Source: an uncultured virus (IMG/VR IMGVR_UViG_3300025371_000001) (Adnaviria > Zilligvirae > Taleaviricota > Tokiviricetes > Ligamenvirales > Lipothrixviridae). From it: 40,872 nt of DNA. Within the stretch, counting starts at the first letter, position 1. The number at the start of each line of letters is the position of its first letter. A model generated the notes under the pieces. The model made no database searches. It had not been told where the DNA came from and was given only the letters and a program-made list of their open reading frames with translations. Below, piece after piece: positions 1 to 40,872 of the stretch. Both the position numbers and the translations under genes were made by a program. Location: IMG/VR virus record IMGVR_UViG_3300025371_000001. One strand, written 5' to 3'.

Positions 1-81
1 CCTCAGCCATATAAGCTATCCTAATCAAAAAGAAATAAACTTTTTCTTCTCACACTTTCCCGCACTTTTACTAAAGATTAA

Positions 82-114
82 AAGCCCCACCCTTCAAGGC
101 GGGGAGGAGGTCAG
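82..114 (+). mobile_element. IS200/IS605-like right-end remnant (hairpin + GGAGGAGGTCAG)
   Basis: AAGCCCCACCCTTCAAGGCGGGGAGGAGGTCAG: imperfect GC hairpin followed by a TCAG end, as recalled for Sulfolobales IS200/IS605 elements. No transposase in the window. Confidence 0.6.
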
Positions 115-148
115 AAAAGTTTTTAGATTTCCTACCAGCTTTAAACAT

Positions 149-1585
149 ATGTATATTAAGCCCATTATAAGATTTCCATACACTGTTTTAGTTCAGCCCA
201 ACGTTGGTAATGGTATGCCGCAACCTATGGTTGTTGACAGCAAAGGTCGTATCATAGTAGATAGTGAAGGAAATATATTGTCACCAGAAGCATGTTCGCC
301 TGGAGTGAATTGTGTAGGTCAGAAAACACAGACTGCTGGAATACAAGAAGCAATAAATTATGCTAAAAATACTGGTGGGCTTTTTGTTCGTCTTAAATCT
401 GGTTTATATACTATTAATTCTCCGCTATCAATACCCTCGTATATTGGTATAGATTTTTCTGACGCACAAGTTGAACTTTCTTCATCCTTCTCATCTCCAT
501 ACGCAATACAGATAAATGGTCAGTTTGTAAAATTATATAACCTCGACCTTAACATGAATAACGTGCCAAATGTCGGAGCAATCACAATGTCATCATCGTT
601 ATCAAATAATTTTGCTTACCTAACTATGAAGAATATAAACATCTATAATTTTGCACAAGGGCCACCATATAACCAGATAGGGATATATTTAACTGGATAC
701 AATTCGTTTATCGAAGACTTACAGCTAGCGGGTAATCCAACGATGGCGATGGTAATAGAATCTGGTGCAGACATTTATGTTAATAATGTATTAATTATCA
801 ATGCATCGTCAGCACTGCAAATATACGGTAGTGAGCACATCTTCCTTAATAATATAGATCTCGACTCTAATGGTTCTCAATATGCACAATCATCGATCAT
901 GATTATTGACACCTCACATTCAGTCTTAATAAACAACCTATCAATATGGTTCAATGGTACAGTATACAATTATCAAAACTATAGCGGTACTGTCGGGTTA
1001 CAGATAGGTAGTCCAAACACTTCATATACTTCTAGTACACATAATAGTGATATCGTAATAAACAACCTAAACATCATAGATGCGAACGTAACATATGGGT
1101 TAGTTATATATGATGGTATAGGACTTAGGATAAAAGGTTTCATAGGTAATCCTCCGCTTTACACTACAATTTACCCTGTAAATACTGGAATAAGTTTTGG
1201 TACGAATTCAACAGCAGTAATCCAAAATAGTGCTATTGATATAGATTATTATAATTTACAAACTATAACTTCCAATTTCCCCCCAATTAACAGTTACAAC
1301 ACATTAATCGTTAGGCCGCCATATAATCCCACAACCCCAACAGTACCAGCTAGCGGTACTGCAACATATAACTACAATCCTTTCCCAGTATTAGTATATT
1401 TATATGGTGGTAGCGTGACCGAGATACAAGTCACAAAAGCGTTTAATGGTATTGTATATACTGTATTTTCAGCATCGTCTGGTACAGCATTAATGGGTAA
1501 TCCTATACGTCTTGACCCTGGTGATTCAATAACGATAACTTATTCATCAGCACCATCATGGATATGGGTACCAGCTATTAGCTGA
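149..1585 (+). CDS. Putative virion or receptor-binding protein with right-handed beta-helix (pectin-lyase-like) and a small C-terminal beta domain
   Basis: 478 aa; TAGIQEAINYA...LKSGLYTINSPL cap motif; repeated N/I-rich beta-strand periodicity; leaderless ATG after a TATA-like TTTTTAG. Confidence 0.6.
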   Translation: MYIKPIIRFPYTVLVQPNVGNGMPQPMVVDSKGRIIVDSEGNILSPEACSPGVNCVGQKTQTAGIQEAINYAKNTGGLFVRLKSGLYTINSPLSIPSYIGIDFSDAQVELSSSFSSPYAIQINGQFVKLYNLDLNMNNVPNVGAITMSSSLSNNFAYLTMKNINIYNFAQGPPYNQIGIYLTGYNSFIEDLQLAGNPTMAMVIESGADIYVNNVLIINASSALQIYGSEHIFLNNIDLDSNGSQYAQSSIMIIDTSHSVLINNLSIWFNGTVYNYQNYSGTVGLQIGSPNTSYTSSTHNSDIVINNLNIIDANVTYGLVIYDGIGLRIKGFIGNPPLYTTIYPVNTGISFGTNSTAVIQNSAIDIDYYNLQTITSNFPPINSYNTLIVRPPYNPTTPTVPASGTATYNYNPFPVLVYLYGGSVTEIQVTKAFNGIVYTVFSASSGTALMGNPIRLDPGDSITITYSSAPSWIWVPAIS

Positions 1586-1717
1586 CAAAATGAACGACAA
1601 GCCTCGCCTTTGTCAACAGTTTCAGATAACCTGTAAAGTTTATGTCATTTGATATCATTTAACATTACTAACTATCCCTTAACGAAAATTTATAAACTTT
1701 TCCATTAACATTAACAT

Positions 1718-1921
1718 GTAGAAGAGAGCCCTACAGTGAACCCGAGGAGCAATGTGAGGGGGAGGATGGGTTCGATGAGGCTCCCCATGTCGTGGCTGGG
1801 AGTCCATACTCCCTAACCTAGGCGTGGGGAGCCAGACAAGGGGAATGAGGACGAGGGTTGATATGAAATATCATGAAACTCTATGAAAGTCCGACCCCCG
1901 TCAAAGCATGGAGGAGGTCAG
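1718..1921 (+). ncRNA. Candidate structured RNA ending in an IS200/IS605-type right end (TnpB omegaRNA-like, orphan)
   Basis: BRE/TATA GAAAATTTATAAA 1684-1696; GC-rich; stem GGCTCCCCATGTC (1779-1791) / GGCGTGGGGAGCC (1821-1833) enclosing a GGGAGT/ACTCCC hairpin; ends GGAGGAGGTCAG. Confidence 0.5.
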
Positions 1922-1974
1922 AACGTTAAGCGTTTTTAGTAAGATTTTTTAACCATTCATGTATCATATTCTCT

Positions 1975-3876
1975 ATGGAACGTAAGACACTCATAATCAT
2001 TCTCTCAGCAGCATTAGCAATAATCATAGCAGTACTCATTTACTATTTCTTCATACTGAAGAAACCAGTAGCACAAGTGAGCGGAATTGAGACCTTTATA
2101 TTATCTCCAGCTAACCCATCTCAATCCACATCTATTACAATACCAACTGGTACGCAGTTAACGTTTGGTATTTATTTGAGTAACGCTAAACCAAATAGTA
2201 CATATACCGTACAGTTAGCAGGTAATACGTATCAAATAAACACTGATGGTAACGGTAACGGAGGGATAGCATTAGCTACTTCTCCAATATCTTCAAACAC
2301 TACAGTAGTATTAACAATAACTGGGCCTTGTATACCATCTGCTTATACACTCAATATTAGTGTAACAACATCTTCAATAACTACAACAATTCCACCACCA
2401 ACAACGACTTCATCAACAACAACCACAATTCTACCGCCACCACCAACTACGACAACTACAATTCCACCACCAACTTCATCAACAACAGTAACTCCGACTT
2501 CTACTATAGTCAGTGGAGGTTCTCAATATAACGGTTTATTAATAGGATTTGAGACCCTGTTTAGTTCAACATCGTCTACCCCGTCACAGCAAGGTAATAT
2601 ACCGTTTTCTGTGTTAATATTACCTACTCATCCATCTGGCGGTGCTGTTTGGGCATATGTATTTACTCCACAACAAGTATCTAATCCTTCATTATTACAG
2701 CTATGTATTTCAGGAGCAGGCGTGAACACATGTTCTGGTAATACTGGAGGAGCTTCTTATGTAGGGACATATAATGGTTATTATGTATATGAGTTCTGGT
2801 ACCCACAACAGATGTATTTAAATCAATCTTTCAGTGTATATCTAGGCATGTGTCCAGCAAGTAACCCAAGTTGTTATGCAGGAGCAGGATTAACTCCAGT
2901 TTCAGAAACAATAACTGTACCAGGCGGAGTCCCAGATTATGTTGCTAACGGATATCAATTAGCCATACCTTCTAATAATTGGCTACAATATTTACAACAA
3001 TTTGGTGTAAGTATATCCAACTATCAAGTAATTGCACCAGAATTCTTATTTGGTACAGAAGCAAGTCCTCAATACTTCTTGCTCAATTACTTGTGCAGCC
3101 CCGTGAACAACAGTTATTATGGTGGTAGTGGCGACCCATCGACTATACAACAATTAGTAACCTCTGGTAAACTCTTCTTCGGTCAAATATTTACCACACC
3201 AGCATTGATAAGTTCTTGTTCAGGGTACAGTGGTGGATGTTTTGGACTATTATATGGTATGGCGTTCCCAGGAGACACTGCAGGAATAAACAATTCACAA
3301 ATACCACTACCAAGTAATTGGCAATTACAAGGAGGATTGTATCCAGACGTAGAGGTAAACATAGTGATAAAGAACGGTCAATTATGTGCTCAACCCACTA
3401 CATTCAATGGATACGATGCACCTGCACTCATAGAAGCTTTAGGAGCCAGTAACCCATTACCTTTGCCTGCGTCTGGCGTACCTCTTGGTCAAGTGAATTT
3501 CGTTTCGTGGTATAAGAATTATATCGTCGATTATAATAGTAACTTACCAACAATAAACGTAAACGGTGTACCCTTACAATTCTATTCAATGAGCAATAGC
3601 ATATTTACCGAACCAGTTTCAGGGAAAGGGTTGCCTGGTGTTGGACAACAATACAGCGTAGTAATAGGGCCGGCTAACGGGCAATACGGCCCGTATCTAA
3701 GGCCTACTATAACATTTACCCTATATCAATTTAATACTGTACAAGATTATATAAATTGGGTAGTTAACGCGATAAATAATGGACAATATGTGCTACATGT
3801 ATATAGCACACCAATAACTGTGTCAGGAATGACACTTTCAAGCTATTATATCGAAATAACAGCACCACCACCATAA
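1975..3876 (+). CDS. Membrane-anchored or secreted surface (glyco)protein with Thr/Pro-rich linker
   Basis: 633 aa; N-terminal hydrophobic helix flanked by basic residues; TTTIPPP repeats; Cys-, Gly- and Tyr-rich body. Confidence 0.75.
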   Translation: MERKTLIIILSAALAIIIAVLIYYFFILKKPVAQVSGIETFILSPANPSQSTSITIPTGTQLTFGIYLSNAKPNSTYTVQLAGNTYQINTDGNGNGGIALATSPISSNTTVVLTITGPCIPSAYTLNISVTTSSITTTIPPPTTTSSTTTTILPPPPTTTTTIPPPTSSTTVTPTSTIVSGGSQYNGLLIGFETLFSSTSSTPSQQGNIPFSVLILPTHPSGGAVWAYVFTPQQVSNPSLLQLCISGAGVNTCSGNTGGASYVGTYNGYYVYEFWYPQQMYLNQSFSVYLGMCPASNPSCYAGAGLTPVSETITVPGGVPDYVANGYQLAIPSNNWLQYLQQFGVSISNYQVIAPEFLFGTEASPQYFLLNYLCSPVNNSYYGGSGDPSTIQQLVTSGKLFFGQIFTTPALISSCSGYSGGCFGLLYGMAFPGDTAGINNSQIPLPSNWQLQGGLYPDVEVNIVIKNGQLCAQPTTFNGYDAPALIEALGASNPLPLPASGVPLGQVNFVSWYKNYIVDYNSNLPTINVNGVPLQFYSMSNSIFTEPVSGKGLPGVGQQYSVVIGPANGQYGPYLRPTITFTLYQFNTVQDYINWVVNAINNGQYVLHVYSTPITVSGMTLSSYYIEITAPPP

Positions 3877-3986
3877 AAGTGTAAGAATATATGTGGGTTC
3901 AACAATCACTATACTGTTTTTTCGAAGCTATAATAGTTGCATTGTGGGCAATAGCTGCGTATTTGGCATATATACTCTACAATTTG

Positions 3987-4091
3987 TTAACTGGAGAAAG
4001 CTAGCATTTGGTAGATAGCAAATACGAGCATGCCTATACCGAATGCTAGAAGAAATAGTGCTGCTATCAACGTCATTGCTTGAATATTCAT
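3987..4091 (-). CDS. Small single-TM peptide (34 aa), not in the ORF track
   Basis: MNIQAMTLIAALFLLAFGIGMLVFAIYQMLAFSS; SD-like GGCGGGG just upstream on the minus strand; divergent TTTTAAA box near 4133-4139. Confidence 0.55.
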   Translation of the reverse strand: MNIQAMTLIAALFLLAFGIGMLVFAIYQMLAFSS

Positions 4092-4187
4092 TATTAATAA
4101 CCCCGCCTAAGTACAAAGTTGTATAGGTAAAATTTAAAATTTTTTGTAGTTAAGGGTTAGAAAGCTTGCAGATGAGATGAGGCCAAG

Positions 4188-4463
4188 TTGTATGTAGTTG
4201 TAATAGATAAATTGCGGGAAGGACTAGAATGCATTAAAGAAGGAGATATAGAATTATACGACGATATAGTTACAGTTTTGTCAGACAAGGACATTATCGA
4301 GGAATATTTCGTAAATGTATCAGACGAAACATGGAACACCTTTAAGGATCCATATGCAAAAAGGGTTTTTGTAAATGAATCAGAACTAGAGAAATACCTC
4401 AAGGCAGCTACATACGTTTTTGTCTATAAAAACGGAACTGTTAAATTATGTGTTTACCCGTAA
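4188..4463 (+). CDS. Hypothetical protein (91 aa)
   Basis: TTG start after GAGG; upstream TTTAAA box; normal composition. Confidence 0.6.
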   Translation: MYVVVIDKLREGLECIKEGDIELYDDIVTVLSDKDIIEEYFVNVSDETWNTFKDPYAKRVFVNESELEKYLKAATYVFVYKNGTVKLCVYP

Positions 4464-4560
4464 CTTTTCCTTTTCTCAACTCGTACTCTTTTTCTATATA
4501 CCTCTTCGAACTTCTCTCCTTCTTTCTCTCTCCCTCTTCTCGTTTCATCAGTATGAAATT

Positions 4561-4634
4561 AAAACTACGTCACTCAGGACTGGGTAAAATTTAAATTCCA
4601 GAACGTGTAAAGTGTAATAAAATACTCCGAATGT
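4561..4634 (+). promoter_or_regulatory. Array leader/promoter, copy 1
   Basis: AAAACTACGT.ACTCAG.AC.G.GTAAAATTTAAATT..AGAAC....AAAGTGTAATAAAA, conserved before arrays 1, 3 and 4; TATA TTTAAA 4590-4595. Confidence 0.8.
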
Positions 4635-4875
4635 TGCACATAAGCAAAACAATTGCTCAATAATCACATCGCTGCACACAAGCAATCGGCATATTCAATA
4701 ACAAAAAGTTTGCACACAAGCAAGTCAAGACATCAATAACCGCTCCACTGCACACCAGCAAGAGGAGAAGTCGATAATGTGCATATTGCACACAAGCAAT
4801 CCTGATTGTTAATAAAATACAAATTGCACACGAGCAAGATAAAATTTCAATAAGAGTTAGATTGCACACAAACAA
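4635..4875 (+). repeat. TIGR-like dual-repeat guide array 1 (6 units, 38-nt period)
   Basis: Repeat TGCACAYAAGCAA at 4635, 4673, 4711, 4749, 4787, 4825, 4863, alternating with TCAATAA; two variable 9-nt spacers per unit. Confidence 0.9.
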
Positions 4876-4888
4876 CCATTCATAGTCA

Positions 4889-4948
4889 CGTCCTCTCACC
4901 GAAAACTTTTTAAACCCTCTTTCTTTTTTTCCATGTGGGGGTGGAAAT
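4889..4948 (+). promoter_or_regulatory. Repeated viral promoter cassette driving the Nop-domain gene
   Basis: CGTCCTCTCACCGAAAACTTTTTAAACC + pyrimidine tract + GGTGG SD + ATG; about 13 copies in the window. Confidence 0.8.
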
Positions 4949-5980
4949 ATGAGTGAAAAAGATTTGGTGAATTTAAGGGATTTGGTAGCGTTCAGAGACG
5001 ACTTAATTAAGCTTCGTGTAGCATATGGAAATAGAATAGGTGCAAAAAAAGAGAAAAACGGTTGGGTATTCATAAGGAGATATTCGGTATGTAAGAATAA
5101 TCACTTAGTGCTGCTTAAGGAAGACGAAAAACGTGACAAATGTCCAATATGTAATGAACCAGTCAAAATTGTTGAAGAAACGCCGTCGGATGAACTCGTA
5201 CAAAGATACATGGAATTACTTAAACAACAAGAGATAGTCGAAGGACTTATAGCGGACGCTGTTACTAAATTCCCCGAGTTTACCAACTTCTTGGCATTTA
5301 TTAGGGGTATAGGACCAGCTAACGCTGCAAGACTCCTCGCTTATGCGTATCCGCCAAGGTACCAATACAGAGTCAATGCGTTCAGGAAATATGCGGGCCT
5401 GGCAGTAATGTTTACATGTCCTAAATGCGGGTATTACTATTACGCTGGTGAATCCTCGAACGGTAAACCGGCCGTTCCCTCGAAAGAGGGTTGGCTGTGC
5501 CCTAACGACGGTACCAAACTCATAGGTACAGCAGCAAGAAACGTTAAGTACAATAGGACTGTTAAGACGTTTTTACTAGGGATTCTAGCTAATAACCTTA
5601 TATTAGCTGGTGGTGTTTACGCAAAGATAATAAAATCATTTAAGGAGGAAATTGCGTCCAAACACCCAGACTGGCCTAAACTAAAAGTACAGAGGACTGC
5701 TATCAGGAAAGCAATATCCTTACTATTAACACAATACTTTGCCATCTCCTTGCATTATCGAGAAGGAGTGCCACTAACTGAAGCCTATAAGGTAGTTTTG
5801 GGGAAAGAATATGAAGTCATAAGTAAACATGAAGACTTTATAATTGCTCCAGTGACTGATTACTACGTTGATATAAAATCAACTAAATATAAGGCAAGAG
5901 CTGAAAAGGTAATAGAGGAGTTGGGGGTAAATAAGGATGAGGTAATAGCATGGCTTAAGAAGAAAAAGATTATTGAATGA
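4949..5980 (+). CDS. IS110/Nop-domain RNA-binding protein, TasA-like (no RuvC/HNH), with two Zn-ribbon insertions
   Basis: LRDLVAFRDDLIKLRVAYGNRI helix; IRGIGPANAARLLA...FRKYAGL motif; YNRTVKTFL...RTAIRKAISLLL tail, all typical of the IS110 C-terminal/Nop region; no N-terminal DEDD domain; CxxxH..CxxC and CxxC..CxxD; flanked on both sides by dual-repeat arrays. Confidence 0.8.
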   Translation: MSEKDLVNLRDLVAFRDDLIKLRVAYGNRIGAKKEKNGWVFIRRYSVCKNNHLVLLKEDEKRDKCPICNEPVKIVEETPSDELVQRYMELLKQQEIVEGLIADAVTKFPEFTNFLAFIRGIGPANAARLLAYAYPPRYQYRVNAFRKYAGLAVMFTCPKCGYYYYAGESSNGKPAVPSKEGWLCPNDGTKLIGTAARNVKYNRTVKTFLLGILANNLILAGGVYAKIIKSFKEEIASKHPDWPKLKVQRTAIRKAISLLLTQYFAISLHYREGVPLTEAYKVVLGKEYEVISKHEDFIIAPVTDYYVDIKSTKYKARAEKVIEELGVNKDEVIAWLKKKKIIE

Positions 5981-5981
5981 T

Positions 5982-6389
5982 TGCACACAAGCAAAATATC
6001 CATTCAATAATATTTATATTGCACACAAGCAATAAAATCGCTCAATAAAAATGTAGATGCACATAAGCAACCAAAAGGCTTAATAACGTGGTCGTTGCAC
6101 ACAAGCAATTAGGGAGTTCAATAAGATGGAGTCTGCACACAAGCAATCAGCTATTTCAGTAATGAATGTACGTGCACATAAGCAATAAATACGTTCAACA
6201 ATGAAATCAATGCACACAAGCAAGAAAAGATTTTAATAATTATTTTCCTGCACATAAGCAAACAAGGCATTTAATAATCGAAATCTTGCACACAAGCAAA
6301 GGAGAGGGTTCAATAATGGTGTCACTGCACATCTTTTGCACATAAGCAACTGATTGATTATTAATAAAATACCAATTGCACACAATACC
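5982..6389 (+). repeat. TIGR-like dual-repeat guide array 2 (10 units)
   Basis: Repeats at 5982, 6020, 6058, 6096, 6134, 6173, 6211, 6249, 6287, (6326 partial), 6337, 6377 (degenerate); begins 1 nt after the stop codon of the Nop-domain gene. Confidence 0.9.
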
Positions 6390-6503
6390 AAAACTTTAAA
6401 CCCTATCGATACAATTACAAAGTTGGGGGTTAAGGGGGTGGAAAGCCTCGCCTCTCTGAGGCGGGGTAAAATTTTTAAACCTAAACAATTATTTATCTCC
6501 AAG

Positions 6504-7103
6504 ATGTCCTCCTTCGATCAATTTAATGAGACAAACAACATACCATCTATATCTATTCCTAAAGATTCACCGATAGAGATATATTTACCTAGGGATGTAT
6601 TATACTGTGACGGGACTTCAGCAATCCTTCCAGAAGATTATGTATTAAAAGAGGGTAACTTGAGACTGTTTGTACCTAAAACTAAAATCGATGAAGTTGT
6701 CAACGCGATGAAAAGATGTGGTTTCCACGAGGAAAAGGTATGTGATGGCGAGAAGTATTCTCTTGTAACAAGATTTTTCTATTATGTTAATCTGCATGTT
6801 AAAATATACGACGACGGTTTTATTGATGGATACTTTGAAGTTTCACAAAAGGATAGGAAATATAACTACACTGTTCCTTCAATTTATGAAGTATTTGAAA
6901 TTTATAGAACTGTGTACAACAATTTATACATATTCGATAACGTCGCTAATAAGTGGATCAAAGAAGTGAGTGTACATTATGCAGTAACGCTAAATCCCCC
7001 TAATTCCTCAGCATCGTTCCAAATCGCTGTAGGGCCTTTAAGCATAATTGGAATCTTAGCTTATCCTCTCTCAAGGTTAACTTGTCCTTCCTCTCCAAGT
7101 TAG
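6504..7103 (+). CDS. Hypothetical protein (about 199 aa) with hydrophobic C-terminus
   Basis: Start moved to ATG 6504, about 24 nt after TTTTTAAA 6472-6479; the upstream extension in the ORF track runs through the array end and an IS-end-like hairpin. Confidence 0.7.
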   Translation: MSSFDQFNETNNIPSISIPKDSPIEIYLPRDVLYCDGTSAILPEDYVLKEGNLRLFVPKTKIDEVVNAMKRCGFHEEKVCDGEKYSLVTRFFYYVNLHVKIYDDGFIDGYFEVSQKDRKYNYTVPSIYEVFEIYRTVYNNLYIFDNVANKWIKEVSVHYAVTLNPPNSSASFQIAVGPLSIIGILAYPLSRLTCPSSPS

Positions 7104-7160
7104 AAACCTCTCACCGAAAGCTTTTTAACCCCCTTTTCTCTTTTTCTCATGGGCGGAAAA

Positions 7161-7538
7161 ATGTATAAGATCATAGTTAAGGATTTTGATTTGAATCGGC
7201 TCTTTTCGTTTATGGAAACTTATTCTGGAGTACGTATCTATCTGTGGAAAACCGATGACGCCGAATTATGTTCATGGTCAAATCCATCTTACGTTTCAGA
7301 CATAATAGTAGAGAGGGACGCACTTAACGAGTGGAAGAAAATATGTGAACTGGGAGACGATGTAGTCAAAAACGTAAATGTAGTAGATAAAGTGGACTTA
7401 AAGCAGTACTTTAAATATAATGTTCCAGATTACGTCCCACTACAAGATATTGATATTTTAGTATTAAATCATCTGTGGATGGTGGAAATTCCCGCACTTT
7501 TGCAGAACTTCAACGAAGGTTCCGGGAACAATAGTTAA
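7161..7538 (+). CDS. Hypothetical protein
   Basis: Follows the promoter cassette at 7107-7160 with a GGCGG SD. Confidence 0.7.
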   Translation: MYKIIVKDFDLNRLFSFMETYSGVRIYLWKTDDAELCSWSNPSYVSDIIVERDALNEWKKICELGDDVVKNVNVVDKVDLKQYFKYNVPDYVPLQDIDILVLNHLWMVEIPALLQNFNEGSGNNS

Positions 7539-7571
7539 CTTGTTACACCCGCACTTTTGCAGAACTTCAAC
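7491..7571. CRISPR. Possible mini-CRISPR: two identical 24-nt repeats with a 33-nt spacer
   Basis: CCCGCACTTTTGCAGAACTTCAAC at 7491-7514 and 7548-7571; only two copies and no cas genes. Confidence 0.4.
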
Positions 7572-7613
7572 CATCCGCACGCAGTCGCTATCGTCGGCAT
7601 CGTCTCTTATTCA

Positions 7614-7668
7614 CGTGGGGGTGCGTGCCCCACAGGACGCGGGTCTACCCCTTTCGGGGAACCCCGCC
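7614..7668. other. GC-rich tandem hairpins
   Basis: GTGGGG..CCCCAC and GCGGG-TCTA-CCCC-TTTC-GGGG-AAC-CCCGC (GAAA tetraloop on the minus strand). Confidence 0.55.
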
Positions 7669-7878
7669 TAAGTATCAGTTAGTGCAGTAGAATTTATAGT
7701 TTTCTGTAGTTAAGGGGACGAAAAACCTCATAGATGGTTGTGGGTCAGATCTGAGCTGTTACGTTCAGTTCTGATTAACGTTTCTATCTTTCCTCACTTC
7801 GTACTCTTTCTCTATATACCTCTTCGAACTTCTTCCCTTCTTTTCCCTCTCTTCACTCCGTTTCATCAGTACGAAATT

Positions 7879-7953
7879 AAAACTACGTTACTCAGTACGG
7901 AGTAAAATTTAAATTCTAGAACAGTTAAAGTGTAATAAAAACACCTCGAATGT
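7879..7953 (+). promoter_or_regulatory. Array leader/promoter, copy 2
   Basis: Near-identical to 4561-4634; TATA 7908-7913. Confidence 0.8.
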
Positions 7954-8400
7954 TGCACACAAGCAAAATAGGCACTCAATAAAGAGACTGTTGCACACAA
8001 GCAAGATAACGACTCAATAAGTAAAGTAGTGCACATAAGCAAGAGTGAACGCCAATAATAATATTTTTGCACACAAGCAACAAAGCCATTCAACAAATAT
8101 CTGATTGCACACAAGCAAGGTATTCCTTCAATAATTCTGCCGTTGCACATAAGCAAGATAACGACTCAATAATTATATTGCTGCACACAAGCAACGAAAT
8201 TGCTCAATAAAAATGTAGATGCACACAAGCAATAATGCATTTCAATAAGTTGCGTATTGCACACAAGCAAAGGTAAGCTTTAATAATCAGTCTCCTGCAC
8301 ATAAGCAATCAAAAAAGTCAATAATATAATCTCTGCACGTAAGCAAACAAAGGATTCAATAATTTTCTACTTGCACACAAGCAACAAAGAAGTTCAATAA
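7954..8400 (+). repeat. TIGR-like dual-repeat guide array 3 (11 complete units + 1 partial)
   Basis: Repeats every 38 nt from 7954 to 8372; all spacers are 9 nt. Confidence 0.9.
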
Positions 8401-8559
8401 AATACATCTCTAAGTTTTCACCATGTCTTATGAAGCCTCGCCCCTTCTAGGGGTGTTTTTAAAAAAGTTTTCAAGCTCAGGCTGCAAGGATTTTCCAATA
8501 ATGCTATAAGATTAGAAAACTTTAATAGGCACTATTTAAAAACAATTAATAGAGTAGTG

Positions 8560-8643
8560 TTAGAGATGAGGGAACACCTGGCGTAGCGGCCACGTGTTCC
8601 TGACAAAACAAACATCAAACCTTGCATGCGGGGAAGAGTTCAG
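8560..8643 (+). ncRNA. Candidate small hairpin RNA ending in a degenerate IS200/IS605 right end
   Basis: Stem GGAACACCTGGC (8571-8582) / GCCACGTGTTCC (8589-8600); ends GCGGGGAAGAGTTCAG; upstream TTTAAAA box. Confidence 0.35.
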
Positions 8644-8685
8644 AAAATTTTTAAGTTAAAATACAGAAAACTTTTATGTTAAAAA

Positions 8686-9603
8686 ATGAAACCAGTAGAT
8701 CTTGTAGAACTAGTTAATAAGAACATGAATAGCGTCGAGTTAGAAACATATTTTGAACCAGATAAAGGTTTTTACATTTACACTGGAGTTTTTGAACTGC
8801 AAATTAGTTTAGATTTCGTCAGTACTTATTTTTGGACAAATGTATATCCTTCAGTTGAAGAGCAGTTCTTGTCAACAATTACTCATTCTTCTTTACCTAC
8901 GTCGCCAGGTCGTTATTTCGGGTTTGGATCCGTCATGAAGAAAAGTGACATAAATTCCTTTTTATCGTATTTGAAAAAACAGTTCCTACAACGGCCAGAA
9001 CTTTCAAGATATATTATATTCGAGACAACTGGCGAATTTGCTGGTAGTTTTACAGTTAAAACCGAAGAAATGGACATGAAAACTATGTATGAGGTTGTCA
9101 GAATAATTGCGGCTGCAGCTAACCCGATTGTTAATAATGTCATTAATAAAGTAGAAAATGAGTATAGGAAGTTCATCAACACGTTTAATGTAAACAATTA
9201 CGATGCGTTCGTAGTATGTGCAGTTAATCTAGGGCCAGACAAAATTATATTATCCCGCGGTAATACCAGAATTGTACTAACCAATTATGTAGAGGGTATC
9301 ACACAAATTCCTTTAGGGACGTTGGAATATTACGAGGGAGAATTGTTAAAGTGGTACATTAGTACAAGCGAGACAGTAGACCTTTCTCCATTAAATGGGG
9401 TTTGTACCACAGCTCAGCGTAAGCTAATGAAAGAACATTATGTAATTTCCAAAATGGGAAGTTTCGTAGTTTCATTGAAAACTTCTACAGTAGGTGGTTT
9501 CAGAAATGAAAAGTTCATAGAGTATACAAAAGTTTCATTGCAATCAAACTTTTCTACAGTTTTACAAAATATACTCAGCACATTTATGAAAATTAGGGGA
9601 TAA
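8686..9603 (+). CDS. Hypothetical protein (305 aa)
   Basis: Long ORF; upstream TATA-like boxes. Confidence 0.75.
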   Translation: MKPVDLVELVNKNMNSVELETYFEPDKGFYIYTGVFELQISLDFVSTYFWTNVYPSVEEQFLSTITHSSLPTSPGRYFGFGSVMKKSDINSFLSYLKKQFLQRPELSRYIIFETTGEFAGSFTVKTEEMDMKTMYEVVRIIAAAANPIVNNVINKVENEYRKFINTFNVNNYDAFVVCAVNLGPDKIILSRGNTRIVLTNYVEGITQIPLGTLEYYEGELLKWYISTSETVDLSPLNGVCTTAQRKLMKEHYVISKMGSFVVSLKTSTVGGFRNEKFIEYTKVSLQSNFSTVLQNILSTFMKIRG

Positions 9604-9644
9604 GGAACAGAAAAGTTTTAAACGAATCTGTTTATAATATTTTG

Positions 9645-10484
9645 ATGGTTTTCAAAAAGAATGATTTATATGCAGCTGTTATTCGTTACAACGAACTTCC
9701 AGGCGAGATATTTTTCCTTAAATTAGAATATGATGGTGGACATATTGTATTCACGATGAACGAAAATTGCTATCACATAAGCGTAGAAGATGATGAGTTG
9801 GGAAGCTTTGCTTTGATTAATCGAAATATTAATAATTCTAATTTTTCACAACAAATTATGAAGATTTTAAGTGAGTTTGGTAATTCGGTGGATTTAAAGT
9901 ACATTAAAGCTTTTTCTGAGGTAAGAATTAATGGTGAAGAGATAAAAGTTGATAACAATAAAATGTTGAATTTAATAGACAAGCTTTTCCATATTACGCT
10001 CTCTTATGTCAAGAACAATTTCTCATCCTACCACTTTTCGTTAAATTTTGATAGAATTGTTATATATTACACATATATAATTAGAGAACCTTGGTTTCCT
10101 AGATATTTTGAAAAAAATCCTACATTGAATGGCTATCGGGCATGCACTACAGAATATATTTATGCGGTTTCATATACTTCTTTTGGTGACTCATTCGTTA
10201 TTTATAAAATACAGGATAATAATGAACCTAAAGAAGTTTTCAGAATTGATATGGGTATCTATAAATATTCACAGCGTATTTTATCTAATGTAATAAAATT
10301 AGTTCTACAATCAAAGATCAAGGCAGATAGTTATGAAATTGAAATTAGCGGGAAAAATGTAACCATTAATAATAAGGACGTTAAAGTAGAAGATAAGGTA
10401 GTCAATGATATTAAAGATTTGGTAAAGAGCCAAATAGAATATATTATTAACACCGTAAAGAATAAATTAAACAAGTTAGTGTGA
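9645..10484 (+). CDS. Hypothetical protein (about 279 aa)
   Basis: Leaderless ATG after GAAAAGTTTTAAA. Confidence 0.75.
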   Translation: MVFKKNDLYAAVIRYNELPGEIFFLKLEYDGGHIVFTMNENCYHISVEDDELGSFALINRNINNSNFSQQIMKILSEFGNSVDLKYIKAFSEVRINGEEIKVDNNKMLNLIDKLFHITLSYVKNNFSSYHFSLNFDRIVIYYTYIIREPWFPRYFEKNPTLNGYRACTTEYIYAVSYTSFGDSFVIYKIQDNNEPKEVFRIDMGIYKYSQRILSNVIKLVLQSKIKADSYEIEISGKNVTINNKDVKVEDKVVNDIKDLVKSQIEYIINTVKNKLNKLV

Positions 10485-10567
10485 AGCTCAAGATACGGAG
10501 CAACCACGTCCTACCACCAAAAGCTTTTTAAATTCCCCTTTTTCCTTTATTCACTTGGGGTGGAAAA

Positions 10568-11230
10568 ATGGATATAGATGATTATGTTGATTCAGTTATT
10601 AGGCTAACAAAGGATAATACTATTATAATTTCAGAGTTGGAAATAAAACCAGATAATGCCAATTTTGGTGATATAGTTTGCGGACAATTACAGAGAAGGG
10701 AATTTTTTTACTTATCACCTCCATGTTATCTTGACGGAAAAAGACTTATTGCACTCATGGTTTTAGAGACGGGTGACATATTTCCTTTCTTTAAAGACGA
10801 CGAAAAAAATTTACGTATAACTATATATAATTCACTTCTAGGATTCGCTGTTGTTAAAAGTTTCACTATATATAAAATATATGTAGACAAATTTACAAGC
10901 GATGATAACTTCAATTACATACTCACTACTACCGATAATATAGATATTGTTACTCTATTATATGCTAAACTTAGCGGAAAGCGTAGTGAAAACATGTTCA
11001 TGATATATTCTACACCGCTTGTCGTTATCAAACTACCGTATATAAACGCTTTACCTAAGTATTCCGCGTTATATATAGAGGGAACAAATATTACTGTTGA
11101 TGAAATTAATGTTGACACGCTTAGACAACTTCTATACAAAAACTATGAGAACGCGAAAAAAAGCTTACAACGTGTACTTGAGGACAATCCACAATTAGCA
11201 CAATTAATAGAGAAATTAGAAATTTATTAA
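10568..11230 (+). CDS. Hypothetical protein (220 aa)
   Basis: Promoter cassette 10507-10567 with GGGGTGG SD. Confidence 0.8.
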   Translation: MDIDDYVDSVIRLTKDNTIIISELEIKPDNANFGDIVCGQLQRREFFYLSPPCYLDGKRLIALMVLETGDIFPFFKDDEKNLRITIYNSLLGFAVVKSFTIYKIYVDKFTSDDNFNYILTTTDNIDIVTLLYAKLSGKRSENMFMIYSTPLVVIKLPYINALPKYSALYIEGTNITVDEINVDTLRQLLYKNYENAKKSLQRVLEDNPQLAQLIEKLEIY

Positions 11231-11250
11231 GTTCTACGTTAAAGGGACGT

Positions 11251-11324
11251 AAAACTACGTTACTCAGTACGGAGTAAAATTTAAATTTCAGAACGTGTAA
11301 AGTGTAATAAAATACACCTAATGT
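11251..11324 (+). promoter_or_regulatory. Array leader/promoter, copy 3
   Basis: Near-identical to 4561-4634; TATA 11280-11285. Confidence 0.8.
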
Positions 11325-11946
11325 TGCACACAAGCAAGGGAGTTCCTCAATAAATATCATTTTGCACACAAGCAATTTTGAGGCTCAATAATGGATGTAT
11401 TGCACACAAGCAAAAGGGAAAATTCAATAATTAAAAAATTGCACACTAGCAAGAGAAATGCTCAATAAAGACTTAATTGCACACTAGCAATGGGAAAATT
11501 CAGTAAATAAACGATTGCACACAAGCAAAAAATCGTCTCAATAATAATCGATTTGCACACTAGCAATCGGCTACTTCAATAATCTTCTTGATGCACACAA
11601 GCAAAGGAAAAAGTCGATAATATAGACGCTGCACATAAGCAAAAAGAGGGTTCAATAAATACTGTAATGCACATGAGCAATGAATGAGGTCAATAAGAAA
11701 TATACTGCACACGAGCAATTTAGAATCTCAATAAATTGCCTACTGCACACGAGCAACTAAGCTATTCAATAAAAAACCAATTGCACATAAGCAAGAGAAA
11801 ATTTCAATAAGAGTTAGATCGCACATAAGCAACAGATAAAGTCAATAATATCTATCTTGCACACAAGCAAGTGCCTAGCTCAATAATTACTGCACTGCAC
11901 ACAAGCAAGATAAAAATTCAATAAGAAGTGAAATGCACACAAGTAA
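11325..11946 (+). repeat. TIGR-like dual-repeat guide array 4 (16 units)
   Basis: 17 repeats from 11325 to 11934; 38-nt period with one 39-nt unit. Confidence 0.9.
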
Positions 11947-12033
11947 TCGTTTATAATCACGTCCTCTCACCGAAAACTTTTTAAACTCCCCTCTCTCTTT
12001 CTTGTCATGGGGCTAAAGCCCCAGGTGGAAAAA

Positions 12034-12312
12034 GTGGAAAAAAATGAAATTGAAGATAATTGGGAAAAATTAGTGTATAACCAGAATGAAAGTATGAAGG
12101 ACGTGCTACGTTTTAGACAATTACGTAGTTATATTGATAAAAAAATACCAGAAATCTTACAACAAAAAAAGACGTTATTTATACCATTCAATAACAGTAG
12201 AGATGCTGCAGTTATAACGCTTGGAGTATATATAAATAAAGTACATAAATTGTATGTCAGGTATAATAAAGACGGTATACTTATTTTCCCACAACAAAAC
12301 CCTCCGAGATAA
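12034..12312 (+). CDS. Small basic hypothetical protein
   Basis: GTG after GGTGG SD (alternative ATG 12007); promoter cassette from 11960. Confidence 0.65.
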   Translation: MEKNEIEDNWEKLVYNQNESMKDVLRFRQLRSYIDKKIPEILQQKKTLFIPFNNSRDAAVITLGVYINKVHKLYVRYNKDGILIFPQQNPPR

Positions 12313-12399
12313 GGAGATAGTTGCGTCCTCCCAGCGAAAGCTTTTTAACCCCCTTTCCCCTTTCTTATCATGGGGCTAAAAGCCCCAGGTGAAGAAAAA

Positions 12400-12729
12400 A
12401 TGAGCATGCGTCCTATAGATGTTCCCAATATTAAGTTACCACCACATACATTATTAATGATGATTAGTAATAACGACGACATATTATTATCGTTCTGTCG
12501 GAATAAAAAACCAAAACATGGAGTTGTCACAAATTACGGTATAAGATGGGAAAATTATGATGAGTTTCGTAAAGACGCTGATAACGTATGTCACGAATTT
12601 TACCAACTTTTAGTCGTTTACCCGAATAACATGGTAATTGCACCATGTCACGCCGACGAAGTATATAACTTACGTATTGATCCAATAACGGGAGAAAAAT
12701 TGCCCAGCAAATTGGGGACGGAAAAATGA
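12400..12729 (+). CDS. Hypothetical protein
   Basis: ATG after GGTG SD; promoter cassette from 12324. Confidence 0.7.
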   Translation: MSMRPIDVPNIKLPPHTLLMMISNNDDILLSFCRNKKPKHGVVTNYGIRWENYDEFRKDADNVCHEFYQLLVVYPNNMVIAPCHADEVYNLRIDPITGEKLPSKLGTEK

Positions 12730-13511
12730 ATATAAACGAAATGCTTGAGCGTCTTAATAAGATAGAAATTCCTAAAAAATATTCCGTTCTTTCAATCATT
12801 TATAAGAATTATAAATTTCTTAACAACGATTCCGTATTATTGAAATATAATGACAAGTTCTATATTTATAGAAACAAAGGTTCGACGAGAATGCTAATCG
12901 ACCTCGATGATCGTAAGGTATACATAGGTATCCCAGCGATACTCGCCCGCGGACTAAATTTTAAATTTGTAATACTTCCATATTCATTTGAGTTTTCGCA
13001 TAAGAAATTAAACACTATATTATCAAACACGATGTTTATTGAAGAAGAAGCAGAACCGATAGACGTCGTTAGCGAATTCGGACTTCTCATGAGTGATATG
13101 GGAAGGGATATAGTTTTCGAATATGATGTTACGAAAAGAGCAGAAGAAATACGTAACAAATATTCACGACCAGACAGTGTAGACGTTAAGACGAAGGTCG
13201 TTAATATCAGAGGCTATACGAAAAAGATCGACATCGTAACACTAAAATATGGTAATGATGAAATTAAACTTACCCATGTGGCAAGAAATATATTAGGACT
13301 TAGCAATAGTGAACTTATAACGTATTCTATGGTTTGCGAAAAACTTTATTCATCTTCTGCATGTTCTGCCGCAGTGAGACGTAATATATTCAAAACGTTA
13401 CACGAACTACGCGATTATGGACTTATTGATAAACAATATGCTCTTACGACGGTTAAAGGTTTTACAGTTTACCGTTCAAGCACAAAGGTTGAGAACGATG
13501 AAAATAGTTGA
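12726..13511 (+). CDS. Hypothetical protein with family-like N-terminal tag; possible C-terminal winged helix
   Basis: Starts MNINEMLERLNKIEI; VRRNIFKTLHELRDYGLID near the C-terminus; ATGA overlap with the upstream gene. Confidence 0.7.
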   Translation: MNINEMLERLNKIEIPKKYSVLSIIYKNYKFLNNDSVLLKYNDKFYIYRNKGSTRMLIDLDDRKVYIGIPAILARGLNFKFVILPYSFEFSHKKLNTILSNTMFIEEEAEPIDVVSEFGLLMSDMGRDIVFEYDVTKRAEEIRNKYSRPDSVDVKTKVVNIRGYTKKIDIVTLKYGNDEIKLTHVARNILGLSNSELITYSMVCEKLYSSSACSAAVRRNIFKTLHELRDYGLIDKQYALTTVKGFTVYRSSTKVENDENS

Positions 13512-14241
13512 AATGCTTAAACGCCTAGAAAACGTTGAAATTGATGAAGATGAAAGACATGAAATCGCCGAGTATATAGCACGAAAATTTAGTGTTGATG
13601 ATTCAGTATACATACACCATATCATGACGAAAGATAAGACAATATACGACTTCGACACGTATGAAATTCTTCTCAAATCTAACAAAATATCACCCGACGA
13701 TGCGTTTGTATACGTAGAAGACTACAATTCGGATGCACATTACCCAGCATATTATCTTTATCCATTCCTCGTTGGTGAATTTCTCTTACCGAACGCTTAT
13801 TTATCTAAACTAGGTTTTAGACCTGACTATTATTATGTAGCACCTGCTACTGGGCTTAAATACATCGCCATAGTTAATGAATTTAGAGACTTTGGTCGTA
13901 TGGTCGTAGAGGTAGCTGACATTGATACTGTAGTAATCAGTACGAACCTGCAGACGTTAGTCCAAGGTGTTTTAAGTACAAAACACAGTATTGAATGCAT
14001 GACTTATAAGGATGCAGCAGAGATTATGTCAAGATTTCTCTCGCAGAAACTTTTCGCTGGATATAATTTTAGTATGGCGGAAAAGATAATTCGTAGATAT
14101 TATGAAGATAATGACACTTCGTCGGCTAAAGACGTTGAGGCCATCAAAGACGCATATAATCATATATTTCAACCATATCGAGTAGTATACGACCTAAACA
14201 CTAAGCAATTTGTAGTAAGTGGTAACAATGAAAGTAGATGA
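13498..14241 (+). CDS. MKVDELLK paralog family member 1
   Basis: Shared motifs YPFL, AYLSKLG, PATGLKY, SQKLFAGY, DAYNxIFxPYR. Confidence 0.85.
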   Translation: MKIVEMLKRLENVEIDEDERHEIAEYIARKFSVDDSVYIHHIMTKDKTIYDFDTYEILLKSNKISPDDAFVYVEDYNSDAHYPAYYLYPFLVGEFLLPNAYLSKLGFRPDYYYVAPATGLKYIAIVNEFRDFGRMVVEVADIDTVVISTNLQTLVQGVLSTKHSIECMTYKDAAEIMSRFLSQKLFAGYNFSMAEKIIRRYYEDNDTSSAKDVEAIKDAYNHIFQPYRVVYDLNTKQFVVSGNNESR

Positions 14242-14968
14242 ACTACTTAAACATCTAGAAAGCATCAAAATTGATGAAGACGAAAAACGTGAAATCGCAG
14301 AATATATAGCACAAAAATTAGGCGTTGATAATTCACCACGCATACATCATTATATCATAACGAAAGACAGGAAAATATACGACACCAGCTCATACAAAGA
14401 GCTTCTCAAATCTAACGGAATTTCACCTAACGACGCATATGTATACGTAAAAAATGACTATTCCGCTGTATACGACTTAGTAAGTTATCTTTACCCTTTT
14501 CTCATTGATAGATATTTCCTACCACACGCTTATTTATCGAAACTAGGTTTAGAAAGCAAATTTTATCGTATAGCACCTGCTACTGGACTTAGATACGTCT
14601 CTATGGTTGTTCGTTTCCTAAACGCTAAACATGCAGTCGTAGAGGTAGCTAACATCGATAATGTAGCAATTTACACTAACTTACCAAGAATAGTACGCGA
14701 TATAAGTACTAAACAAATAGACGACGAAGATGACGAGGTGGCAGAAATTATTGCCTCCGAATTGGTTTCGCAAAAAATTTTCGCTGGACATGACTACTAT
14801 AAGGCATTAGCTATACTTCATAAATTTTACGAAAATCGTGATACATCATTAGCTAAAGAAGTTGAGGCCATCAAAGACGCATATAATCATATATTTCAAC
14901 CATATCGAGTAGTATACGACCTAAACACTAAGCAATTTGTAGTAAGTGGTAACAATGAAAGTAGATGA
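14228..14968 (+). CDS. MKVDELLK paralog family member 2
   Basis: Family motifs; 14-nt overlap with the previous gene. Confidence 0.85.
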   Translation: MKVDELLKHLESIKIDEDEKREIAEYIAQKLGVDNSPRIHHYIITKDRKIYDTSSYKELLKSNGISPNDAYVYVKNDYSAVYDLVSYLYPFLIDRYFLPHAYLSKLGLESKFYRIAPATGLRYVSMVVRFLNAKHAVVEVANIDNVAIYTNLPRIVRDISTKQIDDEDDEVAEIIASELVSQKIFAGHDYYKALAILHKFYENRDTSLAKEVEAIKDAYNHIFQPYRVVYDLNTKQFVVSGNNESR

Positions 14969-15677
14969 ACTACTTAAACGCTTAGAAAATGTTAGAACTG
15001 ACGAAGACGAAATCAACGAAAGACGTAAAATCGCTGAGTACTTAGCACGAAAATTTAGTGTTGATAAATCACCATACGTATATCATATCATGACGAAAGA
15101 CAAGAAAATATACGACATCGACTCATACGAAAAGCTTCTCAAATCTAACAAAATTTCACCTAACGACGCGTATGTATACATAGAATACTACGATTTCACG
15201 ACATATGGCCCAGGAATATATTTATACCCATTTCTCATGTATGAAAGCAAAACAACTTTGATATACGCTTATCTAGCTAGGCTAAGTTTGAGGTCTTTAT
15301 ATGCAGAACCTGCTACTGGACTTAAATACGTCGCTATGACCATTCGTTTTCTAAGCATTGGCCGTATGGTCGTAGAGGTAGTTGATATTGGTACTGTAGT
15401 AATAAACACGAATTTACTGACGTTAATACACGGTATTTTAAGTAATAAATATATACACGTCGATGAAGTAGAAGATGTCGCATCAGTACTACACTCACGG
15501 AAACTTTTCGCTGGATATGACTCTAACGAGACACTGAGGATACTCGATAGATATTACGAAAAACATGATACATCATTAGCTAAAGACGTTGAGGCCATCA
15601 GAGACGCGTATGATCACATCTTCAAACCATTCCGTATAGAATACGACTTAAACACTAAACAATTCATACCAACTTAA
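14955..15677 (+). CDS. MKVDELLK paralog family member 3
   Basis: Family motifs; 14-nt overlap. Confidence 0.85.
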   Translation: MKVDELLKRLENVRTDEDEINERRKIAEYLARKFSVDKSPYVYHIMTKDKKIYDIDSYEKLLKSNKISPNDAYVYIEYYDFTTYGPGIYLYPFLMYESKTTLIYAYLARLSLRSLYAEPATGLKYVAMTIRFLSIGRMVVEVVDIGTVVINTNLLTLIHGILSNKYIHVDEVEDVASVLHSRKLFAGYDSNETLRILDRYYEKHDTSLAKDVEAIRDAYDHIFKPFRIEYDLNTKQFIPT

Positions 15678-15739
15678 CAACATTCTCTCACAGAAAGCTT
15701 TTTAAACCCCCTTCACCTTTTTCTCCCTTTGGTGAGAGC

Positions 15740-16027
15740 ATGAGCGAAAATAAAGAAAAGAAAAAATACGTTGTCTATGGTATAGAATATAATATAGACC
15801 TAGACGACAAATACGTTGTATACGATATTTGTGTACCTAAAGACCAGGAAGACGAGTTCCTTAAATGGGTAGAGGAAAACAAAATCATACGTGGTTATAG
15901 TCCTGGTGGCGAAGCAGATGAGGATGAATGTCGTGCAATATTTCGTCATGGCAAGCTATGTTTCATCACGTCAATGAGATCCAGTCTAGCACTTCTGATA
16001 ATGTTAACAAAGTCGGGTAGCTTATGA
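15740..16027 (+). CDS. Hypothetical protein (95 aa)
   Basis: Promoter cassette from 15682 with GGTGA SD. Confidence 0.7.
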   Translation: MSENKEKKKYVVYGIEYNIDLDDKYVVYDICVPKDQEDEFLKWVEENKIIRGYSPGGEADEDECRAIFRHGKLCFITSMRSSLALLIMLTKSGSL

Positions 16028-16046
16028 AGTTTATTAGGTGGTATTT

Positions 16047-16802
16047 ATGAAGGTTGATGAACTAATTAAACATCTAGGAAACATTAAAACCGACGAGAAT
16101 AAAATCGACGAAAAACGTGAAATCGCTGAATACCTAGCACAAGTATTCGATGGTAGCGTGATACCAGCCACAACTAATTTTATGATGAAAGATAAGACAG
16201 TATACGGCTTCGACTCGTATGTAAATCTTTTCAGGACTCGCAGAATCTCACCAGACGATGCATTTGTATACGTGGGTTCCTACTATACGTCTGGAACTTT
16301 TCCAGTAGATTATCTTTATCCTTTCCTCACTGATAAATATCTTTTAAGGAACGCATATCTATCTAAACTAGGTTGCGGACCTAGTGACTGTAGTACTTAT
16401 GCACCTGCACGTGGACTTAAATACGTCAGTATGGCTAGTATATTTACAGACGCTAGACGTGTGGTCGTGGAGGTAGCTGATCTCGATACTGTCGCAATCA
16501 ACACAAATTTATTAACTATAGCACACAATGTTTTAAGTACAACTGGATACATGTGTAGTGATAAAAAAGCAGCAGAGATTATGTCAAGATTTCTCTCGCA
16601 GAAACTTTTCGCTGGATATGACTTCATCGAGGCGGGAAATATAATGAGTAAATATTACAAAGACAATGACACATTACTGATTACAGACGTTAAGGCTATA
16701 AGAGACGCTTATAATCGTATCTTCAAACCATATCGAATAGTATACAACATAAAGACCAAACGAGTCATACCACTTAGCGTCCTCTCACCGAAAGCTTTTT
16801 AA
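16047..16802 (+). CDS. MKVDELLK paralog family member 4
   Basis: Family motifs; GGTGG SD. Confidence 0.85.
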   Translation: MKVDELIKHLGNIKTDENKIDEKREIAEYLAQVFDGSVIPATTNFMMKDKTVYGFDSYVNLFRTRRISPDDAFVYVGSYYTSGTFPVDYLYPFLTDKYLLRNAYLSKLGCGPSDCSTYAPARGLKYVSMASIFTDARRVVVEVADLDTVAINTNLLTIAHNVLSTTGYMCSDKKAAEIMSRFLSQKLFAGYDFIEAGNIMSKYYKDNDTLLITDVKAIRDAYNRIFKPYRIVYNIKTKRVIPLSVLSPKAF

Positions 16803-16836
16803 ACTCCCTTCATTTACTTCTCTCTTTGGTGAGAAC

Positions 16837-17631
16837 ATGAAGACTGATGAGTTACTTAAACATTTAGAAAACACTAAAATCGACGAAAAACGTGAAATCG
16901 CCGAATACCACGATGAAAAACATAAAATTATTGAATATATATTACAAAAACTTGGTGATAAACTTTATGATAGAACACATTTATATCACATTATAACAAA
17001 AACTGGTGAAATATATGAATTAGGTATGTATGAAGATCTTCTCAAACACGACTCTAACGTCTCACCAGCATACATATTTATAGCAAACCTCTGGTCTACA
17101 TCCGATTATGATCTAGTATTAGGTTATTGTCCTTTTATAGGTGAAAGAGATCTTCTGACATATGCTTATTTGCTAAAACATTACTATTATATAACCCACT
17201 TTGACGACCTTAAATACATGGCTATGATTATCCATTTTTCAACGTTTATTAAGATTGAAGTAGTCGATATCGACACTGTTGCAAACAACATGAATTTAAC
17301 AAAATTAATACGGATGTTAAGTGAAGTGGAAGATGAGAACAAAAAAGTGGAAGAGTTTGAGCTTTACGTTGGCACTCAGAGACTATTTAATGGGTATAAC
17401 TTTTATGAAGTAGTAAGAATAATTGAAAGGTACTACGAGGCTTTAAATATTAGATATATTCCCGATATGGTATCACTGGGTAAAGAAGTCGGGGACATCA
17501 GAGACGCTTACGAACGTATATTTCAACCATATCGTGTAGAATACGACTTGGAGACTAAACAATTATATCGAGTAGTATACGACTCAAAGACTAAACGATT
17601 TGTAGTAAGTGGTAACAATGAAAGTAGATGA
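16837..17631 (+). CDS. MKVDELLK paralog family member 5 (divergent, with internal duplications)
   Basis: Family motifs are degenerate; DEKxxIxEY and YRVxYD segments are duplicated. Confidence 0.85.
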   Translation: MKTDELLKHLENTKIDEKREIAEYHDEKHKIIEYILQKLGDKLYDRTHLYHIITKTGEIYELGMYEDLLKHDSNVSPAYIFIANLWSTSDYDLVLGYCPFIGERDLLTYAYLLKHYYYITHFDDLKYMAMIIHFSTFIKIEVVDIDTVANNMNLTKLIRMLSEVEDENKKVEEFELYVGTQRLFNGYNFYEVVRIIERYYEALNIRYIPDMVSLGKEVGDIRDAYERIFQPYRVEYDLETKQLYRVVYDSKTKRFVVSGNNESR

Positions 17632-18379
17632 ACTACTTAAACATCTAGAAAACATCAAAACCGATGAAGACGAAAGACGTAAAATCGCTGAGTATATAGC
17701 ACAAACGTTCGGTGATAAAGGGCTGCGAGACTTATTTTATGTTATGATGAAAGATAAGACAATATACTATTTCAGCGAGTATAGAGACCTTCTCAAATCT
17801 AACAGAATTTCACCTAATGACGCATACGTATACGTAGATAACAATTATTTCGAATCCAGCTCTGAAAGTTATTTTTACCCTTTTCTCGGTCAAGGAGTGC
17901 CCTTGATAGACGGAATATCTTTGATAACCGCTTATTTATCGAAACTAGGTTTCGAAACCAAATATTATTATCGTATAGCACCAGCTACTGGTCTCAAATA
18001 TGTTGCAGTAGTTTATCATTTTCCAGAAGTCGGTCGTACGGTTGTAGAGGTAGCTGATATTGACATCGTTGTGATCAATACACATTTACCAATATTAATA
18101 TACGATGTTTTAAGTACAAAATATGGTGCTAAATATATGACTAATGATGAGGTAAGAGGGATCATATCCCAATTTATCTCACAAAAACTTTTTGCTGGAC
18201 ATACCTTTATCGAAGCACAAGATATAATTCGTAAATATTATAAAAATCACGACATAACAATGGCTAAAGAAGTTGAAGCCATTGGAGACGCATATAATCG
18301 TATCTTCCAACCATCTCGAGTAGTATACGACCTAAACACTAAGCAATTTGTAGTAAGTGGTAACAATGAAAGTAGATGA
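17618..18379 (+). CDS. MKVDELLK paralog family member 6
   Basis: Family motifs. Confidence 0.85.
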   Translation: MKVDELLKHLENIKTDEDERRKIAEYIAQTFGDKGLRDLFYVMMKDKTIYYFSEYRDLLKSNRISPNDAYVYVDNNYFESSSESYFYPFLGQGVPLIDGISLITAYLSKLGFETKYYYRIAPATGLKYVAVVYHFPEVGRTVVEVADIDIVVINTHLPILIYDVLSTKYGAKYMTNDEVRGIISQFISQKLFAGHTFIEAQDIIRKYYKNHDITMAKEVEAIGDAYNRIFQPSRVVYDLNTKQFVVSGNNESR

Positions 18380-19091
18380 ACTACTTAAACATCTAGAAAA
18401 CATCAAAACCGATGAAGACGAAATCAATGAAAGACGTGAAATCGCCGAATATATAGCACAAATATTAGGTGCTATTGATCCAGTATACATGCATTATTTT
18501 ATGACGAAAGACAGGAAAATATATGACATTAGCTTATACGAAAAACTTCTAAAATATAACAAAATTTCACCTGGCAACGCTTACGTATACGTAGAAAACC
18601 ACTATTTCACTGGATACGATTCAACAAAATATTTTTACCCTTTTCTCAAGTACGGATTTTTATACGCTTATTTATCGAAACTAGGTTTCAGTTCTGTTTA
18701 TGCGGTACCTGCATCTGGACTTAAATATGTCTCTATAGTTGTTCATTACCCAGATGCTAAACGTGCAGTCGTAGAGGTAGCTAACATCGATAATGTAGCA
18801 ATTTACACTAACTTACCAAGAATAGTACGCGATATAAGTACTAAACAAATAGACGACGATGAGTTGAAAGAGATTGTATCACAACTAGACTCACAGAAAC
18901 TTTTCGCTGGATATGACTTCAATGAGGCGAGACATATAATTAATAGATATTACGAAGATCATGACGCTTCGTTGGCTGACGACGTTGAGTCCATCAGAGA
19001 AGCTTATAATCGTATATTTCGACCATATCGAGTAGTATATGACTTGGAGACTAAACAATTTCAAGTAAGTGGTAGCAATGAAGGTAGATGA
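18366..19091 (+). CDS. MKVDELLK paralog family member 7
   Basis: Family motifs. Confidence 0.85.
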   Translation: MKVDELLKHLENIKTDEDEINERREIAEYIAQILGAIDPVYMHYFMTKDRKIYDISLYEKLLKYNKISPGNAYVYVENHYFTGYDSTKYFYPFLKYGFLYAYLSKLGFSSVYAVPASGLKYVSIVVHYPDAKRAVVEVANIDNVAIYTNLPRIVRDISTKQIDDDELKEIVSQLDSQKLFAGYDFNEARHIINRYYEDHDASLADDVESIREAYNRIFRPYRVVYDLETKQFQVSGSNEGR

Positions 19092-19758
19092 ACTACTTAA
19101 ACGCTTAGAAAACTTTGAAATAGAAAACGAAAAATATGAAATCGCCGAATACTTAATACAAGCGTTCAGTAATAAAAAAAGACGATACTTATTTTACATT
19201 ATGATGAAAGACAGGGAGACAATATACGGTATTGACTCATATGGAGAACTTCTTGAATTTAACAAAGTTTCACCCGCTGACGCATACGTATTCATAGAAA
19301 ACGACTATTTAACTGGATACGACTTAACAAGTTATTATTTTCCCTTCCTCGTCGATAGACACCTATTACCGTACGCCTACTTATCGAAACTAGGTTTCGA
19401 GTATTATAATGTAGTGCCTGCTACTGGACTTAAATACGTCGCTTCAATTAAACAATTTCTAGACGTTAATCGTACAGTCGTAGAGGTTATTGATATCGAC
19501 ACTGCAGCAATTAACACGAATTTGCAGACGTTAATACGCGGAAGTACTAAAAACATAGGTTATGATGATTTAAAAGAGATTGTATCACAACTAGACTCAC
19601 AGAAACTTTTCGCTGGACATGACTTCAACGAGGCAAGGAGGATACTTCGTGCATTTTACGGGAACCGTGATATATCATTGGTTAAAGAAGTTGAAGCCAT
19701 CAAAGACGCATATAATCGTATCTTCAAACCATATCGTATAGAATGCAAGTGCATATAA
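19078..19758 (+). CDS. MKVDELLK paralog family member 8 (C-terminus cut short by a duplication)
   Basis: Family motifs; a normal tail continues out of frame at 19751-19818. Confidence 0.8.
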   Translation: MKVDELLKRLENFEIENEKYEIAEYLIQAFSNKKRRYLFYIMMKDRETIYGIDSYGELLEFNKVSPADAYVFIENDYLTGYDLTSYYFPFLVDRHLLPYAYLSKLGFEYYNVVPATGLKYVASIKQFLDVNRTVVEVIDIDTAAINTNLQTLIRGSTKNIGYDDLKEIVSQLDSQKLFAGHDFNEARRILRAFYGNRDISLVKEVEAIKDAYNRIFKPYRIECKCI

Positions 19759-19882
19759 TCGCATATTTCAATCATATAGAGTAGTATACGACCTAAAGAC
19801 TAAACAATTTATAGTTTAGTTACGTCCTCTCACCGAAAGCTTTTTAAACCCCCTTTTCCTTTCTCTCTCCTTGGTGAAAAAG

Positions 19883-20182
19883 ATGGGTGAATCTAAATTA
19901 AATAATAACAATGAATGCAAAGTATTAGAATCCGTCTTTCATTATCACAACGAGTTGGTAAAACTAAAAGTAGGTGATGATAGAGGAGATGAACTTTACG
20001 AAAACTTTGTCCAAGCTTTAATGGAGCTGTATGAGTACATCAGCCCACAATTTGTATATAAAAATAATCACTACTACTACTGCAGGATATGCAACAAAGG
20101 CCCATATACAAAAAAAGGCGTTCTTCTTCACGTATTTAGATCACATATAAACTTCATTGCAGATCAATTATGCACCTCATAA
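19883..20182 (+). CDS. C2H2 zinc-finger protein
   Basis: YYCRICNKGPYTKKGVLLHVFRSH; promoter cassette from 19823. Confidence 0.8.
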   Translation: MGESKLNNNNECKVLESVFHYHNELVKLKVGDDRGDELYENFVQALMELYEYISPQFVYKNNHYYYCRICNKGPYTKKGVLLHVFRSHINFIADQLCTS

Positions 20183-20253
20183 AAAATTTAAATCTGTCCT
20201 CCCATCGAAAGCTTTTTAAACCCCCTTCACCTTTTTTCTCGTGGGTGGAAAAA

Positions 20254-20370
20254 ATGGGAGCAATAAGAATGAAATTTATACCATTTGTGTATAAAAAGAC
20301 GTTAATGGACGACATATTGAGAGAGACCTACGTAGAACCAGACGAAGATGTAGGTGATGATTGTGATTGA
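20254..20370 (+). CDS. Small hypothetical protein (38 aa)
   Basis: ATG after the promoter cassette from 20196 and a GGTGG SD. Confidence 0.5.
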   Translation: MGAIRMKFIPFVYKKTLMDDILRETYVEPDEDVGDDCD

Positions 20371-20653
20371 AACTAATTTATTAAACAACGTTGACGTTGA
20401 ATATCACGTAAAAGAACTAGAAGAAAAAATAAAACGTGAGTTTATCGAGGTTCTTAAGAACAACGTTATAGATCCATATAAGTCTAACGTTGCACTTTAC
20501 GGTGAGAACTTTGTATTCTTGTATGTTGGCGTTAAACGTTTTAAGCACGTTATACGTTTTAAGTTCGAAGTTTACAGACGTAAAGAATTTGGATTATATA
20601 GTAAACGCTATAATGTATCTATAGGTACGGTTTACGTGAGCGTGAAAATATGA
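20354..20653 (+). CDS. Hypothetical protein (about 99 aa)
   Basis: Overlapping operon arrangement; exact start uncertain. Confidence 0.65.
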   Translation: MMIVIETNLLNNVDVEYHVKELEEKIKREFIEVLKNNVIDPYKSNVALYGENFVFLYVGVKRFKHVIRFKFEVYRRKEFGLYSKRYNVSIGTVYVSVKI

Positions 20654-21297
20654 GGAAACTTACAGAAATTAATTGGTTTAAGGACGAATACGTTAAAGTT
20701 TACAACATCGTTAATGTAGAAAATAGGATGCCACCATTAGACGAAATTTACGTTCTTGATGATTATGATGTAAAATCACTGAAAATAATACCACGTGGCA
20801 CAGTTATGGCTTTCGCCTTATCTTCACACGATACCGAAAAACAGTACGTGTGGTTTAGATATGAACCACCAAGTTTAAACGTATTTGCTCACGAAATGAT
20901 ACATCTAGCTAAGAAATATAAGCGGCTTGATGACGAGGTATATGCGTATAACTTAGCTCCATTAGTAACGATACTGGCGGAACGTAATATCACCCCTGAA
21001 CATAACGTTTTAAGACTTTTAGAGGATCTAAACCTCAACGTTTTAAGCAGAAAGATAACACAATATTTCCATGTAAACAACATCGAAGAGTTATTCTTAA
21101 CTCTCGGTGTCGTACCGTATTTTACTACGTTTGAAAATGGTACAATAACTATACGAAAAGAGTACACAGAAGATGATGTTATGATAGGTACTATAACGGA
21201 GTTAATTGCAGCAGCGGAATACAACGACTTCATACTCAACTTTATACTACAAATACTGAACAACACCCATCCGAGTGAGAAAAATGAATATAGATGA
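20650..21297 (+). CDS. Zincin-like (HExxH) metalloprotease-domain protein
   Basis: VFAHEMIHL followed by DEVYAY (candidate third ligand Glu). Confidence 0.65.
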   Translation: MRKLTEINWFKDEYVKVYNIVNVENRMPPLDEIYVLDDYDVKSLKIIPRGTVMAFALSSHDTEKQYVWFRYEPPSLNVFAHEMIHLAKKYKRLDDEVYAYNLAPLVTILAERNITPEHNVLRLLEDLNLNVLSRKITQYFHVNNIEELFLTLGVVPYFTTFENGTITIRKEYTEDDVMIGTITELIAAAEYNDFILNFILQILNNTHPSEKNEYR

Positions 21298-22015
21298 ACT
21301 GCTTAAACGTTTAGAAAGCATCAAAATTGATGAAGACGAAATCAATGAAAGACGTGAAATCGCTGAAAACCTAGCACAAATGCCAGACGTTAATGAGCCA
21401 CTACTCATACATCATTATTATATCATGACGATAAACGAGGAAATATATAACATCAGGTCATACGAAAGATGGCTTAAATTTGGCATTGGTGAAGCCTTAT
21501 CTGACGATGCTTACGTTTACGTCTTTGTTGACGATGTATCTCGTCCAGCATATTATTATTTCCCTTTCCTCACCAATGAATATCTCTTACCGTACGCTTA
21601 TTTATCGAAACTAGGTTTAGAAAAACTTTATTATGTAGTACCTGCTATTGGACTCAAATACGTCGCTGTAGTTATTCGTTATCCAGACATTAATCGTGTG
21701 GTCGTAGAGATAACTGATATTGGTACTGTAACAATTAACATGAAGTTACCGACGCTAGTACACGATATTTTAGGTACTAATCAAATAGACAGTTATAAAG
21801 TAGAAGATATTGTATCATCATTTAGCTCGCAGAAACTTTTCGCTGGATATGACTTCATCGAGGCGAGAGATATAATTAATAGATATTACAGAGATAATGA
21901 CACTTCGTTAGCTAAAGAAGTTGGAGCCATCAAATACGCTTACAATCGCATTTTTCAACCATACCGCATAGAATATAACTTGGATACTAAACAACCTATA
22001 TCTTCAAGTAAGTGA
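21284..22015 (+). CDS. MKVDELLK paralog family member 9
   Basis: Family motifs. Confidence 0.85.
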   Translation: MNIDELLKRLESIKIDEDEINERREIAENLAQMPDVNEPLLIHHYYIMTINEEIYNIRSYERWLKFGIGEALSDDAYVYVFVDDVSRPAYYYFPFLTNEYLLPYAYLSKLGLEKLYYVVPAIGLKYVAVVIRYPDINRVVVEITDIGTVTINMKLPTLVHDILGTNQIDSYKVEDIVSSFSSQKLFAGYDFIEARDIINRYYRDNDTSLAKEVGAIKYAYNRIFQPYRIEYNLDTKQPISSSK

Positions 22016-22020
22016 TAACA

Positions 22021-22755
22021 ATGAAAATGGACGAATTACTTAAACATCTAGAAAACATCAAAATAGATGAAGACGAAATCAACGAAAATATTGATGAAAA
22101 ACGTGAAATCGCTGAGTATTTAGTACGAAAATTTAGTGTTGATAAACCGTTCTACACATATTTTATCATGACGAAAGACAGGAAAATATACGAATTTGGC
22201 TCATACAAAAAGCTTCTCGAATCTAACAAAATTTCATCTAACGATGCATATGTATACGTAGAAAACGTTTATTTCGTTGGATACGACCCAGTAAGATATC
22301 TATACCCCTTTCTCAGGTATGGAGGTAAAGAATCTTTGGTAAACGCTTATCTATCAAAACTAGGTTTCAGTTCTTCATGCGTGATACCCGCACCTAGACT
22401 TAAATACATCGCTACTGTTGTTCGTATTCTAAACGTTGGTCGTATGGTCGTAGAGGTAGCTAACATTGGTACCGTAGCAATTAACATGAAGTTACCGACG
22501 TTAATACGCAGTATTTTAGGTACTAAATATATAGACGAATATGATATAAACGATATTGCATCACAACTAGACTTACAGAAACTTTTCGCTGGATATGACT
22601 CCTACGACGCAGAAGATATAATTAGTGGATACTACGAAAGTCATGACACTTCGTTAGCTAAGGAAGTTAAGGCCATCAGAGACGCTTATAATCGTATCTT
22701 CAAACCATATCGAGTAGCATATGACTTAAATACTAAACAATTCATATCAACTTAG
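22021..22755 (+). CDS. MKVDELLK paralog family member 10
   Basis: Family motifs. Confidence 0.85.
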   Translation: MKMDELLKHLENIKIDEDEINENIDEKREIAEYLVRKFSVDKPFYTYFIMTKDRKIYEFGSYKKLLESNKISSNDAYVYVENVYFVGYDPVRYLYPFLRYGGKESLVNAYLSKLGFSSSCVIPAPRLKYIATVVRILNVGRMVVEVANIGTVAINMKLPTLIRSILGTKYIDEYDINDIASQLDLQKLFAGYDSYDAEDIISGYYESHDTSLAKEVKAIRDAYNRIFKPYRVAYDLNTKQFIST

Positions 22756-22819
22756 TCACGTCCTTCCATAGAAACCTTTTTAAATCCCCTTTTCCCTTTC
22801 TCTCTCTTTGGTGGGAATA

Positions 22820-23539
22820 ATGAAGGTTGATGATTTACTTAAACGTTTAGAAAACGCTAAAACCGACGAAGACAAAAGACGTGAAATCGCCGAATACCTA
22901 GCACAAACGTTCGGTGATAAAGAGATACGACCCGTATATCATTTTATGACGAAAGATAAGACAATATACGACTTCGACTCATACGAAGATCTTCTCGAAT
23001 CTGACAAAATCTCACCTGAAGATGCTTACGTATTCATAGAAAACGACTATTTAACTGAATATGACTCAGTAAGTTATCTTTACCCTTTTCTCGACCGCGT
23101 AGTGCTTTTGGTAGACGCTTATTTGTCAAAATTAGGTTTAAAAGCTAATGTTTATCGTGTAATACCAGCTACTGGACTTAAATACGTCGCTATAGTTAAT
23201 AAATTCTCAAAAACTAATAGTATAGTAGTAGAGGTAGCTGACATTGATAACATTGTAGCCAATACGAACTTACCAATATTAATATTAAGAAATAAATATA
23301 TAGATGATGAGGTAAAAGAAATCGTATCACGATTTAGCTCGCAGAAACTTTTCGCTGGATATGACTTTAGGCGGGCGGAAGAGATAATTCGTGGATACTA
23401 CGAAAATCATGACAAATTGTTGGTTAAAGACGTTGCGGATATTATCTATGCTTATAGTCGCATATTTCAACCGTACCGCATAGAATATGACCTAAAGAGT
23501 AAACGAGTTATTGCGTCGTTCGAGCGAAAGCTTTTTTAA
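22820..23539 (+). CDS. MKVDELLK paralog family member 11
   Basis: Family motifs; own promoter cassette from 22759. Confidence 0.85.
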   Translation: MKVDDLLKRLENAKTDEDKRREIAEYLAQTFGDKEIRPVYHFMTKDKTIYDFDSYEDLLESDKISPEDAYVFIENDYLTEYDSVSYLYPFLDRVVLLVDAYLSKLGLKANVYRVIPATGLKYVAIVNKFSKTNSIVVEVADIDNIVANTNLPILILRNKYIDDEVKEIVSRFSSQKLFAGYDFRRAEEIIRGYYENHDKLLVKDVADIIYAYSRIFQPYRIEYDLKSKRVIASFERKLF

Positions 23540-23588
23540 CCCCCTTCCCCTTTTCTTGTCATGGGGCTAAAAGCCCCAGGTGGAAAAA

Positions 23589-24704
23589 ATGGCAGAGAAT
23601 AAATCCCTCCAAAAAAATGTTTCCTTGGTTAAGACAACGTTAGATAATTACGTTTTTGGACATGACGATATGAAACGTGCAGTAATGCTCGGTCTTCTAT
23701 CGTCAGAACCCACGTTTATTTTAGGACGGGTAGGTATTGCAAAGACGTATACTATAGATACATTAGCGAAGATGTTAAACGCTAATTATTATTACGTTTT
23801 ACTTAACAAATATACGGAACCTGATCACATATTAGGAATACTCGACATAAACGAATACAAAAAAGGACGTTTAGTATATCATGGTGGAGTTGTCGACGCA
23901 AATATCGTTATGTTTGACGAACCATACAAATCTTCGCCCGACGTGTTAAATACGCTTTTAGATATAATATTAAACAAGAGAGTTTTCGGGATTAAACTCA
24001 ACCTGCTAGCTACGTATTTCGCATCTAACGAGTTCGATAACGATGACGATTTAATAGCGTTTAACGACAGATTAACTATACGTGTAGTAGAAACCGATTA
24101 CGTTCACAAACCTGACTTAAAGAAGATAGTAAAGAGTGATTCAAAGACGCCAGAACCCATACTGACATATGACGACATAGTAAACTTACAAAACGAGGTT
24201 AGGAAAATCGCTATGAACATTAACGACACTTTACTTGACAAATTCTTAGACGCTATAATAGAACTAAGAGGGTTGAACTACTTAATCTCAGACAGACGTG
24301 TAAAGAAGACTGTATACGTAGCGGCAGCAAACGCGTTACTTGAAGGAAAGGACAACATAGAACCAGACGATCTAGTCACCGCGATGAAATTCACGCTTAA
24401 CGACCCGATGAAGTATACAGATTCGATAAAGGAAATCGAGACTATCGCGTTAAAACACGGACTAAACGAGATAGCTTCCGTAATTAATAAAATACGCTCT
24501 CACATTAACGTTATTAACGTATTGATAACTAACGCAAAAGATGGTACAACAGACAGGAACATTACGTTATCAAACTTGAAGCAAGAACTGATAAAAGTAC
24601 AAGAACTATGCAAAAAGTATTCGACCAAGAGTAATGACGTGAAAAACTTATGCGATAGTATCGATATACCTGACGATATAGTAAACGAATTATTAAGGGT
24701 GTAA
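23589..24704 (+). CDS. MoxR/RavA-like AAA+ ATPase
   Basis: Walker A GRVGIAKT, Walker B MFDEPYK, ASNE sensor, AFNDR arginine finger, ISDRR. Confidence 0.85.
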   Translation: MAENKSLQKNVSLVKTTLDNYVFGHDDMKRAVMLGLLSSEPTFILGRVGIAKTYTIDTLAKMLNANYYYVLLNKYTEPDHILGILDINEYKKGRLVYHGGVVDANIVMFDEPYKSSPDVLNTLLDIILNKRVFGIKLNLLATYFASNEFDNDDDLIAFNDRLTIRVVETDYVHKPDLKKIVKSDSKTPEPILTYDDIVNLQNEVRKIAMNINDTLLDKFLDAIIELRGLNYLISDRRVKKTVYVAAANALLEGKDNIEPDDLVTAMKFTLNDPMKYTDSIKEIETIALKHGLNEIASVINKIRSHINVINVLITNAKDGTTDRNITLSNLKQELIKVQELCKKYSTKSNDVKNLCDSIDIPDDIVNELLRV

Positions 24705-24708
24705 CAAA

Positions 24709-26034
24709 ATGAAGGAGATTGAGAAGAAGACGGAACTGTACAGTAACTTACTTAATTTCAACGTTAAGAACCCGCACAAAAATGACGATTTGTTCAAAGA
24801 ATTCGTTATCATGACGGACGCTCTAATTAAAAAACCGACGGATAGGCATAAGATCGTAAGTGGCGATATATTCGCTTCATTGTACTTACCACATTACTTC
24901 CTAAGGTTCAAAAACGACGACGAAAAGTTAGAGGCAGTAAGGACTGCATTAGTAAACAACTATATGGAGATAGAAGAACTACGTTCTTCAACTGTTGACG
25001 ATTTACTTACGAGTTCAGTCGACACCATAATAATTTACAACCACATAGTGAAACTGTTAGACGAACTTGAACAGACGAATAATAAAGATAGAATACAACA
25101 GATATCTTACGCAATTGAGAAAGGGATATCACAAGCTGCTTCAAAGTGTAAAGTCGTTAATAAAGCTTTGAAAAACAACATGATACGCCAAATGATATCT
25201 AACGAAATGAATGGCGGGAAAAATAAGATTAATATGAATGACGGAGAAGAAAATAAGGAGGGCAGTAATACTTACGATAGGACGCCTGGTATGTTACGTT
25301 TCATCGATACCGTTACTAACCTTAACGTAGATTTGGACGTATTACTTAATATCGTGAAGAAAGGTACTGAGTTGTTTAACAAACTCAACGATTCGCCTCA
25401 CGGTACTTACAATTCGTATAGAATTACGTCATCGATACTAGAGGCGACTAAAATACCTAAGAACTTCGTCGACGACGAAATAATGGAAATTAAGATGTTA
25501 AACGGGTCGTTTATTACGTTAGCAAAGAAAAGTAACATTGACGGATATTACATTTTACTTGACAAATCGGGTAGTATGAGCGGTGAAAAAATCGTAAACG
25601 CTAGAGCTATAGCATTCGCTTTAGGACTTTTAGCTAAACAACGTAGACTGAAGTTCATGTTCAGATTTTTTGACGACAACGTCTATGACATGATAGACAA
25701 ACTAAATATCGAGAACTTAGCGAAAATCGGTTCGGTCGACGCAAATGGCGGGACGTGTATATCATGTGCGTTGAATAAAGCACTTGAAGACCTACGTAAT
25801 ATGAAAGAGTTCGTAATAATAATCATAACTGACGGTGAAGACGAGTTTGCTATAGAACCTTTAGCTAACGCGATTAAAAATGGTAAACATAAACTAATAT
25901 CGGTACTAATAGGAAACGAATCATTCCATAACTTAATCGAACTGACTAAAAAAGTAGACGGAGTCGTTTTAACCGCAGAAAATTTAGACGATAAAATAGC
26001 ACTAGAAATACTAAAGGAGGTGTCAAGTCAATGA
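24709..26034 (+). CDS. vWA-domain protein (ViaA-like partner)
   Basis: MIDAS LLDKSGSM, GGT, IITDGED. Confidence 0.85.
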   Translation: MKEIEKKTELYSNLLNFNVKNPHKNDDLFKEFVIMTDALIKKPTDRHKIVSGDIFASLYLPHYFLRFKNDDEKLEAVRTALVNNYMEIEELRSSTVDDLLTSSVDTIIIYNHIVKLLDELEQTNNKDRIQQISYAIEKGISQAASKCKVVNKALKNNMIRQMISNEMNGGKNKINMNDGEENKEGSNTYDRTPGMLRFIDTVTNLNVDLDVLLNIVKKGTELFNKLNDSPHGTYNSYRITSSILEATKIPKNFVDDEIMEIKMLNGSFITLAKKSNIDGYYILLDKSGSMSGEKIVNARAIAFALGLLAKQRRLKFMFRFFDDNVYDMIDKLNIENLAKIGSVDANGGTCISCALNKALEDLRNMKEFVIIIITDGEDEFAIEPLANAIKNGKHKLISVLIGNESFHNLIELTKKVDGVVLTAENLDDKIALEILKEVSSQ

Positions 26035-26477
26035 CATCGTTTATATTATGGGTTTCAAGACACGACCCAATACCAGCAGAACGTGAGATAATAATCAATT
26101 ATCCGCATTCGTTTGTAAAGGAGTTTATACCAACGGCTGAATATCTAATGGAGAACTACATTGAACCACTTCTTAAAAAATACGATAAAGTCTACGTAAT
26201 CGCGATACTACCAGAATCGTTTAAGATGAGATTATTAGAACTTGTTAGCAATGATAAGTATAAGGACAGGGTGTTTGTCGTAGAACCAATGATGAAGGAA
26301 CTAGTGCATTCTAAAGACGTGAAGGAGTGTATGGACGTTTATAAAAACGATACAAACAAATACGTCATGATAACCTACGGTAACGGTAAGGAATGTAAAG
26401 TTTTCGAATTCGAGAAATTCGTTATATTAAAACAATACGTCAAAATTTATGAGGATTGGGATCATGAAAGTAGATGA
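26031..26477 (+). CDS. Hypothetical protein with Csx16-like N-terminal SRH motif
   Basis: FILWVSRH ... VIAILP pattern. Confidence 0.6.
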   Translation: MTSFILWVSRHDPIPAEREIIINYPHSFVKEFIPTAEYLMENYIEPLLKKYDKVYVIAILPESFKMRLLELVSNDKYKDRVFVVEPMMKELVHSKDVKECMDVYKNDTNKYVMITYGNGKECKVFEFEKFVILKQYVKIYEDWDHESR

Positions 26478-27195
26478 GCTACTTAAACATCTAGAAAACA
26501 TCAAAACCGATGAAGACGAAAAATGTAAAATCGCTGAGAGCATAGCACGAAAATCAAGTGTTGATGATTTAATGTATATGTTTAAACATCGTATCATGAC
26601 GAAAGACAGGACAATATACTACCTTGACTCATATGGAGAACTTTTTGGATCTATCAAAATTTCACCTGGTGATGTTTACGTATTCATAGAAAACGACTAT
26701 TTAACTGGATACGACTTAACAAGTTATTTTTACCCTTTCCTCGTTGATAGACATCTATTACCATACGCCTATTTGGCTAAACTAGGATTAGAAACCGACT
26801 TTTGTCGCATAGTACCAGCTACTGGACTTAGATACGTCGCAGTAGTTTATCATCTTTCGCGTGGTGAACGACGTATAGTAGCAGAGGTTGTTAATATCGA
26901 CACTGCAGTAATCAACACAAACTTATTGACGTTAATACGCAGAAGTGCTAAAAACATAGGTCATGATGAGTTAGAAGAGATTATGTCACAACTAGACTCA
27001 CAAAAACTTTTCGCTGGATACGACTTCAACGAGGCAAGGAGGATACTCAATAGATACTACGAAAATAATGACACTTCTTTGGCTAAAGAAGTCGAAGCCA
27101 TAAGAGACGATTACAATTATATCTTCAAACCATGCCGTGTAATATACGACTTGGAGACTAAACAATTTGTAGTAGGTGATAACAATGAAAGTTGA
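26464..27195 (+). CDS. MKVDELLK paralog family member 12
   Basis: Family motifs. Confidence 0.85.
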   Translation: MKVDELLKHLENIKTDEDEKCKIAESIARKSSVDDLMYMFKHRIMTKDRTIYYLDSYGELFGSIKISPGDVYVFIENDYLTGYDLTSYFYPFLVDRHLLPYAYLAKLGLETDFCRIVPATGLRYVAVVYHLSRGERRIVAEVVNIDTAVINTNLLTLIRRSAKNIGHDELEEIMSQLDSQKLFAGYDFNEARRILNRYYENNDTSLAKEVEAIRDDYNYIFKPCRVIYDLETKQFVVGDNNES

Positions 27196-27964
27196 TGAAT
27201 TACTTAGACGCCTCAAAAACGTTGACATAACAATTAAAACGCAAAAAAGAGGACAACCAATACCAAAAGTATTCGTTCTTTATCCCGATCGTGTAAAAAT
27301 AGCTCTTACGAGTAAATACGTCGATTGTTTGCACTACGTTTCACATAGTGGACTAACGTTTAACGGTTGTGCTGAAATTACGGATAGTGATCCATACATC
27401 AAAATAGTGTACGGTATATACTACATACTAACACCGCCGATTATTACGGTAAGTAGTAGACAGAAGATGTCAAGAAACGAAGGTTACTTTTTATCATACG
27501 TTAAAGACTTCTTATTAAACAACAAAGAACTAATAATGCCTCAACTTGTTGTATACGACAATTACGGTTTTAGAGTATATGATAAATTCATAAAAGGCGG
27601 GATTAGGGTATTTCCGCTATTCGATGAAATGGACGGTGTTAAAATATACAAAATACCAGACATTGACCCAAACGGTTTTGAATGGAACAAAACGAAACAG
27701 ATCCAAGAACCCGTCCCGATATCAATGGTGGATTATTACGGTACTCACGTGCTAGGAGTCGTTAAAGGTAGCGTTACGGTGTACAAACCAATTTTATCGG
27801 AAAGGGGGAATACCGTTATAAATACGTTATTCGCCAATATATCGCCTGGTACAATGATTAGTATACGACGTGACGACGGTATGGTTATCAAAGAGATGTA
27901 TATTGAACCAGGTTGGTATATATTCGTAGAGGGACTAAACAATGAAAGTAGACGAACTACTTAA
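27185..27964 (+). CDS. Hypothetical protein carrying the MKVDELL tag on an unrelated body
   Basis: MKVDELLRRLKNVDI, then no family motifs. Confidence 0.75.
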   Translation: MKVDELLRRLKNVDITIKTQKRGQPIPKVFVLYPDRVKIALTSKYVDCLHYVSHSGLTFNGCAEITDSDPYIKIVYGIYYILTPPIITVSSRQKMSRNEGYFLSYVKDFLLNNKELIMPQLVVYDNYGFRVYDKFIKGGIRVFPLFDEMDGVKIYKIPDIDPNGFEWNKTKQIQEPVPISMVDYYGTHVLGVVKGSVTVYKPILSERGNTVINTLFANISPGTMISIRRDDGMVIKEMYIEPGWYIFVEGLNNESRRTT

Positions 27965-28682
27965 ACATTTAGAAAACATCAAAACCGATGAAGACGAAAA
28001 ACGTGAAATCGCAGAATACCTAGCACAAACGTTCGGTAGCAAAAGGATGCAATACTTATTTTATGTTATGATGAAAGACAGAACAATATATGACTACTAC
28101 GAGTATAGAGATCTTCTCAAATCTAACAGAGTTTTGCCTAATAACGCATACGTTTACGTAGAAAACAATCATTTAAGTAGATACGACCCATCAAGTTATT
28201 TTTACCCTTTTTTCGGTCAAGGAATGCCCCCGATAGATGGAATATCTTTGATAACCGCTTATTTATCGAAATTAGGTTTCGAAAACGATATTTATCATGT
28301 AGTACCTGCTACTGGACTTAGATACCTCGTTGTAGTTAGTAAATTTCCAGACGGTAATTGTATAGCAGTAGATGTAGCCGACATTGATAATGTCGTGTTC
28401 AATTCGCGTTTACTAATATTAATACATGGTGCTTTAAGTACAAAACGTAGTACTAAACACATGACTTCTGATGAGGTAAGAGAGATCATATCCCAATTTA
28501 TCTCACGAAAACTTTTTGCTGGACATACCTTTATTGAAGCACAAGATATAATAGATAGATATTACAAGAAACATGACACATCATTGGCTAAAGAAGTTGA
28601 AGCTATCAAAGACGCTTACAATCACATTTTTCAACCATTCCGCTTAGAATATGACCTAAAGACTAGACAATTTGTAGTTTAG
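27942..28682 (+). CDS. MKVDELLK paralog family member 13
   Basis: Family motifs. Confidence 0.85.
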   Translation: MKVDELLKHLENIKTDEDEKREIAEYLAQTFGSKRMQYLFYVMMKDRTIYDYYEYRDLLKSNRVLPNNAYVYVENNHLSRYDPSSYFYPFFGQGMPPIDGISLITAYLSKLGFENDIYHVVPATGLRYLVVVSKFPDGNCIAVDVADIDNVVFNSRLLILIHGALSTKRSTKHMTSDEVREIISQFISRKLFAGHTFIEAQDIIDRYYKKHDTSLAKEVEAIKDAYNHIFQPFRLEYDLKTRQFVV

Positions 28683-28756
28683 TCATATCTCCAAGAGAAA
28701 GCTTTTTAAACCCCCTTTCCCTTTTTCTCATGGGGCTTTAGCCCCAGGTGAAGGGT

Positions 28757-28990
28757 ATGAATATAGTGAAAAGCAGTGAAAATAATAAAATGTCAGATAC
28801 GATTAAGAATAAAGTCCTAAACATGTTGGACGACGATACTAGAGAGCTAATAACGTTATTGAACGAAATAAGGACGGGAAACTTGGATAGACAAAAACTA
28901 GGGAAGGCGTATTTGCAAACGCAAAAAATTCAAACGGAATTATACGAGTTAATAAGGATAACTGATCCTTCGGTGAACAATAATGAGTGA
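28757..28990 (+). CDS. Small helical hypothetical protein
   Basis: ATG after GGTGA SD and a promoter cassette. Confidence 0.65.
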
Positions 28991-29318
28991 GGATGATGAT
29001 AGGATGTTAGACATATTGATAAATTCGGCAGATAACCGTACAGAACTAGAAAAACATATGGATTATATCGCCAAACTACTTAAGGACAACTTACAAGACG
29101 TCATAGATAACGCTATTGACGTACAACTTTACGTCTCTTTACCAAGTAAAGAACCAGTAGGTTTCGACATCGGTATAACTATTGGAGGCCCCAACATACG
29201 GTTAATTTACAGTAGAGGAGCGTGTAAATTACAAGGAGCATGGGGATTTCAAACGGACGAAAAATACATAGACAACGAAATTTGTGAAACGATATTAGAC
29301 TATTTAACGCAAGCATGA
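28983..29318 (+). CDS. Hypothetical acidic protein (GGPNI...WG motif)
   Basis: Overlaps the previous gene; GGTGA SD. Confidence 0.7.
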
Positions 29319-29336
29319 TTTTCGCTGGTGAAAAAA

Positions 29337-29753
29337 ATGAAGGAAAAAATTATTAAGTTCTTTTCGTTTTTCAAGCACAAAACTAATAACGAAATTCTGC
29401 AGATTAACAATGAAATTCCACCAGACGTTCCTAAAAACGTTGTGGACGCGGCAAAAGAAGTAGCGTATTTCACAACGTTTTACGGTTTCTTTTTACAAAC
29501 GTCTAACCTGATAAAGACGTTAAAACATGGGTACTACACTTTAGGACGTAATGTTGACGAAAAACTTATCAACGCTATTAAAGATGGGTTTGATGACTTA
29601 ATAAGGTTAGCAACTGACGATAAAATAAAGACGTCACTCCAACAGACACGTGATGAAGTAATAAACTCCCTGAAGAACCACGACTTTGACAACGCAGAAA
29701 AAGCAATAAAGACGTTACTAGAGGAGGTTGATGAAGATGATGATGACAGCTAA
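29337..29753 (+). CDS. Hypothetical protein
   Basis: GGTGA SD. Confidence 0.7.
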   Translation: MKEKIIKFFSFFKHKTNNEILQINNEIPPDVPKNVVDAAKEVAYFTTFYGFFLQTSNLIKTLKHGYYTLGRNVDEKLINAIKDGFDDLIRLATDDKIKTSLQQTRDEVINSLKNHDFDNAEKAIKTLLEEVDEDDDDS

Positions 29754-30087
29754 AAGCGTGAAAGTTTTGGGTTACGAACTTAACGACGATAAACTCACGC
29801 TTCATATAGAAATAACGCTACCAGAAAAAGTAGATAAAACGGCTACGTTACTCAACGCTTCAGTATACGGAAACATTTCACTAATAAAGACTGGCATTTT
29901 CTCAATACGGCCTAGAAAGACGATTTTAACCACAACTCGTTTTGAATTAACGAAATATGAACTTAACGACGATAAACTCATAGCTCACGGAGAAACTAAA
30001 CTTAGCAAAGACGTCCTTCAATACGTCAACAAAAAAGGCGTTAAACTTGTTATCGACGTTTTTGGAGACGTTTATTTAATTTTTTAA
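29731..30087 (+). CDS. Hypothetical protein with internal YELNDDKL duplication
   Basis: GGAGG SD; motif repeated twice; start approximate. Confidence 0.65.
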   Translation: MKMMMTAKSVKVLGYELNDDKLTLHIEITLPEKVDKTATLLNASVYGNISLIKTGIFSIRPRKTILTTTRFELTKYELNDDKLIAHGETKLSKDVLQYVNKKGVKLVIDVFGDVYLIF

Positions 30088-30104
30088 CACCTTAGGTGAT
30101 AGTG

Positions 30105-30725
30105 ATGGGATATACGCATTACTGGTTCATACTTAACAAAAATGATGTTAATAATGTATTACCTACCGTCATTAACGAATACAGAAAATATATTGACAAT
30201 TTTAAATACGACGCGAATATAAATATAAACGGAAACGATATATCGATATCCTCTCGAAACGATGAAGGAGAGACGTTTACGTTAAGTCACGTTTACAACT
30301 TAGAAGTGTATTTAGCAAAGTACGACTTACCACGTATTATTAAAAAAGCTAGACGCTTGAAACTCTACACTATTAATGACAAAAAAGTAAAAACGTTTAT
30401 ACGCAAAAACTTTAGAAAAACTAAAGCAAAATTCGGGTTTGTAAAGACGAATTTAGGAGACTATGATAAAGCTGTTACAACGTTCTTAGCGTTGCTTAAA
30501 TTCTACGCTAAAGACGCTATAATTATTGAAACTGATGGCGATAATGATACGTGGTACGATACGTTTGAATTGTTACGTGGTAAATACTGTGAGTTTACTG
30601 TAAGACACGTAAACGCCCTCGATTATTTATTCGATTATCTATACTTAAGAGACTTAATTAACGCACCCATACTTAGTCCGTATGAAGGACTAATATGCTC
30701 AAAACAAGACGTGGTGAAAAAATGA
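30105..30725 (+). CDS. Hypothetical viral protein (MGYTHYW...FxKT...YD type)
   Basis: GGTGA SD; N-terminal MGYTHYW, recalled from phage proteins of unknown function. Confidence 0.7.
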   Translation: MGYTHYWFILNKNDVNNVLPTVINEYRKYIDNFKYDANININGNDISISSRNDEGETFTLSHVYNLEVYLAKYDLPRIIKKARRLKLYTINDKKVKTFIRKNFRKTKAKFGFVKTNLGDYDKAVTTFLALLKFYAKDAIIIETDGDNDTWYDTFELLRGKYCEFTVRHVNALDYLFDYLYLRDLINAPILSPYEGLICSKQDVVKK

Positions 30726-31411
30726 AGAAGACAAATAGTTCAGACGGCAATATAACGTTTAAAACGGAACTAATAAACGTTGAAGACAATAACGATAAGT
30801 TAAAGCTAACGTTTAAAACTACGGCTAGTGAACCACTAATCTTTAACTTTAATAACGAGGTTATTGCACTTACTGAAAATTACGACGTTTATGAAATACG
30901 GTTTGGCATATTTCCAACAATCACGCTTAACTATATGATGAAGAACGCTGGTACAGGCTATAACGAAATACCCATGAATGAATACGTTATACGTGTGGAT
31001 GCGTTAGGTTTCAACGACTTCGACGAATTTAAACAGTTCGTACTTAGATGTCCAATATACATACGCCATCTTGAACTTACATATCACATTTTTAATGCAC
31101 GTCCAGATTTGTCTTTATTATACACGGCTAAGATGACGTATAAACACGACATAAAAATAAATGATAATGAAATTAAAATAACGATGGAAAAAATACATAT
31201 TGACGCTATTATTAAGGAATTCGAGATTGACGAAAAAATGACGCTCAAGATACTAAACAAAAACGATCACGCGTTGCTAACGATAGGTAATATCCCTATT
31301 ATCGATTTTGGTAATATTATCAAGTATAACGACATCGCCAAAATACTTAAAGAAAGACCGAACGCAATGTTAAATACGTTAATAATGTTAATATTAACTT
31401 TTCTTTTCTAG
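30722..31411 (+). CDS. Hypothetical protein
   Basis: GGTGA SD; 4-nt ATGA overlap with the previous gene. Confidence 0.7.
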   Translation: MKKTNSSDGNITFKTELINVEDNNDKLKLTFKTTASEPLIFNFNNEVIALTENYDVYEIRFGIFPTITLNYMMKNAGTGYNEIPMNEYVIRVDALGFNDFDEFKQFVLRCPIYIRHLELTYHIFNARPDLSLLYTAKMTYKHDIKINDNEIKITMEKIHIDAIIKEFEIDEKMTLKILNKNDHALLTIGNIPIIDFGNIIKYNDIAKILKERPNAMLNTLIMLILTFLF

Positions 31412-31489
31412 ATATTGGAAACGTTTAATTGCGTCGTTCAAACGAAAACTTTTTAAACCCCCTTCTTCCTATTTTTTCTGGGTGAAAAA

Positions 31490-31699
31490 ATGCAAAAGGA
31501 AAAAATAATTAAAACTACGAAAAGAATAACCACGCTTTTTCTATTTTCAATTACGTCCATGTATATGACGAATTTAATTTACCATCTTACTCACGTTAAT
31601 TACGTTGAATACGCGTACTACGCTTTTTCTTTAATGATGGCGTTATTGCTTGAACCACTTACGTTTATGATCTACGCTTTAATAGGGGATGACAAATGA
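31490..31699 (+). CDS. Small two-TM membrane protein
   Basis: Two hydrophobic stretches; promoter cassette from 31432. Confidence 0.7.
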   Translation: MQKEKIIKTTKRITTLFLFSITSMYMTNLIYHLTHVNYVEYAYYAFSLMMALLLEPLTFMIYALIGDDK

Positions 31700-33690
31700 T
31701 GAACGAGTTTACGTTTGAATCATTTAAAAATTACGTTTCTAAATACGTTGTAGGAGAAGACGATATAATCAAGTTAATATACGTTGGTATTAACGCTGCA
31801 AGACGTTCAAAAACGTTACCAGCATTTTTACTACGTGGCCCGCCTGGAGCGGGCAAAACTATGATAACGCAAATAGTCGCTGACTACTTTAACGCTAACT
31901 ACGTCTTTATTCAAACTACTTTAAACACGACTGAAGACGAATTAATATACAAATTCGTCCCATCTGAACAAACGAAATCGGGAGTACGTGTACAATACGG
32001 TCCGTTACCAGACGCGTTAATAAAATCACGCGAAAAAATCACGGTACTTACGATAGATGAATTCGACAAGACGAGGCCTTCAGCTGACGCTTTATTACTT
32101 GACTACTTACAAAACGCTAGAGTTTCGTTTAGAATTGACGATAAAGAAGACGTTATCGTCGGTGATAAAGATAACTTAATCGTATTTATAACGTCAAACG
32201 ACAACAGAGAATTCTCTGAACCACTTTTAAGACGTGTAATAACGATAAACTTTAAACTACCTGATCCTAAAGACGTTGAAAAATTACTAAGAAGACACTT
32301 TGATGATGATAAGATTGTTAAGACGTTAACGACTATATATATCGCTGGTTTAACTACGGAATTAACTAAGCCAATAACGATACAAGAACTTATACAACTA
32401 GGTTACGCAATGACGGTTATGCCAGACGTTGACTTCAATCAATTATTACTTTCGTTTGTAGTAAAGAACGTTGAAGACTTAAATAACCTAAACGAAGCGA
32501 TGAGAAGACTTGATGTAAAACAAATACAACAACAGACGCAGTTACCCAACGTTGTAGAAACATTAGTAGAAACGGTTAACAACTTAACATCACAACAACA
32601 ACCTACTACTACAGTGCAACAAACGTTACAACAACCTACTACAGTACAACAACTATTAACTAAGATAAAACTACCTGTTAACAAAATTGTTCAAACAGTA
32701 AACAACGTAGATAAGGTTAAGGACGAGGTTGAAAGTACGTTTAATGCTGCAATCGACATGAATACGTTTGACGAGTACGACGCAATAATCAAAACGTTTA
32801 AACCTGAACCAACGAATAGACCAGACGTTTTAGGAAAGTTTAAAGTCGTTCTTGACGATACGTTAAGGTTAACGGCTGACAAACCGTTAACGATAAACGA
32901 ATTAAACAGACTTTATAATAAACTCAACTTTGAAGCGTACGTTGAAGATTACGTTTATTTACGCCGTGGACACAAAAACTTTATTAAGTTTTTAGAAGAC
33001 AAATACCCTGAACTACACTTTACATACTATACTAAAGACGTAATTGTAGCCGTTGATAAAAATAACGACAAGACTTTCTTTGTTTTACGCCTAGATAACG
33101 TTAAAGGACTGTTGTATAAAGCTAAAATTTACGTTAATAAACAAGACATAGACGACGTTAGAAGAAGAAAACAAAGCAGCTTTATTGAAGACGTTGAAAG
33201 TGGTTATCAATTACAACACGTTTTTAAGAACATAGTTAACGAATTATATTCGAATAGGTACGATATAATTGACGGTAAGTTCAGGCTAACTGACGATTAT
33301 AACGGTTTAATTAACTTCATAAACGACGTTAAAGAGATAATTAATCCACGTGTTAAAATAACCTTAACGAAAGGATATAAATCAACGGCATATGCTAGGA
33401 GATCGTATAGTGACGGTCGTAATTATATGGTTTACGATTATGTTGACGTTCAAGATAACTGCGTCAAATTCAGGTTTGACTACATAAATATTACGAGAAC
33501 TACAACTAATCAAGACGCTAAGGAAGTGGAATACGACATAACTAACGACATACAAGGGATCGTAAATAAATACGTTGGAGAATACGACATAAACGGGATA
33601 ATGATATATGTAAAAATGCTCGAAGAAATCGGCGATTATGTTAGGAACGTATTCAAAAAACTAGATGAGGTGGTCAAAAATGACGATTAA
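31696..33690 (+). CDS. MoxR-type AAA+ ATPase with long C-terminal extension
   Basis: GPPGAGKT, TIDEFDK, ITSN, PLLRR; Q/T-rich linker. Confidence 0.88.
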   Translation: MMNEFTFESFKNYVSKYVVGEDDIIKLIYVGINAARRSKTLPAFLLRGPPGAGKTMITQIVADYFNANYVFIQTTLNTTEDELIYKFVPSEQTKSGVRVQYGPLPDALIKSREKITVLTIDEFDKTRPSADALLLDYLQNARVSFRIDDKEDVIVGDKDNLIVFITSNDNREFSEPLLRRVITINFKLPDPKDVEKLLRRHFDDDKIVKTLTTIYIAGLTTELTKPITIQELIQLGYAMTVMPDVDFNQLLLSFVVKNVEDLNNLNEAMRRLDVKQIQQQTQLPNVVETLVETVNNLTSQQQPTTTVQQTLQQPTTVQQLLTKIKLPVNKIVQTVNNVDKVKDEVESTFNAAIDMNTFDEYDAIIKTFKPEPTNRPDVLGKFKVVLDDTLRLTADKPLTINELNRLYNKLNFEAYVEDYVYLRRGHKNFIKFLEDKYPELHFTYYTKDVIVAVDKNNDKTFFVLRLDNVKGLLYKAKIYVNKQDIDDVRRRKQSSFIEDVESGYQLQHVFKNIVNELYSNRYDIIDGKFRLTDDYNGLINFINDVKEIINPRVKITLTKGYKSTAYARRSYSDGRNYMVYDYVDVQDNCVKFRFDYINITRTTTNQDAKEVEYDITNDIQGIVNKYVGEYDINGIMIYVKMLEEIGDYVRNVFKKLDEVVKNDD

Positions 33691-35206
33691 AGTAATTAAA
33701 CCTACAATTTTGTATAACAAGTATCATCCTGAACACGAAGAAAAACCCGTTGTAGAACCTACTACAAAGACGTCTGAAGACGTTCACGGCGGTGATGAAA
33801 TAACGCAAAGTATGAAAGATCAACGCTTTGCACAACAACAAAACGAAAATCAGACACAGTCAGAACAACAACAAAATCAACAGAACAACGACAATAATGT
33901 ACAGCCTGGAGAACAAACTAACGAAAATACTCAATCACAAATTAACGGGAATCAACAGACTGAACAACAAAACAACAACACTCAACAAACTAACGAAATT
34001 CAACAAAACGAATTACAAAATGATAACGAAACTAATCAACAGAATAACAACAATAACGCACAAGCTGAACAGAATAACGAAACACAACAACAAAATCAAA
34101 ACGCTTCTTCTCAACCTGACGATAAACAAACTGAGCAACAAAATAACACTCAACAAACTGACGAAAGTCAGCAAAACGATCAGTCACAAACTAATCAACA
34201 ACAAAACGAATTACAAAATGATAACAACCAACAAAACGAAACTAATCAACAAAATAATAAGACACAGTCAGAACATCAACAAACTAACGAAAATCAACAG
34301 ACTGAAGAACAACAAAACGCTGAAAACGAAACAGAAGAACACACTTTGGACGATTCTGTAAGTGACAATCATCAAGAACAAGAAGTCGAAGAGGAGGACG
34401 ATGAAGGAGAACAATACGATTACTACGAAGATGAAGAAGAACAAGAAGACACGATACAATATAACACACAACAAGCATTTGAGATAAACGAAGAACACAA
34501 CATTGAAAGACAACTGTACTTAACGTTTTATAGACTCGTTGAATACTTAAGCGACGAAGAAAAACAACCTACGTTACTACCTGGTCAAACGTTAGTACTA
34601 AACGTTAAGAAACTCATGATGAGACAGTACGAAAGGAAACCCATCAACGCTTACTACTACTATAGGACGAGGTCACAAGTCGTTTTAATACTCGACAACA
34701 GCGGTTCAATGGCGTGGTTAATGGACGAGTTAAGCACGTTCTTTAAAGCAGCTTTGAAGAGGAAAGACGTAATAATATACGTTGCACCGAACGGACACAT
34801 AGAAGAATATTATAACGATAAGACTAAACGTTTTGAAGTAATTGACCATGAAGACGCTATACAACAAATAATAAAGTCGTCATTACCAGTCATCTACGTT
34901 GGAGACTTCGACGGTGCAAACACGCCAATAGAACTATCGTGGACCAACCGCGTTTATTGGATATGTACTGAAACACGTTACAAGTACTTTTCACATCACG
35001 ATTGGGTAGGTCGTTGTCTAAAAGAAGACGATTTCGGTAATTGTGAAGACTTTCGTCCCTATTACGAAGACGACTTTAAGGGATTTTTCGGAAGAGCGTT
35101 TAACGACGAAGAGATAATAACGGTATTAAAAGAATTCGCTAAGAACATACAGAAACAACGCTTCTGGTACGATAAGCACGACATAAAAGACTTTAGTGAA
35201 GAGTGA
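33680..35206 (+). CDS. vWA-like protein with long Q/N/E-rich disordered N-terminal region
   Basis: ILDNSGSM MIDAS and YVGDFDG; about 200-aa low-complexity tract. Confidence 0.8.
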   Translation: MTIKVIKPTILYNKYHPEHEEKPVVEPTTKTSEDVHGGDEITQSMKDQRFAQQQNENQTQSEQQQNQQNNDNNVQPGEQTNENTQSQINGNQQTEQQNNNTQQTNEIQQNELQNDNETNQQNNNNNAQAEQNNETQQQNQNASSQPDDKQTEQQNNTQQTDESQQNDQSQTNQQQNELQNDNNQQNETNQQNNKTQSEHQQTNENQQTEEQQNAENETEEHTLDDSVSDNHQEQEVEEEDDEGEQYDYYEDEEEQEDTIQYNTQQAFEINEEHNIERQLYLTFYRLVEYLSDEEKQPTLLPGQTLVLNVKKLMMRQYERKPINAYYYYRTRSQVVLILDNSGSMAWLMDELSTFFKAALKRKDVIIYVAPNGHIEEYYNDKTKRFEVIDHEDAIQQIIKSSLPVIYVGDFDGANTPIELSWTNRVYWICTETRYKYFSHHDWVGRCLKEDDFGNCEDFRPYYEDDFKGFFGRAFNDEEIITVLKEFAKNIQKQRFWYDKHDIKDFSEE

Positions 35207-35210
35207 GAAC

Positions 35211-35624
35211 ATGAAGATAGATGAACTGCTTAAACGCTTAGAGAACGTTGAAATTAAAGAAAGACGCGTAATGAAGTCGTTAAAACAGATGTTTAACTAC
35301 GCGAAAAAGAAAGGAGGAGAAACAACGTTCTGTATACGCGTTATTAAAAGCTACTTAGACTACGACCCTGATAACCCTCAATATAAAATGATTAAAGTAA
35401 CCCTCTACGCTGAAGACAACGTAATATACAAAGCGGTCATCGAAGAAGAAGGATACCCAATCAACATAGTATACGTGGACTACGCTGGAATTATCCACGA
35501 AAAAATAGACGAATATGGATCTACGGAAGAAGTCGTTAACGGTTACAGCAGCGTAGAAGACTACTTAAAACTACTACTACCTGAACCAGACAAGTTTTTT
35601 GGAGAAAAAATAGAAACGTGTTAA
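35211..35624 (+). CDS. Hypothetical protein carrying the MKIDELLKRLENV tag
   Basis: N-terminal tag only; the body is unrelated to the family. Confidence 0.7.
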   Translation: MKIDELLKRLENVEIKERRVMKSLKQMFNYAKKKGGETTFCIRVIKSYLDYDPDNPQYKMIKVTLYAEDNVIYKAVIEEEGYPINIVYVDYAGIIHEKIDEYGSTEEVVNGYSSVEDYLKLLLPEPDKFFGEKIETC

Positions 35625-35829
35625 AAATAACGTAGTGTATAGTTCTAATTTCGTACTTTTGCTACTTATAGCATTTCGTACTTTCTCCTTCTTTTTCTCA
35701 ACGTTAACATGTCTCAACTATACGAAATTTTTTTCAGCCTTCTAAATTTCTTCCACCTGAGAGAAATTCAAACTTTAGAAAGAAAAGCTTATAAGCCCCC
35801 TTTGCATAAATATCCAGCAGGTGGGAAAA

Positions 35830-36630
35830 ATGGAAGGGAAAAAAATCAAAAAATCTAAATCCCGCCCTATGGGCGGCATGACCCTGGGGGACTTTTTTGC
35901 AATGTCCCCCGAAATAGCTGAATGGTTGGGGTTAAAACCCCAACCTTATCCAATAACGTCTACTACTTCTAACAACGTAATTTCGCTAAACAACGTTCAA
36001 ATAAAAACTTCTGCTTCTAACAACAACGTAAGTGTTAAAGACGTTTCCATAACCACGTCTTCTAACCACGTTCCAAAAACGCTAGATTTACTACGTAAGT
36101 TTAACGACGACTTAGAAAACAACGTAGTAATAAACGACTTGAAAGACGCTTTACAACAACGTAAGATCATTAATAACGTTATATTCGGAAGATATTACGT
36201 TTATAAAATAACGTATCTAAACAACAACGTAATGAACGTTATCCCAATGACGTATGATAACTTCAAATTCGACGAATTAGCAATAACGTTTGACAACGAC
36301 GATGAATTACAATTATTAAACAACGCTTTGAATAACAACGATAAGGACGCTGAACTAAACGAAATAGCTAACGATATCTTTAACGCTTTGAGAAACGATA
36401 ATACAACAACCATAATAGACGTTTTAAATAACGTCAGAAAGACGAATTTAATATACGGTAAGAAATACGACTACAAAATAAACGAATTTGAACTACGCAA
36501 AAACGACAACAAATACGAATTAACAATAAACGTAACAGTAATGACGAAAAACAGGCACGAGAAAATATACGACTTATCAATAACGTTTGATGATAACGAC
36601 TTAAAGCAAATAAGTGATAACGATGAGTAA
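35830..36630 (+). CDS. Asn-rich hypothetical protein with internal duplicated domain
   Basis: DELAITFDNDDELQ / DLSITFDDNDLKQ and IFGRYYVYKI / IYGKKYDYKI repeats; TATA CTTATAAG and GGTGG SD. Confidence 0.75.
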   Translation: MEGKKIKKSKSRPMGGMTLGDFFAMSPEIAEWLGLKPQPYPITSTTSNNVISLNNVQIKTSASNNNVSVKDVSITTSSNHVPKTLDLLRKFNDDLENNVVINDLKDALQQRKIINNVIFGRYYVYKITYLNNNVMNVIPMTYDNFKFDELAITFDNDDELQLLNNALNNNDKDAELNEIANDIFNALRNDNTTTIIDVLNNVRKTNLIYGKKYDYKINEFELRKNDNKYELTINVTVMTKNRHEKIYDLSITFDDNDLKQISDNDE

Positions 36631-37054
36631 CGTCATTAAAATTAACAACGTTACTATAAGTACGTCTTCATCTCCTAACAACGTTTCTCGTAAAATAACG
36701 CAGAAGTATAACAACGTTAAAACAACGCAGCATAACAACGGTTTACCAATCACGATATTTGTTGAAAACGTTAACAACAAAATCGCAATAATGCACGTTC
36801 ATGGACGTTTAACTTACGCTTACTTACAAAAATTACTACGTTATCTTGAACAAAACGTTATACAACAACTAAATTACGATATGATCGCAATATGTACGGA
36901 TTTACCACCGTATTACTTACAACAAATCACGCTACTGCTTAACAACTATAACTACGATGTGGGATACTACGACTCATCTACGTCTACGATGTACTTTAAA
37001 CACTTTTCAATAATTTACGCTTCTAATTACGATGAGGTGAGAAACGATGACTAA
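36623..37054 (+). CDS. Hypothetical protein
   Basis: Operonic overlap; GTGA SD. Confidence 0.7.
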   Translation: MSNVIKINNVTISTSSSPNNVSRKITQKYNNVKTTQHNNGLPITIFVENVNNKIAIMHVHGRLTYAYLQKLLRYLEQNVIQQLNYDMIAICTDLPPYYLQQITLLLNNYNYDVGYYDSSTSTMYFKHFSIIYASNYDEVRNDD

Positions 37055-37472
37055 CTACAAACGTGCAATAATGCATACTTGGAACGTAATTAACAACGTT
37101 AACAACGTATTGCTACTTAAATGTACGTGTTGTGAAAAACCACGCATTGGAGTCGCTGAACAACATGAAAAAGTACGTTATTACGACGATACTAAAGTAA
37201 CGTATAATGAACTAACGTTCTTGTACCACGGATATGACTATAATTACGCTGAAGAACTATTTAATAAACTCGTTCAAAAACACAATAACAAAAACGATGA
37301 GGACTATTATGACGAAGACGAGAGTAACAACGACGAGAACAACACTACACCTAACAACAATGTTGATAATAAGCGTAACAACAATAACAACGACAATAGG
37401 ACGTTAGTAATAAACAACGTGAAAATAACTATATCTAATCCACGTTTCCACGTAAGAGGTGAAAGACGATGA
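37047..37472 (+). CDS. Asn/Asp-rich hypothetical protein
   Basis: GAGGTGA SD. Confidence 0.7.
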   Translation: MTNYKRAIMHTWNVINNVNNVLLLKCTCCEKPRIGVAEQHEKVRYYDDTKVTYNELTFLYHGYDYNYAEELFNKLVQKHNNKNDEDYYDEDESNNDENNTTPNNNVDNKRNNNNNDNRTLVINNVKITISNPRFHVRGERR

Positions 37473-38170
37473 GCAATGACGATTGGTTCGATGAACTACT
37501 AAAAGACGTAAACATACGTTCTAAACAACGCAAAAACGAAGAAGATAACGTAGCTAAAAACGTTAAGATAAAGATTAGAAACGTAGACGATAACAACGCG
37601 ATAATAGTCGTTGATTATGATTTTAAGAACGGTACAAAAACGTTAATGTTATATCCTCAACAACGTTTAGAGGACTTTTTAGCACAAATAACGACTAAAC
37701 GCGATATAGACGTTTTAAAGTATGTCGTGAAAACGTTAAAATCATACGCTGACATGAACAACGTCTTGAAAGAGTTAATGACGTTTGACCTGGATGAATA
37801 TTATGAAAACAACGTTAAGAAGAGACGCGTTATGTTGAACAACGTTACTACAAACATTAATAACGTTATACAAAACAACGCTACTGGACCGCAAAACAAC
37901 GTTAATAATTACGATGAGCAGAACGACAGTATACAACAAAACAACTACGATGAACAACTACTACAACAACTACGCGATTTGTTGAAGGATCTGAATAACG
38001 TTAACCTGAACGACGTACATAACAACGATGAATTATACAACGCAGCTAATTACATTATACAACGCTTCTTAACGTTTTTAATAGACGTTAACAATGCTCA
38101 CAACAACGTTATAAACAACGTTATAAACTACTTAAGAAAACATATTAATAACGACGGTGATGGAGAATGA
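37469..38170 (+). CDS. Asn-rich hypothetical protein
   Basis: GAGGTGA SD; ATGA overlap. Confidence 0.7.
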   Translation: MSNDDWFDELLKDVNIRSKQRKNEEDNVAKNVKIKIRNVDDNNAIIVVDYDFKNGTKTLMLYPQQRLEDFLAQITTKRDIDVLKYVVKTLKSYADMNNVLKELMTFDLDEYYENNVKKRRVMLNNVTTNINNVIQNNATGPQNNVNNYDEQNDSIQQNNYDEQLLQQLRDLLKDLNNVNLNDVHNNDELYNAANYIIQRFLTFLIDVNNAHNNVINNVINYLRKHINNDGDGE

Positions 38171-38580
38171 CATACGTTAATGAAAAGTTCACAACGCCGT
38201 TACATCCAAAACGAAAAATACTACTACCACGTAGTATTTACGATCAACAACAATTTATTACGTCTTTCTTTTTCGATGTAGTTGATAACGATGAATACGA
38301 ATACATTATATTTACGTTTCTGATGAAAAACGCATTTAAGATATATCTAAACGTCTGGAGAGAACAACGTAAATTTATCAACTATTTGAAGACGTTTAAG
38401 GACGAATTCAAAAACGCATATGACTATTATCAACGTCTTTTGATTACTACGAAACAACGTATATACGATACAACTCACGCCATAGCGTGTTTCTTCACGT
38501 TTGACGACGACATTAAAGAGATTTTAACGATATACGTTAATGAACTGTTTTGCAATTACGTTAACGACGCGTTATGTTAA
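38167..38580 (+). CDS. Hypothetical protein
   Basis: ATGA overlap; GGTGA/GGAG SD. Confidence 0.65.
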   Translation: MTYVNEKFTTPLHPKRKILLPRSIYDQQQFITSFFFDVVDNDEYEYIIFTFLMKNAFKIYLNVWREQRKFINYLKTFKDEFKNAYDYYQRLLITTKQRIYDTTHAIACFFTFDDDIKEILTIYVNELFCNYVNDALC

Positions 38581-38885
38581 GTTGTTATTTTTTATCCTCT
38601 ATTTTTCTCATCTCTGAAATAATATTTCTTCTTTCCTCCTCTTTCTCCTTTCTCTTTATCAAGTTTCTCATTTTCGTAAAATTATTCCGTTCAATTTTTC
38701 CTCATGCAGCTTTGTTGTTTTTCAAATTTCTTTCTTTGGAGCGAAATTTAGTTTTTATAAGGATCATCAAAGATAAATTTAATTTCTCCAATCTGAGAGA
38801 AATTGAAAAGTTTAAGCCTTCATTCCTAGACTTATGAAGAAAAGCTTATAAAGGAGGAATGAGATTTGGAACATGCGTGAAAAAA

Positions 38886-39347
38886 ATGGAGATAAAAGTT
38901 AAGTCAAATTCAAACCCTAAAACAAATCCCTCTCCTCAAACAAATCAAAACCAATTAAATTCCCCTCAAAGAGCAAATCTACAACCACAAAATTTAAATT
39001 CGGCTATAAATATGCCTGAAGAAATTGAAAAATTATACAATATGCTATTACAATTCCAGCAAATGCGTAATCAAAACCAAAACAACAAAAATAACGAATA
39101 CATCGTTAAGTCGGGAATGAAAGCGTCTATTGTAGCAATTAGAGCAGAACAAGCACTTCTACTAAATAAATCTATAACATTATCAGGATTAGGTTATGCT
39201 ATTGTACCATTAATAGACGCAATAATGTTAGTTAGGAAGGATATGGCAAAGGTAGGGAAAAATGTAGATATTCAAATAGAACTATTTGAACAACACACTA
39301 ACAGTAAAACAATTAGTGGAGTTAGGGCAATTCTCTCTTTAAGTTAA
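38886..39347 (+). CDS. Alba-like nucleic-acid-binding protein with N/Q-rich N-terminal extension
   Basis: EYIVKSG...ITLSGLGYAIVPLIDAIMLVR...ISGVRAILS follows the Alba fold pattern. Confidence 0.6.
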   Translation: MEIKVKSNSNPKTNPSPQTNQNQLNSPQRANLQPQNLNSAINMPEEIEKLYNMLLQFQQMRNQNQNNKNNEYIVKSGMKASIVAIRAEQALLLNKSITLSGLGYAIVPLIDAIMLVRKDMAKVGKNVDIQIELFEQHTNSKTISGVRAILSLS

Positions 39348-39952
39348 CAATTTTTAAGTAAGTTTTTTCTTTTTTGTTTTTATTTTCTCGTTTTTCTAAT
39401 TTCTCTTTATTTTTATCCTCTATTTTTCTCATCTCTGAAATAATATTTTAGCTTCTCTCCTTTTTTCTTGCTGCTTCTTCTCTTTATCAAACTTTCAATT
39501 TAGCATAAAGCTTATTATTTTTTCTTGCTAACTTTAAATTTTCAATCGGTACACTATTTAATGTTTCATATTTATTAGAAATTGTGCAAAAAATTTTATT
39601 TCGAATTACCTCAATTTTTTCAACTTTGTACATCATGATTTATTTCTTTTTCAAAATCTTTTAAAATAATTTTTGCTTGATATTACACATTTTTTATTTC
39701 AATCTATAGCAAAATTCAATTTTTTCTCATGCAGCTTTGTTGTTTTTCCAGTTTCTTTCTCTGGAGCGAAATTTTATTTCTATAAGGACCATCAAAGATA
39801 AATTTAATTTCTCTCATTTGCATAAAATTCAATTCTGCAGCTATATAGAATTTCTTCAGTCTGAAAGAAATTGAAAAGTTTAAATCCATATTACTAGACT
39901 TATGAAGAAAAATTTATAAACCCCCAATGAGATAGGAAACATGTGTGAAAAA

Positions 39953-40522
39953 ATGAAAGTAAACCAAAGTTCCCAAAAAATAAATCTCAAATCAAATTCA
40001 AGTCAAGGGATGGAGGTTTTTTTAACTCCAGAAACGAATCCCGTATCACAATCTAAACCTAAAGAAGAACAACCTAAACCTAAAGTACTTGATAAGCAAC
40101 CTAAAATAGAAGAGCCTGATATACAAATTACTAAAGCTCAAACTAAAGCTAAAGATAATTCTAAGATGGAAGAAGAAATACAGGGAAAGATAGAAGAGAT
40201 AGAGAGGGAATTAAAAATAAAGACAACATTAGACTTGACAACATTTAACAACATTGCTCACAATAAGCAATTATTGTTTAAAGTACTATTTATCAGGCAA
40301 AAGATTTATTTACACGTAAAAGATAACAATGGAAGAAGTACAATAATTGCAATAAATGTACCACGTTTTGGCGGAACTTCGCTTAGATATATGATATCTC
40401 AATGTGTGTTAGAATATTGTAGAATTATTGAGAAGAAGACTAACAAAGGAGTTGTATTATCATATTCTCCTATATCTACATCATCTAGTAATGTCGACGA
40501 CATAGAAGACATCTTTGACTAA
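39953..40522 (+). CDS. Hypothetical Lys/Glu-rich protein
   Basis: TATA TTTATAAA, GTGA SD; same upstream module as the Alba-like gene. Confidence 0.7.
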   Translation: MKVNQSSQKINLKSNSSQGMEVFLTPETNPVSQSKPKEEQPKPKVLDKQPKIEEPDIQITKAQTKAKDNSKMEEEIQGKIEEIERELKIKTTLDLTTFNNIAHNKQLLFKVLFIRQKIYLHVKDNNGRSTIIAINVPRFGGTSLRYMISQCVLEYCRIIEKKTNKGVVLSYSPISTSSSNVDDIEDIFD

Positions 40523-40872
40523 AGTTATTTTCTTTTTAATTTTTCTACTTTTCATTTAAAAATTTTTAATTTCCTTTTATTTTTTATGCTTAATTTTTCT
40601 CATTTTCATTTATTATTTCTTTTACTTCTCTTTTTTCTTGCTGCTCCTTCTCTTTATCAAATTTCTCGTTTTCGTAAAATTATTTCTTACAGTTTTTTGC
40701 TTTGGCAGCTTTGTTGTTTTTCCAGTTTCTTTCTCTGGAGCGAAATTTAATTTATCTTTGATGGTCCTCATAAAAATCGAATTTCTTCAGTTTTCACAAA
40801 ATTCGGTTTTTTTCGGCATCGGATTTTTTTCACGCCAGCCCCCGCCAGCCCGCACCGCTCAAGAGAGAGAGA

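Follow-up and report, generated by a model that had tools for sequence, protein, structure and literature searches.

By the definition of Faure et al. (2025, PMC12045711), a solo Nop protein adjoining a dual-repeat TIGR array is a TasA. The described members are FpTasA from that study, MbTasA (bioRxiv 10.64898/2026.09.09.750476) and PlTasA (bioRxiv 10.64898/2026.08.11.744272). Pairing of one guide per dimer with the two strands of the DNA has been described for TasR, TasH and PlTasA (bioRxiv 10.64898/2026.08.11.744272 for PlTasA), and among the relatives both guide processing and repression by TasA have been reported (bioRxiv 10.64898/2026.09.09.750476 for repression). The coiled-coil tip and the wedge loop are named variable insertion sites of Tas proteins in these accounts, and the wedge separates the displaced DNA strand. 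The archaeal array precedent in Faure et al. (PMC12045711), their reference 39, is Acidianus tailed spindle virus (ATSV).

Here we analysed a stretch of 40,872 nucleotides from an uncultured virus, referred to as the window. The 343-aa product of one of its ORFs belongs to TasA, the class of dual-repeat TIGR effectors without a nuclease, and the missing nuclease is ordinary for this class. The gene, its arrays and the regions of the protein discussed below are listed in Table 1.

Table 1. Positions of the tasA gene, the TIGR arrays and the protein regions in the window
Feature	Position	Strand	Remarks
TIGR array 1, upstream of tasA	4635..4875	+	6 units of 38 nt
Guide unit of array 1 (spacer A 4762-4770, spacer B 4778-4786)	4749..4786	+	matches helicase genes
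tasA gene, 343 aa	4949..5980	+	coiled coil and Nop domain; without RuvC or HNH
Zn-ribbon-like module 1, about residues 31-80 (C48, H52, C65, C68)	5039..5188	+	coiled-coil tip; at the modelled dimer interface
Zn-ribbon-like module 2, residues 152-202 (C157, C160, C184, D187)	5402..5554	+	wedge loop after YAGL
Y288 and H294, candidate guide-processing Tyr/His pair	5810..5830	+	proposed from position and conservation; compare SpTasH Y289/H296
TIGR array 2	5982..6390	+	begins 2 nt past the tasA stop codon; 3' end ragged, with 8 regular units parsed
TIGR array 3, stand-alone	7954..8410	+	11 units parsed
TIGR array 4, stand-alone	11325..11946	+	16 units parsed

The TasA protein and its arrays

The protein had no matches in Pfam and no significant match in a single-sequence search of the PDB, and a PHROGs search returned its own unnamed family only. 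A profile search gave a hit to TasR (9mty) with an E value of 7.3e-5. With the AlphaFold model (mean pLDDT 91.3), the same TasR structure was the best Foldseek match (E 7.5e-5), followed by TasH and then by IS110 (E 7e-3). Structural alignment (VIA) to 9mty extended over 191 residues with a Z score of 16.6 and an rmsd of 2.7, while the Z score for IS110 was 11.4. The model opens with a coiled coil whose first helix consists of residues 3-30, and the alignment begins at model residue 7, equivalent to TasR residue 112, which lies past the RuvC domain of TasR. No N-terminal RuvC, HNH or DEDD domain was found by Pfam, in the model or in the structural alignment, and in an alignment with 71 close homologs their N-terminal extensions did not exceed 43 aa. 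An earlier note, made from the DNA letters, had described a protein that starts directly at the helical segment and lacks DEDD, RuvC and HNH domains, and the model bears this out.

The dimer model scored 0.64, compared with 0.00 for the best control. The mark used is attained by 20/30 known pairs and by 1/23 single chains, and the model may pass it through its likeness to solved Tas dimers. The runs had at least 79% of contacts in common, with pLDDT values of at least 78. The modelled interface takes in residues 43-53 and 75-80, which belong to module 1, and residues 29 and 83 contact residues 8-15 at the N-terminus of the partner protomer. Y288 and H294 are candidates for the guide-processing pair described in SpTasH, being conserved in 67/69 and 69/69 sequences of the close-homolog alignment, respectively. 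A pair of Y280 and H294 with widened spacing was considered and dropped because the tyrosine retained in the relatives P0073 and P0074 is Y288.

The 71 close homologs share 61-99% identity with the protein. Two named relatives are B343 of ATSV (KU645528; 81.5% identical over the full length), which is annotated as hypothetical in a different virus genome and is followed by an annotated repeat region, and ALG97163 of Sulfolobales virus YNP1 (79.2% over the full length); both have the same gene-then-array layout as the window. No tas homolog of this clade was found in the species-representative genomes searched.

Each array unit has a 13-nt edge repeat, a 9-nt spacer, a 7-nt loop repeat and a second 9-nt spacer, 38 nt in total. 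The edge repeat starts with TG and ends with CAA, and the loop repeat starts with TC and ends with TAA; these ends are similar but not identical to those of TIGR-TasA, and there is no CCA. At least two units were present in 74 of 84 tas loci, the window included. The ten remaining loci are mostly short contigs; two are longer with more divergent genes, and one is a weak match only. In three distant Tas relatives from viral contigs (L150, L151 and L154) the dual-repeat arrays are of the ordinary 36-nt kind, and a 38-nt unit may therefore be peculiar to the clade of the window protein. A leader of about 100 nt is shared upstream of three of the four arrays (4470-4663, 7788-7981 and 11250-11353), and part of it resembles non-coding DNA of SMV1. 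Arrays 1 and 4 have their last units and trailer in common, and a hairpin (6445-6467) stands behind array 2.

The hairpin is one of several short GC-rich hairpin repeats in the window, the others being at 90-116, 1897-1923, 8430-8460 and 8619-8645, and they resemble the ends of IS200/IS605-type elements. Twelve genes of the ATV ORF273 family were found between 13417 and 28682, in tandem runs flanking a pair of MoxR ATPase and vWA genes, and genes of like size nearby may be further paralogs. There is also a short match to SMV4. These features suggest that the window comes from a Sulfolobales virus akin to the large spindle viruses. Two long ORFs rich in Asn, Thr and Ser (149-1585 and 1975-3876) had no Pfam match, and the latter has a hydrophobic N-terminal stretch and a Thr/Pro linker; both likely encode surface or adhesion proteins.

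Two cysteine-rich insertions

All six cysteines of the protein lie in the two modules. The positions given in the earlier note for C48 (nt 5090), H52 (5102), C65 (5141), C68 (5150), C157 (5417), C160 (5426) and C184 (5498) agree with the translation. That note had put module 1 inside the N-terminal helical region; the region is right, and in the model the module can be placed more precisely at the coiled-coil tip, where it lies between the two helices. The ligand pattern is C-H-C-C in module 1 and C-C-C-D in module 2, with D187 at the fourth ligand position. When the query was aligned with the 71 close homologs, C48, H52, C65 and C68 were all kept in the 70 sequences that cover the site (two N-terminal fragments of the 72 fall outside), and C157, C160, C184 and D187 were kept in 72/72, so both motifs are conserved throughout the close homologs; a lack of conservation was one of the outcomes by which the earlier note would have been refuted. 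In the more distant relatives P0074 and P0084 a Cys is aligned with D187, and therefore the second site is probably Cys3-Asp.

Both modules are all-β insertions in the model. Neither contains a helix, so neither is a ββα nuclease finger. The model and the alignment together give the layout of a zinc ribbon, with two conserved ligand pairs on β-hairpin knuckles, and we infer that both modules bind zinc. When module 2 was searched alone with Foldseek, no match reached an E value of 0.001 or better; the weak best matches (E above 0.3) were adenylate kinase lids and rubredoxins, with no nuclease among the top rows. Adenylate kinase lids have Cys3-Asp zinc sites, which add heat stability. For module 1, scores in the ESM Atlas were 0.78 or less.

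Distant relatives were collected by profile search. From the best 150 of 312 matches, 125 of 149 new proteins were aligned, keeping only those of 240-420 aa. Counting at least three Cys per site among these 125 (from the best 150 of 312), 13 had both modules, 10 the tip module only, 17 the wedge module only and 85 neither. A stricter count of knuckles in 127 relatives from the same best 150 of 312 gave 13, 11, 6 and 97, respectively. Thus the two modules are present or absent independently of each other, and similar Cys modules occur in 40 of the 125 aligned relatives from these best 150 matches. Since like modules are also present in the published table of Tas proteins, both are probably structural and not a new weapon. 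The possibility that such insertions are typical of described Tas proteins, raised in the earlier note, was borne out in so far as they occur in the published table; they belong to a minority of the relatives, and the main texts searched make no mention of zinc.

Guide matches in small plasmids

Each predicted 18-bp target was composed of spacer A and, after it, spacer B in reverse complement. The rule of pairing with two strands is that of Faure et al. (PMC12045711), while the order of the spacers in the target is our own inference and was tested against the alternative orders. The guide set contained 746 unique guides from 84 loci, of which 41 are from the window, and the pooled target set amounted to about 1.0 Mb of distinct sequence from hot-spring mobile DNA. 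At one mismatch or less, 13 of the 746 guides were matched, related guides being non-independent, whereas shuffled pairing gave a mean of 4.15 (sd 2.0, maximum 11) and none of 500 shuffles reached 13. The alternative orders gave 5, 5 and 6 matches. On computational grounds, this supports tandem targeting, with spacer A on one strand and spacer B on the opposite strand of the neighbouring DNA. By chance, about 4 of the 13 matches are expected, and 733 of the 746 guides (98%), including 40 of the 41 from the window, were unplaced at this threshold.

Small plasmids had 4 matches at one mismatch or less against 0.34 expected from shuffles. Plasmid-type sequence holds 8 of the 13 matches when the SSV10/11 helicase and the plasmid-like segments of SMV4 and the contig L098 are counted; of the five matches elsewhere, three are to other viral contigs that carry tas. 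The only groups above the shuffle level were the small plasmids and the contig L146. The loci carrying tas had 4 matches against 2.15, and 82 of 500 shuffles were as high. STIV and SIRV4 had no matches at one mismatch or less, and neither had the window itself. When 231 guides were first compared with 14 loci, no excess was seen. There was no clear excess in YNP1, ASV1, ATSV, SMV1/3/4 or G001; nor was any excess found in pRN1, pRN2 and pHEN7, in large viruses or in conjugative plasmids.

In the discovery step two of the 746 guides matched L146, one of them being the window unit at 4749. The genes matched in L146 encode an MCM-like helicase, 73% identical to the SSV10/11 helicases, and its upstream neighbour. 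A homology search yielded a further contig of 4.3 kb, L188, which has genes for PlrA, a CopG-like protein and a helicase; among plasmids its best match is pSSVi, one of the two described archaeal virus satellites. In the helicase gene, the window guide agrees with pSSVi in 17 of 18 positions, with L146 in all but one and with L188 in all but two. Another guide is an exact match to both L188 and pXZ1, where the copG-like gene ends. L188, pSSVi and pXZ1 were chosen after the first match, and with this choice 7 guides matched the sense strand of L188 with up to two mismatches against 0.2 expected, and 5 matched that of the L146 tail against 0.13 (30 shuffles); on the antisense strand there were 0 and 1, respectively. 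The L188 operon, with a boundary set after the matches had been seen, still had 6 guides within two mismatches on its sense strand once the two discovery guides were taken out, against 0.23 (maximum 2 in 150 shuffles), and the antisense strand and the other spacer orders had none. The matches are concentrated in the copG-ORF-helicase operon for replication of small integrative pSSVi/pXZ1-like plasmids, on its sense strand. Mismatches within genes fell on third codon positions in 14 of 23 cases. A guide match tells the origin of the guide, not repression by it.

At the junction of the two spacers, 67% of the guides have a pyrimidine at target position 9 and 78% a purine at position 10. Together with a purine-rich spacer A, this bias could reflect a preference in acquisition or in bending.

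In L146 (1-5139), tas and an array are directly upstream of a pSSVi-like copG-ORF-helicase operon, and therefore plasmid-type elements may carry TIGR-TasA themselves. The operon ends in a split SSV-type integrase (N-terminal piece) and tRNA-Gln, and L146 may be an integrated plasmid-type element bearing its own system. Segments of 100-140 bp in SMV4 (L176:10344-10463) and SMV3 (L180) resemble the copG-ORF126 junction found in the targeted plasmids, and in SMV4 the segment is matched by one guide. A viral scan with the window guide returned 2 loci, and viral scans with the L146 helicase and the L188 ORF126 found nothing further. A separate guide family is common to five loci (L005:1570 and 2256, L007:8265, L008:4046 and L013:9910) and varies at target positions 3 and 15 only, as synonymous codons would. 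This family had 7 viral matches, none of which looked like Sulfolobales viruses; a screen of genomes, the host genomes being covered by this one guide pattern, gave 59 matches with no Sulfolobales title, and none of 15 further sequences was matched.

Proposed role and comparison with described systems

We propose that the protein is a binding-only TasA with structural zinc ribbons, a share of whose guides are directed at the replication operon of small plasmids and serve to suppress satellite or competing plasmids, and we give this reading a probability of about 0.6. The arrays would be transcribed and cut to 38-nt guides, as in the family, with Y288 and H294 as the candidate processing pair. 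A dimer would carry one guide; spacer A of this guide would base-pair on one strand of the DNA, and spacer B on the opposite strand over the neighbouring 9 bp. Because the nuclease domain is absent, TasA would bind without cutting and block transcription or replication. Since a share of the guides match the copG-ORF-helicase operon, the virus probably suppresses satellite or competing plasmids in the shared host by way of this operon. Module 1 may brace the dimer at the tip of the coiled coil, and module 2 may stiffen and enlarge the wedge that holds the displaced strand, which could be useful in a hot-spring host. The earlier note had suggested a catalytically inactive effector such as a repressor. 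This is supported, yet it is the defining trait of the known TasA class, for which repression has been reported (bioRxiv 10.64898/2026.09.09.750476).

The same binding-only protein could instead be a general tool against rivals, with most guides directed at other viruses or host genes and plasmids as a minor share. We consider this unlikely, though it is the strongest competitor: exact or one-mismatch matches do occur in the tas-carrying L002, L009 and L131 and in SSV10/11 and SMV3, and 98% of the guides are unplaced, but only the small plasmids and L146 exceed the shuffles, the count in tas carriers is close to chance, STIV and SIRV4 are without matches, the matches in SMV4 and L098 sit in plasmid-like segments, and the 59 genome matches of the widely shared guide family include no Sulfolobales. 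It is less probable still that the zinc ribbons are an effector arm that recruits a host or viral partner, such as a nuclease, integrase or transcription factor, or forms a cryptic active site, a reading akin to the "differently armed" effector of the earlier note, for which no support was found. The ligands are invariant in the close homologs, and in the dimer model module 1 stands beside the N-terminus of the partner protomer, where TasR attaches its RuvC domain. Module 2 lies where IS110 carries its serine loop. However, the modules have no helix, module 2 resembles only structural zinc ribbons (at non-significant E values) and no nuclease in the top rows, the two modules come and go independently, and in the relative P0203 a Cys-rich tip coexists with an N-terminal extension of 92 aa.

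A remnant of an IS110-like RNA-guided recombinase, or an aid to integration, is very improbable. IS110 structures do come after Tas in the fold search (E 7e-3), and Faure et al. (PMC12045711) suggested that TasA might aid integrases. Against this, the protein has no DEDD domain, its Z score is higher with Tas than with IS110 (16.6 and 11.4), the guides come from multi-unit arrays and not from a single bridge RNA, and the matched sites are within replication genes, not attachment sites.

A broader version of the plasmid-suppression reading is tentative, and we hold it at somewhat less than even odds: large hot-spring archaeal viruses would have an adaptive, RNA-guided, non-cutting defence against satellites, with guides taken from the sense strand of satellite replication operons, preferably at a pyrimidine-purine junction, and satellites would sometimes capture the system. 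If this is true, a TIGR-TasA system would have its natural targets identified, and a trace of spacer choice would be visible in the sequences. What is new here are candidate natural targets of TasA guides. pSSVi and pXZ1 are named Sulfolobales plasmids, which makes the natural role of TasA testable with a defined guide and site. The sense-strand and junction biases bear on spacer acquisition, an open question, and a compact protein of a thermophile virus that binds DNA without cutting it may serve as a tool.

We found no paper on zinc modules in Tas proteins or on TIGR guides against plasmids or satellites, as judged from listings that cover few subscription journals. The word zinc has 0 occurrences in four Tas main texts, and the preprint supplements may hold the window clade, its zinc sites or its targets. 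Three motifs of this clade were not found among 9,182 rows of Table S1 of Faure et al. (PMC12045711). Three entries of that table, node34190, node28232 and node18602, have Cys pairs at the tip site like the window protein; node34190 has them at the wedge as well, with four Cys where the window protein has Cys3-Asp. The zinc modules are a modest variant. The window protein shares the Nop/Tnp fold and the wedge position with the IS110/IS621 bridge recombinases, but it is without their DEDD domain and its guides are encoded in arrays. As far as the published accounts describe them, FpTasA, MbTasA and PlTasA are like the window system in the solo coiled coil and Nop domain, the dual-repeat array, the two 9-nt spacers, the tandem two-strand order and the insertions at the tip and wedge sites. 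Compared with these known TasA systems, the window protein differs in that both insertions are Cys-rich and zinc-ribbon-like and that extra C-terminal helices are present. Its array unit is 38 nt with a 13-nt edge and a 7-nt loop, whereas 36 nt with repeats of 8-12 nt is typical, and the window combines four arrays per gene with candidate natural targets.

Follow-up and report, generated by a model that had tools for sequence, protein, structure and literature searches.

Dual-repeat TIGR-TasA systems such as that of FpTasA have been described by Faure et al. (2025, PMC12045711), and TasA has been reported to act as a repressor and to carry a Tyr/His processing dyad (Xu et al., bioRxiv 10.64898/2026.09.09.750476). 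Both papers left open how TIGR arrays gain guides and whether guides have promoters of their own. Neither main text contains the word "orphan", or "leader" as applied to TIGR, and the TIGRFinder tables may list distal arrays; the supplements of the TIGR paper gave no match to Acidianus, KU645528, YNP1, or orphan. For an array seen earlier, the TIGR paper (PMC12045711) cites the ATSV paper. Virus-borne mini-CRISPR arrays with BRE/TATA leaders are known from SPV1 and SPV2 (Medvedeva et al., 2019, PMC6858448).

The window, i.e., the whole stretch of 40,872 nucleotides that was analyzed, is a bicaudavirus-like Sulfolobales virus contig. It shares with the dual-repeat TIGR-TasA systems an effector of the Nop-only type, edge and loop repeats that alternate between two 9-nt spacers, arrays on both sides of tas, and an edge UG...CAA with two closing pairs. 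It differs from them by its 38-nt unit with a 13-nt edge and a 7-nt loop (36 nt and about 9/9 in those systems), by two Cys-rich inserts in TasA, and by two more arrays located kilobases from tas, each behind a shared leader. The ATSV B343 locus and YNP1 (KP282679) carry the same repeats and some guides identical to those of array 2, but they have a single array right after tas, no leader core, and no orphan TIGR array. As in SPV1 and SPV2, effector-less guide arrays are found in a Sulfolobales virus, with a promoter-type leader of their own and differing spacers at orthologous sites. In contrast, the SPV arrays have CRISPR repeats served by host Cas, 1 to 2 spacers, and known viral targets, whereas the window has split guides, 6 to 16 units per array, a virus-encoded effector, and no target found. 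We put at roughly three in four the probability that both distal arrays (3 and 4) are functional guide libraries, transcribed separately, for the only TIGR-TasA system of the virus.

Four arrays and a single tas gene

The arrays have a period of 38 nt (edge 13, spacer 9, loop 7, spacer 9), with TGCAC(AC/AT)AAGCAA as the 13-nt edge repeat and TCAATAA as the 7-nt loop repeat.

4635..4875, + strand: TIGR array 1, 6 full units, 73 nt upstream of tasA; orthologue in L027, missing from L004
4949..5980, + strand: TasA, 343 aa, Nop fold, no nuclease domain, two Cys-rich inserts, Y288/H294 invariant
5982..6387, + strand: TIGR array 2, 10 units, beginning 2 nt past the tasA stop, no leader
7954..8409, + strand: TIGR array 3, orphan, 12 units, the final one without closing edge
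11325..11946, + strand: TIGR array 4, orphan, 16 units

The 44 units parsed (6+10+12+16; 42 with a stricter parse) agree with the first-pass annotation, which had counted about 43 at four loci. Array 3 has 12 edge repeats, from 7954 to 8384, and its final unit stops at 8409; array 4 has 17, at 11325-11946. The annotation was also right that arrays 3 and 4 have no adjacent effector, as the sole tas gene found by tblastn in the window, which may be a partial genome, is tasA at 4949-5980, 2.0 kb from array 3 and 5.3 kb from array 4. Only arrays 1 and 2 adjoin tas, and arrays 3 and 4 are therefore classed as orphan arrays rather than as separate TIGR-Tas loci. Surveys centered on tas and using 36-nt rules can thus undercount guides, 28 of 44 being away from the effector here. 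The published TIGR finder demands a 4-nt gap between boxes; as the 13/7 repeats have no such gap, it would probably miss arrays of this kind.

The edge repeat TG...CAA retains its closing pairs, G-C in 298 and C-G in 295 of 306 cases. The loop repeat TC...TAA keeps T and AA, and the box D/box C pair of characterized systems is absent. A wobble-pair test, with 11 G-U-keeping against 7 A-C variants, does not fix the strand. Units move as A-loop-B: pairs with an identical spacer B in different arrays share spacer A in 34 of 47 cases and the next A in 11 of 33. We rejected a reading as viral mini-CRISPR because the spacers are split 9+9 and no Rfam CRISPR repeat was found in positions 1-13000 at E values up to 1.

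Contigs from one public run, possibly the source and so not independent, tile 3900-12600 in 8 pieces without a single difference; the tiling leaves gaps near 7578-7653 and overlaps by 2 bases at 7886-7888. Another locus of the same virus outside that tiling, L026, independently spans 6895-8875 at 99.8%, which makes an assembly artifact unlikely.

Two further features follow the orphan arrays:

8433..8460, + strand: GC hairpin and T run after array 3, possible terminator; 21 nt, however, identical to an IS200/605 end of SMV1
11955..12006, + strand: trailer of array 4, a common gene-promoter-like motif of the genome with 13 copies, which also closes array 1 at 4885-4948

Duplication in a hypervariable region with many IS200/605 ends could have left arrays 3 and 4 behind as silent by-products, given the IS-like ends at 8433-8453 and 6415-6467, the repeated element at 7546-7716, and the rearrangement of flanking genes among relatives. 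However, their repeats are as intact as those of array 2, with edge changes outside the variable positions 6 to 8 in 0/12 units of array 3 and 1/15 of array 4, compared with 0/8 of array 2. Their guides are not copies of those of arrays 1 and 2 either (one near-identical full unit), and orthologous arrays persist with replaced guides beside a gene that is 95.3% identical. We thus consider a by-product origin highly improbable.

TasA

The protein is 81.5% identical to ATSV B343 (KU645528) and 79.2% identical to its homologue in Sulfolobales virus YNP1 (KP282679). Its predicted structure (pLDDT 90.8) comprises a coiled coil and a Nop domain, with 9mty, 9w04, and 21kl as best structural matches. 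TasR 9mty (E 1.7e-4) and TasH were the top Foldseek matches, and the profile match to 9mty had an E value of 1.1e-4. VIA Z scores to TasR and TasH were 15.2 and 14.9, against 9.1 for the best unrelated structure. The alignments start at residues 3-4, which pair with TasR 111 and TasH 66, past the nuclease domains of both, indicating that TasA has no N-terminal HNH or RuvC domain. Y288 and H294 are kept in 27 of 27 sequences, and their numbering is close to that of Y289/H296 in SpTasH; on this sequence conservation they form a candidate C-terminal Tyr/His processing dyad. Neither the six ORFs of at least 129 aa between arrays 2 and 4 nor the 101-aa ORF after array 4 had a Pfam match over the cut-off or a PHROG match better than E 0.0028.

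A promoter-like leader core

Arrays 1, 3, and 4 are each preceded by a leader core:

4560..4634, + strand: leader core 1, BRE-like 4584-4589, TATA 4590-4597, inferred start near 4619
7879..7953, + strand: leader core 3, TATA at 7908, inferred start near 7937
11250..11324, + strand: leader core 4, TATA at 11280, inferred start near 11309; without the upstream module
4461..4565, no strand assigned: pyrimidine-rich intergenic module upstream of leader 1, 83% to 7776-7883, not array-specific
7763..7883, no strand assigned: second copy of the pyrimidine-rich module, not array-specific

The three cores (core 3 aligned from 7878) show 89.6-90.7% identity across 75-77 nt, with E values of 1e-22 to 1e-24. 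The leader of about 74 nt noticed earlier thus corresponds to a 75-nt core in all three, but the similarity between arrays 1 and 3 extends over about 175 nt. Similarly, the TTTAAA box described as lying at a fixed 45-46 nt from the first repeat does so in the window (45, 46, and 45 nt, from starts at 4590, 7908, and 11280), but the distance is 41, 44, 45, and 47 nt in four relatives. The BRE-like GTAAAA with TTTAAATT, and also GTAAAATTTAAATT and TAAAGTGTAATAAA, are unchanged in 7 of 7 aligned leader copies from the window and its relatives, an invariance that in L024-L030 is partly by construction because the search pattern itself held the TATA box and the TAAAGTG block. Leader length varies in these copies only 3′ of the inferred start or 5′ of the BRE. 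TTTAAA alone occurs 50 times in the window and the BRE+TATA pattern 13 times (7.8 expected, maximum of 14 in 100 shuffles), so that the box is meaningful only through its conserved position. An archaeal promoter (BRE + TATA) is a plausible reading of the core sequence, with starts near 4619, 7937, and 11309 if the archaeal promoter geometry that we assume applies. A sigma-70 promoter scan was discarded, as its 35 hits against 32.9 are at chance level and the model is unsuited to archaea.

The 70-nt core bears out the idea that the leader is dedicated to arrays. The upstream extension of about 120 nt does not, being present without arrays in SMV1-4, G001, G002, and partly ATSV. For this upstream module, consensus folding showed no stable structure (z mostly from -2.5 to +0.8), and Rfam gave no match; hammerhead and C/D-RNA readings were weighed by eye and dropped.

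Guide turnover in related viruses

The proposed search for leader plus repeat in other genomes succeeded in metagenomes, where an array follows the core in 6 of 7 matches (2 from the same virus, 4 from relatives, the seventh, L025, being an unrelated chance match), but leader patterns had 0 matches in IMG/VR. Among these matches, arrays 1, 3, and 4 each have an apparent orthologue, whose guides are almost all different. Thus, L024 has the array 4 orthologue behind the same gene (95.3% nt identity) with 1 full unit in common, L029 has an apparent array 3 orthologue with the last half-spacer and trailer in common, and L027 has the array 1 orthologue. In L030, leader and array lie behind the same gene as in L027, but no tas follows. 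Recurring as it does next to arrays with no tas, the leader offers a defined element for start-site mapping, and a defined end at which to follow new units in hot-spring populations.

A second, unrelated type of orphan array, with the same repeat and different upstream sequence, was found in 4 of 14 IMG/VR contigs; these arrays occur in G002 (opposite strand, about 12 kb from tas), L005 (3.5 kb), L011, and L021. Leaderless arrays also change quickly, with 0 units in common in 3 pairs at 87-91% tas identity. A gene-promoter pattern search matched L004 alone, an AAA ATPase query found no relative, and plasmid searches gave no matches. ATSV 11703-11992 was rejected as an orphan TIGR array, being a CRISPR-like repeat.

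Left out of the comparisons were duplicates of one contig (L007, L012, L013, L015, L017, L018, L023, and L016 or L008), the same-virus loci L026 and L028, the chance match L025, the mirrored half of L004, irregular units missed by the parser, among them the first of L029, and a spurious 2-unit parse in that same locus.

Probable service of dispersed arrays in trans

Each leader core would act as a promoter, with a start about 16-17 nt before the first repeat, to yield a + strand precursor. TasA would cut this precursor inside the 13-nt edge repeats through the candidate Y288/H294 dyad, giving 38-nt guides of the form spacer A-loop-spacer B. A TasA dimer would then bind 18-bp DNA sites and block transcription, as reported for other TasA proteins. 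Copying of the leader-array cassette to several intergenic sites would have placed 28 of the 44 guides in trans.

That one effector is served in trans, as the first-pass annotation had inferred, is likely from sequence data: there is one tas in the window, repeats are identical and undecayed in all four arrays, orthologous arrays are kept despite guide turnover, and orphan arrays are present in a second virus lineage. The orphan arrays could instead feed another effector, encoded by a second tas beyond the window or by a co-infecting virus. L030, with its leader and array but no tas after it, would fit, as would the sharing of the TIGR repeat by several unrelated viruses and the possibly partial nature of the window. 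However, the sequences of L030, L011, and L021 are short fragments, the orphan arrays have a cognate tasA 2-5 kb away, and array 1 has the same leader. Another effector is thus an unlikely partner, and service by the virus's own TasA is preferred.

Position of shared guides along the arrays

The suggestion that the leader may set array polarity, with unit gain beside it, received weak support. By thirds from the leader, full units shared with other genomes number 0/20, 2/21, and 6/20 in leader arrays, as leader-proximal gain would predict, and they are evenly distributed in tas-adjacent arrays (28/78, 24/79, and 26/78). The leader-distal bias has a permutation p of 0.003 (0.03 when each guide family counts once) in a test that comprises 8 units from 6 guide families and was chosen after the data were seen. 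On the other hand, array 4 and L024 have their shared units and halves in different order, and the leaderless arrays of L014 and L019 also differ at their 5′ ends. The distribution is a weak hint that leader arrays may grow in a polar fashion, with new guides beside the leader.

The core might even serve mainly as the site where new units enter, an anchor for adaptation or recombination whose copying disperses arrays, whether or not it is a promoter. The contrast between leader and tas-adjacent arrays is consistent with such a role, as are the leader's 3′ end, a loop-like TAATAA followed by 10-16 variable bases that resembles the remnant of a half unit, and the inverted repeat spanning the BRE. 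The small post hoc sample, the non-collinear units of array 4 and L024, the fast turnover of leaderless arrays as well, and the lack of a candidate integrase argue against it, and we regard this role as doubtful. Equally tentative is the combined possibility of a genuine TIGR leader. This transferable element of 70 nt would both transcribe orphan arrays for a distant TasA and mark the end where units are added, while loop-repeat recombination would re-pair half-spacers. If correct, this reading would open a first way into TIGR adaptation. Should polarity not hold, the window would still show a known system in a modestly altered architecture.

Search for guide targets

From 293 unique units, 268 of them with 9+9 spacers, 239 guide clusters were compared with 0.68-0.70 Mb of viral DNA (the window and hot-spring virus loci, arrays masked), with re-paired guides as controls. 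Over 16 geometries, no target above chance was found in this DNA, and no gap or geometry surpassed the re-paired controls. For spacer A followed by the reverse complement of B with gap 0, 0, 1, and 19 of the 239 clusters matched at 0, 1, and 2 mismatches, compared with null values of 0, 0.85, and 15.5. An exact 18/18 match of an L005 unit to L037 at 18307 was rejected, as it has the noncanonical order B then A on the same strand and about 0.3 such matches are expected over 16 cells. The likeliest targets are genes of the host or competing elements not yet sampled.

Arrangement of the TIGR arrays and their effector

A scan of the window with the 13-nt repeat identified four runs with a period of 38 nt:

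4635-4875, + strand, array 1, 6 units
5982-6349, + strand, array 2, 10 units, truncated final repeat near 6387
7954-8384, + strand, array 3, 12 units
11325-11946, + strand, array 4, 16 units

In all four arrays, the unit consists of an edge repeat (13 nt), a spacer (9 nt), the loop TCAATAA (7 nt) and a second spacer (9 nt). The first-pass annotation counted about 43 complete units over four loci, and we parsed 44 (6+10+12+16). It also placed arrays 3 (7954-8400) and 4 (11325-11946) away from any effector, as borne out by the location of the runs and of the only tas gene in the window, 4949-5980. Array 2 begins 2 nt past the stop codon of that ORF and has no leader. The sequence shows 0 differences from the contigs of one public run, possibly its source, and two loci of the same virus (L026 and L028) match array 3 and the beginning of array 4 at 99.8-100%. 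Spacers of both kinds end in a pyrimidine in 73-81% of the distinct halves of all arrays; this base would pair with the terminal AA and so lengthen the repeat stems.

ORF 4949-5980 has 71 homologues and 0 Pfam matches above the cut-off. Because the best structural matches of its model (pLDDT 90.8) are TIGR-TasR and TasH, followed by IS110 recombinases, and the alignment starts at residue 3-4 and covers the portion of TasR/TasH past their nuclease domains, it is, by predicted fold, a TasA. 9mty was also matched (E 1.1e-4) by a 27-sequence profile, in which the six cysteines of two inserts, Y288 and H294 are invariant; PMC13421893 assigns precursor processing by SpTasH to Y289 and H296. The protein is 81.5% identical to B343 of the virus ATSV and 79.2% to a YNP1 protein, and Faure et al. 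(PMC12045711) cite the ATSV paper as an earlier sighting of such an array. Given these fold and profile matches, these relatives and that earlier array, the TIGR-TasA system itself is already known. At 11703-11992 of the ATSV locus, 1.5 kb away from its TIGR array, degenerate CRISPR-like repeats are annotated as a possible viral CRISPR locus.

A leader core specific to arrays

The ~74-nt leader proposed to be common to arrays 1, 3 and 4 was recovered as a 75-nt stretch with ~90% identity. Its TTTAAA box precedes the first repeat by 45, 46 and 45 nt, so that the proposed fixed distance of 45-46 nt holds in the window but not in relatives (41-47 nt). GTAAAATTTAAATT and TAAAGTGTAATAAA are common to seven leader copies, part of them being already contained in the search pattern that found the leader relatives. 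We take them to be a BRE and a TATA box directed at the array, with a predicted start ~29 nt from the first T by the archaeal consensus. By itself, the BRE+TATA pattern is no rarer in the window than expected by chance. PMC6080066 lists SSV promoters with a comparable form. Most leader cores have an inverted repeat that overlaps the BRE, with the form TTACTC...GAGTAA or a variant of it (e.g., 7888-7905). Two relatives carry immediately upstream of the core a gene that we presume to be ribbon-helix-helix-like (putative family).

Arrays 1 and 3 share an additional pyrimidine-rich intergenic module of ~120 nt upstream of the core. Copies of the module:

Window, 4461-4565 and 7763-7883
L046, 11912-12032
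Other loci: L041, L038, L031 (two), L043, L044, L045, L019

Because this module occurs without arrays in SMV1-4 and in two other contigs, G001 (four copies) and G002, the array-specific part is the leader core only; the notion of a leader dedicated to arrays applies to the core but not to the module. The module has no Rfam match and no stable fold, and might serve in protein binding or in replication. It is conserved in many bicaudavirus-like genomes, with recurring TTCG(A/T/C)AC motifs.

Arrays 1 and 4 and those of relatives L024, L027 and L030 finish in the genome's common gene-promoter-like motif, which suggests that leader, array and trailer were copied as one cassette. The motif, GAAA(A/G)CTTTTTAAA plus a pyrimidine tract, lies 33-54 nt ahead of many window genes, suggesting that these form one co-regulated cassette class:

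Window, 4901, 7116, 11972, 12336, 15693, 16790, 19835, 20207, 22771, 23526, 28697, 31444

Maintenance of orphan arrays and their probable use in trans

We sought the leader in other genomes. Scanning metagenomes with the core gave 7 matches, 2 to the same virus, 4 to relatives and 1 unrelated; an array follows the core in 4/4 relatives and is absent from the unrelated match. The array of L024 follows the gene that also precedes array 4 (95.3% identical), yet 1/9 full units are common to both. The leader array of L027 precedes a tas gene; that of L030 lies behind the same gene as in L027, but a different gene follows it. The array end of L029 resembles that of array 3. L004 has a 92% identical tas with the same gene promoter and lacks array 1.

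Edge repeats of arrays 3 and 4 vary almost solely at positions 6-8, like those of array 2. Apart from one near-identical unit (no. 6 in array 1, no. 13 in array 4), arrays 3 and 4 do not carry copies of the array 1 and array 2 guides. A frame kept across relatives with replaced content suggests a guide library in use. Orphan arrays behind a conserved leader that resembles a promoter make this a real architectural variant of TIGR-TasA. As for the proposal that one effector serves dispersed guides in trans, the intact repeats, the single tas gene and the retention of arrays in relatives argue that TasA probably does so, with a probability of roughly three in four.

By analogy, each leader core would most likely drive a precursor RNA, which TasA would cut within the edge repeats to yield 38-nt guides; a TasA dimer would then bind 18-bp sites and block transcription. 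We infer this whole scheme from characterised relatives; bioRxiv 10.64898/2026.09.09.750476 shows another TasA blocking transcription via 18-bp sites. The array strand was assigned from its shared direction with tas, from the UG...CAA boxes and from the side on which the BRE lies, not from covariation. In 0.7 Mb of viral DNA, guide targets did not exceed re-paired controls in any of 16 geometry-gap cells. At L037 18307, 18 nt on one strand match a unit of L005 exactly, with its halves swapped; this was within chance after controls.

The main texts of PMC12045711 and bioRxiv 10.64898/2026.09.09.750476 place TIGR arrays upstream, downstream or on both sides of tas and call TIGR adaptation unknown. 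Neither orphan TIGR arrays nor a TIGR leader turned up in the literature searched, with subscription papers mostly outside its reach.

A second type of orphan array

The window's repeat occurs in 14 IMG/VR contigs, 4 of which carry an array that does not adjoin tas:

G002, 21503-21759, opposite strand, ~12 kb from tas; contig 98% complete
L005, 14541-14717, 3.5 kb from tas
L011, 1182-1340; fragment
L021; fragment

These arrays occupy one orthologous intergenic site, which has no array in G001. Their upstream sequence is unlike the window's, and an IMG/VR pattern search found the window's leader at none of the four. With its own site and different upstream sequence, this type implies that array dispersal arose at least twice.

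Polarity and guide turnover

The leader was also proposed to set array polarity, and we looked for leader-proximal unit gain across relatives in 24 arrays (314 parsed units), marking those for which another genome contains a near-identical full unit. Sharing was leader-distal in leader arrays (8/61; successive thirds 0/20, 2/21 and 6/20), with 78/235 in tas-adjacent arrays (28/78, 24/79, 26/78) and 4/18 in the second orphan type (1/5, 3/8, 0/5). The permutation p of the leader-array skew was 0.003 for all 8 units and 0.03 for one per guide family, in a post hoc test with six guide families behind the skew. However, array 4 and L024 do not keep the same unit order, half-spacers are re-paired (13/47 identical-B pairs have another A, against 0.4 expected by chance), leaderless arrays turn over fast as well, and L014 and L019 likewise differ at the 5′ end. 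These observations disfavour a simple CRISPR-like growth model, leaving leader-proximal growth a weak but testable hint that we consider rather doubtful.

Host virus and other window contents

Because a Pfam search identified an ATV_ORF273 family member, MoxR/AAA ATPases and vWA proteins, and the MoxR protein matches those of SMV1-4 and ATV at 28-37%, the window represents, by gene content, a Sulfolobales virus of bicaudavirus-like type. At least 12 paralogues of ~250 aa each lie at 13417-28682; the one tested matched Pfam ATV_ORF273 (E 5.7e-13) and had 0 tblastn matches in the phage collection. Next to an AAA ATPase, 33665-35206 encodes a 513-aa protein that contains a long low-complexity stretch rich in Gln and Asn and has a weak vWA match. 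IS200/605-like ends or MITE-like repeated pieces flank cassettes (7546-7716, 4099-4156, 6415-6467 and 91-116), and their summed depth is very high in hot-spring metagenomes.
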